The position numbers were made by a program, and so were the translations under genes. From a virus, in IMG/VR virus record IMGVR_UViG_3300023174_000001, positions 71,070 to 135,069 of that record: 64,000 bases of DNA; one strand, given 5' to 3'. The notes beneath the pieces are model-generated. The model worked only from the letters and a program-made list of their open reading frames with translations. It did no database searches and was not told the DNA's origin. Shown here piece after piece: positions 1-64,000 of the stretch (positions within the stretch are counted from its first letter, which is position 1; every line of letters starts with the position of its first letter).

Positions 1-2
1 CA

Positions 3-344
3 GTTGAGCGTGCCCGTCATCGACTTACTCAAGCAACTCCATCCGCCGTTGATGTTCTCGAACAACTTATGGACAACGCTGAGTCCGAACCCGTCAAACT
101 CAAGGCGGCCACCGAAATTCTTGACCGTGCTGGCATTCGTGCTGGTATTGACATCAATACCGATGTCACTATTGATGTCCGCCCCGCAGCATCCATCATC
201 TCCGAACGGTTGGAGCGTTTAGCAAATAACGCCATAGAAGCACAACGGCGTTTACAATCAGCCCAGAGCGAACACGAGACTATAATAGAAGCAGAGGTCG
301 TAGAAGACGACAAGAAAACCGAGACCGATGTCAAACCTGAATAG
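3..344 (+). CDS. 5'-truncated gene, probable terminase small subunit-like protein
   Basis: Frame is open from the window edge (VERARHRLTQATPSAVDVLEQLMDNAESEPVKLKAATEILDRAG). The AVxxL..SE.V+L.AA..ILDRAG pattern is one I recognise from actinophage TerS-like proteins. Confidence 0.5.
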   Translation, partial: VERARHRLTQATPSAVDVLEQLMDNAESEPVKLKAATEILDRAGIRAGIDINTDVTIDVRPAASIISERLERLANNAIEAQRRLQSAQSEHETIIEAEVVEDDKKTETDVKPE

Positions 345-522
345 TATAGTAGAACAACTAACGGCGTTGACGGAGGGGCTTCACGAAGATGTTAAACTAG
401 CGTCGACCAGATTGGAACACATCAGGCTGACGGCGAGGGCCAACGAAGCGGTCAACATTCTTCACGACCTTATGCTATTCCAGGATGCGGAAGGCCAAGA
501 TGCCAACACCGACGGCGAGTGA
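328..522 (+). CDS. Hypothetical small helical protein
   Basis: ORF overlaps both neighbours, consistent with an operon. Confidence 0.6.
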   Translation: MSNLNSIVEQLTALTEGLHEDVKLASTRLEHIRLTARANEAVNILHDLMLFQDAEGQDANTDGE

Positions 523-1264
523 ATTACGCGAACGCTTCATATCTAAAGCATTAGAGTATGTCGGTTATGAGACACTCAACGGCTTGGAGAATGTCTTCGG
601 TCAACGGCTAGGTCTGAACGGCAAGCCATGGAACGGAATGTTTATTGATGTCGTCGCCGCAGAAGCGGGCGTGCGTTTACCTGTAGCACACACGGTGTCG
701 ACGGTAGCACTTGCCCATTACCTGGGTAGGGGTTTTTTCCATGTAAGACCACGGCGAGGAGATATCGTCTTCTTCCAAACATCAACGGCAAGCGAATTCG
801 GTATGCCTCACATTGGTATCGTTCTGGACACTAAACGGCACGCCACTGACGGTATTATACAAACCGTCGAAGCAATGACGGCAAGCGGATTGCCTAAAAA
901 AGCACAAACACCTAACGGTGTCTATGTACGCACCCGTCATCAAACGGAGGTCATTGGATACGCCAGACCAAAATATAAGACGGCTAGCCCTTTGACCCCA
1001 AATGAGAACGCACCAGAAGTAGTGCCCGCTCAGGTCCGAAGTGGGATAAAGCATAAGAGCGTTGTCCATGTGCAGATGGCGTTGTCTAAGGTGACCGGGA
1101 TTACAGGCTTGCCAAGAGGACACTTTGACGCAAAGACCAAACTTGCTTACGCAAAGTTCCAAAGAGACATTGGTTATGTGGGCATCTCTGCGTCTGGAGA
1201 CGCTGACTATAACTCCTTGAAATTACTGGGCGAACTAACGGGCTTCTTCAACGCAAAGCCATAG
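500..1264 (+). CDS. CHAP/amidase-like domain plus C-terminal peptidoglycan-binding domain; catalytic Cys replaced
   Basis: PWNGMFID, PRRGDIVFF, PHIGIV and TVEAMT motifs; C-terminal VVHVQMAL..GHFDAKTKLAYAKFQ..G.AD (PG_binding_1-like). Confidence 0.75.
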   Translation: MPTPTASELRERFISKALEYVGYETLNGLENVFGQRLGLNGKPWNGMFIDVVAAEAGVRLPVAHTVSTVALAHYLGRGFFHVRPRRGDIVFFQTSTASEFGMPHIGIVLDTKRHATDGIIQTVEAMTASGLPKKAQTPNGVYVRTRHQTEVIGYARPKYKTASPLTPNENAPEVVPAQVRSGIKHKSVVHVQMALSKVTGITGLPRGHFDAKTKLAYAKFQRDIGYVGISASGDADYNSLKLLGELTGFFNAKP

Positions 1265-1389
1265 CACAGACCACTGACATTCTGTTGGCGGGAACAAATC
1301 CTTATGCTTTTCCAGGCTCAGCGGCTGAAGGCGGGAAGCCGCGACGGCGGCTGGCATGGAAATAAATCTTAATCGTTATGCGATTCTGC

Positions 1390-1418
1390 TTGACAAATCC
1401 CAAAAATCGCTTTAGGAT
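1390..1418 (+). promoter_or_regulatory. SigA-type promoter; similar ones at ~2551, 7944, 9179, 15537, 15902, 16122, 21281, 23251
   Basis: TTGACA-N17-TAGGAT; the other copies are TTGAC(A/T)-N17/18-TAnnnT upstream of genes. Confidence 0.65.
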
Positions 1419-1677
1419 ATGTTCCATATCCTAAAGTAATTCCAGATATACTTGGCCCGGAACCCCAGTAAACAAGCGGGAGGCGGACCCCGGCCTAAAT
1501 AAAAACATAAGACGGCAAGCCCTTATGCTACACATTTCAAACGGCGAGCGGGTGACTGAACGAAACAAACGGCAAGCGAAAAGACGGCAAGCCTGGGTAC
1601 CCCCTTTTTCCATGCAGATGACGGCTTGCCTTCAACGGGGTATAGAATAAACACATAACGGCAAGCAACGGCAAGCC

Positions 1678-1950
1678 ATGAGCAATAGAAAGATAACGGA
1701 TATGACATTTGACGAGTGGGTAAAGGTAGGGTTCGATAACGGGTGGGTTGGTGCTCCTATATGCGAGACGCATGACGGCTTGCCTACAACAGAGGCTGAA
1801 GACAAAGAGTTTGAAGAGGGTGGAGACCCTTGCATTCATATCCTGCGTCTGTACGACACTGTTGAGCAGAAATTAGAAATTGAAGAGAACCATTCGCCAT
1901 CTGTGTGGCGTGCAACAAACTCTGGACTTGGCGTTTCTGATTTAGGCTAA
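1678..1950 (+). CDS. Hypothetical phage protein
   Basis: Natural-looking ORF with ICETHDG and DPCIH motifs. Confidence 0.75.
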   Translation: MSNRKITDMTFDEWVKVGFDNGWVGAPICETHDGLPTTEAEDKEFEEGGDPCIHILRLYDTVEQKLEIEENHSPSVWRATNSGLGVSDLG

Positions 1951-1980
1951 ATCTTAAAATCACAGGTTTTGTGATGTTTT

Positions 1981-2208
1981 ATGATAAAACCTATGAGACA
2001 CATAGAACTGCACACAATTGAATCCTCTAAGGATGTCGCTACTGCTAACGAGGTTGGCCTGGAAGTGGCCGGGGCGGAAACTTGCGAGGAATGTTTCCAG
2101 CAAGTTGGCGAAAGTCCACTAAGCAAGAAGTTTGTCCCCTTTGTCTTTGCCCTAGATGATGAGGCAGAGTGGGTCGTCTGCTTCGAGTGTGCGTCTCCCA
2201 TCCTCTAG
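1981..2208 (+). CDS. Small putative Zn-binding protein
   Basis: CEEC and CFEC pairs. Confidence 0.65.
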   Translation: MIKPMRHIELHTIESSKDVATANEVGLEVAGAETCEECFQQVGESPLSKKFVPFVFALDDEAEWVVCFECASPIL

Positions 2209-2623
2209 CCCCCATCTAGCAACCAGGTTACCCTTTTTTCCATGCAAGTGGATTCCATGCTGACGCATGGAAAAAGAGGGGACCTGGTTTTTTGCTTCCT
2301 CCCGGCTTCTCATCAGAACTCCTTATGCTTTTCCGGGGGATACCCTGAAGATTTCGCTCACAGCGAACAAGATAATCTTGACATCCGGGAATGAATCTGG
2401 AATGATTGAGTTATAGATAGTATGAACCAAATAGAAACACCAGAAAAAAAGATTTCCAAAACCGGGAATAAATCTGGGAGAAGTTTAGTTCTACTTATTA
2501 CAACTGAATAAAAAGTCAAGGACACGCCAAAAAAAGTTTTTGAAATGAACTTGACAAGTGTAAGACCCTGTGCTTATACTTTCTAATACCAAATACAAAT
2601 GCGTCAATTACTAAGGAGACCAA

Positions 2624-3148
2624 GTGAACGCAAAGACAGAAAAGGACTGTGCTGGCAAGGCACTTTACCTAGAGTTCCGTAAAGAGAACTACACCTACCA
2701 AATGATTGCCACTCCACCTGCGATAGATGTGAATGGCAACTTCATCCCTGCGTGTGCTATGGAGAGAAGACTCTCTTCTTATCACCCACGCAAAAACTGG
2801 AACTTTACCAGCGTTCCTGTGAACGACTCATTCAAGATTGAGCGTGATGCTAGTGGCGATTTCTCACAGATAGATTTAACATCTGCTGGCGAGATTGGTG
2901 CTCTTCACATTCAGCGTTTGTTCGCTCGCACCATTGACTCTCTATTCCACAGAGGTTGGACTTTGTTCAAGACACCTGTGGCAGTAGAAGTAACTTACAA
3001 GGACTTGGCAACAATCAAGTCTGGTAAGACTTCCAATGACCTTATTAGACGCATCGAGCGTTCTCGTAAGCACTTTGGATTCCCAGAAGAACTCTTCGAC
3101 CAACCAGTCGTTGAGCCAACCACTGTCACACTGACACCAGTAGTCTAA
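2624..3148 (+). CDS. Hypothetical protein, first gene of the AAA/vWA cluster
   Basis: GTG start with AAGGAG RBS; promoter upstream. Confidence 0.8.
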   Translation: MNAKTEKDCAGKALYLEFRKENYTYQMIATPPAIDVNGNFIPACAMERRLSSYHPRKNWNFTSVPVNDSFKIERDASGDFSQIDLTSAGEIGALHIQRLFARTIDSLFHRGWTLFKTPVAVEVTYKDLATIKSGKTSNDLIRRIERSRKHFGFPEELFDQPVVEPTTVTLTPVV

Positions 3149-3164
3149 GAATAGGAGACCAATT

Positions 3165-4202
3165 ATGACTACAATCAACCCAACACAAACACCAACCCAG
3201 CAAGCAGTTGCTTGGACACGAGACCAAGTTAGATTGCACCCTAATCTGCCAGAACTACTAAACGCAGTCGTGGGTCAAACTCTAAACTCGGTTTCTGCAT
3301 CTGACCTTAACCTTGTATTTGACGAGACAACTGGTAAAGCAGTTATTCGTAATCGTGATGCAAATCCAGTTAGGAAAATTATGAACGCAGTCGATGCTCT
3401 CGCTGGCGAAAGTTTTTACCTGCGACCAAATGGTCACAAGTATTACACTCGCTCGTGGGGTCAGCACACTGATGTTGAAGTTGTTCGCAACCAAAGAGCC
3501 AGTGAGCGTGGAAAATCAATCCTGCTCTATGGTGCTCCGGGAACTGGCAAGACTGCTATGTTCGAGGGTGCGTTTGGTGACGACCTAATCACAGTTCTTG
3601 GAACTGGCGACACCGAAGTTGGCGACCTAGTTGGTGGCTATGTTCAAACTGTTGCTGGTGGATTCGAGTGGATTGATGGGCCGCTGGTTCAAGCAGCAGA
3701 GCAAGGTAAAGTTTTGCTCATTGACGAGATTGGTCTAATCGACCCTAAGGTCTTGTCTGTTGTTTATGGACTTATGGATGGTCGTAAAGAACTCAAAGTA
3801 ACTGCCAACCCTGAACGAGCAATCGTTAAGGCACAGCCGGGATTCTTTGTGGTTGCTGCGACTAACCCAAATGCTCCGGGAGTAAATCTTTCAGAGGCAC
3901 TTCTATCTCGCTTTGGTATTCAAGCAGAAATGACAACTGACTGGTCGCTTGCTCGTAAGTTAGGCGTTCCAGCACAAGCAGTAACTTGTGCACAGAACCT
4001 GTTCAAAAAGCAACAGTCTGACGAGGTCAACTGGTCTCCACAGATGCGTGAACTTTTGGACTTCCGTGACATCGCAGAAGACTTGGGAACTGAATGGGCT
4101 GTAAGCAATCTAATTGCTCAAGCACCATTCGAGGACAGAGCGATTGTCGCAGATGTATTTACTCGTGTCTTTGGCACAGAGTTCAAGCCAGCCAAAATCT
4201 AG
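3165..4202 (+). CDS. MoxR/CbbQ-type AAA+ ATPase
   Basis: Walker A GAPGTGKT, Walker B LLIDE, sensor-1 ATNP, LSEALLSRF, and the FEWIDGPL insert. Confidence 0.92.
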   Translation: MTTINPTQTPTQQAVAWTRDQVRLHPNLPELLNAVVGQTLNSVSASDLNLVFDETTGKAVIRNRDANPVRKIMNAVDALAGESFYLRPNGHKYYTRSWGQHTDVEVVRNQRASERGKSILLYGAPGTGKTAMFEGAFGDDLITVLGTGDTEVGDLVGGYVQTVAGGFEWIDGPLVQAAEQGKVLLIDEIGLIDPKVLSVVYGLMDGRKELKVTANPERAIVKAQPGFFVVAATNPNAPGVNLSEALLSRFGIQAEMTTDWSLARKLGVPAQAVTCAQNLFKKQQSDEVNWSPQMRELLDFRDIAEDLGTEWAVSNLIAQAPFEDRAIVADVFTRVFGTEFKPAKI

Positions 4203-4356
4203 GTCTCCCAAACAGAGATTTTGGCTAAAGGGGGGGAGTGGGTCGACAAAATCCCCACTCCCTCTACCCCAAAAAAAGTTTTGAAAAATAGGGAATAATA
4301 CTTGACTAATGTCAGTTATAACTTATACAATGTAGTTATTACACGAAAGGACTCAA

Positions 4357-6225
4357 ATGAGCCACTACAAATTAGATACTAAGCCAGTAGGTCGCACGCA
4401 CTATGACTGGCTAGGCGTTGGTGCTAGCGTTGGAAAACTGGTCAACCAGTGGTCGCTACGCAACGACCTAGTTGTTGGTCTGGTCGAAGAGACCACCATT
4501 GGTGCACCTGCTTGTTTCAACCCTGCTAGTGCCGAGATTGAAGTTTGCATCAGCAAAGCATTTGGCAATGGAACTACTGCCAAAGAAGTTGGCGAACTAA
4601 CTCAACGCAAGAACCAACTAAAGCACGCTGTTGCGACTGGTGCGATTTATCACGAGGCACTTCACGCTCGTGTTTCACGCTGGTCATTAGAGCAAGCATC
4701 CAAAGACCTAACTGCGAGAGAGTGGCGTTTCCTAAACTCTATGGAAGAGTCTCGTATCGAGTTCTGGGGTTGCAAGTATGTTCCACAGAACAGAACCCTA
4801 CTTCGTGCTTGTGCGATTGAGATTGTCATTGGCGACTTGGAATCACACATTGAAAATGTTTCTAAGGTTGATGCCGCTGCGAACCTTGCGTTGCTAACTT
4901 TGGCTCGTGTTGATGCTGGCGTTCTAGACGAGAGAGACATTGTTGACTCTGTTCAGAAAATCCTTACCGAAGTTTTGAGCGAAGAAGTTATTTCTAAGTT
5001 GCGTGCTATCTGGAAAGATTTCCAGAACCACCAAGACCACGCTAACGCTCTTCCACTTTACGACCTAACTCGTGAGTTCCTAAAAGTTCTAGACGAGCGT
5101 AAAGAAGAGACTGGCGAAGAAGAGGGTCAAGAACCAGAGGGCGAATGTGGCAAGCCGGGTGGAGAGCCGGGCACTGGAACTGGTAAGGGCGAACCTACAC
5201 CAGAACAGATTAAAGAGTTCAAGGACTTTATCGAAAAGGTCAAGGATGCTATCCAAGACATCAAAGAGCAGGTTCAGATTGCTAACCAGACTGAACTAGA
5301 CGATGAACTCGATGCAGAAGAACGCAAAGAAGAAGTCGAGGCTCGTGAGCAAAAAGCAAACCAGCAGAAAGAAAACAAGAAAGAATCTAAAAAGGTTTTT
5401 GACAACACCTCAACTGATTCTCACATCACCACTGCTGGAACTAAATCACGCTTAGTTGAATCTCGTAATCCAACTGGCGATGAAGTTGCTAGTGCTAATC
5501 GAATTGCTAACGCTCTGCGTAAAGCAAAGTATCGTGAGCGTTCACAGACTCGCATTGGTAGTGTTGTTCCACCGGGTCGCTTGCGTTCTCGTGCTGTCGT
5601 TCAAGGTCAAGCACAAAAGGCTCGTGGTATCTTCACACCAGTCGAGGCTTGGAGAACTACTAAGCGTAAGACCACAGAAGACCCTACGCTGAATGTTGGC
5701 ATTATGGTTGACATCTCTGGCTCTATGCGACCAGCAATGACACCAATGGCTATTACTGCTTGGGTTATGTCAGAGGCTGTTCACAGAGTTCAGGGCAAGT
5801 CAGCAATGGTCTACTATGGTCAGGATGTATTCGCACCACTTAAGCCGGGACAGCGTTTGACTAAGGTCAACACTTTCACAGCACCAGACTCTACCGAAGA
5901 GTTTGATAGAGCGTTCAAGGCTCTAGACGGTGGCTTGGGTATCACTCACGCTGACGGTGCTAAGTTGCTTGTGATTGTTTCTGACGGTCATTACCGACCT
6001 GACCAGAAAGCAAAAGCACGCAAGATGCTGAAAGAGGCTGACCGTAATGGCGTGGCTATTCTGTGGTTGACCTTTGACGGTAAAGTTGCTGAACCGACTG
6101 AACTGTTGAGCGGAACTGCTGGCAAGGTTGTATCACTGGCGAGCAACGAATCACCGACCAGAGCATCACAGGTTATCGGTGAGACCGCAGCCAAAGTTCT
6201 GTCGGCTATCGGTTCAAGGGTCTAA
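4357..6225 (+). CDS. CobT-like vWA protein with N-terminal HExxH metallopeptidase-like domain
   Basis: AIYHEALH...NSMEESRIE; acidic Gly-rich linker; MIDAS DISGS and LLVIVSDG. Confidence 0.88.
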   Translation: MSHYKLDTKPVGRTHYDWLGVGASVGKLVNQWSLRNDLVVGLVEETTIGAPACFNPASAEIEVCISKAFGNGTTAKEVGELTQRKNQLKHAVATGAIYHEALHARVSRWSLEQASKDLTAREWRFLNSMEESRIEFWGCKYVPQNRTLLRACAIEIVIGDLESHIENVSKVDAAANLALLTLARVDAGVLDERDIVDSVQKILTEVLSEEVISKLRAIWKDFQNHQDHANALPLYDLTREFLKVLDERKEETGEEEGQEPEGECGKPGGEPGTGTGKGEPTPEQIKEFKDFIEKVKDAIQDIKEQVQIANQTELDDELDAEERKEEVEAREQKANQQKENKKESKKVFDNTSTDSHITTAGTKSRLVESRNPTGDEVASANRIANALRKAKYRERSQTRIGSVVPPGRLRSRAVVQGQAQKARGIFTPVEAWRTTKRKTTEDPTLNVGIMVDISGSMRPAMTPMAITAWVMSEAVHRVQGKSAMVYYGQDVFAPLKPGQRLTKVNTFTAPDSTEEFDRAFKALDGGLGITHADGAKLLVIVSDGHYRPDQKAKARKMLKEADRNGVAILWLTFDGKVAEPTELLSGTAGKVVSLASNESPTRASQVIGETAAKVLSAIGSRV

Positions 6226-6354
6226 CGGCTCGTGTAGGGGTCGGCTTGCTAAACGGCAAGCCTATCCCTATAATAAATAACGGCAAGCCTAACGGCTCGC
6301 CTAAACGACAAAGAGACGGCAAGCGTAATGGCGTGCCAGATAAGGAGACTCACG

Positions 6355-6768
6355 GTGGGTCAGTATCACATTTTAGTAAACATAGATAAGCAGGAGTGGG
6401 TAGACCCTCACGGCTTAGGTCTAGGCTCAAAGCAATGGGAGAGTCAGGTTGGTTGCGAGGGTTCGCTATCAGACGCTATGTATGTCCTCACAATGACAAG
6501 CCCGGATAGTGGTGGTGGAGATTTACCACGCACAGACATTTCAGGTCGCTGGTGTGGAGATAGGGTTTTGATTGTAGGAGACTACACAGGGGCAGATGCA
6601 GTTCCAGGATTTACTGGGGCTGACGCTATCTACCAACTGGCTACGCAAAGTCCTGATTACAAGAACATAACTGGCGAAGTTCGTGAGGCGTTCTCCAAAA
6701 TCTTCGAGATTGCTTATGTCCAAGAGAACATTGGCAGTCATACATTCTGGAAGAGAACTCTGGTCTAG
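6355..6768 (+). CDS. Conserved hypothetical phage protein (MGQY..N.DK.E / GRW.GDR...GDY type)
   Basis: GTG start after TAAGGAG; recognisable motif set. Confidence 0.75.
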   Translation: MGQYHILVNIDKQEWVDPHGLGLGSKQWESQVGCEGSLSDAMYVLTMTSPDSGGGDLPRTDISGRWCGDRVLIVGDYTGADAVPGFTGADAIYQLATQSPDYKNITGEVREAFSKIFEIAYVQENIGSHTFWKRTLV

Positions 6769-6783
6769 CCTCTAAATAAAATA

Positions 6784-6811
6784 ATCCCCTGCGAGTCAGG
6801 GGATTTTTTAT
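6784..6811 (+). terminator. Rho-independent terminator; similar ones at ~10561, 11706, 12961, 14423, 15192, 16380, 17998, 20738, 23021, 25423
   Basis: ATCCCCTG-loop-CAGGGGAT followed by a T run; GC hairpin plus U tract after most cassettes. Confidence 0.8.
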
Positions 6812-7002
6812 GCTCGAAAAATAGGGTGTCCACTTTTTCCATGCAAGATGGTTTCCATGCTTCGCATGGAAAAACACAAGACCCTAGTGCTTCTTATGCT
6901 TTTTCTTCTCCCTCTGGGCTCATCTTCCTGTTCGCTAGGGGCGAACAAGAAACATTGACAATCAGGAATGAAATGCCATACGCTTAGGTTATAGTTAGAG
7001 TA

Positions 7003-7308
7003 ATGACAAAACGATTGGAGACCAAAATGGAATACTCAACCCTTTTCCCAACAGTAGTTCTAGTTGCTCGCTCTCAGGGCGAGCGTGGGCAGTATGGTGG
7101 CAGAAAGGCATACAAGATTTATGTAAGCAAGTTTTCAGATAATCGCTGGTGCGTGTTTATGTCTTGGGGCAAAGAAGAAATGCCTAACTCTTGGATGGGC
7201 AGTGAAAAGATTTTTGCCACAGAGCAGAGAGCAGTTCAGTTTGCTTGGGACAAGTTCTACGAGAAGATTGACAAAGGCTACACAGAACGAGTTTTTGAAA
7301 CTAATTAA
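7003..7308 (+). CDS. WGR-domain-like protein
   Basis: YKIYV..WCVFMSWGK....EKIFAT...A......EKIDKGY. Confidence 0.7.
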   Translation: MTKRLETKMEYSTLFPTVVLVARSQGERGQYGGRKAYKIYVSKFSDNRWCVFMSWGKEEMPNSWMGSEKIFATEQRAVQFAWDKFYEKIDKGYTERVFETN

Positions 7309-7388
7309 AAATAAACTTGACATTTGGGAATAAATCCTGAATAATCTAGTTATAGTTATTATAGAAGTTCTTTTGAAAGGAGAACAGA

Positions 7389-7622
7389 ATGGCTGAACGA
7401 TTCACCACTCAGGTAATAAAGGTAAGCACAGACGCAGACTACGCTATGTGGATTGCCGAAGATGGCTCTTATGGAATGTCCGACATACTCGTATTTAGAG
7501 AAGAAGACTTGGAAGACGAGCACTGGGAGATTTTCAATGAACTCGGAGACAACGAGAGATTTGAGTTCGTCAAAGCAGTAATAAACAAAGAAGACCTATC
7601 ACAATGGAAAGAGCAGGTATAA
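7389..7622 (+). CDS. Hypothetical acidic protein
   Basis: GAAAGGAG RBS; promoter upstream. Confidence 0.75.
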   Translation: MAERFTTQVIKVSTDADYAMWIAEDGSYGMSDILVFREEDLEDEHWEIFNELGDNERFEFVKAVINKEDLSQWKEQV

Positions 7623-7624
7623 AA

Positions 7625-7924
7625 ATGAACGAAGAGTTCAAGTGCCCTACTTGTAGTGGCTACATCCCTAACAACGATAACATTGGTGCTTACGCTGGTG
7701 CTATCTCTCGCAAAGACAACAAGACTGAAATCTGTTCCGCTTGTGGAATGGATGAGGCTCTTGCTGACTTCAAGCAACATCTCAGAAAAGAATCTGGTAT
7801 CGCTTGGCAGTCAACTGTTTTGGAAGAAATGGTTGAGCACCTAGACGACAACGAGATTTCATTACTCGTCAACGCTCTAAATGACGCAGTTGCCGAAATC
7901 TGTGAGTCATACGACATCAAGTAA
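7625..7924 (+). CDS. Zn-ribbon protein
   Basis: CPTC...GAISRKDNKTEICSACG..EA motif. Confidence 0.75.
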   Translation: MNEEFKCPTCSGYIPNNDNIGAYAGAISRKDNKTEICSACGMDEALADFKQHLRKESGIAWQSTVLEEMVEHLDDNEISLLVNALNDAVAEICESYDIK

Positions 7925-8016
7925 AAACTTAGGCGTGTTGGGCTTGACAAATGTCAGCCCAGCACCCTATACTAAATAAGTAATAATAAAAGTTCTCTTG
8001 AAAGGAGACCTGCCAA

Positions 8017-8424
8017 ATGGCAAACTACTACGAATCAGCACGCACCAACTACTTCTTGGTTAAGGACATTGACGCGTTCAAGAAAGAACTTGAAATGGTC
8101 AAGTCTCTTGAAGTGTGTGTCGAACACAAGAACCTGAAAGATTATGTCTGCTTGCTCGGTGACAGCGAGGGTGGATTTGCTTTCGACTACTATGACGACA
8201 GCCTAGAAGATTACATTGAAATCGACTGGGAGGGTATTTTCAAAAAGCACCTACAAGATGATTCAGTAGCAATCATTATGGGTGCTGGTTCAGAGAAACT
8301 CCGTTACATTCGTGGCTACGCCTATGCGTTCAACAACAAGGGTGAGACCAAGTTCCTCAGCCTAGACGACATCTACGAAATGGCTAAGCCTCTTGGCTCA
8401 GACATTCAGAAAGCAGAATACTAA
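8017..8424 (+). CDS. Conserved hypothetical phage protein
   Basis: MANY...RTNYF.VKD...GSEKLRY motifs; strong RBS. Confidence 0.8.
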   Translation: MANYYESARTNYFLVKDIDAFKKELEMVKSLEVCVEHKNLKDYVCLLGDSEGGFAFDYYDDSLEDYIEIDWEGIFKKHLQDDSVAIIMGAGSEKLRYIRGYAYAFNNKGETKFLSLDDIYEMAKPLGSDIQKAEY

Positions 8425-8425
8425 A

Positions 8426-8755
8426 ATGGAAACTAAAATCACTAAGCACACTTTCTATCCAGATGGAGAGAATGGCAACATCCCTGATGTTGAGTTAGTC
8501 AGCGTTCTAGGAGACGACAGAGACATGAGTGCTCACTTCCTATGGCGTGGCACTAAGCAATGGCTCGCTATGAGCAAGGACAACCCTTATGGCGATAACC
8601 AATGGCTAGTAGTCGAGACTGACTACTCCGAAGAGTTCCAAGAGTGGCTTGACGAAGAGTTGAGTGGCTATGACAGTTTGGAAACTATGTTTGGCACGAT
8701 AGATTTTCTGCCTAACGAGTCCTACCTATTTATTGTAGAAAGAGCAGGTGTCTAA
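8426..8755 (+). CDS. Hypothetical protein
   Basis: Tightly coupled to its neighbours. Confidence 0.7.
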   Translation: METKITKHTFYPDGENGNIPDVELVSVLGDDRDMSAHFLWRGTKQWLAMSKDNPYGDNQWLVVETDYSEEFQEWLDEELSGYDSLETMFGTIDFLPNESYLFIVERAGV

Positions 8756-8979
8756 TGACACAGGTAAGCAAAGCAATCGAGTATCTATCTAAGTTAGACC
8801 CTAACGAAGAAATAGCGTTTACTGGTTATTGGGTGAAGAGTGATGTTGAGGAAAACAACAACATCAAACTTACTGACGAACAGTGGGAGACGATTTGTTG
8901 GAAACACGAAGACAACATTGAAGTCCACATTGACGAAATAGTCGAGTTGGTTTTATCACAGGAGGAAACAAATGAGTAA
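8755..8979 (+). CDS. Hypothetical acidic protein
   Basis: TAATG coupling. Confidence 0.75.
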   Translation: MTQVSKAIEYLSKLDPNEEIAFTGYWVKSDVEENNNIKLTDEQWETICWKHEDNIEVHIDEIVELVLSQEETNE

Positions 8980-9175
8980 GCAAGTTTATTTCGTAGTTTA
9001 TTACGACACCGAAGATAAGCAACTTTACCAAGACACTGGGACTTTATTGGCTCGTTTTGGTGAGGGCTCTATCTGGGACAGCGAAGAAGAAGAGTGGAAT
9101 CATGAAACAGAAATCTCTGTCTTAGCAGAGGCTCAGAACGCAATGGACACTGTAATCAGTAATACAGCAGTCTAA
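8972..9175 (+). CDS. Hypothetical acidic protein
   Basis: AGGAGG RBS; overlap coupling. Confidence 0.75.
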   Translation: MSKQVYFVVYYDTEDKQLYQDTGTLLARFGEGSIWDSEEEEWNHETEISVLAEAQNAMDTVISNTAV

Positions 9176-9277
9176 GCATTGACAGCGAGAGCCACTTACC
9201 CTATACTTGTAGGGTAGGTGGCAATCGCCATTTCAAAAAAGAAGTAAAATGATTTAGAAAAGAAAGTTGGTAACTTT

Positions 9278-9544
9278 ATGAAAAAGTTCACAGTAATCGC
9301 AGAAATAAACTTCGAGGTTTATGACACTGACGAGTTTTCGGCTGAGCGTCAAGGGCGTATTGCCCTAGCACGATTCGTTGGAGACCCTGATGCAAATGGC
9401 TACAAAGACGAATACGCAGACTTGCCTACTCCGTCTATCCATCCAATCAGAGTTAGAGTCGCAGACGAGAATGGAAAGTTCTTGGCTGGCTGGAATCCAG
9501 CAGACTTAGACGAGGCTGAACCGAAAGAAAAAGACGCAGAGTAA
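9278..9544 (+). CDS. Hypothetical protein
   Basis: Downstream of the TTGACA-N17-TATACT promoter at 9179. Confidence 0.7.
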   Translation: MKKFTVIAEINFEVYDTDEFSAERQGRIALARFVGDPDANGYKDEYADLPTPSIHPIRVRVADENGKFLAGWNPADLDEAEPKEKDAE

Positions 9545-9573
9545 TCTGCCCCGAATAGAAAGACAAAAAGACA

Positions 9574-9858
9574 ATGAACCTAGCACAAGCACTCGGTCAC
9601 ACGATTAGAAAAAATCGTCTTGCCAATGGTATGACACTCAGAGACCTGAGCGTAAAGTCAAACACTTCACTTGGCTATCTATCTGAGATTGAAAGAGGAA
9701 CGAAAGAAGTTTCTTCCACAGTCTTGGAGAGTATTGCTAAGGGATTGGGAACACCTCTCTACACGATTGTCTCAGGCTCGGCTTTGGAGATGATGTATTC
9801 ATCTACCGAAATCATTGACGAACCCAGCAGACACATGGAAAACCTAGTAACCCTATAA
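9574..9858 (+). CDS. clgR: XRE-family HTH regulator, ClgR-like
   Basis: TLRDLS....SLGYLSEIERGTKEVSS..L..I...L..PL matches the ClgR recognition-helix region (SLGYLSE[IV]ERG.KE.SS). Confidence 0.75.
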   Translation: MNLAQALGHTIRKNRLANGMTLRDLSVKSNTSLGYLSEIERGTKEVSSTVLESIAKGLGTPLYTIVSGSALEMMYSSTEIIDEPSRHMENLVTL

Positions 9859-9878
9859 AAAGCATAAGAAAGACAAAG

Positions 9879-10016
9879 ATGAATACTTTAATGATGTTGT
9901 CAAACGAATCGACTGTTGATGTGAACCTACTCGCTGAGAGTCAGGAACTATTCGACCTAATCAAAAAGAACACCCCTTACAACGAACTTTTGGAGTGGGT
10001 GAACGAGAACTTCTAG
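9879..10016 (+). CDS. Small hypothetical protein (45 aa, below the ORF-track cutoff)
   Basis: MNTLMMLSNESTVDVNLLAESQELFDLIKKNTPYNELLEWVNENF. Confidence 0.6.
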   Translation: MNTLMMLSNESTVDVNLLAESQELFDLIKKNTPYNELLEWVNENF

Positions 10017-10167
10017 TTCTCTGTGGGCGAACAAAAAAGTTTGGCATTTCGGAATAAAATGTCGTTGTATCGTGTTATAGTTTATGTAGCAAGAAAAACG
10101 AAAGTTCCGATTGCTACCTCAGACCAAAAGGCTCTGGGAAATACATAAAGACGAAGGATGTGGCAAA

Positions 10168-10491
10168 GTGGCAAAAACACTTACCCCAACTGTAAAAGGC
10201 AAGTCAGTCGAACTAGGCTGGTCTGCCGAAGTTAGACAAGCGTTAGAGAAGTATCGTAACGCCCTAGAAGCGAAGAAGGAAGCAGACAAGGCTAAGGCTG
10301 AGGCTGAGGTCATTCTTCGTGAGCAACTCGGTGACGCTGAGTTCGCTACCATTGGTGGCTCAAAGGCATTCAAGATGTCTCAGGTCATTATGGAAAGAGT
10401 GGACAACGCAAAGTTGTTAGCCGAGTTCCCAGCAGTTCACGCAGAAGTTCTGGTTGACGGTTCTTACGAGTTCATCAAGACCGTAAACTAG
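10168..10491 (+). CDS. Coiled-coil protein resembling the C-terminal region of YqaJ-like phage proteins
   Basis: GTG start; AEVILREQLGDAEFATIGG...ERVDNAKLLAEFP. Confidence 0.6.
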   Translation: MAKTLTPTVKGKSVELGWSAEVRQALEKYRNALEAKKEADKAKAEAEVILREQLGDAEFATIGGSKAFKMSQVIMERVDNAKLLAEFPAVHAEVLVDGSYEFIKTVN

Positions 10492-10498
10492 AAACGGC

Positions 10499-10590
10499 TT
10501 GGCTAGCCGTATCACCTGATACCTTAGTGCCTAAGATACACGGCTAGTCAAAACGGCAAGCCCCTTAACCGATAACGGTTAGGGGGTTTT
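10499..10590 (+). ncRNA. Candidate antisense hairpin RNA (3' UTR of 10168-10491) followed by a terminator
   Basis: 12-bp stem 10499-10510/10540-10551; the loop contains ATCACCT-GATA-CCTTAGTGCCTA, the reverse complement of the shared leader TAGGCACTAAGG-AGGTGAT. Confidence 0.5.
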
Positions 10591-11226
10591 GCTTTACCCT
10601 AACGGCTAGCCCTGCACGGATAAGACGGCAAGCACAAACGGCAAGCCCCTATACGCAATGACGGCAAGCCTTATGCGTTCTTATGTAATAAGCCCCCGCA
10701 GAAGCCAACGGGTCGTCTTTTTTACGCTCTATGTATAGACGCACACAAAAACCTGACGGGTCGTGTTTTTAAGAAACAGAAGCAGAGGAGAAGCAGAAGC
10801 CAGATGACTGATGACACATGGGGGAAAAGCATAAGACCTTATGAAATAAAGCCAGATGGAAGCGAAGATGGAAGGGAGATGGAAGCGAAGGGGGAGAAGT
10901 AAAAGCATAAGAAAGCAAAGAACCAAGCAGATGAGATAGAAGACGCAAAAAAATGTGGGTGTAAAGATTTTCCTTGCGAGCCTCAGATTTTTTGTCCATG
11001 CCTCGCATGGAAAAACAAGGGACTTGACTTTTTTTGGATTTTGTTTTTTTTGTTTTCTTTTTTTTATTTTGGATTTGGATTTGGATTTTTATTTCTCTTA
11101 TGTTTTTAATCTTGATTTGTTCCCAGTTATCGTGTTCGCCCTGAGCAAACAAAAAAGATTGGCACTAGGGAATAAAAACCTTGCTTATCGTGTTATCTTA
11201 TGTATAGGCACTAAGGAGGTGATTTT

Positions 11227-11382
11227 ATGAAGTGTAAAGTTTGGTTAGTCGTCAAGTATGACAACTCTATTCCTGCGACCTGCGTGGAGTTTGAGTGGGC
11301 AGATTTGGCTGTTGCGACTGCTTTTGTTCAATGGTTCAACCTGAACAATAGCGACAGACACGCCTCAATAGAGGCAGAGTAG
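11227..11382 (+). CDS. Small hypothetical protein (51 aa)
   Basis: ATG directly after the AAGGAGGTGA RBS; MKCKVWLVVKYDNSIP... Confidence 0.7.
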   Translation: MKCKVWLVVKYDNSIPATCVEFEWADLAVATAFVQWFNLNNSDRHASIEAE

Positions 11383-11457
11383 TCCTGAGACCTGAGCAAG
11401 TCCTAAAAAGGCTCACACACACATTTCCTGGGTCCAGGAAACTACATAGGAGACAAA

Positions 11458-11697
11458 GTGAAAAGAAAACTAGAACTGGAAGTCAAAACTGTTGATACCA
11501 TTTTGGACATTTTAGGTGGATTGCTTCACGCTGGGATGGAGATGGAAAAGTTTTTGGAAAATGAAGGGCAACCTGTTCCTAAAAAACTTAGAAAACAAAA
11601 TGCTAGAACTTTGATGGCTCACATGGAACTGGCAATGGCACTTCGTTCAGTTGAGATTGCTGAACTGGAAGAAGTGTTCGCTCTCGAACAAAACTAA
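11458..11697 (+). CDS. Hypothetical protein
   Basis: GTG start with GGAG RBS; terminator follows. Confidence 0.7.
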   Translation: MKRKLELEVKTVDTILDILGGLLHAGMEMEKFLENEGQPVPKKLRKQNARTLMAHMELAMALRSVEIAELEEVFALEQN

Positions 11698-11980
11698 ATA
11701 AAAAGATTCCACCTCGAAAGAGGTGGGATTTTTTTATCAAAAAAATAGGGTTAGAGGTTTTTCCATGCGTTCCATGAGTCCATGCCTCGCATGGAAAAAG
11801 CGACCACCTGGCTTCGCCCGGCTTCGCCCGGCTTCGCTTGCTTCTTCTGGTTCTTATGCTTTATCTGGCTGATGAGTTCTCCCTCCCTGTTCGCTGTGAG
11901 CAAACAAGAAAGTTTGCTGTATGGGAAGAAAAAGGGACTGTATTGGGTTATTATTTGTATAGGCACTAAGGAGGTGAAAA

Positions 11981-12349
11981 ATGGAAAACTTACAGACAAC
12001 AGAGGTGACGCTTACAAGCGACTGCACTTGCGTTGATGAGGATGGCAACTACATTGAAGAATGTTTTGGTTGCTGGGATGACTCTAAGTATGACTTAGGG
12101 GAGTTAGTATCAACTGTTCAGACTGAAAAAGGCTGGACTCAGGTTGCTGTCGAATACAAGGGAGTTTCATGGCGTAGAGTTTCTGGCGAGTTCTTTATGG
12201 ACTTCGATACCGAAAACTTGATTCGAGCATTCTCCCTCAATGGTGACTTCAGATTGGTATTTACCTATACCAATGGAGAGTTATCACTTGTTCGATACTC
12301 GCATGATGAGCCAACTGGGACTGGCAAGATTATCTTCAAGGCAATCTAG
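11981..12349 (+). CDS. Hypothetical protein with Cys cluster and SHDEPTG motif
   Basis: Strong RBS; CTC...ECFGCW; YSHDEPTG. Confidence 0.8.
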   Translation: MENLQTTEVTLTSDCTCVDEDGNYIEECFGCWDDSKYDLGELVSTVQTEKGWTQVAVEYKGVSWRRVSGEFFMDFDTENLIRAFSLNGDFRLVFTYTNGELSLVRYSHDEPTGTGKIIFKAI

Positions 12350-12471
12350 TCTCCCTAACCTGAGCAAGTTATAAAAAGGCTCAAAAAAACTTTTGGGATT
12401 CGGGAATAAAAACTGAGTTCCTAGTGTTATAGTTATTGTAGTTCGAAAAAAGTTTCTTGAAAGGAGACCCC

Positions 12472-12936
12472 ATGAACAACACCCTAACCCCGGCGAGCGA
12501 GCGTCAAATCTCGTTCCTTAACTCTCTACTTGCTGAGCGTGAGAACACGCTAGTCGTAGAGTTCGCTGGCTTGACTTCTAAGCAAGCCTCAGAGTTCATT
12601 GGGACTCTAATCAACGCCCCTAAGCGTGTTGCTGGTGTTCGTGCCGACTTCCCGGTTTTAGAGGGTATGTATCGCAACAACGCTGGCGTTATCTACAAGG
12701 TTCAGGCTAGCCGAGAGACTGGTCGCCTTTACGCCAAGTTCCTTGATGTTGCTATGCGTAAGTTCGAGTTCGAGGCTGGTGCAATGCGTAACCTCAGTGC
12801 CGAAATGCGTATGAGCGTGGAGGAGGCTAAGGCGTTCGGTGTCGAATACGGTTTCTGCGTAGTCTGTGGAAAGTTCCTTACCGACCCTGTATCTGTTGCT
12901 CAGGGTATCGGCCCGGTCTGTATCACTAAGGTCTAA
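12472..12936 (+). CDS. DUF6011-like Zn-ribbon protein
   Basis: N-terminal PASERQ..FL..L; C-terminal CVVCGKFLTDPVSVAQGIGPVC. Confidence 0.85.
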   Translation: MNNTLTPASERQISFLNSLLAERENTLVVEFAGLTSKQASEFIGTLINAPKRVAGVRADFPVLEGMYRNNAGVIYKVQASRETGRLYAKFLDVAMRKFEFEAGAMRNLSAEMRMSVEEAKAFGVEYGFCVVCGKFLTDPVSVAQGIGPVCITKV

Positions 12937-14278
12937 GCCGATACGGTTCACCCCCTAGAAAGCCCTTGCTGGAAACGGCAAGGGTTTTTTAGTATCTGGC
13001 ACGGCTGGCTTGCTGAACACGGCTGGCAAGACTAACGGCTGGCTTGTAGAGACGGCTAGGGTTTGACGGCTGGCAAGGGTAAAGGCTTGCTAAAAGCCAA
13101 CGGCTAGCCTTTTTGACGGCTTGCTCTAACGGCTAGCCCCTTAAATGACTAACGGCTCGCCTTTATGACGGCAAGCGTGTAAATAATCAACGGCAAGCCT
13201 TATAAGAGTTAAAAAGCCAACGGTGAGCCTTTTTTGGACTGGTATGTAGGTAAGCGTGAAAAAAGCCAACGGTAAGCCTTTTTAATAAAATAATAAAAAG
13301 TCGCAAGAGGACTTGCGAAAAAGCATAAGAAATGCAAAAAAGCATAAAAAGGCGAAGAAATGCGAAAAAAGAGGCGAAGAAGCGAAGGCGAAGAAAATAA
13401 ATAAAAGCAAAAAGAGGCGAAGGCGAGGAAAAATAAAAGCATAAGACACATAGAAAAAATGGATACCTGCAAAAAAAAACTGATGCCTCAGCGAAAAAAC
13501 CTGATGCCTCAAAAAAAGATTCATGGGAAATGAAAGTTTCACTCTGGCGAAAGAAGTTTCAGGCTGGCTGAGGCTGGAAAAGTGCGTCTAGATAGGCTCT
13601 GGGAAGCCTATTCAGGCGTGAAAGCGTGAAAAGTGGGGGAAGGTGCGTAGTTTCAGGAAAAAGCGAAGGGGAGGGAGTCGAAAAGAGGGTGAGGGGTTTT
13701 TCCATGCAAGTTTTTAGTCCATGCTTCGCATGGAAAACTAGATGACCGGGCTTGCTTCCAGGTAAGCCTCCCATCCAGGATTTCCAGGGCCTGGAGGAAG
13801 AAAAAGCATAAGGATAAAGAAAAAAGCGAAGGAAGCGGCTCATCTCATGTGAAAAAGAAATGAAAAAGAAAGAAGAAAGAAAGAAAAAGCAAAAAGTATA
13901 GAAGAACTGATGAGTAAAGTCAAGCGAGTCGAAAAAAGTTTTCCATCTTGCATGGAAAATAAAGCCGCGTGCTTCACTTTGCGGCACAAGGAAGTTGAGT
14001 GGATTCATGTATCCTCAGGTCGAGGAAGAAAAAGTATAGATAATGTTTTATGTTTGTCAAGTCGATTTGTAAAAAAGTTGATGAGTCCCATGCAACTCTG
14101 CTTCTGGAAAATAGGGTAGCCGCATTTTCCATGTGCCGCAGTTTGCTTTTTCACTTGACTTTTCCTGCTTCTTGTGTTTTTTCTTATTATAACTTTTTGA
14201 TAACAGCGTCTTCAGTCGGGAATAAATGTTGGGCTTCATGGGTTATCTATCATGTAGGCACTAAGGGAGGTGATTAGT

Positions 14279-14407
14279 ATGGTCAAGTTCTATTTTATTT
14301 TTGATGGCTTCGGTTATCCACTTTGCGAGAAGCACTCAGGAGGGTTGCTTCTTGGGGTGGATACTCACCTGAGTTGTCATGCTTGCGACAAACTCGATAA
14401 GGAGTAG
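14279..14407 (+). CDS. Small Cys/His protein (42 aa)
   Basis: ATG after the shared leader; LCEKH...SCHAC. Confidence 0.6.
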   Translation: MVKFYFIFDGFGYPLCEKHSGGLLLGVDTHLSCHACDKLDKE

Positions 14408-14666
14408 TCGTCAGCGAAGTTGCTCCCCTGATTAAGTTCAGGGGGGCAATTTTTTTTGCATGGGCAGGAAAAAAGTTGCCGTGCGTGCATGGAAACTCTT
14501 GCCGCCTGGCTTGATGCCGATACATGATGAATCGCAATGGGATTTGTGTGCCGAAGATTTTTTTTTGGAACGCCGTTTATTTTCTTTTTCTTTTTTTCTG
14601 CAACACGGGAATAATTTGTCACCTGTGAGTGTTATTATATATGTAGGCACTAAGGAGGTGATTGAT

Positions 14667-14864
14667 ATGGCAAAAACTTACAAGATTGGACTTGTGTTTT
14701 CTTTCGAACCTGAGGGAGAACACGCCGACATCTTCGAGGGCATGGACAAGACCGAGGAACAACTCATCGTGTTAATGAAGAACCTCGTGTGTGAGGACAT
14801 CGATAGATATGTGAAATACAACGAAGTCTTCGAAGGTCTTTCAGTAGAAATTATAGAAGAGTAA
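14667..14864 (+). CDS. Hypothetical protein
   Basis: True start follows the shared leader (the ORF track extends it spuriously to 14460). Confidence 0.75.
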   Translation: MAKTYKIGLVFSFEPEGEHADIFEGMDKTEEQLIVLMKNLVCEDIDRYVKYNEVFEGLSVEIIEE

Positions 14865-14942
14865 TCTTCGCCGAACCCTCTGGGAATAATTTGTCAGGGG
14901 GTTCGGTTAATATCTTTATAGGCACTAAGGGAGGTGAGAACT

Positions 14943-15167
14943 ATGGAACTAACAGAACTAGAAGCATTAGCAGTAAAGTCTATCTACACCGATTACCACG
15001 CTGGAGCAACTAACGCCGATGAAGCGTTGCACGCTTTAGAACAACTAATCAATGGCGGGCTAACACCTTGCGACAAGTGTGGCGACAAGATACAGACAGA
15101 TATCCACGCCGAAGAACTCGGTATGTGCGTTGATTGCTCTAACGAGTATTTCAGTCATGAAGAGTAG
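14943..15167 (+). CDS. Zn-finger-like hypothetical protein
   Basis: CDKC...EELGMCVDC; shared leader. Confidence 0.75.
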   Translation: MELTELEALAVKSIYTDYHAGATNADEALHALEQLINGGLTPCDKCGDKIQTDIHAEELGMCVDCSNEYFSHEE

Positions 15168-15371
15168 GAACTAACGCCGACTCATCTCAAGACCCTCGAA
15201 CAGAAATGTTCGGGGGTTTTGTTTTACGCCGAGAGGCTGAGCCGCTTCCATCACGCATGGAATAAGCGGCTACCCCGGTTCGCCTCCGTGCGAGGAAAAA
15301 TACTTACGCCGATTGGGAATAAAAGTGAGGCGATTGTGGTTTATATTAATGAAGGAAGATTGGAGAAAGAA

Positions 15372-15554
15372 ATGTTTGTAGAGAAAAAAGGTGATGCTGA
15401 ACTAGCAGAACTATTTGCTTTGGGACTTATCGCCGAACCAGAAGATAATGGAACGCTTGTGTTAGTGCCGTGTGCCGACCCTGTTATGTGTGAGATACAC
15501 GGAACTTATTGGATTGAGAAAAGAATAAAAAAAGTCTTGACACCGACCAAGTAA
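15372..15554 (+). CDS. Hypothetical protein
   Basis: GGAG RBS after an ECF promoter. Confidence 0.55.
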   Translation: MFVEKKGDAELAELFALGLIAEPEDNGTLVLVPCADPVMCEIHGTYWIEKRIKKVLTPTK

Positions 15555-15594
15555 AGTTGTATAGTAGTAGTATGTCAATGAAAGGACACCGATA

Positions 15595-15813
15595 ATGAAC
15601 CAAGATAAACTAATCGCCGTTTGTGAAAAACTCTATGACAAGCGTGGTGCTAGTGCTATTTACGACTACATCAACGCTAATCACCGAGAACTAGATTGGT
15701 ATTTTTGCCAGCCTTGCGACACCGATACACCAGCAACTAACCAACTAAAATGCTTAGTTTGTGGAAGTGCCGTGCTTCTAGGGTATCAAGATAAGTTCGC
15801 CGAGTTCATGTAA
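15595..15813 (+). CDS. Zn-finger-like hypothetical protein
   Basis: CQPC...CLVCG; promoter and RBS. Confidence 0.75.
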   Translation: MNQDKLIAVCEKLYDKRGASAIYDYINANHRELDWYFCQPCDTDTPATNQLKCLVCGSAVLLGYQDKFAEFM

Positions 15814-15958
15814 TCCAAATCGAACCAAGACCTCGTGCTGAAAAGTGCGAGGTTTGGTTTTTAGCAATCCAGGTGCACGGAAAAACAGAACACCCAGGCA
15901 CTTGACAAAAAGAGTTTCATCAATAACAATAGAAACAACAACACCGAAAGGAAACAAA

Positions 15959-16090
15959 ATGAACTACGAGTTCTTATTTACAATGTGGGAGTGTATTGGT
16001 TGCCGTCTGCTTTACAACGACGAGCAAGACAAATGCACCAACTGCAAAAACAAGTGCGAGCCAATTAAAATCAAAGGCGTAAGGGCATAA
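15959..16090 (+). CDS. Small Zn-ribbon protein
   Basis: CIGC..CTNC; GAAAGGA RBS. Confidence 0.6.
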   Translation: MNYEFLFTMWECIGCRLLYNDEQDKCTNCKNKCEPIKIKGVRA

Positions 16091-16184
16091 ACTCCGTTAT
16101 CAAAAAGTTATACGGAAATGCTTGACAATGCCGTTCATTACAATAAACTAGAAGTGTAGTGAAACAACTAACAAGGAGATAAAA

Positions 16185-16364
16185 ATGAAGATTCTTATTG
16201 GATTACTAGGTATCTGGTGCTTTTGGAACGCTTTGCGTATTACCGACCAACTCGGTCATGTAATGGTTTTTGGTGGCGACCAAAGTGTTCTTTGGGCTGG
16301 ATTAGTTTTATTCTTATCTGGAACTTTTGGCTGTGTTATTGCCATCTGTGCTGAAAAGAAGTAG
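16185..16364 (+). CDS. Small membrane protein (59 aa)
   Basis: AAGGAG RBS; two hydrophobic segments. Confidence 0.65.
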   Translation: MKILIGLLGIWCFWNALRITDQLGHVMVFGGDQSVLWAGLVLFLSGTFGCVIAICAEKK

Positions 16365-16536
16365 CCAACACCGAAAAGTCCCCTCATCTCAGGTGGGGGG
16401 ATTTTTTCTGCCCATGCCATTTTGGTAGGCGGCAGGTTTTTCCATGCTCCCGTGTTGGATTTTTTTTTTCGGATACGGGAATAATTTCTCCATCATCGTG
16501 GTTGTCTTATGTATGAGCAAAGAAAGGAGAAATCCA

Positions 16537-16668
16537 ATGGACACCGACAAGAACAAAACTTGGGAAGAGTGGCTAAATACGCCTGGGAACGCTAAGAAGT
16601 TTCTAGAGTGGGTATTTGACCCTAAAGTAGATGCCGAACTAGAAGCCCTTGCAAAAGAAACCAACTAA
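16537..16668 (+). CDS. Small hypothetical protein
   Basis: GAAAGGAG RBS after an ECF promoter. Confidence 0.6.
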   Translation: MDTDKNKTWEEWLNTPGNAKKFLEWVFDPKVDAELEALAKETN

Positions 16669-16681
16669 GGAAAGAGAAACT

Positions 16682-16843
16682 GTGAGAACTAAACTAACTC
16701 AGGAAAGAATCACCGAACTGGACAAACTTGACCGAATTAGAACTTACGACTTGCTATACCGAGCGATGTCTGTGGGGCTAATTCCGTTTCAGCCGAACCT
16801 TAGGCTAAAGCGTATGGTCAGAGTAAAGAAGTCTGGCAACTAA
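16682..16843 (+). CDS. Small basic hypothetical protein
   Basis: GTG start; fills the gap between genes. Confidence 0.5.
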   Translation: MRTKLTQERITELDKLDRIRTYDLLYRAMSVGLIPFQPNLRLKRMVRVKKSGN

Positions 16844-16946
16844 AAACACCGAAAACATTTTTTACCAAATGGGAATAAAATGTCGGACTAATGTGTTATT
16901 ATCAGTATGTGAGTAATCACAAAGACAAAAAGACAAAGGAGATAAA

Positions 16947-17144
16947 GTGGCTTCATCAGCAACTTACACCGTTACACTAACGACTAACTCTACGAGTTAC
17001 ATTACAACTATCACCACTCCGTCTAGCGACGAAGAAACTATTTACGAGTTGGCGATAGAACGCATCAAAGAAGAAGATGGCTTTGATTTATCTGGACACC
17101 GATTAGTTGATACAACTTACGAAGTATTGGAAGTGTGGGACTAA
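16947..17144 (+). CDS. Hypothetical protein
   Basis: AAAGGAG RBS with GTG start. Confidence 0.7.
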   Translation: MASSATYTVTLTTNSTSYITTITTPSSDEETIYELAIERIKEEDGFDLSGHRLVDTTYEVLEVWD

Positions 17145-17146
17145 TA

Positions 17147-17425
17147 ATGAGTGCTACCGATTACAACGACCTAAGCAGACACATTGGACACAAGGTGGAA
17201 GTAGTTACTTACGCCGATACTAATGTCGCCATTGAGTGCGAAGAGTGTAGTGAAGTGCTACTGGACTTTGATAAAGAAGTTGAGTGCGAGAACCACACTT
17301 GGACTTTACAAATGAATCTTCCGAACATACCAATTCGCAACTACTGCGAAGAGTGTGGTGCGATAGGAGAAGCCGACCCCGATGATGTAGCAGAACAAAT
17401 CCGACTATTAGGAGAGAACGAATAA
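17147..17425 (+). CDS. Zn-binding hypothetical protein
   Basis: HIGHKVEVVTY...NVAIECEECSEVL motif. Confidence 0.75.
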   Translation: MSATDYNDLSRHIGHKVEVVTYADTNVAIECEECSEVLLDFDKEVECENHTWTLQMNLPNIPIRNYCEECGAIGEADPDDVAEQIRLLGENE

Positions 17426-17604
17426 TGATGAATAACACCGAACTACTTAATTATCTACAAGACAAGGTAGGTGAATTGTTTGAGAACATCAGACATGACG
17501 ACACCTATGGCGATTTCAGAGATGGTGCTAAAGATTACCTAATCCAAATCACAGACATAATCGCAGAACTACAAAGGGAGAACCTAAATGAATCAGGAAA
17601 CTAA
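17425..17604 (+). CDS. Small hypothetical protein (59 aa)
   Basis: TAATG-coupled; MMNNTELLNYLQDKVGELFENIRH... Confidence 0.6.
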   Translation: MMNNTELLNYLQDKVGELFENIRHDDTYGDFRDGAKDYLIQITDIIAELQRENLNESGN

Positions 17605-17980
17605 AATCAACACCGATAAGTTATCCCCTGAGTTTTATGTGTGGGAGAACGACTACGAAGAAGTCTGGGCTACTGAGAGTAATCCTTTCTTCGTAATCCG
17701 TAATGGCGAGATGCGAATCATCGTCAAGAGTGCCGATGAATCACAAGAGATAATCAGATACACCGATGCTCTGGAGAAGTTTGGCATCACTACCGATAAA
17801 GAACTAGAAGAGTGGTCTGGGAAGAGTGAAGAACTATTCTCAGTTGGTATGAATCCTTGGTTTGAGATTTGGTCTGTGAAAGACACCGAGTTTTACTCAG
17901 AGCCATACTTTGACCTGAAAGAAGCCATCGCACAAGCCGAAGTAATGCTTGCCGAGTATCCAACTGGCATCGTAGATTAG
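17588..17980 (+). CDS. Hypothetical phage protein
   Basis: GEMRI...IIRYTD.L...GI.TD..L...NPWFE motifs. Confidence 0.8.
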   Translation: MNQETKINTDKLSPEFYVWENDYEEVWATESNPFFVIRNGEMRIIVKSADESQEIIRYTDALEKFGITTDKELEEWSGKSEELFSVGMNPWFEIWSVKDTEFYSEPYFDLKEAIAQAEVMLAEYPTGIVD

Positions 17981-18102
17981 TCAGAACTAAAAAGGAAAGC
18001 CCATGCTGAAGAGCATGGGTTTTCTTATGTTATTCCGAAACACCTGGGTATCCACTTTTTCCGTGTGCCGTGATGGTTGCCTTCATCTGCTAAGTTGTTC
18101 TC

Positions 18103-18369
18103 ATGTCAGTATTTCATCAAGCGACCCCCGTAAAACTCGTAAATGCAGATGAAGAACGCATTTCCTTCATCTATTTCTTATCTGGTGGGGAATACGACAG
18201 TAAGTTTGTGCTGGTTTCTTCCGTTATTACACCGAATTATGAAGAAACAGCAGTATTCATCTGCAACGACTCAACTGGCGAAGAAGCAGAGTGGGAGAAC
18301 ACATTGGCAAAAATCTATCATGTGGATACAGAAGAAGTGCTAAACAAGATGGGATACACAACAAAGTAG
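18103..18369 (+). CDS. Hypothetical protein
   Basis: Natural composition; possibly leaderless. Confidence 0.65.
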   Translation: MSVFHQATPVKLVNADEERISFIYFLSGGEYDSKFVLVSSVITPNYEETAVFICNDSTGEEAEWENTLAKIYHVDTEEVLNKMGYTTK

Positions 18370-18436
18370 CCGCTTGACATGGAAAATAATAAGACTTATT
18401 ATTAGCCGCAAAGAAGAAATGACGAAAGGAACTCAG

Positions 18437-18937
18437 ATGGGCACAAATGTTCATGGTCTGAAGCCAAAGCACTCCGTAGGCGAGCAGTTTGGTAGAAATG
18501 TTTGGGGCTGGACTCCGTTGATGGGCTACATCTCAGCACAGCACAAGAAGTTTGAGAAGTTGTTTGAGAAAAACCGACTCACAGAACTGCAAGCCAACAA
18601 AATTGCCGATGCATTATTTGACGACATCGCATCTGGCAAGGCCGAAGCATACGCCGATAAGTTTATGAATAAAATCGCTACCCTCCCTGAAGTCCCATGT
18701 GAATTTTGCGAGGCCACAGGCATCAGAAAAGATGCCGTAGGCATGGAAAAGGGTATGACCCACCTAGTGCTAGACCCCCGCCTCGCTCAACAACTTGGAA
18801 GACAGCGTGGGTGGTGCAATGGATGCTTTGGTTATGGGATGAAGAAGAGTTCCGACAGTGCTTACTATCTAGAACTTACGGATGTAGTGGAATTCGCCGA
18901 GTTCTTACGCAACTGTGGTGGAGCAAAAATATCTTAA
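18437..18937 (+). CDS. RNVWGW-motif protein with CxxCxxxG Zn finger (paralog A)
   Basis: FGRNVWGW, CEFCEATG, CNGCFGYG, EFAEFLRNCGG. Confidence 0.8.
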   Translation: MGTNVHGLKPKHSVGEQFGRNVWGWTPLMGYISAQHKKFEKLFEKNRLTELQANKIADALFDDIASGKAEAYADKFMNKIATLPEVPCEFCEATGIRKDAVGMEKGMTHLVLDPRLAQQLGRQRGWCNGCFGYGMKKSSDSAYYLELTDVVEFAEFLRNCGGAKIS

Positions 18938-19023
18938 AAAATCTTTTGCGACACGCTTGACAAATGTCAGATGTGTTGTGTAGATTATCTATGTATCCAC
19001 TCGACAACGAAAGGCAGATACAA

Positions 19024-19224
19024 ATGTACGAAGACTACGAAGACGAAAAACAGTATGTTAGAGAACTTTACTGGGAGTCAAAAGGTTTGGGCGGTTACGA
19101 CAGAGTTACCGTAGAGCCGATTGTTTTAGCAGGAGAAGAAATCTCTTGCCCTAAGTGCAACAGGATAAGAGACAAAGCAATAATCGAACAACACTTGCCT
19201 AAGTGCAGTGGGACTGGAGAATAA
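19024..19224 (+). CDS. Small Zn-finger protein
   Basis: CPKC...HLPKC. Confidence 0.6.
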   Translation: MYEDYEDEKQYVRELYWESKGLGGYDRVTVEPIVLAGEEISCPKCNRIRDKAIIEQHLPKCSGTGE

Positions 19225-19226
19225 AA

Positions 19227-19742
19227 ATGGGTATGGATGTTTATGGCACTAAGCCGAAGAACGAAACTGGAGAATACTTCCGCCGTAATGTTTGGGGCTG
19301 GAGAGGTCTTTGGGACTACTGCTTAGATACTTTTGAGATTGCTAACAAAGTAGAAGATGGGCACTCTAATAGTGGAGATGGTCTAAACGCCGAGAACAGC
19401 AGACAACTTGCTGAGCAGATGAAAGCAGACATAGCAAGTGGTGCCGCTCAGGACTACATCACAGCACGCAATCACAAACTGGCTAGTTTAGAGAGACTCG
19501 CTTGCGATACATGTGCTGGCACTGGTATTCGTACCGATGATGTTGGTGTCTTCCACGATATGCCGACAAGAGAGTTGTCTCCAGAGATGGCATCACTAAC
19601 TGGTCGCACACACGGATTCTGTAATGCTTGCTCTGGTGAGGGTAAGACAGACGACTGGGAAACTAACTATCAGTTCGACCTAGAAGACATTAAAGAGTTT
19701 GCCGAGTTCGTTGAGAACTCTGGTGGATTTAGGATTTGCTAA
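19227..19742 (+). CDS. RNVWGW-motif protein with Zn finger (paralog B)
   Basis: MGMDVYG..P....GEYFRRNVWGWR; CDTCAGTG; CNACSGEG; EFAEFVENSGGFRIC. Confidence 0.85.
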   Translation: MGMDVYGTKPKNETGEYFRRNVWGWRGLWDYCLDTFEIANKVEDGHSNSGDGLNAENSRQLAEQMKADIASGAAQDYITARNHKLASLERLACDTCAGTGIRTDDVGVFHDMPTRELSPEMASLTGRTHGFCNACSGEGKTDDWETNYQFDLEDIKEFAEFVENSGGFRIC

Positions 19743-19757
19743 AAGATGGAGAATAAA

Positions 19758-20006
19758 ATGAAAGCAAAGACAAAAACAGAAACAAAAATGAATACCGTTG
19801 CTTGGGATTGGTTTATCGCAAGATATACCAAGATGGGCTACAAATCACTCAACCAGTTTGCTATCGCAACTGGACTACAAAAGAGTAGCCTAAGTCGCTA
19901 CTTTCATCGCCAACGCCAGATGCCGTCAGGCATGATGGCAACACTTTGCCGAGAACTCAAAGTAACTCCTAACGAGTTGATGCGAGCCCTTGGGGAGTGG
20001 CAATAA
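19758..20006 (+). CDS. XRE-family HTH DNA-binding protein
   Basis: SLNQFAIATGLQKSSLSRYF...P......LC..L.VTP.EL. Confidence 0.8.
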   Translation: MKAKTKTETKMNTVAWDWFIARYTKMGYKSLNQFAIATGLQKSSLSRYFHRQRQMPSGMMATLCRELKVTPNELMRALGEWQ

Positions 20007-20170
20007 GACCCCGCTATAAGTAGCAAACACCTGAGGTATGTGTCTAAAATGCCTCTTTTTCTCCATAAACACCGATTTATGGGGTAAAATAGACCTCACA
20101 ACTGAATATAGTGTCACTTCGACAATAAACGACCCCAGTGCTAACTAACAAGGAAAGGTAAGGTCGCTAA

Positions 20171-20731
20171 ATGAAAAAGTATGTATTAAGTGCCAGCATA
20201 GTTTTAACTCTCGCTGGTTGTACTGCATCTGCCTCAATAGCAGATATGCAAACAGCATTAGTAACACCTATTAGTGCCGTAAAAGAAAAACAAACAGCAT
20301 CTAAAGAAGTATCAGTTACTCACTCTCTAATCAAAGAGGCTAAGAGTAGGCGTAATACCGTTAGGATGCAAAAACTAATAAAGTATCTGAAGACCCGTGT
20401 AAATAGGACTTCCTATGTGTTTTCAGGTTCCAGTCCCCGTGGGTGGGACTGCTCAGGTATGGTTCGATGGACTTACGAGCAATTTGGTTTAGAAATACCA
20501 CACTCCGCTAATAAGCAAGCACACATAGGACAAAGAGTGTCTAAACCAAAACAGGGAGATATCGTTGTATTCGCATACAAAGGCTCCACCTCTTTCTACC
20601 ACTCCGCCATCTATATTGGAAATGGCAAAATTATCAACGCACATTACGAGGCTGACTCCACGATTATTCAGCCACTTACCGACTACAAAAGTAGTCAGAT
20701 AAGGTTCGTAAGGTTAGTGCCCACCATGTAA
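20171..20731 (+). CDS. Secreted/lipoprotein NlpC/P60 cell-wall peptidase
   Basis: Signal peptide with LAGC; YVFSGSSPRGWDCSG, GDIVVF, HSAIYIG. Confidence 0.9.
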   Translation: MKKYVLSASIVLTLAGCTASASIADMQTALVTPISAVKEKQTASKEVSVTHSLIKEAKSRRNTVRMQKLIKYLKTRVNRTSYVFSGSSPRGWDCSGMVRWTYEQFGLEIPHSANKQAHIGQRVSKPKQGDIVVFAYKGSTSFYHSAIYIGNGKIINAHYEADSTIIQPLTDYKSSQIRFVRLVPTM

Positions 20732-20870
20732 AGGAACTCCCCGTCAGAAATGGCGGGGATTTTCTTTTACCGATAGACCTGGGTGGCAGGTTTTTCCTTT
20801 CAGGAATGTGCTTGACAACGGGAATATTTTGCTATAACTTATAGTTATTACACATGACGAAAGGCTTCAA

Positions 20871-21083
20871 ATGAAGACAATGTTTATTTCTATCCCTGTT
20901 GGGGCTCTACTTGTGATGCTAGCGTTTAGCATCAAGGCTGGGCTAATCAATCTAACTGCCGTTCAGGTGGCTGGAATGCTAGGTGGTATTGCTCTCCTAA
21001 TTGGTGGTGCTGTTGGCATCGTTGATGTTTGGCAGAACAGACCTGCTCAGTTCCGCCGTATGAGGAAAGGTCGTAGAGGCTAA
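20871..21083 (+). CDS. Small membrane protein
   Basis: Two hydrophobic helices and a basic tail. Confidence 0.7.
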   Translation: MKTMFISIPVGALLVMLAFSIKAGLINLTAVQVAGMLGGIALLIGGAVGIVDVWQNRPAQFRRMRKGRRG

Positions 21084-21274
21084 TGCGTATCAGACTTATA
21101 TCAACTACCGACCCTTACACCGACCTAAAGGCTGGAGACGAGGGAGAAGTTATCTCTACTAAGCAGAGCAATTGGCTTGGCTTTATTGACTACAGACTAG
21201 AAGTTCAGTGGGACAATGGCTCAACTCTGGCTCTCTATGAATCTCAGGATAAGTGGGAAGTAATCTCAGAGTAG
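21083..21274 (+). CDS. DUF4314-like SH3-fold protein
   Basis: RIRLI...DPY..L..GDEG.V.....VQWDNGSTLAL....D.W. Confidence 0.75.
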   Translation: MRIRLISTTDPYTDLKAGDEGEVISTKQSNWLGFIDYRLEVQWDNGSTLALYESQDKWEVISE

Positions 21275-21339
21275 AGATGCTTGACAATGATACCGATTGA
21301 CTGTATCCTTATAGCAACACAAACGACAGAAAGACCCTA

Positions 21340-22164
21340 ATGACAACACCAGTAATTATTGACACCGAGATAGCAGAAGTTATGAAGGCTATCGACACAA
21401 AGCGTAGTCGCATCTATCTACTGAATGAGCGTATTGCTTACAACAAAAAGCACGCTTGGCTATCAAGAGATACAGAGACTAAAGAAATAGAGCGAGACAA
21501 ACTCGATAAAGAGGTTGCCGAACTCGTAGAGAAACTTAGAACCTTAGAAAGTTTCTACACTGGCTGGTCTCGTGCGTTTTTAGTGCGGAATAGTAATGGA
21601 CACATTCACAGGAGTCGTGAGTGCGGTACTTGCTTTGACACAACTCAGTATGTTTGGCTTACCGATATGTCTGGTCGTGATGAACTAGAGATTGCGTTCC
21701 TTGCTGGTGAAAAGGCTTGTACTGTTTGCTACTCTCACGCCCCGTCTTCTTACTTTCTTCGTGAGAGCGGATTAGAAGACCCAGAAGTTACTGAGGCTCG
21801 TTTGGCTCGTCAGGCTCGTAAGGCAGAGATTGAGGCCAAGCGTCTGAAGACTGGCATCTGGAATCCAGATGGCACACCGCTAGTGGTGCTTGAATACGCA
21901 TTTAGTAGATACAAGACTGAGGTCAAGGCAGAAAGAACTGCTCAGTCAATTGCGGTCAATATGCTAGTTGGTATTCAAAGTATGGGTCGCTCACCTGAAG
22001 AGATTGAGCGTAGCAAAGATGCTATTGAAACTATCTTGATTGCCTTGGCTCACAAGCGAGGCACTTCAGTTGAGGAACAGCGTTCTCTAATTCAGACTAA
22101 AGCCGATGCTATGATAAAAAAGAACAAGCGTGATTATCCAGATGTGAATTGGTCTTCAAGATAA
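21340..22164 (+). CDS. Conserved hypothetical protein with Cys/His motif
   Basis: GWSRAFLV..SNGHIH...CGTC....WL...SG...ACTVCY. Confidence 0.8.
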   Translation: MTTPVIIDTEIAEVMKAIDTKRSRIYLLNERIAYNKKHAWLSRDTETKEIERDKLDKEVAELVEKLRTLESFYTGWSRAFLVRNSNGHIHRSRECGTCFDTTQYVWLTDMSGRDELEIAFLAGEKACTVCYSHAPSSYFLRESGLEDPEVTEARLARQARKAEIEAKRLKTGIWNPDGTPLVVLEYAFSRYKTEVKAERTAQSIAVNMLVGIQSMGRSPEEIERSKDAIETILIALAHKRGTSVEEQRSLIQTKADAMIKKNKRDYPDVNWSSR

Positions 22165-22185
22165 GCATCTAGGTTTGGGCTATAA

Positions 22186-22542
22186 TTGGATTACTTACAG
22201 CAAAGGATTATGATGGCAGAAGAAAAAGCATCTCCTACACCAAATAACTTCACTCAAATGAGTGCCGAAGATATGCACGCTCTCATCGAGAAAGAGGGCA
22301 AGAACTTTGTCACTCAGACTGAAGAGGGAGATATACCGCTAAATGACTACCTAGCATCAGAGGGGTTTGACCTTACTCGGTTGATGAACCTATTCTTTGC
22401 TTTTGAGTACTTTGAGCGTAGCAACCCTAGTCAAAAGAATTACGATGGCAGATATGGCTTGTTGTATGAAATTGTATATACTGAACTGGGTAAGTTGCTT
22501 GGCAATGACCTATACGGACCTGAGTATGTAATAGGTCTATAA
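22186..22542 (+). CDS. Hypothetical protein (start possibly ~22210)
   Basis: ORF fills the intergenic gap. Confidence 0.65.
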   Translation: MDYLQQRIMMAEEKASPTPNNFTQMSAEDMHALIEKEGKNFVTQTEEGDIPLNDYLASEGFDLTRLMNLFFAFEYFERSNPSQKNYDGRYGLLYEIVYTELGKLLGNDLYGPEYVIGL

Positions 22543-22574
22543 ACTAGACACAAACAAAGAAAGACAAAAAGACG

Positions 22575-22760
22575 ATGATACACAGGCTACTAAAATCCAT
22601 AAGCGGTATTGGTTTCAGACTTGGCCACTGGGCACAGTGGCAGTCAATGAAATTCCCTAGCAAGAAATACCGAAAGAGATACTTGACAAATGTCCTAGGC
22701 TATGCCTATGATTATCTTGTTGGAAAAATCCAACAACTAAAAGCCGAAAGGAAAAAGTAA
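22575..22760 (+). CDS. Small basic hypothetical protein
   Basis: Leader AGAAAGACAAAAAGAC shared with the 9574 gene; coupled to the next gene. Confidence 0.5.
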   Translation: MIHRLLKSISGIGFRLGHWAQWQSMKFPSKKYRKRYLTNVLGYAYDYLVGKIQQLKAERKK

Positions 22761-22999
22761 TGTCAGAAAAACTAATTGGGTTTACCGATGATGAAATCGC
22801 ATTTGCTGTATCAGTACTAAAGTACACAGGAACTAAACTTAAGGAACAGCACGATGCTAGCCACTCAGGTGTAGACCAGTTGCTAATCAACAGTTGGGCT
22901 ATCTCGACAAGCGAACTGCTATCTAAGTTTGAGGTACTGCTACCAACACCAGAGCCTTCAATCGCCGATGAAGACATTCCAGAGCGACCAGAGGCATAA
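22760..22999 (+). CDS. Hypothetical protein
   Basis: GAAAGGA RBS; terminator follows. Confidence 0.7.
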   Translation: MSEKLIGFTDDEIAFAVSVLKYTGTKLKEQHDASHSGVDQLLINSWAISTSELLSKFEVLLPTPEPSIADEDIPERPEA

Positions 23000-23092
23000 T
23001 TTATGCTCTTAGATAGAAAAGCCCCCCTAGCAGTCGCTAAGGGGGTTTTTCTCTGCTATGATTGACATTTGTCAAGTCAATCGAGGTGAATT

Positions 23093-23239
23093 ATGGAACT
23101 ATTTATTGCTCTAGCAACAATTTTTATATTTGTTTGTCTAACTGGGCTATCTATACTCTTCATAGCATTTTGGTTAGTAAATTCTGTTCTCGGAAGTAAA
23201 GAATCTCGGATAGATTACGGATTAGACGAAGAAGATTAG
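23093..23239 (+). CDS. Small single-pass membrane protein (48 aa)
   Basis: GAGGTG RBS; hydrophobic N-half and acidic tail. Confidence 0.6.
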   Translation: MELFIALATIFIFVCLTGLSILFIAFWLVNSVLGSKESRIDYGLDEED

Positions 23240-23312
23240 TAAAGACCCCCTTGACTTATTTATCAACATTTGATAGCATAAGGATATGGAAACAATGACG
23301 AAAGGACAGAAT

Positions 23313-24281
23313 ATGTCTAAAAAACTAACTGTCGCATATAGCGACGACTACCTAAATTGGAAACTAGGTTCAGGTGATGGCAATCACCCTACAAAGCCTA
23401 TCCGAGCAAAGATTGCTACCGACCATCTGGTTGAGGAACTTGGTGCGGACAATGTAGAAATCATTGAGCCTGAGTTCAGAGATGGAGACAGAGCCAAGAT
23501 TGAATCTATCCACGACCCCGTTTATGTGTCTCAGGTAATTGATGATGGAATATCTTTTGACTGGACTGAACAGAGGCCAGAGATGGGGCACACCGCTGCT
23601 CAGATGTTCTCAGGTACAGTACGCCTAGTCGAGAAGATGCTGGCTGGTGAAACTCAGGTTGGTTTCAATCCTCAAGGTGCTAAGCATCACGCACAAGAGG
23701 GTTGGAGCGAAGGCTTCTGTGTATTCAATGACCACGCTTGGGCTGCCAAAGAGTTCGTAAAGAATGGGCTCAAGGTTGTGTATATCGACTGGGATGTGAA
23801 TGCTGGAGATGGTGTTCAGAATTTGCTTGCGGACACTGACATTCCAACTTTCAGTATCCACGGACACGGAATCTATCCAACTCACTCAGACACTTGGCTC
23901 AAAGAAGCAGGTACAAGTGATAACTATGTTTACCAAAATGATGAGCAACACTGGTACAACTACTGCTTACAGCGAGACCAAGGCGACGAGGCTTTCAAGT
24001 GGGCTATTGATGAGATTGCCAAGAAGGTTGCCGAGTACAAGCCTGATGTCATTCTGCTAGCAACTGGAGCAGATGGGCACGAAGGCGAACACTGGGGCCT
24101 AAAGTACACATATGATGGCTACCACTATGCCGCTGGAGTGATTGCTGACCTAGCAAACAAGTATTCGGATGGTCGTGTACTCATTGGTGGTGCGGGTGGG
24201 TATCAACCATTCACACATACACCGAGAGTATGGGCCAATGTGGTCAAAGATATCTATCAGCAGACTCAGAAATCTGAGTAG
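23313..24281 (+). CDS. Histone deacetylase/AcuC-family Zn-dependent deacylase
   Basis: HP..P.R, IHDPVYV, GAKHHA, GFCVFND, YIDWDVNAGDGVQ, SIHG, GADGH, GAGGY. Confidence 0.92.
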   Translation: MSKKLTVAYSDDYLNWKLGSGDGNHPTKPIRAKIATDHLVEELGADNVEIIEPEFRDGDRAKIESIHDPVYVSQVIDDGISFDWTEQRPEMGHTAAQMFSGTVRLVEKMLAGETQVGFNPQGAKHHAQEGWSEGFCVFNDHAWAAKEFVKNGLKVVYIDWDVNAGDGVQNLLADTDIPTFSIHGHGIYPTHSDTWLKEAGTSDNYVYQNDEQHWYNYCLQRDQGDEAFKWAIDEIAKKVAEYKPDVILLATGADGHEGEHWGLKYTYDGYHYAAGVIADLANKYSDGRVLIGGAGGYQPFTHTPRVWANVVKDIYQQTQKSE

Positions 24282-24372
24282 ATGCTAGGATTGCGATGCG
24301 GGGAGATGTAAATCTCCTCCTGCATCGTGATTTGCACGAAAAACAGGGGTGACCCAGGTCAAGGAGTAGTAA

Positions 24373-24543
24373 ATGTTTGAATTTTGGAGCATCGTAGTGC
24401 TCGTAGTAGGTCTTCCACTGATTGCATGGCTCGCTTGGGTCGTTGACCACAAGAATGACTTCTTCGATAACGAGGATGAAGATGAAATTAAGCCACTTTT
24501 GGGTGTAGTAGCACCTAAAACTAAAGAAAAAGAGGAAAAATAA
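24373..24543 (+). CDS. Small membrane protein (56 aa)
   Basis: AAGGAG RBS; N-terminal TM segment. Confidence 0.6.
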   Translation: MFEFWSIVVLVVGLPLIAWLAWVVDHKNDFFDNEDEDEIKPLLGVVAPKTKEKEEK

Positions 24544-24713
24544 TGCCAAATTGGTGGATTATCGTAAGAGATATCGTTTGGGCTTCAGTTCTTGCTATTT
24601 TAGCCGTGATTTTGACTGTTTTGGTCGCTCTTTTTGCTCCAAGTAGCCTCGGACTCATCTGCGGACTTGGATTTTCAGCAATTGCGTTGTCAATTCTGGC
24701 TTTACGAGACTAA
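24543..24713 (+). CDS. Small two-TM membrane protein (56 aa)
   Basis: TAATG-coupled; hydrophobic. Confidence 0.65.
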   Translation: MPNWWIIVRDIVWASVLAILAVILTVLVALFAPSSLGLICGLGFSAIALSILALRD

Positions 24714-24867
24714 TTTAGCCTGGGTTGCCATTTTTTCATTGTAAATGATAAGAAATGGCAATTCCACCAGTAGCAAACACTACTTGCGTAGTTTTGCATA
24801 CCGATATAGCCTTTTATTAGGGACAATCGCCCACTTGGGGCCAAATAATAGAAAGAAAAATGACACA

Positions 24868-25416
24868 ATGAGTAAAATCAAAAAAGCAAACCAGAGTTTG
24901 CCACCCAATATAAAGTGGATGCTGGAAGATTCAATGAGTTCTGCGGATAGAGATAATCTAATTCGTTCACTGAACTTGATTGGTTGGACACAGAGTAGCA
25001 TTGCTCGCTCGCTAGATATAACCAGAGAGCGTGTTCGTCAGATATGCGTATCACCGATGGACTCGTCTGCTAGGACAGAGTTCAGACTGCCACTACCACC
25101 ACAGCACATAGTAAAAGAGAAGCGTGAGTTCATTGAGCCTAACCCAGAGATACTGGCTCGCTTGCTTGAACTACAGCCACTAGCACAGCAGGTTCGCTCT
25201 AATGCTATGCGGTTTAGAGCAGAGGCAGAAGAGTACAGTGCTCTAGTCGCTAAACTACACAATGAAGATGGAGTTACGCTATACCGATTGGCTCTTCGCC
25301 TAGGAGTAACTCACTCAGCATTGAGATTTAGATTGGCTCGCTATGGATACAAGACATCAGACAAAGGTGCTAGCAAAGTCTATACACCAATCAAATCCAA
25401 TAACCGAATTCGCTAA
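24868..25416 (+). CDS. Double-HTH DNA-binding protein (paralog of 28852-29376)
   Basis: GWTQSSIARSLDITRERVRQI and GVTLYRLALRLGVTHSALRFRL. Confidence 0.8.
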   Translation: MSKIKKANQSLPPNIKWMLEDSMSSADRDNLIRSLNLIGWTQSSIARSLDITRERVRQICVSPMDSSARTEFRLPLPPQHIVKEKREFIEPNPEILARLLELQPLAQQVRSNAMRFRAEAEEYSALVAKLHNEDGVTLYRLALRLGVTHSALRFRLARYGYKTSDKGASKVYTPIKSNNRIR

Positions 25417-25467
25417 TAGAGAAACCCACAGCAAATGTTGTGGGTTTTTCTATGTTTGTGATACATT

Positions 25468-25743
25468 ATGAGTATGAGTAATTTAGACAAAGTGACACAG
25501 AAAATGTACGAGAAGTACCACAGCCAACTGCCTTGGGAAACTCTCACCACCGAGCAGAAGTGTGCTTCGATGGCAACATCAATAACTAAAGTATTAGCCG
25601 ACCTTATGGAAGTGCGAGACTCTGGGGTACCAACACCAGCCCCAGTCGGAGGGATGAATACAGCAAAGATAGATGCTCTTGTTATGCTATCTGCCGATGT
25701 AGCCTTGCGTGGTCTTGAGTGTATGTTGAGGGACAGGGTATAA
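25468..25743 (+). CDS. Hypothetical protein
   Basis: ORF between a terminator and the tandem repeat. Confidence 0.6.
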   Translation: MSMSNLDKVTQKMYEKYHSQLPWETLTTEQKCASMATSITKVLADLMEVRDSGVPTPAPVGGMNTAKIDALVMLSADVALRGLECMLRDRV

Positions 25744-25752
25744 CCTGAGCCG

Positions 25753-25876
25753 TTTTGACTTGGCACTTTTAAAAATTGCCTTTCAAATTTAACCTGCTGC
25801 GATTTTTTGACTTGGCACTTTTAAAAATTGCCTTTCAAATTTAACCTGCTGCGATTTTTGACTTGGCACTTTTAAA
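25753..25876 (+). repeat. ~52-bp tandem direct repeat (two full copies and a partial third)
   Basis: TTTTGACTTGGCACTTTTAAAAATTGCCTTTCAAATTTAACCTGCTGCGAT starts at 25753 and 25805; partial copy at 25856. Confidence 0.9.
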
Positions 25877-25954
25877 TAGCAGCCATTTTTTACCTCGTGC
25901 TTTCATGCATCTTTTACCCAGGTTGCCAGTTTTTCCTTGTATTACAATGAAGAC

Positions 25955-27343
25955 ATGGCTAAATCTATTATGGAACAGTTGGCTGAACTACCAGAAGCCG
26001 AGCGTGCTCTAGCACTTGCTGGCATGGACCCAGAGACTTTGCTTTGGGACTGGTCAGTTTGGGGCAGACCTGAACAGCAAGCACCTGAAGGTGATTGGAA
26101 TATCTGGATGTATCTCGCTGGCCGTGGTGCTGGTAAGACTAGGAGTGCTGCCGAGTGGGTAAGAGAGCAAGCCAAGCACACTAACACGGGTCAAAGGCGT
26201 TTCGCTCTTGTTGCTCGTACTGCCGCAGATGTGCGAGATGTAATCGTTGAAGGTGAGAGTGGGATTATCAATGTGTCTCCTCCTAGCGAGAGGCCATTGT
26301 ATGAGCCATCAAAGAGAAGACTAACTTGGCCTAATGGCAACACTGCCACCTGCTTCACAGCAGATGAGCCTGACTCACTTCGTGGTCCTCAGTTCACTCA
26401 CGCTTGGGGAGATGAGGTCGCTGCTTGGAGGCAGACACCCGATGCTGCTGGTATGACAGCCTTTGACAACCTTCGTGTTGGTACTCGTCTAGGACAACAG
26501 CCAAAGATTATGATTACCACTACACCTAAGCGTGTGCCGTTGCTCTACAAACTTATTGAAGAGGCAAAGGGTGGTCGTGTAGTAATCAGTCGTGGTTCTA
26601 CAATGGATAACTCAGGCAACTTGTCTAGTGCTTATCTAGATGCTATTACTGGAGTGTACGCTGGTACTCGCCTTGCTCAACAGGAACTTTATGGCGAGAT
26701 GCTTGACAGCGTTGAAGGTGCTCTATGGACAGATGAGTTGATTGAACTAAACAGGCAGAATGCTCTTCCATTGAATACACCACTTCGTTGTATTGGTGTT
26801 GACCCATCAGTAGCAGAGAACCCTAGAGATGAATGTGGGATTGTTGTAGTCGCATCCACTGGCGAGAGAGATTTATATAAGCGTCAGGCTTGGGTACTTG
26901 AAGATGCTTCAGTACATGGCTCGCCTGAAGTGTGGGCTAACCGAGTAGTTGCTATGGCTCGTAAGTGGGGATGTCCAGTTATTGCTGAAGTAAACCAAGG
27001 TGGTGCTTTAGTTCGTAATGCTATCAATGCTATTGACCCTAACATCAAAGTATTAGAAGTACACAGCAAGTACGGTAAGCAACTTAGAGCAGAGCCAGTA
27101 GTGCTTGGGTATGAACAGGGTCGTGTACATCACATCGGGTTCTTAGCCGAACTTGAATCACAGATGCTTAGTTGGATTCCAGGTGAAGGTAAATCTCCAG
27201 ACAGAGTAGATGCTTTAGTCCACGCTCTTACGGCTCTTATGATTAAGCCACCTGCTGGATTTGTTGGTGGCAAACTAACTGCCAAATCAATGGCTAGTCG
27301 TAGAATGCCAGATGCTAGAAGTAGTTTGTTTAGATTGAGATAA
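25955..27343 (+). CDS. terL: Terminase large subunit
   Basis: Walker A AGRGAGKT, LRGPQF, Walker B AWGDE, TTTPK; nuclease GVDP, EVNQGG, SPDRVDA. Confidence 0.95.
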   Translation: MAKSIMEQLAELPEAERALALAGMDPETLLWDWSVWGRPEQQAPEGDWNIWMYLAGRGAGKTRSAAEWVREQAKHTNTGQRRFALVARTAADVRDVIVEGESGIINVSPPSERPLYEPSKRRLTWPNGNTATCFTADEPDSLRGPQFTHAWGDEVAAWRQTPDAAGMTAFDNLRVGTRLGQQPKIMITTTPKRVPLLYKLIEEAKGGRVVISRGSTMDNSGNLSSAYLDAITGVYAGTRLAQQELYGEMLDSVEGALWTDELIELNRQNALPLNTPLRCIGVDPSVAENPRDECGIVVVASTGERDLYKRQAWVLEDASVHGSPEVWANRVVAMARKWGCPVIAEVNQGGALVRNAINAIDPNIKVLEVHSKYGKQLRAEPVVLGYEQGRVHHIGFLAELESQMLSWIPGEGKSPDRVDALVHALTALMIKPPAGFVGGKLTAKSMASRRMPDARSSLFRLR

Positions 27344-27344
27344 A

Positions 27345-27380
27345 AGAAATCCCCCTACCAATTGATAGGGGGTTCTTTTT
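27345..27380. terminator. Bidirectional terminator between convergent terL and the phosphatase gene
   Basis: AAAAGAAA-TCCCCCTA..TAGGGGGT-TCTTTTT. Confidence 0.75.
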
Positions 27381-27385
27381 GTATC

Positions 27386-27973
27386 TTAGTTTCTCCACTT
27401 CCAGAGTGCTACCTTGTCTTCGTTGAGACCAAGTAGATAATCTACAAAGTGTTTATTACATAAGACTGCTTCTGAACGCTTCTCACGCATTACGGTGATT
27501 GCTTGTTCAGGTGAGTAGCCTTCACGGATGAGCACAAGTGCCATCACAATACCACTGCGATTGAGACCTGCTTGGCATCTGATTAGCACACGCTTACCAG
27601 ACTTCCAATCCTTGTGAGCCATCTTTACTATATCTTCTAGTTCAGTCTCTGGGTTGAAGTCTCCCATAGCACTGTCATAGAAACCTAGTCGTACTTCTTT
27701 GACAAACCAATCAACAGGTTCAGCATCTGCGTAGAGAGTGAATACAGAATCAAAGTGCTTTGGTGTTATCTTAGTGCCGATGGTAGTCGCTTGGTCAAAC
27801 CATTCTTGGTCAGCCCATCTATCTAGAGTCCCACCTTGCCATAGGTTAGGTACGGTCTCAGTCCATAGTTGATGTGGCAACACTGGATATACGGGTCGTC
27901 TTAGTTCTTCTAGACTTTGAGCAGTTATGTCCAAGCGTTCATTGACATTTGTTATTTTCTTAGGTAATGTCAT
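27386..27973 (-). CDS. Dual-specificity / tyrosine phosphatase
   Basis: VLIRCQAGLNRSG (CX5R); PNLWQGG; EQAI...R.KR. Confidence 0.9.
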   Translation of the reverse strand: MTLPKKITNVNERLDITAQSLEELRRPVYPVLPHQLWTETVPNLWQGGTLDRWADQEWFDQATTIGTKITPKHFDSVFTLYADAEPVDWFVKEVRLGFYDSAMGDFNPETELEDIVKMAHKDWKSGKRVLIRCQAGLNRSGIVMALVLIREGYSPEQAITVMREKRSEAVLCNKHFVDYLLGLNEDKVALWKWRN

Positions 27974-28506
27974 AAGTTATCAATCCTTTCGTCTTTATGT
28001 ATTGATATATCTATTATCAGTCATCTGTACCTATTTGTCAAGCCCTACTTGACTTGCGGTTAGGTGGTTAGGTGTCCTACTACTAATACTACCACTTACA
28101 TATCATTCTGTCAAGTTCAGCACACATATGCGGGCACGGCCATATACGCCGATGCCTGGCTTCAAAGAGACGAGTGCTTTTTTGCCTAGGTGGTTAGATT
28201 TTCCTTGTAAATAATTATTAGATGGCCTGAAGCCCTGTCAGTTGCTACTTCTTATGCGATAGTCGTATGTGATGAGGCTTCTGGCCTCAACTTCAGTCGG
28301 GATACTTGATGCGGTCAGCCCACATAACACATACCTATACATCATTGACCTATCCAACACAACAACTATGTCCGTAGTTAGAGTGTGGGCAGTTGGCACT
28401 TCTTGCTCATCTTTGCTGACACCAGCAGAGAAATGGGCTCTCGCCCACCCTTACTTGACCATGATGGGCAGTAAAGCCCCCCTTGACTGCCTAGGTAGGC
28501 GGCTCA

Positions 28507-28627
28507 ATAAGTGTTTGATAAGTCATCATGGGCCTACATAGGTGTCAAATAAGTATAAACAAGTGCTCACATATGTCAAATAAGTCTTTGATAAGTCTAA
28601 ATAAGTCTAAATAAGCCTAAAATAAGT
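28507..28627 (+). repeat. Helically phased ATAAGT array
   Basis: Exact or 1-mismatch hexamers at 28507, 28518, 28538, 28549, 28559, 28571, 28580, 28591, 28601, 28611, 28622. Confidence 0.85.
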
Positions 28628-28851
28628 GCCTGGAGGCCGCTAAATCGGCACTTTTTTCGGTATTTTTTGGCACTTTTTTAGGAAACAAATTTGAATGACT
28701 CGAAAAACAAGCGTAGCCATCTCGCACGCCAAAGGCAAATATCGGTAATGTATCTTTTTTCTCCGTCAGTAATAAGTTTTTATCGCATAAGGGCCACTCC
28801 CGGAATTTTCAAAAAAATCGTTCCTAGTACAGATGCTAAAATAAATACATT

Positions 28852-29376
28852 ATGAGTGATGACAGAGAATATGCCCGTGAACGCCCTCTCCCCCAAGACG
28901 AGGTTGATTTACTCACCACTGTTGGTAAGAAAGAACGCTACTATCGAGCCAAGCAACTCTTTGATGCTGGCTGGACACTTCAATCGATAGGTAATGCGTT
29001 TGACCCTGTACAGAAACGCTCGACGGTTCAATATTGGACAACACAAGCAAACCCTAAGTTTGATACTAACAAGAGAGTGCCATCTCCTTGGGGCGGTTTC
29101 GTCGACGCTCCTATGCCCAAACCAATCAGAGGTTATCAACTAAAGAACCCTAAATCTCCCGGCATCCCTAAGGAGACCCAAGAGCGTCTACGCTATCTAG
29201 CCCCCCTTGCTCGTTATTATAGAAGTGGTATGTCGTCGACATCCCTAAATGGATTAGCCAACTCGGAGATGAACGAGATAGTTCAAGACCTATACAATAA
29301 GAATGTCAAGATTGCTGAGATTGCGAAGGCAGCGGGCGTGACCAGCAGAGCAATTGCTCGCAGATTAGGAAAATAG
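28852..29376 (+). CDS. Double-HTH DNA-binding protein
   Basis: AGWTLQSIG....RSTVQYW and VKIAEIAKAAGVTSRAIARRL. Confidence 0.8.
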   Translation: MSDDREYARERPLPQDEVDLLTTVGKKERYYRAKQLFDAGWTLQSIGNAFDPVQKRSTVQYWTTQANPKFDTNKRVPSPWGGFVDAPMPKPIRGYQLKNPKSPGIPKETQERLRYLAPLARYYRSGMSSTSLNGLANSEMNEIVQDLYNKNVKIAEIAKAAGVTSRAIARRLGK

Positions 29377-29378
29377 CA

Positions 29379-29756
29379 ATGAAAATTATTCACGATGTTT
29401 TTCCAGCCCACTTGAGCGTTGCTCCATCCGACTATTCAGACGATGAGTTCTCAATAAGGTCTAAGGGAAATCCCGAAGGCGTTTTCTACAAAGACATAAC
29501 CCGTGTTGTTCTTGTTGAAGATGACATCGGTCTCACGATTTGGGTTGCTCAAGACTCCCCTACTGGCCCACAAATTATCTTTCAAGAGCGTTTAGCAATT
29601 TTACACAAGGCAGACAAGCCAGAACAAGACTCTCACGCTAGGACCGTCAGCGGAAAGATACTAGCGTTTTCAAAAGACAATAACTGCGGATGTGGCTCTA
29701 GGCTCAAGAGTTGGAACCCGTACCGAACACTTCACTCAATAAAGGACCAGTTTTGA
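29379..29756 (+). CDS. Conserved hypothetical head-operon protein
   Basis: C-terminal NCGCGSRLKSWNP motif. Confidence 0.8.
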   Translation: MKIIHDVFPAHLSVAPSDYSDDEFSIRSKGNPEGVFYKDITRVVLVEDDIGLTIWVAQDSPTGPQIIFQERLAILHKADKPEQDSHARTVSGKILAFSKDNNCGCGSRLKSWNPYRTLHSIKDQF

Positions 29757-30043
29757 ACATAGACCCACTTACTTTCATAATCTTATGTCTAGCAACTTTT
29801 AGAATTACTAGATTCATAGTTTCAGACTACATTTTTGAGTGGTTGAGAAACAGAATTTGGAAAAGATTTCCGCCGTCGACCACTTTTGGTTATCTGTTCA
29901 CTTGTACTTGGTGTACAAGCATTTGGATTTCATTGGGTATCGTAATTTGCTATACAATAGTTCCTATGGCAACAACCATAGTTGCACTTCCGTTTGCATT
30001 ATCGGCAGTTGCCTCCCTAATTTCCAAGCGTCTAGACGACTAA
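29753..30043 (+). CDS. DUF1360-like membrane protein
   Basis: LATFRITRFI..D.IFE.LR...GYLFTCTWC.SIW; TTG start overlaps the upstream TGA. Confidence 0.8.
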   Translation: MNIDPLTFIILCLATFRITRFIVSDYIFEWLRNRIWKRFPPSTTFGYLFTCTWCTSIWISLGIVICYTIVPMATTIVALPFALSAVASLISKRLDD

Positions 30044-30059
30044 CAGTAGGAGAATAACT

Positions 30060-31880
30060 TTGGGCGTTTTCAGGCGTGATAAGTCAGCAACACAGAATGC
30101 TCCAACAAGAGGTATTCGTGCGTCTGCTCCAATCACTAACAATCTACCTGCCAACTCTGTCTTCCTAAAGCCAGTTCCTAACGCTGCTTCTTCCGTTGCT
30201 TACAATGCCCCAAGAGCGTTGACTGCTGCCGCCACTCAGTTGAAGATTGGCGACAGAAGTGAAGCCGAACAATTCAAAAACAGAAGGGCAGCAGCCTCTT
30301 CAGCGTGGCAACAAGAAGCGTGGGAATACTACGACGCTATCGGTGAAGTAAAGTATGCGTTCAACTTAGTTGCGTCTGTTGTCTCTCGTATCCGTCTTTA
30401 CCCAGCAGTAGTTTCTAATCCTGCCGAATCACCTAGCCCGATTAGGAATGTCGAAGCATTTGACCAGCGTTTAGTTGCCGCAGCAGAGCGTGCTCTACAA
30501 CGCCTTGATTCAGCGTACGGAGGTCAGGCTGGACTTCTAAGAGACGCAGCCCTAAACCTACAAGTAACAGGTGAGTGCTACCTAAGCCAAATTCCTATGC
30601 GACCATCAGACGGAACTCCAGAGTCTTGGGACATTCGTTCCGTTGACGAAATCTCAGTAGATAGTCGTGGAAACATTGTTATTGCCCCTAGACGAGAACT
30701 CAAGACTATGGGTGGCGGTTCTCAGAAGGGCGTTTACCTTTTGCCTAAGGGTGCGTTCATTGGTCGCATTTGGAAAGCACACCCACGCTACTCAGAAGAA
30801 GCAGATTCTTCAATGCGTGGAATTCTAGACCTTTGCTCTGAACTACTTCTTCTAAACAGAACTTTCCGTGCGACAGCCCGCTCCCGTCTAAACGCTGGTG
30901 CTCTTTACTTGCCAGACGGTCTTTCAGTTGCTGCTAACCCAGACCCAGACTTCCCATACACAGACGCGGATGGTATCTACGACGCTCCTACTCCAGAGGA
31001 GTTGGAAGACGAGTTTGAAGACCAGTTGATGGATGCTATGACAACTCCTATCAAGGATGAAGATTCAGCATCTGCCGTTGTTCCACTTATTATTCGTGGT
31101 CCAGCAGAACTCGGCGACAAAATTAAGCAGTTCAAGTTCGAGCGTTCATTTGACCCTATGCTTGCTGCTCGTGCTGACCGTGTGCTTGAGAGAATTATGC
31201 AGGGTCTAGATGTCCCTAAGGATATCGTTTCTGGTCTAGCAAATGTGAAGTACTCGAACGCACTTCAGATTGACGAGTCGCTATACAAGGCACACATTGA
31301 GCCTCTTATGCTTTTGATTGCTGATGCTTTGACCGTCGTCTATCTACGCCCTTACCTACTTGCTAACGGGTTCACCGAACCAGAAGTAGACCGCATTGTT
31401 GTTTGGTACGACCCATCACAGGTTGCTACCCGTAATGACCGTGCGGCAGACGCTGATATGGGATTTGAGAAGATGGCAGTTTCATTTGAGACTTGGCGTA
31501 GAGCACACGGTTTCTCTGAAGCAGAAGCACCAAGCCCTACTGAAGTTGCCTTGCGTCTACTTGTTGAAAAGGGAATGATTACTCCAGAACTAACGGAAGC
31601 AATGCTTGGCGTTGTTGCCCCAGATGTTATGGAGAAAATCCGTGGAGCAGCACAGGCAGCACAGCCAACTCCAGCAGTTCCAGGTCTAGACCAAATGCTT
31701 CAAGGTGGCGAGCCACCAGCAGAAGGGGAACAAGCAGCACCCCCAGCCGAAGCCCCGCCTGGACTAGCAGAGCCTACCGCGACTCCTGAAGCACCAGCCG
31801 AAGCACCTGCTGAAGAAGTACCAGCACCAATTGTTCCAGCAGATGCCACTCCACCCGACCTAGCCGAACCTACTCAGTAA
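30060..31880 (+). CDS. Portal protein
   Basis: WQQEAWEYYDAIGE, SRIRLY, RIWKAHPR....ADS, SRLNAG.L..P, SASAVVP; position after terL. Confidence 0.88.
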   Translation: MGVFRRDKSATQNAPTRGIRASAPITNNLPANSVFLKPVPNAASSVAYNAPRALTAAATQLKIGDRSEAEQFKNRRAAASSAWQQEAWEYYDAIGEVKYAFNLVASVVSRIRLYPAVVSNPAESPSPIRNVEAFDQRLVAAAERALQRLDSAYGGQAGLLRDAALNLQVTGECYLSQIPMRPSDGTPESWDIRSVDEISVDSRGNIVIAPRRELKTMGGGSQKGVYLLPKGAFIGRIWKAHPRYSEEADSSMRGILDLCSELLLLNRTFRATARSRLNAGALYLPDGLSVAANPDPDFPYTDADGIYDAPTPEELEDEFEDQLMDAMTTPIKDEDSASAVVPLIIRGPAELGDKIKQFKFERSFDPMLAARADRVLERIMQGLDVPKDIVSGLANVKYSNALQIDESLYKAHIEPLMLLIADALTVVYLRPYLLANGFTEPEVDRIVVWYDPSQVATRNDRAADADMGFEKMAVSFETWRRAHGFSEAEAPSPTEVALRLLVEKGMITPELTEAMLGVVAPDVMEKIRGAAQAAQPTPAVPGLDQMLQGGEPPAEGEQAAPPAEAPPGLAEPTATPEAPAEAPAEEVPAPIVPADATPPDLAEPTQ

Positions 31881-31889
31881 GAAAGAAAA

Positions 31890-32363
31890 ATGCATCAGAA
31901 ACTAGCAGAAAAGTTAGCGGTATGTTTAGGAGACACCGTTACCTATAAATTTATTGCTCACGGTTATCACTGGAATGTAAAAGGACCTGAGTTCACTCAG
32001 TTCCACGATTTCTTCCAAGAACTTTACGAGGATGCGGACTCAGCAATTGACCCGCTTGCCGAAAACATTCGCAAACTTGGGTATGACTCTCCGTTCACAT
32101 TAGAAGATTTTTCTTCATTGACCTGCGTACATGTAAATCCAGTTTCTGGAGACCCGATGAAGATGGCTGAAAATCTTTACACAATCAATAAGCACCTGAA
32201 AGACTGTCTTACTGAAGCCTTTGACATTGCTAATGCTTGTAATGAGCAGGGAATTGCTAACTTCCTAGCAGAGCGTATTGATATGCACGGTAAGTGGATT
32301 TGGCAGATTGGGACCACTATTGGTGCTGACGCAACAGTTATCACAAGAATCGAGATTAAGTAA
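31890..32363 (+). CDS. dps: Dps / ferritin-like DNA protection protein
   Basis: HGYHWNVKG..F...HDFFQELY......D..AE.IR; ERI..H.K..W. Confidence 0.92.
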   Translation: MHQKLAEKLAVCLGDTVTYKFIAHGYHWNVKGPEFTQFHDFFQELYEDADSAIDPLAENIRKLGYDSPFTLEDFSSLTCVHVNPVSGDPMKMAENLYTINKHLKDCLTEAFDIANACNEQGIANFLAERIDMHGKWIWQIGTTIGADATVITRIEIK

Positions 32364-35300
32364 TGAGCGAATACGAAGATTTTGAGCCAATCAATGAGAT
32401 AAATAAAATCATCCAAAGTGAGGACATTCAAGCACTTCCTTCTATTTACGAGAAGAAAGAGAAAACAAATGTTGTCACCGAGGGAACTGCTCTAGTAGCA
32501 TCAGCAAATAAGAAAACTCTACCTAACCGTAGAGTTGGAAGATTTGAAATGCTTGAAGTTCTAGAGAGAAGTCTCAGCAGGACAGTTTTAAACTTCAACA
32601 ACCCATCTCAAAGAGCGTTTACCGCAATGAGAGAATTATCAGACTTTGTGAATATGGCAACTACTGGAGCAACTCCAAAGATTGCTGACGCACATAGAGA
32701 CCTACTTCCAGTAGGACACCCACTATCAACCAAGAAACACAACTTTTCTCAAGAAGAGTTGGCTTACGCTCGTGCTGAGTGGATGTCGGCAGACCCTAGA
32801 ATTGCCGAAGAGTTCCGCCCAATGGTCGCTACTGCTTTTGTTACACCAGCAGATAGCGTAGAGCGTGAGTATCTAATAGCAAAGTTGGAAGCAACAGACG
32901 CTACCCTAGTACCAAGGGATGTCATCCTCGGCCTAACGGCTGGCGGAGACCCCTATGGCGGGGGGAACTCTTTTTTAGCCCGTTCGACGCGTGCTAGGGC
33001 ACAGCGTCGAGACAGAAAAGGTCGATTTGCTTGGATGGGCGGAGGAGCCAAAGTATGGCTCGGCGAATTATTCAACGCTGTATCCTCGCTTTTTAGATTT
33101 GCTGGCTATAACTCTAAAACTGACTCGTTTGACCTAGAAGGTATCCCTGGCAGTCCTTACTTCGGGAAGATTGTTAGCGTACCTGCTTCCAAGGTAGAGG
33201 CAGTAAAAGCAATTCTTCCTGAAATTCCTGGACTTGCCCTGCCTAAATCAAAGAGCGTTTCTAAAAACCTTATTGTTGACCCAGCATCTTTAGTTGTAAA
33301 GGATGCTCCAACTGGTTGGACAAAAGTTTCTAGCGAGAACGGCGTTGACACTTTCCGTTCTGCTGATGGCTGGGTAGCAACTCGCTACCCTAACCTTGCT
33401 TCAGCACCTAATGAGCCAAGCATTACTAGAGTTCGCGGTGTCAATGATGACAAGAGTATAAATCCAGACCTTCCTGTTTACCACATTGCTAAAGGTTCTA
33501 GCGACGGTCTAATTACAGATAAGCCATTTGCCATAACTCAAGGTTGGGGAGACGCTCAGGCGTTGATTGCTCGCTATGACAAAAAGATTACTTCTAGTGG
33601 AAAGCGAAAAAAGGCTAGCAAGTCAGCCCAGCAAAAGTTTATAAAGGGCTGGACAAAAGGCGAGGGTGGCTACATTCCAGGTAAATGGAATGCTTACACT
33701 GGAACATCAGATACAGCAGGTGGAAAAGATTTCTACACAGACCCAAGCGGAAGATATGTTGCCGTAAAATTAGCAACCAAACAAGAAGATATACAAGACT
33801 GGATGCCAGACAGAGAAGGCATTATAAAAAGAAGCGACGAGCGTACAAGAAAGCAAGTACTGGAGAGTGGGCTACCAATTCACACCTTTGACGGTGCTAA
33901 AGATTGGGATGGAAATGTCGACAACCTATACAGACTTGAAAGAGTAAAGAGCGACGGTAGGAGAGAACTACTAGGTTTCTATCAAGACCTAGAGGATATC
34001 GAGAGAGATACAGAAATCCCACTTACCGAAGATAAATCTCAAGATTTCTACGAGAGCGTTATTGCCGATACTATCCAAAATGGTGGAAACACAATTGACT
34101 TTGTTGATGGAAGTTGGCCAGAGGATGGTTATATCGTTGCTCACGAGGCAGACATTCCACAAAAGGGCGGGACTCTAGCCAAGAGAGAAGAGTTAGTTAC
34201 CCCAGAAGATTTTGCTGACCCAATTGAAGGTCCAAAAAAACTTCGTGCTTTTGTACTAAAAAACCAAGACAAACTTTCTCAGCAAGGTTTCTACCTAGGT
34301 ACTTGGCTAGACACCGTTGATGTAACAGATGAAAACGGAAAAGTTGTAGACCAGCGTGAGATGGTATTCCTAGATGTTAGCGAATACGAGCCTAACTTTG
34401 ATAAGGCGTTTGATAAAGCCGAAGCCAGAAGCGAACTTGCTTACTATGGCGTATCTGAGGGTAGAAGTTTCTATGTAAAGGATGAAAAGCATAGGCGAGA
34501 AGTAGTCCGCAAAACTCCAGTCTTCGATGAAGCAGAAGAAAAAAGAGTTAGAGCAGAAGCCGACAAGATTATCAAAGAAGAAGGTAAGTGGTTTTCTGAT
34601 AACAACCTAGAACTACAGAGAACTAGAGTTGCCTTCTGGAAGGGTAGTGGCGATGACGCAATTCCTAATCCTGAACTACAAAAAGATTACCCAGAAATAT
34701 ATAGAAGACTAACTCGCAGATTTGAAGCCGAAAAATCGAGAGGGTCTGTATTTAGAGAATACATTCGTTCTGTCTTCCAAATGTCTGACGGTATGGACCC
34801 AGGTGGTAGAAACGATGGTCTATCTGGTGAATTGCTAAGAACTAGAGATAACTATGTCGGAAACGACAGAAAAACTTTAGAAATGAACAAAGCCCTGCGT
34901 GATGGCGGGGATGTTACTTCCAAAGTACAGAAGATAGATGCTCTAGTAAACAAATCTAAGTTGAAAGACGACACTCAGTTCTTTAGAGGTGCTTGGCTTG
35001 ACCCAGAACTTGTAAAAGATATGGAAGTCGGAGATATGTTCTTTGACAGAGCATTCCAGTCTATGGGCCTAGAAGAAGACACTGCTTCAAGTTATTTGGA
35101 TTTTAGAGAAGAAGTTGCTCCAGGTAAATCTAGGGTCATATTTAGATTACTCTTGCCAAAGGGTATGAACGCTATCCATGTTGGCGATGATGAAGTTATT
35201 GGTAGACGCAACACCAAAATGCGTATAATTAGAAAATCAAAACTAGACGGTACAACCTACTTTGATGTAGATGTTGAGCCTCAAACGAAAGAAGAAATAG

Positions 35301-38300
35301 ATGCCAGAATCCAAGGGCGAGTCGCAAAACCTGAAGAATCTAAAGATGGTGCAAGTTCCAGCAAACTTCCAGCAAATGACGGAGGAGGAACAGATGGCTT
35401 GGGCGACGGAGGCACACTCCCAATTAATTACGGCCCTAAACCAGCAGGACAAAGGCAAAACAACAGAGAGTTAGAGTCATTTGACCCTAACGACCCAGTA
35501 CCAGCAGCACCAAGAAACGCTGGTGGTATGACAACAGGTACTTGGTGGGCTTGGGAGAAGGGTCCTGACGGTCAGCAATACATTGACTATATGAGGCAAG
35601 TGGCTTGTCGTTTGACCGGGTTGCCAGTGCCAGAAACTCAATTTGATAAAGGTAGAGGCCTACACTTTATGCTAAGCAGGGGTTGGGGTGCTCCTAATGA
35701 AAAAAGCATTGCTGGTATGGTCAATGCAATTGCTGATGGTCCAGCACAGCCTACTTTATTCCGTGGATTAGGAATAAGCGATGTTGAAGGTGACGCTTCT
35801 TTGCTAGGCAAGCAAGTGGGCGACACTATAGATATGCCTTTGGCATCTTTTACTCGTTCTGCTGGTGTAGCGACTTGGTACGCCAATGACAGGTCCAGAA
35901 CTTCTGGCACACCAGTGATAATCAAAGTACAGCAGGGTGCTAATGGTGTATCTCTATCAGCAAAAAGTTCTTACTATCCTATGGACTACGAGACTGTAGT
36001 AAATGGAAAATTTGAAGTAGTAAGTACTGAAGATGTAACTATGCCTTTCTGGGATAGAAGTTATGTTACTTTTCACAGTGGCAATACCCAAGCCGGGGAG
36101 CCTGTCGATTTAGACCCAGTTATTGCTAGGAGAGAATTTGACATTCCACCTGAGGTTCTAGTTAAAGTTAGAGAAGCACTAAAAGCAAACCCTGATGCCG
36201 ATTTGTCGGAATTTGGCTCAGACACAATAAGATTTACTAATGACCGTAGGCAATATGACCGCCAACTGTCAGTTTCGGTGTGGAAACTTTCAGAGCCTAA
36301 AACTTTTAAAGTATTAGAACTAAAGCAAGTAGAGCCACTTAGAATCAAAACTAATAACTCCGATGGTACCGAGCAGTCAGACTCCACTTTACTTATGGGG
36401 CCAATTTCTCAAAATCCAGCCCCAACTCTTTCACTGAACAACTCCCCTAAACTTATGGGCGAAAGACCAGAGCAAGCCACAAGAATAGCCGACCCAGAAG
36501 AAGCAATCTGGGATAGGGCACTGATTGACATTGGAATAAGAGATGAGGTCATAGACGAGACCATAAGAACTCAAGATAATTTAGAAAATGTCACAAGACA
36601 GGCGTTGAAAGACCATGTTTCCTTAGAAATAAGGAAAAAACTAAAGGGTGTCAGCGACAAAGAGTTTGTAGAGTTGATGACGCAGGGGTTAGCCAATAAC
36701 CTAACGGTAGAAGATTTTGGTTTTGAAGGCACTAGAAATATTGATTTTATTGGGGTAGTAGATATAGATGGAAACAGTAATAGAACTCGTGGTCTATATA
36801 CCAGCATCGGTAGATTAATAAGTTCAAGTGGAGGCGTGCCTCGTAATTTTCCAAAAGATTTGGCTGACCGTCTAAAGACTGGAAAAATTACACGCAAAGA
36901 TGCTGAAGAAGTTGTAAGGCTACTAAACGAGTTCAGAGCAACTCCACCTTTTGTTGATAATGGAAAATTACACATTCCAAGTGTTGACGACAAAGATTTT
37001 ATGGAATACCTGAGATATAGAACTGTCTCTAATTTAATTTCAATGTGGGCTGTAAGTTCTAACGGAACTAATCCTTTATCTCTTGCTATTCAGTCAGTAG
37101 CCGAAAAAGAATTTGGCGTAAAAGGTATGGCGGAATGGGATATGCCTATTGGAGTTGCTAATGAAGTTAAAGATATTGCCAAAAAGAACGAAAACATACT
37201 TAGAAAATTCTTAAGGGCTCAGTATGACCTCACTCAAGAATATTTTCAAAAAAAGGGAATATCAAAAATAACTCTCTATCGTGGAATAAAAGAGTTTATG
37301 AGACACGATATCAAAGATGCCACCTTCCCTTCAGAAAATGGATTTATGGCCTCAATAAAACTTAGACCACTTTCTGCTTGGTCTACCAGCATGGGAATTG
37401 CTAATAGATTTAGAAACATTCAAAGTGGAAAAATGTTCCGTAAAGAGTTTGATGTGAAAGATATATTCTCTCTACCAAGCACTGGCGTTGGATGTTTTCC
37501 TGAAAAAGAAATTGTAGTACTAGGTGGACTAACTAAAGATGTGGATATATCTGGTGAATACAAGGTTGACCAGCCTAGAGCAGTGTTCCCTTCTCCAGAG
37601 CCAAGACCAATAACATACAAAGAAGACCAGCCACAAATACAAGTAAACAATGCTCCAATTGACCTAAGCAGAATTCCGCCAGATGATGGCGGGGAAGAGC
37701 CAGAACTAGACATCTTTGACCTAGAAGGTGTAAACCCATTCTACGCAGACCCTGCTTTCCACAAACAACAAGTTGCTAGAAATATAGCGGACTCGGATGA
37801 AATGGTGGAAGTCAGCGACTTCGATATGGTTGAACTATCTGGTTGGTTCAACTTATTCTCCACTGACGAATTGGAGTGGGGCGATGATGGAAAAAGAGCA
37901 GTTGGCTCTATTCGACTACTTGCTTTGGATAACGGCGAATGGTCTGGCGATTATGATTTTTCTGACCTCCTCTCTAGTGTTGAAGAAAACATTAAGTTTG
38001 GCGGAGTCGAGCCATTTAAAAAGGGCAGTGTTCTTGAACGCGTTGTAAACGGGTATATAAACGGAGAAGACCCGTCAATTTCAAAAGAAGAACTGGCTAA
38101 ATTCTTTGAAGAATACAACGAACACTTTGATGTAGATTACGCCGACTCTTACCTAGTTCCAGACATTGAAAATCAGCAATTTATGAACCTTCTTAGAGAA
38201 GAAATTGCTTCAAACTTAATCCATGTTTGGGCAGAGACTTCAAATGGCGACCACCCAATGTCTCACGCCATTCAAGAAATTGCCGCCGACATTTTGGACA

Positions 38301-40834
38301 TAAAAGAGCCAGCAGAGTGGGATGAAGGTAATAAAACACAAGATGAAAAAGATACTTTATTCAATTCTATTTTAGACATTAGAGAAAACTACGGAGAGGC
38401 TTTAGAGGCATTTGTCAAAGCCCAGTATCGAATTACTCAAGAGTGGTTTGAAGAGCGTGGGATAAAACAACTTAGAGTTTATCGTGGCGTAAAAAAGCCT
38501 ATCGGGGCGGATGAGAAGAGTGGGATAGTAAAACTTAGACCGCTATCCGCTTGGTCTCAAAGACTGGACACTTCTTTGGATTTTACAGGTGGCACAATTA
38601 ATCCTAATGGGACAGTTTTTAGGTCAATAGTCGATGTAAAAGATATTTTCTCTACTCCTTTTACTGGGTTTGGTTGCTTAGAAGAAGAAGAAATTGTACT
38701 TCTTGGTGGCAAAAAACAAGTTGACGCAAAACCAGTAAAGGATGTTTGGGGCGGTTTTTGGAAAGACGAGCCACAAGTTGTCATAAACAACGCCCCTATC
38801 CCAAACCTTGGGCCAAAAAAGGGTAAAGGCGGTCTGTCTAAAGAAATCGAAAGAAGACAGAAGCGGGTACAGCAACAACAAGAAGAATATGCTAAACGCC
38901 TAGAAGAGCAAGAAAAAGCCAAAGAAAATATCAAGGGTCAGGTTGAAGCAGATAGAGAAGAGTTACAGCAACAAATTCCTCAAATTGCTCAGTCGCTACC
39001 GCCTATGGTAGAGGATTTATTTGACCCAAATAACCCTATGAATATTTTAGATGCTAAAGACATAACTCAAGACATTTTTGGACTTCCTGGCAGTCCAGAC
39101 ATTAGAGAACCTTACTCGGTTTCGGTTTTGGAGCCAAACCAAGTTTGGAAAGATTTAGTAAAAAATCTAGAAAATCTAGGTTTATCAAATGCTAAAGATA
39201 TTGAAAGTGAAGTAAATGACAAATTTAATTCACAGATATTAGACATAAAAAGAAAAAGAAAAAATGCTTCTGAATCAAAAGAAAAATTAGAAAAATCTTT
39301 AGTGAGGGTGGAAAGAAGTATAAAGGCTCTTGAAGACGAGATGATAATAAATAATTTTGGACTCAATCGGCCTTCGACTGACCCTGCTACTGCACAATTT
39401 TTAGCCCTTATCTCTAGAATTAAATCCGATTTTGATAGTTGGGCTAACCAATATTATCACTTAAGAGCGGGTGGCCCCGCCGATATTGCTAGTTCTCCAC
39501 TATATGATTTGGCAACTATGCTACATAAAGGCGAATGGTCAAGAATTGTGACAGGTGCTAATTCTCAACTAAATGAAATTGGAAAATTACAGGACAGCAG
39601 AGAGAGACAAAAAGGATTTGACAGAGTATTTGCAAAGGTTGTATTAGGCACCTACTTAGTTCCAAACATGGACTACGAGCAGAATCTTAAAAAAATACAT
39701 GAGGAAAAGTATGTAGAAGTTATGTTAGGTAGAAAAGTACCTAAGAGCGTAGTAGATTCTGCTATTTTTGGTCTAAACAACGATTGGATGGAGTGGTATA
39801 AAGACGCGAGCAAACTAAGAAAAGCCACTGACGATTTCTCTAAAAAGGTTTCTGAAGTTATAAAAGAGAAATTAAAGGAACTTGGAATTGAATTTGAACA
39901 TGATGTGTCTATATCAGCAAACAACATAAATTACATCGGCACTGGCAAAGTTAATATATTAAAACTGGCAGAAGGTAAGCCAAAGAGCGAGTGGTGGGAG
40001 GCTGATGGAAATGTCGGTACGCATCTAAAAAATGCTTCCTCGTACGCCTCTATTTTAACAGAGGCTTTACAAGCATTCCCTAGGCCAATTGCCGTAGTCC
40101 TACAAAAATTTATAGTGGAGCATCCAGAAATAATATTCTTTGGTAGCCGTAGAGGTGCTTGGGGTACCACCCCTAAAGACACAGATATAAAAGAAATAAA
40201 AAATGTTGACCCTAAAGATAAGCATATGTTCCTACAACTAGACGGTAGTACTAGGGAAGAGTCCGTGATTACCGCATCTCACGAACTAACCCATATGCTG
40301 ATAACTCAAATTCTTCCTGAAATGCAACCAGTTGAGTGGGCAGTGTTGTCGTCGCTTATTAATCAGACAGATGCAAATGGTAAAATAAGCCACGACTTAA
40401 TTGGAGCAAACGGTGGGGACATTTTGATAGGCGGGGAGTTGACATCTCTTTATCCTAACGATGCTAGGGCCCTAATGACGGCTGAGCCATCTGGCTACAC
40501 TCCAAAAGTGGCAACTCCATACTCCACTAAGTATCAAAATTACGCAGGATTAGGGGCAAAAAGAGGCAGTGTAGTTGGCTTAAATCCATACGGACACGGA
40601 GAGTTACTATCTACATTGACGGAATCTATGTTTAATGGCTCTAATCAGGTGTTTTACGGGCAAGATGGAGTATCTCCTGGCGACAAAGTGCGTATAGGAT
40701 ATAATGCAGATGGAACAGTAAAATACTTTACAATACCAGAATCGCCAATTTTTAATACTGGAGCACTTCCGCTTGGACTTGCGATAGCATTGTTAATGAA
40801 CCAATTAGCGAAAGATAAGTTAGAGGTAATATAA
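32363..40834 (+). CDS. Giant polyvalent protein (2823 aa): four ADP-ribosyltransferase-like domains and a C-terminal zincin
   Basis: R-S-E motif sets FFRG/FQSM/DDEV, LFRG/LASFT/DYET, LYRG/LSAWST/EKEI and VYRG/LSAWS/EEEI; HELTH...GELLS; N-terminal RDRKGRF. Confidence 0.8.
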   Translation: MSEYEDFEPINEINKIIQSEDIQALPSIYEKKEKTNVVTEGTALVASANKKTLPNRRVGRFEMLEVLERSLSRTVLNFNNPSQRAFTAMRELSDFVNMATTGATPKIADAHRDLLPVGHPLSTKKHNFSQEELAYARAEWMSADPRIAEEFRPMVATAFVTPADSVEREYLIAKLEATDATLVPRDVILGLTAGGDPYGGGNSFLARSTRARAQRRDRKGRFAWMGGGAKVWLGELFNAVSSLFRFAGYNSKTDSFDLEGIPGSPYFGKIVSVPASKVEAVKAILPEIPGLALPKSKSVSKNLIVDPASLVVKDAPTGWTKVSSENGVDTFRSADGWVATRYPNLASAPNEPSITRVRGVNDDKSINPDLPVYHIAKGSSDGLITDKPFAITQGWGDAQALIARYDKKITSSGKRKKASKSAQQKFIKGWTKGEGGYIPGKWNAYTGTSDTAGGKDFYTDPSGRYVAVKLATKQEDIQDWMPDREGIIKRSDERTRKQVLESGLPIHTFDGAKDWDGNVDNLYRLERVKSDGRRELLGFYQDLEDIERDTEIPLTEDKSQDFYESVIADTIQNGGNTIDFVDGSWPEDGYIVAHEADIPQKGGTLAKREELVTPEDFADPIEGPKKLRAFVLKNQDKLSQQGFYLGTWLDTVDVTDENGKVVDQREMVFLDVSEYEPNFDKAFDKAEARSELAYYGVSEGRSFYVKDEKHRREVVRKTPVFDEAEEKRVRAEADKIIKEEGKWFSDNNLELQRTRVAFWKGSGDDAIPNPELQKDYPEIYRRLTRRFEAEKSRGSVFREYIRSVFQMSDGMDPGGRNDGLSGELLRTRDNYVGNDRKTLEMNKALRDGGDVTSKVQKIDALVNKSKLKDDTQFFRGAWLDPELVKDMEVGDMFFDRAFQSMGLEEDTASSYLDFREEVAPGKSRVIFRLLLPKGMNAIHVGDDEVIGRRNTKMRIIRKSKLDGTTYFDVDVEPQTKEEIDARIQGRVAKPEESKDGASSSKLPANDGGGTDGLGDGGTLPINYGPKPAGQRQNNRELESFDPNDPVPAAPRNAGGMTTGTWWAWEKGPDGQQYIDYMRQVACRLTGLPVPETQFDKGRGLHFMLSRGWGAPNEKSIAGMVNAIADGPAQPTLFRGLGISDVEGDASLLGKQVGDTIDMPLASFTRSAGVATWYANDRSRTSGTPVIIKVQQGANGVSLSAKSSYYPMDYETVVNGKFEVVSTEDVTMPFWDRSYVTFHSGNTQAGEPVDLDPVIARREFDIPPEVLVKVREALKANPDADLSEFGSDTIRFTNDRRQYDRQLSVSVWKLSEPKTFKVLELKQVEPLRIKTNNSDGTEQSDSTLLMGPISQNPAPTLSLNNSPKLMGERPEQATRIADPEEAIWDRALIDIGIRDEVIDETIRTQDNLENVTRQALKDHVSLEIRKKLKGVSDKEFVELMTQGLANNLTVEDFGFEGTRNIDFIGVVDIDGNSNRTRGLYTSIGRLISSSGGVPRNFPKDLADRLKTGKITRKDAEEVVRLLNEFRATPPFVDNGKLHIPSVDDKDFMEYLRYRTVSNLISMWAVSSNGTNPLSLAIQSVAEKEFGVKGMAEWDMPIGVANEVKDIAKKNENILRKFLRAQYDLTQEYFQKKGISKITLYRGIKEFMRHDIKDATFPSENGFMASIKLRPLSAWSTSMGIANRFRNIQSGKMFRKEFDVKDIFSLPSTGVGCFPEKEIVVLGGLTKDVDISGEYKVDQPRAVFPSPEPRPITYKEDQPQIQVNNAPIDLSRIPPDDGGEEPELDIFDLEGVNPFYADPAFHKQQVARNIADSDEMVEVSDFDMVELSGWFNLFSTDELEWGDDGKRAVGSIRLLALDNGEWSGDYDFSDLLSSVEENIKFGGVEPFKKGSVLERVVNGYINGEDPSISKEELAKFFEEYNEHFDVDYADSYLVPDIENQQFMNLLREEIASNLIHVWAETSNGDHPMSHAIQEIAADILDIKEPAEWDEGNKTQDEKDTLFNSILDIRENYGEALEAFVKAQYRITQEWFEERGIKQLRVYRGVKKPIGADEKSGIVKLRPLSAWSQRLDTSLDFTGGTINPNGTVFRSIVDVKDIFSTPFTGFGCLEEEEIVLLGGKKQVDAKPVKDVWGGFWKDEPQVVINNAPIPNLGPKKGKGGLSKEIERRQKRVQQQQEEYAKRLEEQEKAKENIKGQVEADREELQQQIPQIAQSLPPMVEDLFDPNNPMNILDAKDITQDIFGLPGSPDIREPYSVSVLEPNQVWKDLVKNLENLGLSNAKDIESEVNDKFNSQILDIKRKRKNASESKEKLEKSLVRVERSIKALEDEMIINNFGLNRPSTDPATAQFLALISRIKSDFDSWANQYYHLRAGGPADIASSPLYDLATMLHKGEWSRIVTGANSQLNEIGKLQDSRERQKGFDRVFAKVVLGTYLVPNMDYEQNLKKIHEEKYVEVMLGRKVPKSVVDSAIFGLNNDWMEWYKDASKLRKATDDFSKKVSEVIKEKLKELGIEFEHDVSISANNINYIGTGKVNILKLAEGKPKSEWWEADGNVGTHLKNASSYASILTEALQAFPRPIAVVLQKFIVEHPEIIFFGSRRGAWGTTPKDTDIKEIKNVDPKDKHMFLQLDGSTREESVITASHELTHMLITQILPEMQPVEWAVLSSLINQTDANGKISHDLIGANGGDILIGGELTSLYPNDARALMTAEPSGYTPKVATPYSTKYQNYAGLGAKRGSVVGLNPYGHGELLSTLTESMFNGSNQVFYGQDGVSPGDKVRIGYNADGTVKYFTIPESPIFNTGALPLGLAIALLMNQLAKDKLEVI
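35301..35474 (+). CDS. Nested overlapping small gene (+1 frame, 57 aa), candidate ART partner/immunity protein
   Basis: MPESKGESQNLKNLKMVQVPANFQQMTEEEQMAWATEAHSQLITALNQQDKGKTTES, directly after ART domain 1, where the main frame is a G/D/S-rich linker. Confidence 0.5.
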   Translation: MPESKGESQNLKNLKMVQVPANFQQMTEEEQMAWATEAHSQLITALNQQDKGKTTES

Positions 40835-41064
40835 TGTCAGAAAATGATAAAGAAGAAGTAATTTGGTCCGAGACCGACAATGACAATGCCGATTGGATAA
40901 AGTCTTCCAGTTGGGATTTGCCAACCGATGTAGATGAGTTCCTGAGGTCACTAGGAAATTTGTCTATTGAACACTTTATGACCCTGCCAGCGTCTAAGGC
41001 TATGCCAGCCGAACTAATCAACAAACTTATTGAGTACGGGCACTTAAAACCAAAAGGCTTATAA
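40834..41064 (+). CDS. Small acidic protein, candidate effector partner
   Basis: TAATG-coupled to the giant gene; DNADWIK...WDLP. Confidence 0.75.
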   Translation: MSENDKEEVIWSETDNDNADWIKSSSWDLPTDVDEFLRSLGNLSIEHFMTLPASKAMPAELINKLIEYGHLKPKGL

Positions 41065-41065
41065 A

Positions 41066-41374
41066 ATGAAAATCACATTTCCAGATGGAAGTTTTCTAGA
41101 GTATTACTATTCTGTAGATATAAGTACTAAGTATCTAGACGATGAAAATTCTATAGCCCACCGTGCTTGGCTTGACTGGAGAATTTTACTTATGGGCAAA
41201 GAGCAAAAAACCTATAAGTTTAAAAAATTTCTAGGGTCAATGGACATAAAGGCAGATGACCCGCTTTTCTTTAGAATGTTTATTGAGGATAACTTCCCGC
41301 TTGCCAAATTTAATGGCGACTTAGTTCAAGAAATTCCAGAAGAATATAGGCCTTTAGGATTTATTGTAGAATAG
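41066..41374 (+). CDS. Hypothetical protein, candidate effector partner
   Basis: Starts 1 nt after the previous stop. Confidence 0.7.
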   Translation: MKITFPDGSFLEYYYSVDISTKYLDDENSIAHRAWLDWRILLMGKEQKTYKFKKFLGSMDIKADDPLFFRMFIEDNFPLAKFNGDLVQEIPEEYRPLGFIVE

Positions 41375-41464
41375 GACTACCTAATAAATAGGCTAATAGA
41401 CGCACTGCTATAATTTTTTTATACAATAGCGGTTCCTTTTGAAGTCAGTCCAGGAGAATTTTTA

Positions 41465-44400
41465 ATGACCTACGCCTTTGGCATTTACTTTGAAGATGAT
41501 GACAACCTCGGACTGGTAGCGGCTGGTAATCGCTGGAATTCTGGCGGAAACTCTACTTTAGCCCGTCGTCTCCGTGTGGCTATGCAACGCCGTGACCGTT
41601 ATGGTCGCTGGGCTGAAATGGGTGGAGGAATCTCCTTCAAAGGTAGGTTCGGCAACACTGGAAGAGTCATGGATGCCGTTGGTCGTTATGTCGGCCCCGC
41701 TGAGCGTGAAGGCTATATGCGTGTCTATGTCACCAGCGGAAGAGGTCTTCAAACTGGTGTCTATGAAGTGCCATCAAAAGTTGCCACTGTAGCAAAGGCT
41801 CTTCTAAGTGAAGAAGCCCTAAAAGATGTCGGCGTAAACCTAGATGTCAATGGAAACCAAGTTGGCGATGTTTTAGATAGAGATATTGAATTCTTCGCTG
41901 GAATGTTCAAGGGCAAGCCAACCGATTTTGAATTGGATATGGCTCGTGGCAAGGTTAGCCCGAAAGAGAAAAATACAATTGTAAAGGCTCGTCTAAAGGC
42001 TCCAGCCCACAAGTCATACAACATTGTTGATAAGAACGGCGTTCGTATTGACAAAGATGAAGAGCCTACTAAGCCAGATGTAAAGAAGCCAAGCAAAAAG
42101 GCTAAGCCAGCCGAAGTCTTCCCGCTACCAGACTTAGATAAAGATATAGCGGAAGAGAACCCTAAGAAATGGGCAACGCTATCTGAAGAAGAACGAGCAG
42201 CAAAACTTAAAAAAGAGCGTAGTCGTCGTGACTTTTATGTAGGTGCTAATGGCAAGCGTATTCCAGATAATAAACTAACTGACGCAGATAAAACTCCAGA
42301 GAACCGCCGTATCCGTGACTTAAAGAACCACCGTGTTCTTGACGGCAATGGTCGTCTTATAGAGTTCATTCCAGAGTATAAGCCAGAAGCAAACCCAGTG
42401 CCACAGGGCGAATTCCACCCAGTGGAAGACCCAGATGAAGGCTTTTGGAACGCCAACCAAGTAAAGCCGGGGGAAGTTCAAAAGAACCTGACTACTCCTG
42501 AAGAAGTTTACGAAGCACTATATAACGGTGGATTTGTTGAAGTACCAATAGAACTAGCACTAGCAGCGGGTGATATTGCTTATGCTGATTTGCCATTCAT
42601 AGGTAGAGACGAAAACCCTCTATTCCAGTCAAATCCTAATGACCCTAGATTTAGAGAAATTGCTAATATCCTCTCTTCTCTACCTCCAGCACAGGAAAAC
42701 AGACTAAAGCGTGCCATAAACCTAGCCCTCATGAGTGAAGAAAAAATTGATGCTCTAAAGGCTTATCTAGAAGAAAATGTTGGAGAGGCTACTGGTTTAT
42801 CCCCAGAAGCGTTTGCTGAACTGCACAAAAAATTCCGTAACCTAGGTGTCGACCTCACCAACATGCGTATCCAAGGTGTAGATGCTTTCAGCAACGATAA
42901 CCTCGGTGCTGAGCGTATTAATATGCCTCAACTTGACGCAGACGACCAAGCGGATTTCTTGGCATACTGCGACAGACTTGGTATCAACTACAAAGAAGCA
43001 ATGGCTAGACCGCAAGAACTGCACCCTATCCAAGCAGAAATGGACTTTGGGGATGTCATAAAGATTAAGAAATCTTGGCTGGACCCTGAACTTCGCAAGA
43101 GGTTTGGTATGGATGACCAGTACCTATTTGTTACTAGAGACGGTTATGTTCTAGACGGACATCACAGATGGTCATCTGCTCTTCTTGCTGAGATGGAGAG
43201 CGGTAAGCCAATCAACCTAAAGGTAATGGTTCTAGATATGGACCACGAAGATGCCTTGAAGTTTGTGAACGAGTACAACGACCATGTTGGTATCACTCGT
43301 CAAATGGTTGGCGGAAATAAGGTCGCTGACCCTAGACCTGAGGCCCCTAAAGCCGAACTACCTACAGGTCCATCTGTTGTTTCTGATGATGGCGGAATTG
43401 TTCCAAATTATGGCCCAGAAGGACCAACGCCACCTGATGGCGGGGACAATGTAGTAACTCCTAGTGGAGAAAACTTTAATAACTGGCTCGATAGAGAACT
43501 TGCCAATGTTGGCGACAGGATTATTCCAGAATTTAGCGGAAAACTAACTAACGATACCCCTAACCCAGAGAGCAGAACCAGCCCTTTCCCTGGCTCTCGC
43601 ACCGTGGTAACTAATCTTTTGGCATATAGAGACTCACTGATGTCTGCACTGAAAGAAAGTGCACTTGACGGAAACACTGAAAAATTCAAGTTTCAATTTG
43701 AAATTGCTAAAAGAGTTACAAAACTCTTAAATAAGATACACGAAAATTTTTCTAACGACAAAAAATATGGTGCCGATACCGAACTAGAACTTAGTACTAG
43801 CAATCCTGAAGAAAAACTAAAAGCAATTAGAGTTCTTCCAGAAACTATGAAGACCGAAATTGATAATAGAGGAATTAAGAGAATAAAGTCATTTAGTGCC
43901 GTAATTATTGCTAAAAACGGAAAACCTTTCTTACTAAAGTGGTCTACGCATTCTTCACAGGCTTACAGTATTAAGCCAGATGGAAGCATTAACTCTACTA
44001 ATGACGGCGGTGGAACAACTTTTGCAGAAATCCAAGACTATAACAGTGTAGTTGATGGAAAACCAGTAGCAACGATTGCCCATGTGGGTGGAGCATTTAC
44101 CGAAGATAGCCACCATGCTCTAGGCTTTGGTGGTGCCCACATTATGCTATCCCGCTGGGTTATGCATATGTTTAATGGTGGAAAACTTCAGCACAGTTCA
44201 AACTTGAGTGCTAGAGGAAACGCATACTCAAAGATGGTCTCTAGAGACATGCGTTGGAACAATAGAGCACAGGCGGACAAAGCAGTTCAAGTAAATTGTC
44301 CAAATGCGGATATTTTTAAAGTCCTCACAGACATGGGATTGGTTGACGGGGAATATATTCCAGCAACACCTGGTGCTAAGCAGAATGATAATACTCCTGG

Positions 44401-47400
44401 TGGACATGGAAGTTCCAGTGGTGGAAGAGGTTGGCTAAAGAGACTAACATTCACAAATAATCAAGGTTGGTCTGACAATGCTTCTGTTTTAAGAAGTTTT
44501 AGCATAAACGGCATTGTTTCAGATTTAGAGCAAAGATTTAATGCCAAGACCGATGAAGAGAAACAGGCAGCACTAGATGCTATGCCACCTATTTTTAGAG
44601 ATTTCTTTGCTGGAGATAAGTCTAGAAATATTGAATTCCGTTTCGAGGATTTTGATGTTCAGTATAATTTGCTTGCTACTGCTTATAGCGATGGAATGAA
44701 GCAGCAGGAAGCCGTAGATTTCTTAAACACATTAATTGATGGATTGCCTCAACTTGACGCTGCCTTTGGGTTAAACAGAGCACATACAGACTCAATTCAA
44801 AAATTAAAGCGTCTAAGAGACGCTATAGCGGCTCGTCAATGGGACCAAGCCAACAATAACTACAACAGACCTAAGCCTTTCAATACAAACAGCATTCGTG
44901 CTATTCAATCCCCATTTGCTGGACACTTCAAGTTCAATGAATGGCAACTTCCTAGAGATGTAAATAGGATTATGAATGACCTGCCGTTTGACCCAAGACC
45001 AAGAAGCAACGGAGAACATGCTGACTGGACAGAAGACCCTCAACGACTACAAGAGTTGTACGGACCTGAAACTCTTCTCGCTTCTCTTAGAGACTCTATT
45101 CTCAGGAATAAAGGTAAAATTGCCAATCTTCCAGCACTATCTACTGGTGCTGATGGTGTAAACAATGTAAATCCAACTGCTGTCTACAAAGCATTGGAAA
45201 ACCACGGATACGATACTGAACTTATCCTTGCTGGAATTTACGATGAACTAAATGGCAACACCGCTAACACAGATGCTTTGACTGCAAAAAGAAGTGAACT
45301 TGGAAACCTACAAGGCATCATTGAGCAGTTGGCAAGAGAAGTTGGACAATTAGACGAGCCAGTAGAATTTTCTAGCATTGGTGGAGACTATGACCCAGCA
45401 AGCCGTATTCTTCAATCAGACATTGTAAAGCGTGGAGATGTCGGAGAAGTTCCTACATCACTTCAACTAAAACCGCTTGCCTTAGACAATGAATCTTACG
45501 ATTATGTAAACGCTAACGGCGGTAGAAGTCAAGTAATGCGAAATGCATCCTATGTTCCGCAAATACCTCTTTCTAAATTTTACATTGATGGGGTAGCAGA
45601 TAATCCAAAGATTATTGCTAGAAACTTTAACCCAACTGGTCTAAGGAACGCTCTAATTGACGCTGTTTCAAACAACAGAAACTCAGTCAAACTAAGATTC
45701 CCTAATGGAAATGAACTAATTGTTGAAAACGCTGCTATTAGAGATGCTCTACAACTTCAGGGTTATGACATCAACAGAGTTTTGTCAGAACAGACAACCA
45801 TAAGACCAGCAATAAAACAGATTTCTAGTATTCAAGATAGAGATGATGTTGACGGCAATGGCACTAGAGTTACTGATTTTGGTATTGGAACAGACATAGC
45901 AAATGGTCCTGGATTTAGACAAAAGAGAAATGATGGAACAGGCGAGTTTGATTTCTCATTAGTAGATTTAACTAATCCAGCAAGAAATACAGTCGCTCAA
46001 ATAGCAAAAATAAAGAAAAATGCAGACGGTAAATTTGAAGTTTGGGTGGCAAAAAGGGCAGATGGAAAAACTGACGAGTTTACTGGAGAGCCTAACGGTG
46101 TATATGAAAATGTACAAAATGCTCTTTTTGATGTAAAAAACCACATTCAAAAAGAACTAAATATTAATGCCAACACAAACCTTCTAGGAACCGCTTCAAA
46201 ACCTGTTGCTAGTCCTGACTATTCTATTGTCGGCGGTCAAGATGACGAGTCTCAAATTACCGTCGGAGATATGGTCCTAACTAAGCCAGACGGGGCTGAA
46301 TCTTTTGTAGTTTACACAAACGGAGACAGTGCAAGAGGATTTAGAAGAATACCTGGCTCTGAAGATGGTGTCAGTACTGGAACGGTATACACTCAGACCG
46401 TTCAATCAACTGGAGACATATATTCAGAATCATTCAAGCATGTCTCTAAAGATGTAGATGGCCAACTCAAAGAAAAGCAAGTATTTGCTATTACAAAGAT
46501 TGGCGATAAGTTCCAACTAACCACCAACAGGTTTGGTAGTGACAACTTAAGTCCAGATAGGACAGAGACTCTAATTTTTGGTAGTTATGATGATGCCAAA
46601 GATTTTGCAGTTAGAGGACTAATTAACGGCAAAATTGGTTTTCAAACTGACCAAGTTAAAAACTTCCCTAACCTAACAACAACTAGAGAAGTAACTAAGC
46701 CATCAGCAGATTTGCCAAATCAACAGATTACTCAGGATGCTGCCTCTATTCAGATAGTTACACCTGCAACTATGACTAGCGGAGTAGTTGGAGAACTGAA
46801 AGTAACTGTCCAAAAAGGTGCCCACCCTGCTTGGAGAAATGGTGTTGTAAACACCCCTTATGTTTTTGCTGAGTTTAGTTTCTCTCCACCAGCATCACAA
46901 GGCGGAGAGCCAGCATACATAACTGGTAAAATTATTAGAACTGGTCGCTCAGAGTGGCAAGTAAAGATGACTGGAAACAGTCCTAGTTTTAATGAAAATG
47001 GTCAATATATTAGCGGTTCTCTCAGGGAGGGCACCAATTACGAATCTACTAAGCAAGATGCCCTAGACAGACTAAAAAAGAAACTTGATGCTGCTTTTGG
47101 TATAGAAGAATCCCAAAGAGACCGAGGAGAGTCTGTTCTACCTAGAATTAGACTTGTTGATAAGGCCGTTGAACTTGAGCCTAAACCAGAACCTCCTGCC
47201 TCGGATGACCCTAGTCTGCTTGCAGATGGTGTCTTTGATGAATTCTTGGCAGTTAGAAACACTCCTCTTGATATTCCAGACGCTACAAGTCGTGGGTACA
47301 TGGGTCTGGGGATGTCTGACTCTGCGAGATTTGAAACTCCAGATGGTAAAAACTACAAGGTCAAAGATGAGGGCAGTAGAAAAGCAGCATCCGAGTCATT

Positions 47401-50400
47401 AAACCACGCTCTACATTTGGCCTTGGGAATTCCAGCAACTCCCGCTAGAACTGGAAAAGCACCTGGCACAAGAAACCAAGTCAACCTAATTGACCCGTTC
47501 GAACCAGACATTGTTCCAGGTCGAGTAAATGGTAATATGAATGGTCAAGAACTATTTACTAATGCCGAGTTCAACAAGCCAGAAAACCAGCAAGCAATTG
47601 CCGACATACAAGAGGGTCTAATAATTGACTACTGGCTTGGAAATGTTGACTTTGTACTAAATTCAGGAAACTCTTTTGTCGCCGTGAGAGATGGCGTAAG
47701 AAGAGGTGTTCGTTGCGATGTTGGTGGAGGAATGTTCTCCGCAATTGGACAACAGGTAATTAATGACTGGACTGACCCAAACGAAGCGGTAAGAGAGTTT
47801 AAGCACTATAACAACGATTTCATGGGCAATAATGATACAGTCGCTGGCTCAACCACCGATGGGCACATGAGACGAGGCCTCACTAAAGAAAAGTATGTTG
47901 AGATGGGCAGAAGAACCCTTCTCCGCCTAACAGACGATAAAATCGACAGATTAGTTGATGCCCACATCACCGACCCTACCGATAACGCTAGAGCAAAACA
48001 GGCTCTAAAGGCTAGACGCGTAGCAATGCTTAATTATCTAGGCATTGACCCTAATGAGGCACCACCAACAGGTGGACAGCCTAGGCCGACATACGCAATT
48101 TTACCGAATGCTCAGTTGGCCAGAGACGGCTATGAGTTTGTCGGAATCAATGTTGAAGGTAAAAAAATTGTAAGAACTAGGGGAGCCGTTCTATCCGACG
48201 GAGTCTTTGTTGCCCCGATTGAGAATATTCCAGAAGCAGTCAGAGAAAACATAATTAATGGAATTTTTGTTCCAGAAAATCTACCTTTCCACGCCATAGA
48301 TAGAAATGACCAAAGTAAATCTATCGTCATTGACGGTGCTGGATTGGTTAGACCTGCTTCATCTATTGCTGCTGGATACACATCTCTAATTATTAGAAAG
48401 AAACTTCCTAACGGGCAGTACGGATATTTGATTGCTAGACCTGGCAACACTGAACTAACTAAACCACATGGTAAGGCAAACGCAAATAAGTTTGGTCCAA
48501 TCATTCATGAAAACACACCTGGCCAACCTCCAAAAAATGCAAAAGATATTGTAAATGAGATTTTTGGAACAGGCAATGCTGGAATTGGCGACAGAGTTAT
48601 TGCTGAAAAAGAGATTCTTTTAGATATTCCTGGTTTACTTGGGAAGCAAAGAGTTTTAGTTGCCGATATTGATGACTTTGACTTCTCTGCTACTAGAGAT
48701 TTTGCAATGGCTAATGGTCAAATTGGGCCATCAAAATTTGCAACAGGTGCGAACTTTATAAAAGGATACCCACACACTCCTATTCTTTCTCAGGCTCCTG
48801 GCGATGGCGATAGAATTGCAAACAAACTTAGAGAGTGGGAACAAAACTGGCATTCTACTGCTAGCAATGTTCCTACTGAATCAGACAACAGAAGCGGTGG
48901 AGACGACGGAAGCGGTCCATCAAATCCTGGCGGTGGCGATGGCGGAGGTGGAACTAGCGGACCTCCTCCATCTGGCTCGTCAGATGATTGGAAGACTCAC
49001 TCTAGAATTTCTTTGGTATCTAGAAGACCTGGATTCCCAGAAACAATAACACGACTCAACATTTTTAGTAGAGCAGACGGTGCTCTTGCTGTAGATGATG
49101 TGAGTTCAGGAAACACAATTGGCCATATCAAGCCACTTGAGCACGGCCACTGGGTAGCAACATTTATGCCTGGCCTTATCGGAGATAATAATAACGGTAA
49201 TGCTGCTAAGGCGTTCTTTGCAAATAAAAAAGATGCTGAGAACTGGCTAACTAAAAAAATCTATGACCTAAGTTATGCTGACCCTAGAGGTGGAGAAAGA
49301 ATTGCCACCACGGTTGGCGTTTCAGGAGATAGGTCTTATGACGAAAATGCTCCTCAACCTCCTTTTGTTGTAGAAAGAGGATTCCTAAACCCAACCACTC
49401 CTGCTCAAACTCGTTTGGCTAAGAGACTTGTCAAGGGTAAGAAGGCAACTCCTGAAGAAAGGGCTATGTACAAAGCCATTCTTTCTCAGAAAAACCCTAC
49501 CGTTGGCGATGTTGGTTGGATAATTGGTCAACTTAGAGATAGAGAAGATAGGGATTCAGCAGAACTAGCAGCATCAAAGCAAGCACAAAACGATGCTGTA
49601 AATGCTGGCAATCCTATTAGAGAGTCTTCTTTGGATAACGGCGGAGATGGCTCTAACAGAGAGCACACTGTTCTCGCTAAAAACCTACAAGTTGGTCAAA
49701 GAATTCTTGGCAATATCAATGCTGATGTTGTATTCACCGTTCCAGGTGAAAACGACACTATCAATATTGGTGTAGTTGGAGATGACGGAAAACTTAAGGT
49801 TTACAAGGTCAATAAAAATAGAAATCTTACTTGTATTTTTGGAAGACAGCCACAAGTTGCCCCAGCACAGCAAGCAACTCCGCATCCAGCCGTCGCTGCT
49901 CGTGCAAATAGAAGCAGACTAATTCAAGAAGCAATTAGAACAGCGTATCCAAATTCTCACGCTCTTCCTAACGGCGACTTAGTTATTGGTCAAAGAGACC
50001 ACCGTCAAGCCGATGGTAGAGTATTCCGCTACGAAGCAGTGGTCCACAAACTGAAGTCAGATGAGTTTGTTGGTTATGTGAGAAGACAACTTCTAGATGC
50101 TAACGGAAACCCTACTGGAACTGGCGAGGCTGCTTACCTAACTAAGCCAGCCCACTCTCCAAGAGCATTGAAGAACAGATTGTCAGGTAGAGTTATTCCT
50201 GCTCTTATGGCAAACAACCCAGCAAACGGGTTCAACCAGCCAAATGGTGACCGTCAGAACGAAGCAATTGACCCAGCAACTGGATTGCCACTACCAGAGA
50301 GCCTAGTATCTCAAACACGATTTGTTGGCAATACTGGAATTGAAAGCACTGGACACCCTGCCAAAGACGCTCTTATTGAGTATGTTCAAACACTTGTTGC

Positions 50401-53400
50401 TAGAGGAGTTTCTGCTCCAGAGATTATTAACCAAGTAGTTGGGCCTAACCAGCGTCTATTCTCTCGTCAGCAGATGGATGACATTATCGAGCGTCTTGAG
50501 GCTAACCGTCTATATCCTGGTGTGAATGTTATTCCTTATGTATCTAAGGACAACAAGACCATTGTTCGTGTTGGAGACCGTGTAACTCACTATGACGCAT
50601 TCGGTCAGCCAAAACTGATGGCTAACGGTCAACCTAGAACTGGTACTGTAACTGAACGCAGACCATACACGCTAAACATGAAACCAAATGGTGAGTATGA
50701 ATACACCGACCAAGTTTATGTACAGTGGGATGACACACCAAGACCGCATCAGGCTGCTCCACGCCGTTTAGAAGTAAACAGAAGAGCAGATGGAAGTGAC
50801 CCAGTTCCAGCGGTACAAAATGCCAACGAAGAAGGCACACCTCCTTACATTGAAACCATGCCATTACAACCAAAGCGTGTTGTCCCTAGACCAGTTGCCC
50901 GCAGACCAGTAGCACCCCCTCCTGCTGACTCACAAGACATTGCAAATATTGGAAATGTAAGAATCCTAGTAGTTCCTAACGGACCTACATATAGTGTTGA
51001 CCGTGGAGATGAGTACACTCAGTTCCAAGATGTAACCGACGCTGGAAACTACTCTGGTATTTATGTAATAAAGGTTAGCAACGGCGGTAAATGGCTTGTG
51101 AAAGAGAGAGATGGAGTCGATGTACAAGTTCTAGCCGAGTTTGATGACAGAAATCAAGCCGAAGCACACGCTATGGACCTCATCAATCAAAATGGTGGAA
51201 GGCAGACTCAGGAGAGGCTAGAGACTAGGGCCGATGCTCCTATCGCTGAAAGAGGGACACTTATCAATGCCAACAATGTTGGTGAATTTGAAAGAGTAGT
51301 AGACCCTAGCGGAATGGGTCACACTATTCTGCGTGGTGCCAATATGACTAGGTTTGACAAAGACCAAGGCGATGGAATACCTAATGCTATTTATGTCCAG
51401 CAAAGAGACGATGGCAAGTGGCATGTCATCCAACAAATGCCAGACGGAAATGGTGGATACGACACTAGAAGTGTTGCTATCAACGATGACAGAAATTTGA
51501 TGGAAGCAGTTGCTACAAATATCGTTGCTGGCAATACTACTGCCGAAGCCTACATGCAAATGTGGGGAAATCCAAACCAGCCAAACGCTCCAGAAAACAA
51601 CGATAGTGCCATCACCCCATTGATAGAGCGATTCAACGCTAATAGAATGCCATTTGGTTTCTCTCTTGTTAGAGGTGCTGATTTAGGTGGAGAATTTGGT
51701 ACCAACATAATGCTTAAGGATACTCAAGCGGATGCTGCTGGTCTAAACTCCATAAAAGGTCGTATCACTCAAAACGAAAACGGTAATTATGTAGTTCAAA
51801 AGTGGGGCGGTAACGGCGGATTTGTAGGCAGAGAAGAATATCCAGGTATTATGACTGCTCTAGAAGTTCTTAGTATGCACGCTCTGTCTGTAAGACTTGA
51901 AAGAGATGGAAATAACTCTCCAGAATCTAGTAAGCCTTCGTCTAGCCCATCTTCTCCTAATGGCGGAGATGGCGGTGGAGTTCCACCTACCAACCCACCT
52001 GCTGGTGGAGATGGCGGAGCATCAGATGGTCCGGGACTAGACTTGAATATGGGTAGATGGAGACAAGGCCAGCCACCTCAGGGAGTCGGCCGCGTTGACG
52101 GTGTAGTTCCAAAGGTAAACACATTCTGGGATGATGACCAGCCACCTACTCGGTACGATGTTGTCAGAGATGAAAACCGTACCAAGTTTATTGGTCGTGC
52201 TGGAGACAACCCTGGTGCAGAAGCGTTTGTTTATGTTGAAAAAACTCCGCTCGGCAACTGGAGAATGGTTGACCCTAGAGAAAGAGGCGATGCTAGATAC
52301 AGTGCCGAGTATGGTGACCGTAATGTCGCAGAAGCAATTGCTATCAACAAGATGGCTGGTCGTGAAGACCTAAACCAAGAAGTTCTTGGTCAGCCTGACT
52401 CGAATGTTGCTCCTGCTCCTCAGACGCTACCTAACGGTATAGTCGAAAGTCGTAGCGAATCTATGACTCTATATGTTAACCGAGATGGTAATCTCAATGA
52501 AATTCAGGTAGTCGCTCTTGGTGGCGGAAAGGCTTGGCAAGTAAATAGAAATGTGCCTGGCCAAGCCACAGAAGGATTGTCATACCACGGGACCCGTGAG
52601 GATGCTGAAAGAGAGGCTAGAGAAAGAATTGCTCAAGAAAATGCTCCTGCCAACAATGCTCCAGCGGGACCTGCTGCCACAGACAGCGAATCCCCTACTA
52701 GCGGAAAATCTGACTCTGGACTGAGACTTGGCGAGTTCCGTGCTCCAGACGGAATGATTGAAGAGATGAATGCCGACGGAACCTACTCTACCGATTTCCG
52801 CATTGGCGACAAAACTTTCCAAAGAGTTAGAACTCCAAGTAGTGCTTCTTATTACTACAACGGTTTTGAAATTGCTACTACTGAAAAGAATTCAGATGGA
52901 ACTTTCAATGTAAAAACCATTTGGGCAAAAGATGCTAGCGATTTTGTAGTAGCAAGAGATGAAGAAAATGCATTACTAAATGCTCAGTCTCAAATTTGGG
53001 CAGCAACTCAAGACGGCAGAGTTAGCAAAATAGATGGTGACCAAGGCCCTAGCGATGGTGGCAACCCACCTGCTGGACCTTCGGGTGGAGATGATGGTAA
53101 CGGTGGTAACGGCGGAAACGGTGGAACCCCACCTACCAATAATCCGCCAGCGGGACCTGCTCCAGCAGCACCTACTCCAAGCCAGCCAAGCAGACAGCCT
53201 CGCACAAGAAAGCCTGTTGTAAATGAAGTTCAACCTGGCGATAGATATGTTAGATACAACTCAAGGCGTAACGATAAGCCTGGAGGCGAAAGAACTCACT
53301 GGGATATCTACGATAAAAGAACTGGCAAGGTAATTGCTAGGGCAACTGAAAAAGAAGTAGCGGATGACATTGCTGCTGGAGTTAGGGACAAGAATGGAAA

Positions 53401-54148
53401 CCCTATAAACTTTGACACTCCATCTGGCGGTCAAAGTGGCAATGCTCCAGCAACTCCACAAGCAAATGCCCCAACTGCTGGTCAGCCTACTGGAACTAGA
53501 ACTAACCTTGGCGATGGGATATTCTCAGTTCACAATGAAAATGAGGAATACGGTATTGCGATTAGAGGTGCTGACGGTAAGTGGTCAGCAAGAGTCCACG
53601 AAAACGCTGTGGATGCCATAAGCAACAATAACCCAATCTCTACTGGAACTTATGACACCCCAGAAGAAGCCGAAGCCGCTATTCGTAAAGCAATCGCTGA
53701 GCGTCAAGCCCAGCGTAAAGCAGCCAACACTCTTCAGTGGCAGTCTGGTTCAGACGGCAAGCAGTACTTGGGTCTAGACGGAGTTGCTGGAGTAGATGCT
53801 GAAAACTCACCTGTTTATGGCGTAAGCCCTAGTCCTTTCGGGGGTTGGGTAATGGCTCGCTGGGACTCAAAGGCTGCTAAAGATGCTGGAGCACCACCAA
53901 ACTCAATCGTGGCTCAGCCAGATGAAGAGGCTGCCAAGAATGATGCCCTTCAGCAAATAAATGATTTCTTGCGTAATTTGACTGGACAAAACCCACCATT
54001 AGTAAATGATGAAAATCCAACCACTCCAACTAATAGAGCGGAGCAATTGCCACCCGGTACCACGATACAGGACCAAGTTGATGCTGGGTTAACTACCCCG
54101 TTCAACCCAAATGCTGATTTGCCGGGAAGCAACCCCCCAAAAGCATAA
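41465..54148 (+). CDS. Giant polyvalent protein (4227 aa): ParB-like, GNAT-like, kinase-like and degenerate Nudix-like domains plus repeats
   Basis: RINMPQ..LHPIQ..GYVLDGHHRW (~42900-43300); GGAFTEDSHHALGFG..LQHSSNLSARG (~44060-44240); YKVK..ASESL..DYWLGNVD..GN..CDVGG (~47300-48040); AGGAG RBS. Confidence 0.8.
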   Translation: MTYAFGIYFEDDDNLGLVAAGNRWNSGGNSTLARRLRVAMQRRDRYGRWAEMGGGISFKGRFGNTGRVMDAVGRYVGPAEREGYMRVYVTSGRGLQTGVYEVPSKVATVAKALLSEEALKDVGVNLDVNGNQVGDVLDRDIEFFAGMFKGKPTDFELDMARGKVSPKEKNTIVKARLKAPAHKSYNIVDKNGVRIDKDEEPTKPDVKKPSKKAKPAEVFPLPDLDKDIAEENPKKWATLSEEERAAKLKKERSRRDFYVGANGKRIPDNKLTDADKTPENRRIRDLKNHRVLDGNGRLIEFIPEYKPEANPVPQGEFHPVEDPDEGFWNANQVKPGEVQKNLTTPEEVYEALYNGGFVEVPIELALAAGDIAYADLPFIGRDENPLFQSNPNDPRFREIANILSSLPPAQENRLKRAINLALMSEEKIDALKAYLEENVGEATGLSPEAFAELHKKFRNLGVDLTNMRIQGVDAFSNDNLGAERINMPQLDADDQADFLAYCDRLGINYKEAMARPQELHPIQAEMDFGDVIKIKKSWLDPELRKRFGMDDQYLFVTRDGYVLDGHHRWSSALLAEMESGKPINLKVMVLDMDHEDALKFVNEYNDHVGITRQMVGGNKVADPRPEAPKAELPTGPSVVSDDGGIVPNYGPEGPTPPDGGDNVVTPSGENFNNWLDRELANVGDRIIPEFSGKLTNDTPNPESRTSPFPGSRTVVTNLLAYRDSLMSALKESALDGNTEKFKFQFEIAKRVTKLLNKIHENFSNDKKYGADTELELSTSNPEEKLKAIRVLPETMKTEIDNRGIKRIKSFSAVIIAKNGKPFLLKWSTHSSQAYSIKPDGSINSTNDGGGTTFAEIQDYNSVVDGKPVATIAHVGGAFTEDSHHALGFGGAHIMLSRWVMHMFNGGKLQHSSNLSARGNAYSKMVSRDMRWNNRAQADKAVQVNCPNADIFKVLTDMGLVDGEYIPATPGAKQNDNTPGGHGSSSGGRGWLKRLTFTNNQGWSDNASVLRSFSINGIVSDLEQRFNAKTDEEKQAALDAMPPIFRDFFAGDKSRNIEFRFEDFDVQYNLLATAYSDGMKQQEAVDFLNTLIDGLPQLDAAFGLNRAHTDSIQKLKRLRDAIAARQWDQANNNYNRPKPFNTNSIRAIQSPFAGHFKFNEWQLPRDVNRIMNDLPFDPRPRSNGEHADWTEDPQRLQELYGPETLLASLRDSILRNKGKIANLPALSTGADGVNNVNPTAVYKALENHGYDTELILAGIYDELNGNTANTDALTAKRSELGNLQGIIEQLAREVGQLDEPVEFSSIGGDYDPASRILQSDIVKRGDVGEVPTSLQLKPLALDNESYDYVNANGGRSQVMRNASYVPQIPLSKFYIDGVADNPKIIARNFNPTGLRNALIDAVSNNRNSVKLRFPNGNELIVENAAIRDALQLQGYDINRVLSEQTTIRPAIKQISSIQDRDDVDGNGTRVTDFGIGTDIANGPGFRQKRNDGTGEFDFSLVDLTNPARNTVAQIAKIKKNADGKFEVWVAKRADGKTDEFTGEPNGVYENVQNALFDVKNHIQKELNINANTNLLGTASKPVASPDYSIVGGQDDESQITVGDMVLTKPDGAESFVVYTNGDSARGFRRIPGSEDGVSTGTVYTQTVQSTGDIYSESFKHVSKDVDGQLKEKQVFAITKIGDKFQLTTNRFGSDNLSPDRTETLIFGSYDDAKDFAVRGLINGKIGFQTDQVKNFPNLTTTREVTKPSADLPNQQITQDAASIQIVTPATMTSGVVGELKVTVQKGAHPAWRNGVVNTPYVFAEFSFSPPASQGGEPAYITGKIIRTGRSEWQVKMTGNSPSFNENGQYISGSLREGTNYESTKQDALDRLKKKLDAAFGIEESQRDRGESVLPRIRLVDKAVELEPKPEPPASDDPSLLADGVFDEFLAVRNTPLDIPDATSRGYMGLGMSDSARFETPDGKNYKVKDEGSRKAASESLNHALHLALGIPATPARTGKAPGTRNQVNLIDPFEPDIVPGRVNGNMNGQELFTNAEFNKPENQQAIADIQEGLIIDYWLGNVDFVLNSGNSFVAVRDGVRRGVRCDVGGGMFSAIGQQVINDWTDPNEAVREFKHYNNDFMGNNDTVAGSTTDGHMRRGLTKEKYVEMGRRTLLRLTDDKIDRLVDAHITDPTDNARAKQALKARRVAMLNYLGIDPNEAPPTGGQPRPTYAILPNAQLARDGYEFVGINVEGKKIVRTRGAVLSDGVFVAPIENIPEAVRENIINGIFVPENLPFHAIDRNDQSKSIVIDGAGLVRPASSIAAGYTSLIIRKKLPNGQYGYLIARPGNTELTKPHGKANANKFGPIIHENTPGQPPKNAKDIVNEIFGTGNAGIGDRVIAEKEILLDIPGLLGKQRVLVADIDDFDFSATRDFAMANGQIGPSKFATGANFIKGYPHTPILSQAPGDGDRIANKLREWEQNWHSTASNVPTESDNRSGGDDGSGPSNPGGGDGGGGTSGPPPSGSSDDWKTHSRISLVSRRPGFPETITRLNIFSRADGALAVDDVSSGNTIGHIKPLEHGHWVATFMPGLIGDNNNGNAAKAFFANKKDAENWLTKKIYDLSYADPRGGERIATTVGVSGDRSYDENAPQPPFVVERGFLNPTTPAQTRLAKRLVKGKKATPEERAMYKAILSQKNPTVGDVGWIIGQLRDREDRDSAELAASKQAQNDAVNAGNPIRESSLDNGGDGSNREHTVLAKNLQVGQRILGNINADVVFTVPGENDTINIGVVGDDGKLKVYKVNKNRNLTCIFGRQPQVAPAQQATPHPAVAARANRSRLIQEAIRTAYPNSHALPNGDLVIGQRDHRQADGRVFRYEAVVHKLKSDEFVGYVRRQLLDANGNPTGTGEAAYLTKPAHSPRALKNRLSGRVIPALMANNPANGFNQPNGDRQNEAIDPATGLPLPESLVSQTRFVGNTGIESTGHPAKDALIEYVQTLVARGVSAPEIINQVVGPNQRLFSRQQMDDIIERLEANRLYPGVNVIPYVSKDNKTIVRVGDRVTHYDAFGQPKLMANGQPRTGTVTERRPYTLNMKPNGEYEYTDQVYVQWDDTPRPHQAAPRRLEVNRRADGSDPVPAVQNANEEGTPPYIETMPLQPKRVVPRPVARRPVAPPPADSQDIANIGNVRILVVPNGPTYSVDRGDEYTQFQDVTDAGNYSGIYVIKVSNGGKWLVKERDGVDVQVLAEFDDRNQAEAHAMDLINQNGGRQTQERLETRADAPIAERGTLINANNVGEFERVVDPSGMGHTILRGANMTRFDKDQGDGIPNAIYVQQRDDGKWHVIQQMPDGNGGYDTRSVAINDDRNLMEAVATNIVAGNTTAEAYMQMWGNPNQPNAPENNDSAITPLIERFNANRMPFGFSLVRGADLGGEFGTNIMLKDTQADAAGLNSIKGRITQNENGNYVVQKWGGNGGFVGREEYPGIMTALEVLSMHALSVRLERDGNNSPESSKPSSSPSSPNGGDGGGVPPTNPPAGGDGGASDGPGLDLNMGRWRQGQPPQGVGRVDGVVPKVNTFWDDDQPPTRYDVVRDENRTKFIGRAGDNPGAEAFVYVEKTPLGNWRMVDPRERGDARYSAEYGDRNVAEAIAINKMAGREDLNQEVLGQPDSNVAPAPQTLPNGIVESRSESMTLYVNRDGNLNEIQVVALGGGKAWQVNRNVPGQATEGLSYHGTREDAEREARERIAQENAPANNAPAGPAATDSESPTSGKSDSGLRLGEFRAPDGMIEEMNADGTYSTDFRIGDKTFQRVRTPSSASYYYNGFEIATTEKNSDGTFNVKTIWAKDASDFVVARDEENALLNAQSQIWAATQDGRVSKIDGDQGPSDGGNPPAGPSGGDDGNGGNGGNGGTPPTNNPPAGPAPAAPTPSQPSRQPRTRKPVVNEVQPGDRYVRYNSRRNDKPGGERTHWDIYDKRTGKVIARATEKEVADDIAAGVRDKNGNPINFDTPSGGQSGNAPATPQANAPTAGQPTGTRTNLGDGIFSVHNENEEYGIAIRGADGKWSARVHENAVDAISNNNPISTGTYDTPEEAEAAIRKAIAERQAQRKAANTLQWQSGSDGKQYLGLDGVAGVDAENSPVYGVSPSPFGGWVMARWDSKAAKDAGAPPNSIVAQPDEEAAKNDALQQINDFLRNLTGQNPPLVNDENPTTPTNRAEQLPPGTTIQDQVDAGLTTPFNPNADLPGSNPPKA

Positions 54149-55284
54149 GCCCTAGCGGTGGTGGTCTAGGGATAAACTACTCTCCAATAGGGCTAAGCGA
54201 TGAAAGAAATAATAGGTTAGTTGCACAAGCCAACGGTCTAGATTTCAATCAATTAAGGGCTTTAATTGCCTCTGCTGCGATAGATTCAAATACTCCGCCC
54301 GGAGAAAGACGCAGGTTCCCTGACCCGTCTTTAGACCACGACAACGCAAAATTAAAAAGATTAGCGATTGACCAAGCAATTGCTGACGGTCTACCAGTAG
54401 AAGAAGCATTTGAGTATGGTTCGGCAGTTGCCAAGAGAGCACTAAATTATGCTAGAAGACTTGCCAGCCTCGCTAATTTTGAAAAAAGACTTAATGCCGA
54501 GCGGGAAAACAATCCAGAGGGCGGGCAACTGTCTATACGCCAAAGGGCTGGAGAAGGATTAATTAAACATACCCTTCAAAATGGCCAAGTTGCCGTAGGT
54601 CTACAAACTAGAGCCCTGCTTAGCATAATAAATGGCGATGGTCAGTACCGAACTCTTTTTGAGTCAACTGGTGTTGTGAACCCTGGTGTTATGGTTATGC
54701 CCATGGCAAGAGCCAAAAATGAATTAATTAATTTTGGTATCCCTGTTGACGCTGACCCAACTACTAGACCAGCGTTTGGCTACCTAATTTCTGATGGATT
54801 TGAAAATGAAGATTGGTTTAAGGCACTCAGTCCAAAAGAGCAAGAAAAATATAAAGCACTTGTTTCTATAGATGCTATTGGTAGGGTCGGTCAACCGTCT
54901 GCCCGTGGTCTTGGTTCGGTTGCTTTCGGAGACGCTAGAATTGTATTAAAGAGAAGTGTAATGGATAGAACCACCTACGCAGTAGATGGCACTTTTACCA
55001 CAGGAACTTTCCCTAGACCAGTGAATGCTGAGGCAACTAGGGAATCTATGGCTTTGGCAGGAGCATACGGTAGAGACCAAGGTATGACTAGGGGAATGGG
55101 CGAGGGACTCATAAATGAAATCAACGGTTCTATAGACCCTAGTCTTGCCTTCATAGAGGCCCAAGTTCACGGAAGATTCACCTTAGATGATGTAGAAGCC
55201 ATCTACACTTCAGCCGAAAAAGCACCAGAAATTGAATCAGCCCTAAGAGCAAAGGGTCTTGGAATAGAAGTTAGGGTTATCTAA
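54118..55284 (+). CDS. -1-frame extension of the 4227-aa protein carrying a DUF3626-like domain
   Basis: Frame open 54118-55284, with no ATG/GTG/TTG before 54676. DGQYRTLFESTG lies upstream of that GTG; RPAFGYL, FGDARIVLK, RTTY and IEAQVHG..L.DV follow. Confidence 0.75.
   Translation, partial: FAGKQPPKSISPSGGGLGINYSPIGLSDERNNRLVAQANGLDFNQLRALIASAAIDSNTPPGERRRFPDPSLDHDNAKLKRLAIDQAIADGLPVEEAFEYGSAVAKRALNYARRLASLANFEKRLNAERENNPEGGQLSIRQRAGEGLIKHTLQNGQVAVGLQTRALLSIINGDGQYRTLFESTGVVNPGVMVMPMARAKNELINFGIPVDADPTTRPAFGYLISDGFENEDWFKALSPKEQEKYKALVSIDAIGRVGQPSARGLGSVAFGDARIVLKRSVMDRTTYAVDGTFTTGTFPRPVNAEATRESMALAGAYGRDQGMTRGMGEGLINEINGSIDPSLAFIEAQVHGRFTLDDVEAIYTSAEKAPEIESALRAKGLGIEVRVI
54136..54171 (+). 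other. Candidate programmed -1 ribosomal frameshift signal
   Basis: In-frame X XXY YYZ heptamer C CCA AAA (54136-54142), 7-nt spacer, hairpin CCCTAG(54150-55)/CTAGGG(54166-71). Confidence 0.75.
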
Positions 55285-55285
55285 T

Positions 55286-55501
55286 ATGAAAAAAGATGAT
55301 GTGCTATTAGTTTCCGATTACGGAGATGAGATTAGATTCTTGGAAGAAAAAGAAGGACAAGTCCTTGGCTACTATGTGGATGGTGTCAGTGGAGAAAAGT
55401 CGGAGCCTATGTTAGTAGAACAAATCATAATGCTTGCTGGAGATGGAAATGTTGGCTGGAAATACGCTAAATCCAGTGAAATTCCAAACACACTAACTTA
55501 A
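55286..55501 (+). CDS. Small acidic protein, candidate partner of the DUF3626 module
   Basis: Starts 1 nt after the 55284 stop. Confidence 0.7.
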   Translation: MKKDDVLLVSDYGDEIRFLEEKEGQVLGYYVDGVSGEKSEPMLVEQIIMLAGDGNVGWKYAKSSEIPNTLT

Positions 55502-55548
55502 TAATAAGATAAACTTTATTGTAGAAGTATCTATTGGAGATATAAAAT

Positions 55549-56235
55549 ATGTCGCAAAATCCTGAGTTTACGCTCAACTCAGACACGCTTGGAGTTGTCT
55601 ATAAAGACACTGGCGTTCTTGAGGGGTATGAATCTGCGGAAGCCGAAAGCGTTAGTGAGACTCACGCTATTGTCGGGGCTTACTATGAGCCAACTGGAGA
55701 CTACAAAGGTTTGTATTTTGTATTACCTGAGGGCGAACTAAAGTACTTTGACATTGAAGCAGTGAAACTGGGAAATCAGACTAGCGGTGCTTATATAACT
55801 TTTGAAGCAGATAACAAGTTTTGGCTAATTAGGGATTTAGAAGAAACTGATGGTACTTGGGTCTCTAAATACAAGATGGAACTGCCAGTAGAGGTACTGA
55901 AGCAACTTATAGTTGGGCGGTCTAAACCAGCCCTAACTAAATATCTTGGCGTAAATATTCCAGACACTATTCCAGAATTTGAAAGTTTGACTGCTTACTT
56001 CTCTGACAAATCTCCTAGTGTTTTTGCTTTGAATTACATGTCTTCTCAAGGTATCTACACTCGTCTAGATTACGAATGGGAAAAAAGCGAAGTATCTTTT
56101 GACTATTACGAAGATATGGCAGTCGCTGAAATAGAAGCAAGTAAAGCAAGTGAATTGCTAGAAAAATTTGATGACGCAGACGGGATTTTTCCAGTAAAGG
56201 ATATTCTAAAAACTTATGAAGTTGGTGGTAAATAA
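55549..56235 (+). CDS. Acidic hypothetical head-operon protein
   Basis: GGAG RBS; TAATG-coupled to the protease gene. Confidence 0.75.
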   Translation: MSQNPEFTLNSDTLGVVYKDTGVLEGYESAEAESVSETHAIVGAYYEPTGDYKGLYFVLPEGELKYFDIEAVKLGNQTSGAYITFEADNKFWLIRDLEETDGTWVSKYKMELPVEVLKQLIVGRSKPALTKYLGVNIPDTIPEFESLTAYFSDKSPSVFALNYMSSQGIYTRLDYEWEKSEVSFDYYEDMAVAEIEASKASELLEKFDDADGIFPVKDILKTYEVGGK

Positions 56236-59200
56236 TGCAGTCAAAACTTTTAGGTATAGACCAAGATGGCGTTGCTTACTACGGTAATTTCGAAAAATAC
56301 ATTGCTATCAATACAAATTTCAATGTTGTAGTTGAGCACGGCAAAACTGAAGATATTGCGGAAAAAGTAAAATCTTTAGGTGCCCCAGTTCCTTTACCAA
56401 TTGAAACTATAGAACTTGCCATCAATGCTTTATCTGCTACAAAAGAAAATTTTGAAACTCTATTGGCATCTGCTCGTTTATACACTATACCAGCGGGTGT
56501 TAAGGCAGAAGCAAAAAAGGCTCTTGAGTGGCATAAAGAGCATCACCGTGGTGGGACTCCTGTTGGTATGAATACTGCTCGTACCCTTGCTCGTGGTGGA
56601 CAGATTGGTATAGAGAAAGTTCGCCACATCGCAAAGTACTTCCCCCGTCACGAAGTAGATAAAAGGGGTAAAGGCTGGGAGCCAGGCGAAGACAACTTCC
56701 CAAGCAACGGAAGAATTGCCTGGGCACTTTGGGGTGGCGATGCTGCTTGGCGTTGGGCTAAAGCAATTGTTGAGCGTGAGAATGCTAAGGCTCTAAGAGC
56801 AGACGCTGGATACTCAGAGATTGTATCTGCTGATTTATCTCCAATTGAAGATGCTTTCAAAATGAATGACAGCATTGCTCCAGATTTTATGGCTCGTGTC
56901 CGCCTTGATGGTTCTGGAATTGACCGTATTTACAAAATTGATTTAGACGGTCAAGTGTATGCGTGGGATGATGGAACTTGGGATGATTTAGGTAACGCAG
57001 AAAACGGCGACATTTGGACTTATGACAAGGCTTTAGATGACCCTTATGATTTGGTTGAAAAGACTCATATCCAAATTGACCCTGAGTCAGCAATTATTAT
57101 TTGTGCTCGTCTAAACACAGAGCCTTTCAGAAATATTTCTATTGATGAAATTGATGAAGAAGAGGCTCGTATGGCAGCAGATGCTGCTGGCGAAGAAGAC
57201 TGGGACTTCATTGACGATGTAATCACCGCTGCTGGTGAAGGCATTGGGGCAACAAGTAAAGATGGAAACTACACCCCCCAAGAGCGTTCACAAAATGCTT
57301 CTAAGCAGGTAAGAGATGGTGGCGGAAGATTTGCTACTCAGGGTAAGAATGTTTCAGTAAAGGGTCAAGGTAATGGAATTATTACTAATGTTGACCAAAA
57401 CTCAGGCAATGTAACTGTAAAAATGGAAAATGGCCAGTCTGTGGTTGTTTCCGCTAAAGACACTAAACAAACAGAAGGTGAAGATATTTCTTCTCCTGTA
57501 GGTCCTTACAATAATGCTGACTTACAAGGTCCATTAGATGTTTCTGGAATTCTAGGCGAGCCACGCACTCCGCAGAATATGCCAAAGGCAACTCTTCCAG
57601 AAACTTATCCACCAATTAAAAAAGAAGACCTACACAAACTTCTCGCTGATTTCCCTGCTTGGGTTAGAGAACAGCGTGCTCAGTACAACGGAAATGCAAA
57701 ACAATCAAATCCAAATTTTGCTAATGAAACTGAATTTGACAACTCGGCTAAAGATTCTGAAAAAGAAATAGAAGATAAAACTAAGGCTGAAGATGATAAA
57801 CCTACTGGCAAGAAGATGGGTCGCCCACCTAAGCCAAAGGTAGACCCTAACTCGTATCACCCGTTGCTTCGTCAATGGGAGAGAAGCATAAATCCTGAGA
57901 CTCCAGATGTATCAGACGGAGACCTTGACGATAATTGGGCCAGACCAATTATGGCTGCTGGGGATAAAGCAAAGGGTTCGGATGTTCAGCCAGTGTATTT
58001 GGCTATCGTTTCTCCAGACGACCCTCGTGCTGTACTTGAGTGTGTATCTGTAGTACCAGCAAGTGCTACATCTAACCAGCCTATGACTTATGTTCGTAGA
58101 AACAAGAAGTGGGAGAGAGACCCTAAGTTCCTAGAAGACCTAAAGTCTGCCACTCCACCACCTGTTGTCCCACTAAAGCCAGAAGTATTGAATGATGTAC
58201 TTATTCAAATTGACGGTCTAACTGCCAGCATTGGCTTTAGTACTGACTTAGAACTTATGGTTCTTTTTGGTCCAAGAGTAGAAATTATTGAACAATTCAG
58301 TAATTTAGAAACACTTTACGCTGCTGGTGGTTTGGACCGAAACAGGGGCAAGGCAGAAAAACTTCGTAAATACTGGACAGTTGGCCGTGGTGGTCGTCGC
58401 AAGATTCGTTGGAACACTGGAGGAGATTGGACACGCTGTGTTCGTTATCTATCTAAGTACCTAGGTCCTCGTGCCAAGGGCTACTGTGCTTTACGCCACA
58501 AGGAAGTTACTGGTCTATGGACTGGCGATAAAGAACACATGCAGCGTTATGGTGGTAGGCGTGACAAGGGAAGAAACTTCTTTAGCAACGATGTAATAAA
58601 CTCCACTGAAAAAATTGCTGAAATTTCATATCTAACTGCTCAAAGAAATGACCTATCTAACAAGATGGCTTTGATAGCGTCTTCAATTCCTAGGCTTGTG
58701 CAGTCTATGCCACCTAAGAAATTAGTAGATGGTGAAAAATTCTTTATTCCTTTAGTAATCCCAGAGCAGGTTGAATCTGGAGATGGTAGAAAATTCAAAA
58801 GGGATGCTATCACTTGGCGTGAATTACCACTTCCACTTATGTGGCAGATGAAAACTAGCAGTGGGCACGATGGCTCTGTAGTAGTTGGTCGCATTGACCA
58901 TATTGAAAGAGTTGATGGTGGAGTTGGAAATTGCCACGGCGTATTTGATACTAGCCCACACGCTTTAGAAGTAGTTCGACTAATCAAAAACGGTTTTATT
59001 CGTGGTACTTCCGCAGATATGGATAAGTTTGAGGCTACTGAAGAAAAGCCTGAAACCGAAAACGCAGAACTAGAAAAACCAAGTATTGATAAAAAAGAGG
59101 TTGGCAAGGACAAACTTGTAATTAGTAAAGGTCGAATTATGGCTGTTACTATCGTGCCAAAACCAGCATTCCAAGAATGCAAGATTTTCCTAACGGAAGA

Positions 59201-61097
59201 ACCAGAAAACAATAACAATCCACAACAGGAGGAACCCGTGATTAACGACGGAATCTATGTGGATGATGCGGATGAATTCGATGCTATTAGCCTTATCGCT
59301 TGCGGTATGGTAGCAGGAGCAATCCCTATCAATCCACCAAGCGATTGGTTCAAAAAACCAGTCTTAAACGGCCCAACCCCCCTCACCGTAACAGATGATG
59401 GTCAGGTTTACGGGCACATTGCTTCTTGGGAGACTGACCACATTGGTCTTTCTAGAGGTACTAAACCACCACGCAGTAGAAGCAACTATGCGTACTTCCA
59501 CACTGGAGTATGTAAGACTGCCGAAGGTAGCGATGTCTCAGTGGGTCAGTTGACTCTTGCTGGTGGACACGCTTCTCTAGAGGCAAGTGCTTCTGAAGCA
59601 GTAAAGCACTACGACGACACAGCGTCGGCAGTAGCAGATGTTCACGCTGGAGAAGACCAGTACGGAATTTATGTTGCTGGTGCTTTGAGACCAGGAACTA
59701 CACCAGAGCAAGTTAGAGCACTTCGTGCTTCCGCTCCATCAGGTGACTGGCGACCAATCCGCGGGTCGCTTGAACTTGTGGCGGTATGTCAGGTAAATGT
59801 TCCCGGCTTCCCAGTTGCTCGTGCTCGTGTTGCTTCAGGTGCTGTTATGGCTCTAGTTGCTGCTGGTGCGGCAACACTAGCCAAGATGAAGTCTGACCCA
59901 GTAACCGAACTCACTGCTCGCCTAAAGAAGTTGGAGACTTACGCAGTTTCTGACAAACTTGAAAAAGTTGAGGCTATCAAGGCTAAATTTGCTGAATTCA
60001 AGGCTCAGCCAGTGGCGGAAGTAGTAGAAGAAGTAGACCTAGTTGCTAGGGCTCAAGAACTTTCTGCTAAATTCCAAACACTAACTGCCAGTGCTGAAGA
60101 GGATGTATTTGCTTACATTCCTATGATTGAGCGTCAGAAGTTGGCTAAGTCTGGTAAGGCTCTTCCAAGTGGCTCTTTCCCTATCCGTAATGCCGAAGAT
60201 TTGCAGAACGCTATCAAGGCTTTTGGTAGAGCAAAAGAATCCGAGAGAGCAGATGTAAAGCGTCATATTATCAAGCGTGCTCGTGCCCTTGGTAAGTATG
60301 ATTTAGTGCCAGATGATTGGAAAAAATTCTCTTCTAAGGCCGTAACTGCTAGTGCTGAAGAACTAAAGGCAAGACTCGCTTCTGCGGAGGAACGCCTGGG
60401 AAAAGCACAAGCGACTGAGTTTGCTGAAGCACCTATGCCTGTGGCACCTGAGGTTCCGTCTGGAGTCTCTGCCGTACCACAGCAAGTTGCTTACGACCCA
60501 GCAAGCCCAGTCGCACCTACTCAGCCAGCAGCACCAGCCACAGTCCCATCTAACGATGTTGAGAGCGGTTTATTGAATCCAGAAACTGGAAGATATACTC
60601 CGCAAACTCAGCCTCGTGATGAAAATGGAAAGTTCCGTCAGGTTCTTGCTCGTTTAAAGCAAGACCTAGGAACCGCTGGTCTACAAAGTGTTCTAGAAGA
60701 AGCAAAAACAGTGGACAAACTACACTCTCTAGGTAGTTATGTAGAGGCCGCAAATGCTAGCGTCAATCTCCAAGATATCCTTGGCAGACTTGACTCTGGA
60801 GCCTTGAACAACAAAGCCCTAGAAAATGTACGCTCGTCTGCTAAAGAACTTGGCACGGTAATTGCAAACCTACCATTAGGTTTCAACGACCAAGCCGAAA
60901 AGGTTAGATATTCTGACCTGCCCCCAGCCCTAAGAGACCTTATGGATAATATGGTCGCTAAGGTTGAGGCAAAAATTGGTAAGGAAGATGCCGACATCGC
61001 CACCGAGAAAATTAGACAATTCAAGAATGGCTCAGATGTTTTCAATCAAAGCAACATTTCGTCAGAAATGTCAAAGTTGCTCCGCTTGCTTACCTAA
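56235..61097 (+). CDS. Multidomain capsid maturation protease / scaffold polyprotein
   Basis: Protease core ESGDGR..LPLPLMWQ..GHDG..VVGRID..GTSAD..VPKPAFQE (~58740-59180). Accessory domains RIAWALWGGD, KIRW..GDWTRC, GHIASW..SGDWR, and a DUF6582-like GSFPI....L.NAI...GR....HI..RA. Confidence 0.82.
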   Translation: MQSKLLGIDQDGVAYYGNFEKYIAINTNFNVVVEHGKTEDIAEKVKSLGAPVPLPIETIELAINALSATKENFETLLASARLYTIPAGVKAEAKKALEWHKEHHRGGTPVGMNTARTLARGGQIGIEKVRHIAKYFPRHEVDKRGKGWEPGEDNFPSNGRIAWALWGGDAAWRWAKAIVERENAKALRADAGYSEIVSADLSPIEDAFKMNDSIAPDFMARVRLDGSGIDRIYKIDLDGQVYAWDDGTWDDLGNAENGDIWTYDKALDDPYDLVEKTHIQIDPESAIIICARLNTEPFRNISIDEIDEEEARMAADAAGEEDWDFIDDVITAAGEGIGATSKDGNYTPQERSQNASKQVRDGGGRFATQGKNVSVKGQGNGIITNVDQNSGNVTVKMENGQSVVVSAKDTKQTEGEDISSPVGPYNNADLQGPLDVSGILGEPRTPQNMPKATLPETYPPIKKEDLHKLLADFPAWVREQRAQYNGNAKQSNPNFANETEFDNSAKDSEKEIEDKTKAEDDKPTGKKMGRPPKPKVDPNSYHPLLRQWERSINPETPDVSDGDLDDNWARPIMAAGDKAKGSDVQPVYLAIVSPDDPRAVLECVSVVPASATSNQPMTYVRRNKKWERDPKFLEDLKSATPPPVVPLKPEVLNDVLIQIDGLTASIGFSTDLELMVLFGPRVEIIEQFSNLETLYAAGGLDRNRGKAEKLRKYWTVGRGGRRKIRWNTGGDWTRCVRYLSKYLGPRAKGYCALRHKEVTGLWTGDKEHMQRYGGRRDKGRNFFSNDVINSTEKIAEISYLTAQRNDLSNKMALIASSIPRLVQSMPPKKLVDGEKFFIPLVIPEQVESGDGRKFKRDAITWRELPLPLMWQMKTSSGHDGSVVVGRIDHIERVDGGVGNCHGVFDTSPHALEVVRLIKNGFIRGTSADMDKFEATEEKPETENAELEKPSIDKKEVGKDKLVISKGRIMAVTIVPKPAFQECKIFLTEEPENNNNPQQEEPVINDGIYVDDADEFDAISLIACGMVAGAIPINPPSDWFKKPVLNGPTPLTVTDDGQVYGHIASWETDHIGLSRGTKPPRSRSNYAYFHTGVCKTAEGSDVSVGQLTLAGGHASLEASASEAVKHYDDTASAVADVHAGEDQYGIYVAGALRPGTTPEQVRALRASAPSGDWRPIRGSLELVAVCQVNVPGFPVARARVASGAVMALVAAGAATLAKMKSDPVTELTARLKKLETYAVSDKLEKVEAIKAKFAEFKAQPVAEVVEEVDLVARAQELSAKFQTLTASAEEDVFAYIPMIERQKLAKSGKALPSGSFPIRNAEDLQNAIKAFGRAKESERADVKRHIIKRARALGKYDLVPDDWKKFSSKAVTASAEELKARLASAEERLGKAQATEFAEAPMPVAPEVPSGVSAVPQQVAYDPASPVAPTQPAAPATVPSNDVESGLLNPETGRYTPQTQPRDENGKFRQVLARLKQDLGTAGLQSVLEEAKTVDKLHSLGSYVEAANASVNLQDILGRLDSGALNNKALENVRSSAKELGTVIANLPLGFNDQAEKVRYSDLPPALRDLMDNMVAKVEAKIGKEDADIATEKIRQFKNGSDVFNQSNISSEMSKLLRLLT

Positions 61098-61245
61098 AAC
61101 TAAATAATAACCAATAGAAATCTATTGTAAAATAAATGTTAGGTGGAGTGCCTTCACGCCATATTTATGTGTGCGTCTAGTCCCTTTGCTTAAACCAAGC
61201 AATTAGGTGAAATACACCTAATACAACTGTCCTTAAGGAGGAACA

Positions 61246-63264
61246 GTGGACCAAATTAAGTCGCAGGTAGATAGCCTGTCTGAACTTAGTGACGAGCAAG
61301 TCTCGGAACTTCAGGCCGCTATCGTAAGCGAATTTGAGAAGGTCGAGTCTCAGGACATTTCTCCAGAAACAGTTGACGCTATGTCATCCCTCGCCGATAT
61401 GTTGGACACCGTACGCGGTGATATCCAGCGTAGAGAATTGCAAGCAGAAGAACTCGCTTCACGAGCATCTGAAGCAGCAATGCGTGTCAAGGGTGAGGGT
61501 GAAGGCGATGTGGCTCCGGGTGAAGGCAACGATGTTGCTCCTATGGAAGAAGTAATTCCAACCGACGAGCCTGTTGCACCTGCTGAGGAAGAGCCAAAGC
61601 CAGAAGGCGAAATGGGCGAAATGCCTGTTTCACCTGAGGAAGAGGAAGCCCCAGTAGTACCTGCCGAAGAAGAAGAAGAAGACAAGCCTGTAGGCGAGTA
61701 CTCGACTGAAAATTCTGCCGATGCGTCAATTAGTACTGAAGAGACTCTAGAGTTCTCAACCGAGGCTACCCCAGAGGTAGTTGAACCAACCGAAGGTGGC
61801 GAAATCGCTACTGAGGAAACACCAAACATCGAAACTCCAACAGTGGAAGAAGTTCCACAGGAAGAACAGGTTACTGTGACCGCATCAGCAGAAGAGGGCT
61901 TCCAAGCCCCGGCTGACCGCCAGCCAGTTATCCAGGTAAAAGAGACAGCACAGGTAGCAATCACTGCTGGTGCTGACATCCCTGGTTACACTGCGGGAAG
62001 CACAATTGACAGCATTTCAGAAGTTGCTGTCGCAATGGAGAAGAGAATTCACTCTCTTCGCCGTGTAAATGGTGGAGATGGAGAGCAGCACATCGTTGCT
62101 TCATTCTCAACCATCTACCCAGAAGAGAGAACTCTCTCAACTGACGCAGAGTCAAACAAGGCAAAGATTGATGCCGTTGTTGGTCAGCAAGCACTTACTG
62201 CTTCTGGTGGACACGCAGCACCATTCGAGGTCAAGTACGACATCTTCGGACTAGGTTCAACCACTGACCGCCCGGTTCGTGATTTGCTTCCTAAGTTCCA
62301 GGCTGACCGTGGTGGTGTTCGTTTTGTAACTCCTCCAACACTAATTAGCCTTACAAACGCAAACGCAAACGCTGCCTCAGTTTATGGCTACGCAAACGCT
62401 GTTGGTCTGTGGAACGAAACTACTGCTACTCCAAGCGTTGCTTCATGGCAGAACAACCTAAGTGACTCTACTGGAACAGTAAAGGACTACTTAACCGTAA
62501 CAGCCGCTGCTGAGCAGGTTGCTCAGACTGACGCTGTAACTCTACAGTTGCAGTTCGGTAACCTAATGACCCGTGCTTACCCAGAACTAATTGCTCGTCA
62601 CAACGAGTTGGCTCTAGTTCAGCACGCTCGCGAGGCAGAACTGGTCCTAATCAACAAGATTAGCGGTTTCAGCAAGGCTGTAAACGCACACGCTGCTACC
62701 TCTGAGGCCGCAAACCTTATTGGTGTTGGTCGTGACTTCTTGGTACAGGTTCGTAAGGCATCTGTTGCTTACCGTAGCCGTCACCGTCTATCTCCAGAGA
62801 CTCGCCTAAAGGCGATTATCCCTGCGTGGATTTACGATGCAATGGCTGCTGACTTGACACTAAACATGCCAGGTGATGGCAACCTAGGTGTTGGAGCATC
62901 AGAAATCAAGGGTTACCTATCTGGAAGCAATGTAGACCTAGTGGCATCACTAGACCTTGGCTCATTCGGTGCACAGCCTGGTGCTACCGCTAAGTTGCTT
63001 GAGTTCCCAGACACATTTGACTGGTACCTATTCGCAGAGGGTTCATTCCTCTTCCTAGATGGTGGAACTCTTGACCTTGGTATTATCCGTGACTCTTCAC
63101 TGGTAAGCACCAACGACTACAAGATGTTCATCGAAACCTTCGAAGGTGTTGCCTTCGTTGGTGTTGAATCTCTAAAGATTACAACTGCAATTAGCGTCAA
63201 CGGTGTGGCTGCGGCTCTACGCGACACCACTGGTGGTGCAACCGCTGCTGCTATCGAAGAGTAA
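61246..63264 (+). CDS. Major capsid (hexamer-type) protein with acidic N-terminal scaffold region
   Basis: TAAGGAGG RBS with GTG start; ALTASGG..AP...YD, RPVRD.LP.F..DRGG, FLFLDGGTLDLGIIRDS.L..TNDY..F.ETFEG. Confidence 0.9.
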   Translation: MDQIKSQVDSLSELSDEQVSELQAAIVSEFEKVESQDISPETVDAMSSLADMLDTVRGDIQRRELQAEELASRASEAAMRVKGEGEGDVAPGEGNDVAPMEEVIPTDEPVAPAEEEPKPEGEMGEMPVSPEEEEAPVVPAEEEEEDKPVGEYSTENSADASISTEETLEFSTEATPEVVEPTEGGEIATEETPNIETPTVEEVPQEEQVTVTASAEEGFQAPADRQPVIQVKETAQVAITAGADIPGYTAGSTIDSISEVAVAMEKRIHSLRRVNGGDGEQHIVASFSTIYPEERTLSTDAESNKAKIDAVVGQQALTASGGHAAPFEVKYDIFGLGSTTDRPVRDLLPKFQADRGGVRFVTPPTLISLTNANANAASVYGYANAVGLWNETTATPSVASWQNNLSDSTGTVKDYLTVTAAAEQVAQTDAVTLQLQFGNLMTRAYPELIARHNELALVQHAREAELVLINKISGFSKAVNAHAATSEAANLIGVGRDFLVQVRKASVAYRSRHRLSPETRLKAIIPAWIYDAMAADLTLNMPGDGNLGVGASEIKGYLSGSNVDLVASLDLGSFGAQPGATAKLLEFPDTFDWYLFAEGSFLFLDGGTLDLGIIRDSSLVSTNDYKMFIETFEGVAFVGVESLKITTAISVNGVAAALRDTTGGATAAAIEE

Positions 63265-63365
63265 AAACTCTTTTAGCAAAAGCAAATCCGTTGTGTGCGG
63301 GGTGGGTCTTTCGAGGCCCACCCCAAACACCACAAAAAAACTTTTATAAACCCTAAGGATTTTAA

Positions 63366-64000
63366 ATGGCTTTCCCAAAGAATGGCGTTGTAGAGGCACC
63401 TAAGATTGTGCCCTCCGCTTTTGGTCTACTTGTCGTAGTCAAGCCTGAAAACTCGACTGACGAAGACCGCTGGATTCGTGGTTTTTCTCAAGAATATGAA
63501 ACCGAACTTTACTCAGCAAAAAACTGGGATGACACTGACACTACCAGTTCTGTAGTTGTAACTGAAGGCGTTCCTAATTATTTTATTAAAATTGACCCAT
63601 TCTTTATTGAAGTAGAAGAAGTTCGCTCAACTCTAGGATTTTTAGGTCTTGACCGTATTGCACGCTTAAAGCGTCAAGTCGAGGGCATTACTCAAGATGC
63701 TATGGAAAAAGAACTTTGGGATGGGGATATCCGAATTGGTCAGAGCCACCCTAATCGGGCTCTAGTCTCTTCTGGAGTTACCGTACTTGATGGTACTGGA
63801 CTTTCATCAAAGCGTGCTTTGGCAATTCTAGAACACGGTATTGGTGTGGCATCAGAATCTGGAGAGCAAGGAGTCATTCACGCTACTAGAGATACAGTCG
63901 CTATCCTCTCAAGCAACAATCAAATGCTTTTCCACAGCAAAAACTTTGACCACCTACAAACTTTTGGTGGCACTCCACTGGTAGTAGGTTCTGGCTACAC
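63366..64000 (+). CDS. 3'-truncated capsid-associated protein (pentamer-type capsid protein by position and motifs)
   Basis: MAFPKNGVVEAPKIVPSAFGLL...RWIRG...PF.IEV...E.ELW.G...ALA.LE...GVIHA..T.GGTPLVVGSGY; runs off the window. Confidence 0.65.
   Translation, partial: MAFPKNGVVEAPKIVPSAFGLLVVVKPENSTDEDRWIRGFSQEYETELYSAKNWDDTDTTSSVVVTEGVPNYFIKIDPFFIEVEEVRSTLGFLGLDRIARLKRQVEGITQDAMEKELWDGDIRIGQSHPNRALVSSGVTVLDGTGLSSKRALAILEHGIGVASESGEQGVIHATRDTVAILSSNNQMLFHSKNFDHLQTFGGTPLVVGSGY

Follow-up and report, generated by a model that had tools for sequence, protein, structure and literature searches.

Frameshifts and packaged effectors in phages

Two kinds of phage protein come close to the case described here. 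One is the protein extended by a change of reading frame: extensions in Lactobacillus phage A2 and in T3 are obtained by -1 frameshifting (PMC5009743), and the tail assembly chaperone G/GT is the standard phage frameshift case (PMC10885494, section 19). The other is the effector carried in the head. Attached to MuF or portal proteins, ADP-ribosyltransferases (ARTs) and Nudix domains have been described as head-packaged effectors (PMC9503650; see PMC5576092 for the related MuF-type polymorphic toxins). Polyvalent proteins (Iyer et al. 2017, PMC5512222) are very large, are built of many modules, and are encoded beside portal and terminase genes; ART domains are the commonest of their protein-modifying modules, and packaging and injection have been proposed for them.

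In SEA-PHAGES genomes, VIP2 ARTs and MuF-like proteins are among the adjacent gene pairs for which PRFect predicted a joining frameshift (PMC10885494, section 19), and the same source notes that such pairs exist elsewhere as a single fusion gene. Finally, there is SopF, an NAD-dependent ADP-ribosyltransferase with an I-Y-E triad (PMC10333799), of which residues 178-338 make up DUF3626 (PMC6682159).

The giant reading frame and its end

The window, that is, the whole stretch of 64,000 nucleotides analysed, comes from a 135-kb freshwater phage whose relatives are phages of actinobacteria. On its plus strand (41465..54148) lies a giant ORF of 4227 amino acids, set within the head-morphogenesis block, with the portal gene (30060) on one side and a protease fusion (56235) on the other. 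The giant protein has no match in Pfam, MuF domains included, and its sole match in PHROGs is phrog_2859. A search gave 18 homologues, counting the window's own, and six of them end in NPPKA; one of the six, P0176, aligns poorly over the rest of its tail. Collinearity with the giant at 29-32% identity (E 2e-67 and 6e-55) marks P0042, a protein of 4179 amino acids, as a distant orthologue, and in it the module discussed below is fused in frame (residues 3835-4175, E 5e-12).

A reading made earlier from the sequence alone had drawn attention to the way the giant frame ends, and its description of the frames is accurate throughout. The 0 frame runs AAC CCC CCA AAA GCA TAA, giving a protein that ends LPGSNPPKA, with the stop at 54146..54148 (+). 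The -1 frame, preceded by a TGA at 54115-54117, is open from 54118 to a TAA at 55282-55284, or 388 codons, and both frames are open together over 31 nt (54118..54148, +). For some 186 codons the -1 frame offers no start: the first ATG, GTG or TTG is a GTG at 54676 (codon 187), and the motif DGQYRTLFES, at residues 174-183, lies ahead of it. The ORF list has 54676..55284 only and so misses the extension. A ribosome that slipped back one base would read 380 further codons and a stop (54142..55284, +), for a product that by arithmetic has 4226 + 380 = 4606 residues, with GSNPPK followed at the junction by SISPSGGG.

The slippery heptamer

Inside the overlap is the heptamer C_CCA_AAA (54136..54142, +), in register with the 0 frame as had been claimed; a second in-register heptamer, C_CCC_CCA, lies upstream of it at 54133. 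The slip heptamer of Lactobacillus phage A2 is reportedly exactly CCCAAAA. Over the giant ORF, XXXYYYZ of any kind is found at 19 of 4228 in-register positions and classical heptamers at 10 of them (7 with Y = A or T and X different from Y, and 3 A runs). By this count about 0.02 classical heptamers would be expected across the roughly 10 in-register positions of the overlap, and their rarity implies that the one found there is more than chance.

Conservation of the heptamer can be judged from L002, a diverged relative that keeps CCC CCA AAA GCN TAA, its stop likewise one codon past the slip site, with synonymous changes on either side of the heptamer (AGC>AGT, AAC>AAT, GCA>GCG). The run is C6 then A4 in the window and C5A4 in L002. 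The -1 frame of L002 has a TAA at 6013-6015, so the equivalent overlap is just 16 nt and a shift is confined to those 16 nt, which include the heptamer. Downstream of the slip site the two sequences differ by a 6-nt in-frame indel. The slippery codons are absent from both lineages that lack the module: L006 has its stop at the homologous position (LPGTNTPNQ) and reads ACG CCT AAC, and L004 ends AAT CCT AAT GCC TAG. Two lineages thus have both slip site and module and two have neither, where the module-bearing DNA compared consists of the window and diverged L002, plus near-identical strains.

The lengths of the runs were checked on Logan contigs, which lose rare variants. All four of the sequencing runs, each from a different study, yielded contigs that span 54136-54148 without a gap; two of these contigs are strain variants (7 substitutions in 801 nt), with depths of 168 and 41.

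The sequence-only reading had also pointed to a 6-bp hairpin, CCCTAG (54150-55) with CTAGGG (54166-71). It is present in the letters, but it is not conserved, its 3' arm sitting in the 6-nt stretch missing from L002, and it is not the minimum-energy stem. Folding predicts an extended stem-loop (54148..54194, +) that starts 5 nt past the heptamer and whose outer stem pairs AGCCCUA (54148-54) with UAGGGCU (54188-94). Its energy of -21.9 kcal/mol (z -2.19), and that of a similar outer stem in L002 (-14.9 kcal/mol, z -1.22), are modestly better than those of shuffles in just two diverged sequences, and I regard the stem-loop as a candidate stimulator of frameshifting.

The module and its neighbour

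The pattern of substitution between the window and L002, whose modules are 73% identical (dS about 0.87), indicates that the module is coding and under purifying selection in its start-less part. Before the first GTG, dN/dS is 0.208/0.871 (0.24) over 174 codons, and after it 0.153/0.791. Substitutions in the start-less part are distributed 42/28/65 over the three codon positions. Two strains carry an A>G change at 54195 that leaves the -1-frame protein unaltered, and the start-less region is also kept in homologues fused to NUDIX domains. Eight close homologues have seven different called start positions, hence no conserved start.

The AlphaFold2 model of the module (pLDDT 85.3, pTM 0.85) is disordered over residues 1-26 and confident from residue 28, with helices and a strand encoded upstream of the first GTG. 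It consists of a helical N-domain followed by an ART core (residues 28-388; 54199..55281, +). The best structural match (VIA) is Salmonella SopF (DUF3626; PDB 7dn8, 7dn9), with Z 13.4 over an alignment of 229 residues that spans model residues 18-388, helical N-domain included. Foldseek also finds SopF (E 3.3e-5), and a profile of the module matches the SopF sequence (E 2.1e-7), pairing YIEAQ/HIHG, although identity is only 11-13%. The earlier claim that the module is DUF3626-like is therefore sustained through its relatives, the profile search and the fold, but not through Pfam directly, where the module itself has no DUF3626 match at E <= 0.1. It is most likely, on this modelling, a SopF/DUF3626-like enzyme of the ADP-ribosyltransferase kind. 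DarT, a DNA ADP-ribosyltransferase, scores nearly as well on the core (Z 12.1), so the fold does not fix the class of substrate. The candidate catalytic glutamate is Glu347 (codon 55156..55158, +), in the motif IEAQVHGRF. It is invariant in alignments A1 and A3 and nearly so in A4, and its counterpart in the SopF alignment is the Glu of YIEAHIHG, a position that reads Asp in the NAD-complex chain.

Immediately downstream is a gene for a 71-aa protein (55286..55501, +), already suspected to be the module's partner. The protein is 79% identical in L002, no family was found for it in searches, and L004 and L006 lack both it and the module. A predicted complex of the two proteins scores 0.69, as against 0.00 for the best control, and it places the small protein over the module's conserved cleft, with Glu347 in the interface. 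Joint presence and absence and the predicted complex both favor the suspected partnership, and the gene is likely, to judge from the model, to encode an inhibitor of the module, in the manner of an immunity protein. Present in some related phages and missing from others, the pair forms an accessory cassette.

Among the 150 matches listed in a profile search for the module, 22 are proteins longer than 2000 amino acids, and many others listed are short. Phage_Mu_F is found on 6 of 24 module-bearing proteins scanned. In the window the module is preceded by a Gly-rich stretch and then a linker motif, LGINYSP (54166..54186, +), that resembles GGTLPINYGP in the 2823-aa giant encoded nearby and DDGGIVPNYGP in the 4227-aa giant. 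A six-frame translation of the window contains six matches to the motif, all in the two giants or at the slip-site linker (the pattern was defined post hoc; shuffles give a mean of 0.033).

Other routes to the module

Might the module be a separate protein, begun at a non-canonical start (ATA at 54145, 54172 or 54187) or by termination-reinitiation at GC-AUA-A/UAA? The called start of P0002 (MNYSP...) falls at the position of ATA 54172 and that of P0003 (MGVNYSP...) two codons before it, a weak purine-rich GGTGGTGG lies upstream of the same ATA, and the many short homologues, as well as a free-standing module gene of 466 aa that follows the portal gene in phage DSL-LC01, show the same inclination. 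However, the stretch needed for the fold (54118 to about 54199) offers ATA codons only, none with a good SD at proper spacing, unlike the confident genes of the phage, which use AGGAG, GGAG or AAGGA with ATG, GTG or TTG. The ATA that overlaps the stop is GTA in L002, and the L002 ATA before NYSP comes 1 nt after GGTGG, so SD-like spacing is not conserved. A separate protein would also leave unexplained why the heptamer is conserved, why relatives without the module have lost the slippery codons, and why the linker is of the polyprotein type. Independent initiation may occur in some lineages, as the P0002 and P0003 starts at the module's beginning suggest, but for this phage I consider it improbable. 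It is even a little harder to credit that the frames are fused at the level of nucleic acid, through a subpopulation of genomes with an extra C or A, resembling phase variation, or through stuttering of RNA polymerase on C6/A4. Trans-frame products are known to arise by transcriptional slippage as well (PMC5009743). The runs at the junction invite the idea, and minority variants with one extra base there would be invisible in contigs. Nonetheless, productive slippage by RNA polymerase usually requires longer A or T runs, the run in L002 is shorter still, and contigs with an indel at the site came from 0 of the 4 sequencing runs, each of which gave a bridging contig.

The module could also be a decaying remnant, left when an in-frame fusion such as that of P0042 suffered a 1-nt deletion and expression was lost, and indeed some relatives have lost the module altogether. 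It is too much to expect of a remnant, though, that dN/dS should be 0.19-0.24 over the whole module at a dS of about 0.8-0.9, that stop codons should be absent and the indel in frame, that the frame offset should be unchanged in far-diverged L002, that 8 clusters of homologues at 70-93% identity should be intact, and that the partner gene should be kept. I think this very unlikely. Least credible of all is an error of sequencing or assembly that conceals one continuous ORF. A homopolymer run is where such an error would fall, but the same run lengths appear in contigs of four independent studies, at up to 168x, and the frame relation is identical in L002. Close relatives with the fused form did not turn up in a representative search (two matches below 1e-30, of 358 and 591 aa) or, as weak evidence, in a search of proteins of 680-2000 aa.

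A model of the slip

I propose that the module is attached to the giant protein by programmed -1 frameshifting at C_CCA_AAA (54136-54142). On comparative evidence this is the best reading and a probable one, and the proposal, made first from the sequence alone, was upheld in all the comparative tests that were run. Sequence and comparison supply the frame geometry, the conserved heptamer, the selection acting on the start-less part, the linkage of the cassette and the fold; that ribosomes really shift, and with some frequency, is what the model supposes.

Of the ribosomes that translate the giant head-region gene, some would slip back one base at the heptamer, the P-site tRNA-Pro and the A-site tRNA-Lys re-pairing with CCC and AAA. 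The others would meet the stop two codons on and release the 4227-aa protein. Those that slipped would go on to a protein of about 4606 amino acids. Its extension would begin with a Gly-rich, disordered linker whose INYSP motif recalls the ones that separate other modules in the two giant proteins of the phage; the SopF/DUF3626-like domain would follow, and the 71-aa protein would cover that domain's cleft. The shift may be stimulated by the downstream stem-loop, by the adjacent stop codon, or by the upstream SD-like AGGGAG/GGGAAG. By analogy with polyvalent phage proteins, the giant might be packed into the capsid and injected, whereupon the module could transfer ADP-ribose to a host target. 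Conceivably, recoding sets a sub-stoichiometric dose of the effector, as had been suggested.

Comparison with known systems

The A2 head and tail extensions and the T3/T7 capsid extensions resemble this case in that the gene is in the late structural region, the slip lies toward the 0 frame's 3' end, and there is a short and a long product. They give a major capsid or tail protein a small extra domain of the Ig-like or decoration type, whereas here a 4227-aa head-region protein that belongs to no Pfam family would gain an enzyme-like module of 380 residues, as part of an accessory cassette with a predicted inhibitor gene. G/GT shares a conserved -1 heptamer slip near the end of the upstream ORF and two products at a fixed ratio; it differs in gene, genome position and role, and what its extension supplies is a domain for structural assembly rather than an enzyme paired with an inhibitor.

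The MuF-type polymorphic toxins and ART-MuF fusions have in common with this locus a head-module protein, a variable C-terminal effector and often a small immunity-like gene downstream. Here, however, the effector lies in a different reading frame instead of being fused, the giant has no detectable MuF domain, and the ART belongs with SopF/DUF3626 and not with Alt/VIP2 or N4-ART. The likeness to polyvalent proteins extends to the neighboring 2823-aa giant, with its match to a DRAT-like ART, and to the relatives P0014 and P0098, which combine ADPrib_exo_Tox with DUF3626, but in the architectures that PMC5512222 describes the modules are joined in one frame, and its main text does not contain the word "frameshift". 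The argument from fusion genes that accompanies the PRFect pairs is the argument applied here with P0042. Those pairs are unverified software calls that were tallied as "false positives". Their ARTs belong to another family and their MuF proteins are of ordinary size; section 19 of PMC10885494 offers no analysis of conservation, selection or cassettes for them. SopF itself is a type III effector, activated by ARF GTPases, that acts on a eukaryotic V-ATPase; the module of a phage that infects bacteria must have a different target and probably has no ARF-like cofactor. Frameshift extensions of phage structural proteins and head-packaged effector fusions are, then, kinds already known, and the giant with its module is a variant of them.

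The slip site and its reading frames

The giant gene (41465-54148, plus strand; 4227 codons) ends AAC CCC CCA AAA GCA TAA, with the stop at 54146-54148. The -1 frame, preceded by a TGA at 54115-54117, is open from there to 55284. Both points had been made in the sequence-only reading and are borne out in the window, as is the want of a start: the first ATG, GTG or TTG in the -1 frame is the GTG at 54676, after 186 codons. The two frames overlap by 31 nucleotides (54118-54148), and within the overlap lies, in register, the heptamer C_CCA_AAA (54136-54142). Heptamers of the form XXXYYYZ occur in register at 19 of the 4228 positions of the giant ORF, ten of the 19 being of the classical slippery kind; by calculation, about 0.02 classical heptamers are expected among the roughly 10 positions of the overlap.

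The heptamer and the relation of the two frames are both kept in L002, a metagenome locus and the one diverged module-bearing relative whose DNA was available. Its module is 73% identical to that of the window and its giant ORF ends AAT CCC CCA AAA GCG TAA. The 11 nucleotides CCCCCAAAAGC are identical in the two, with synonymous changes in the codons on either side, and a 6-nt in-frame indel separates the sequences after the slip site. The -1 frame of L002 has a TAA two codons upstream of the heptamer, so its open frames overlap by only 16 nt, with the heptamer inside.

What might stimulate a shift here is less plain. The 6-bp hairpin pointed out earlier is indeed present in the sequence, but the minimum-energy fold predicted here does not use it, and its 3' arm is missing in L002; as a frameshift stimulator it is rejected. 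Candidates for the role would be a stem-loop predicted from 54148 (z -2.19 in the window and weaker, z -1.22, in L002, two sequences being too few for covariation), the stop codon, one codon past the slip site, and an SD-like motif 6 nt upstream of the heptamer, GGGAAG in the window (54123-54128) and AGGGAG in L002 (6007-6012). An internal SD stimulates the dnaX frameshift, at a spacing longer than that of the SD-like motif here. The module-less relative L006 carries CCCGGAACA at the place of this motif.

The window has 13 copies of a 10-mer, AAAGCATAAG, where 0.21 would be expected. One copy, at 54140-54149, takes in the AAA of the slip site (the A-site codon), the codon after it and the TAA stop; in L002 this copy has a G at one position. 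The others are at 1048, 1301, 2322, 6893, 9859, 10826, 10902, 11853, 13320, 13436, 13803 and 31305. The copies lie on both strands, mainly in the early or accessory region, and their flanks have little in common except a preceding A or G-rich stretch. Among the fetched loci AAAGCRTAAG is found once per locus, one of the ten having none, an uninformative count. The 10-mer could be a regulatory site, or its copy at the slip site could be there by chance.

How the module is reached

Contigs from four runs, each run belonging to a different study, were aligned on 53800-54600, with the possible source run left out, and in each run a contig bridges the slip site without a gap. On this showing an assembly error is very unlikely indeed, and I reject it. 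Two of the bridging contigs are strain variants, differing by 7 substitutions in 801 nt, at depths of 168 and 41. The lengths of the C6 and A4 runs were checked on contigs, and the frame is reproduced in four of four runs, a comparison to which minority variants are invisible. A minority run-length variant would be compatible with such data; that the product comes from a minority genotype of this kind, or from slippage at the level of nucleic acid, I consider distinctly improbable. The idea of a pseudogene, or silent remnant, fares worse and is rejected as highly improbable, for in the start-less part of the module the comparison of window and L002 gives dN 0.208 and dS 0.871 over 174 codons (dN/dS 0.24), with 42, 28 and 65 substitutions at codon positions 1, 2 and 3. 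The remainder of the module gives dN 0.153 and dS 0.791, and the giant's last 200 codons dN 0.081 and dS 0.598.

Then there is the view that the module is produced on its own, by non-canonical initiation or reinitiation. Among eight close homologues from the collection of proteins (298-374 aa, 70-93% identical) the starts are called at seven different positions, and this scatter is the pattern expected when gene callers meet an ORF with no real start. Two of the eight, P0002 and P0003, do have starts called just where the module begins, so some lineages may initiate it independently. A scan of 53500-56400 for promoters and terminators gave counts near shuffle expectation and none between the giant's stop and the module. 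Initiation or reinitiation of this kind seems to me improbable, and a small remainder of probability goes to none of the readings named here. The most likely route is tandem -1 slippage at C_CCA_AAA, which, to judge from the sequences compared, is probably how the module is read.

Disorder is predicted for the opening 26 residues of the -1 frame, which contain SGGGLGINYSP. A pattern drawn up post hoc, [LIV]-x-[ILVP]-N-[YN]-[GSA]-P, is matched six times when the window is translated in all six frames (shuffle mean 0.033): one match lies after the slip site and five within the two giants, four of these in the 2823-aa giant. It was not found in distant module-bearing giants and appears specific to the window's lineage. 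Even so, it fits the view that the stretch after the slip links modules of a polyprotein and is not where a free protein begins.

Identity of the module and its neighbour

DUF3626 is a little-studied family, and apart from the Salmonella effector SopF no member is known to have been characterised. The earlier suggestion that the module is DUF3626-like holds by way of SopF, in profile and in fold, but not by a direct Pfam match: the window module has no match to PF12294 at the gathering score and none to any Pfam family at E <= 0.1. Pfam, PHROGs and NCBIfam gave no useful family for the module, the 71-aa gene or the 228-aa gene. A Pfam scan of 24 proteins (the window module, 21 distant full-length single-stretch matches and two closer ones) found DUF3626 in nine (E <= 0.001), mostly under the gathering score, and Phage_Mu_F in six. 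When proteins were scanned singly, nine of ten matched DUF3626 at E <= 0.01, only three of those above 27 bits.

An AlphaFold2 model of the module, made from 68 sequences, has pLDDT 85.3 and pTM 0.85, with the fold beginning at residue 28. Foldseek put SopF first (E 3.3e-5) and DarT next. In the VIA comparison SopF aligned with Z 13.4 and rmsd 4.9 over 229 residues, taking in model residues 18-388 and with them the helical N-domain, and DarT with Z 12.1 over the core only; Tpt1 (9.1), OspC3/CopC (7-8), CteC (about 6) and pertussis toxin S1 (4.8) followed. Against PDB sequences the A4 profile of 68 sequences found SopF (7dn8_C, E 2.1e-7; 7dn9_A, E 1.5e-5), and the narrower profile A1 gave no significant match. 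SopF is described as carrying DUF3626 (PMC6682159) and as an ADP-ribosyltransferase with an I-Y-E triad (PMC10333799). By fold and by profile the module is thus a divergent protein on the SopF/DUF3626 branch within the ART fold. The A4 alignment pairs its IEAQVHG with YIEAHIHG of SopF. E347, invariant in alignments A1 and A3, is paired with a SopF glutamate whose place is taken by D in the NAD-complex chain; from that substitution and the SopF triad I infer that E347 is the catalytic glutamate. The target may as well be DNA, modified in the manner of DarT, as protein.

Behind the module stands a gene of 71 codons (55286-55501), 79% identical in L002 and lost together with the module. Modelled as a complex, the 71-aa protein and residues 27-388 of the module scored 0.69, while the best of three controls scored 0.00; of 80 solved complexes 58 reached the mark applied to such predictions, and of 110 mismatched pairs 2 did. 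The runs share at least 52% of contacts, the pLDDT of the partner is at least 76, and the confident part of the predicted interface covers the family's most conserved positions (160-163, 177-183, R198, 219-222, 267-271 and E347). The partnership proposed earlier for this gene is supported by co-loss and by the predicted complex, as a model only. The model fits a protein of the immunity or inhibitor type, which would bind the module. The protein atlas gave scores of at most 0.83 for it, leads at most.

The phage and the giant's place in it

The window makes up the last 64 kb of a virus record that is 135,069 bp long and has direct terminal repeats. The major head protein matches 40 phage records, and all 40 are of actinobacterial phages (Gordonia 17, Microbacterium 10, Arthrobacter 10, Streptomyces 2, Actinomycetia 1), the closest being DSL-LC01 at 62%. 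Nearly all sequencing runs containing the stretch are lake or other freshwater metagenomes, and no RNA run is among those listed. DNA from 52500 to 56300 had no match in the phage collection.

The large terminase (25937) and the portal (30060) belong to a head-morphogenesis block. After the portal come the 2823-aa giant (32363-40834), a 102-aa gene, the 4227-aa giant (41465-54148) and, directly behind it, the -1-frame region; the 71-aa gene (55286), a 228-aa gene, a 1620-aa protease-containing fusion (56235-61097) and the major head protein (61246) complete the order. Given this position between portal and protease and major head genes, and given that packaging and injection have been proposed for polyvalent phage proteins (PMC5512222, PMC9503650), the giant would be packaged in the capsid and injected into the host.

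The 4227-aa giant has no Pfam family at E <= 0.01, hence no N-terminal MuF (SPP1 gp7-like) domain was detected, and among PHROGs it matches only phrog_2859, of unknown function, at residues 456-606. The same family matches an N-terminal stretch of the 1620-aa ORF (residues 84-183), so the two have a domain of unknown function in common; residues 843-1291 of that ORF match PHROG families annotated as head maturation protease, virion structural protein and portal protein. The 2823-aa giant, with a weak match to a DRAT-type ADP-ribosyltransferase (residues 1619-1686, E 6e-4, under the cut-off), is probably a second multi-effector protein.

Presence and absence of the cassette

The putative C-terminal effector is variable, as in polymorphic-toxin-like cassettes of effector and immunity gene: present in the window and L002, it is missing from the close relatives L004 and L006. 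The giant of L006, which comes from a 135,336-bp IMG/VR genome, stops at the homologous position (LPGTNTPNQ-stop against LPGSNPPKA-stop in the window) and reads ACG CCT AAC in place of the slip site; that of L004 ends AAT CCT AAT GCC TAG. At the same locus in both, module and 71-aa gene are absent and the 228-aa gene is directly next. L005 and L007 are reported as identical matches to L006. The end of the 71-aa gene and what follows (55480-55510, CCAAACACACTAACTTAATAATAAGATAAAC) resemble the end of the L006 giant (15305-15335, ACAAACACGCCTAACCAATAATGAGATAAAC), and L004 has short remnants resembling TAGCGGT and AAACACACTAA. It looks as if the cassette was inserted or deleted by recombination between short similar sequences, leaving a footprint. 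Both forms co-occur in one sample, since the lake run X3 holds contigs of each: record 3 is the module-bearing strain, identical to the window, and record 4 (53807-53995) departs after 53995 into module-less sequence of the L004 type, with the loose end ACTGCTCCTAATGGAAATTCTTCAGAAAGT.

Farther away the module is found in frame. P0042, a distant orthologue of 4179 aa, is collinear with the giant of the window (32% in a stretch of 683 columns, E 2e-67, and 29% in one of 832, E 6e-55) and carries the module at its C-terminus (residues 3835-4175, E 5e-12). The module profile has 512 matches at E <= 0.001, and 22 proteins among the best 150 exceed 2000 aa. A search for module-bearing proteins, confined to lengths of 680-2000 aa, found none, a weak indication. 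C-termini of 18 giant homologues read NPPKA in six (the window's own and, at the protein level, five others), FNPNA in three, NTPNQ, NTPTE and PPWLA in two each and PPT[QAN] in three. Where DNA is readable, NPPKA goes with the module, and FNPNA and NTPNQ with its absence. IMG/VR scans with the homologues P0173 and P0170, for sequence after giants with other C-termini, gave no match, nor did IMG/VR scans with the module profile and a degenerate VAQANGLDF pattern or a GTDB genome scan with the module profile.

By tblastn against phages the module has one weak match only, at 26%, in DSL-LC01 (L001, OQ999401), the nearest named phage. The match there is a free-standing 466-aa gene (14284-15684) annotated 'cytoplasmic protein', 26% identical over residues 148-362 and the sole module homologue in that phage; it immediately follows the portal gene and precedes a 3289-aa giant. 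In P0010-P0012 (591-595 aa) the module, at about 41% identity, is C-terminal to a NUDIX domain, with a Pro/Glu/Ala-rich linker between. Fusion of Nudix domains to phage head proteins is on record (PMC9503650), consistent with these proteins.

The slip site as a possible adapter, and the wider interest

These pieces could be put together in a further way, which taken as a whole I hold to be unlikely. The -1 slip site would be a plug-in adapter for a mobile effector-plus-immunity cassette, a SopF-like ART with its 71-aa blocker, that has come to sit past the stop codon of a giant virion protein which is injected. The heptamer would both express the effector and set how many copies per capsid carry it, and relatives that lose the cassette would lose the slippery codons too. 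In the boldest version, AAAGCATAAG would be the site for a phage factor that tunes the shift in infection.

Should the shift be real, the enzymatic end of such giant phage proteins is systematically overlooked by gene callers; all eight close public homologues are called as truncated stand-alone ORFs, from seven different arbitrary starts. A real shift would also mean a new use for frameshifting in phages, the dosing of an injected host-modifying enzyme in place of structural decoration. The locus offers a compact, testable putative effector-inhibitor pair of the DUF3626 family in a bacterial-virus setting, and a natural example of how accessory effector cassettes may come and go on a conserved virion protein, of interest for recoding, phage-host conflict and practical annotation.

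Comparison with known systems

Frameshift extensions of phage structural proteins are known (PMC5009743), as are head-packaged ARTs fused to MuF or polyvalent proteins (PMC5512222, PMC9503650); the word 'frameshift' is absent from the main texts of the latter two. Among the matches listed for CCCAAAA with frameshift, none is a phage paper by its title. Those listed for ribosomal frameshift with ADP-ribosyltransferase and phage virion include one relevant work, PRFect (PMC10885494). PRFect is the closest precedent: it describes software-predicted, unverified frameshifts that join MuF-like and VIP2 ART genes, and the argument from fused genes is made there too. As far as these searches reach, what is new here is a conserved putative slip site by which a protein of more than 4000 aa would acquire a SopF-like module accompanied by a predicted inhibitor gene; in the sequences compared, the site appears to vanish where the cassette is absent.
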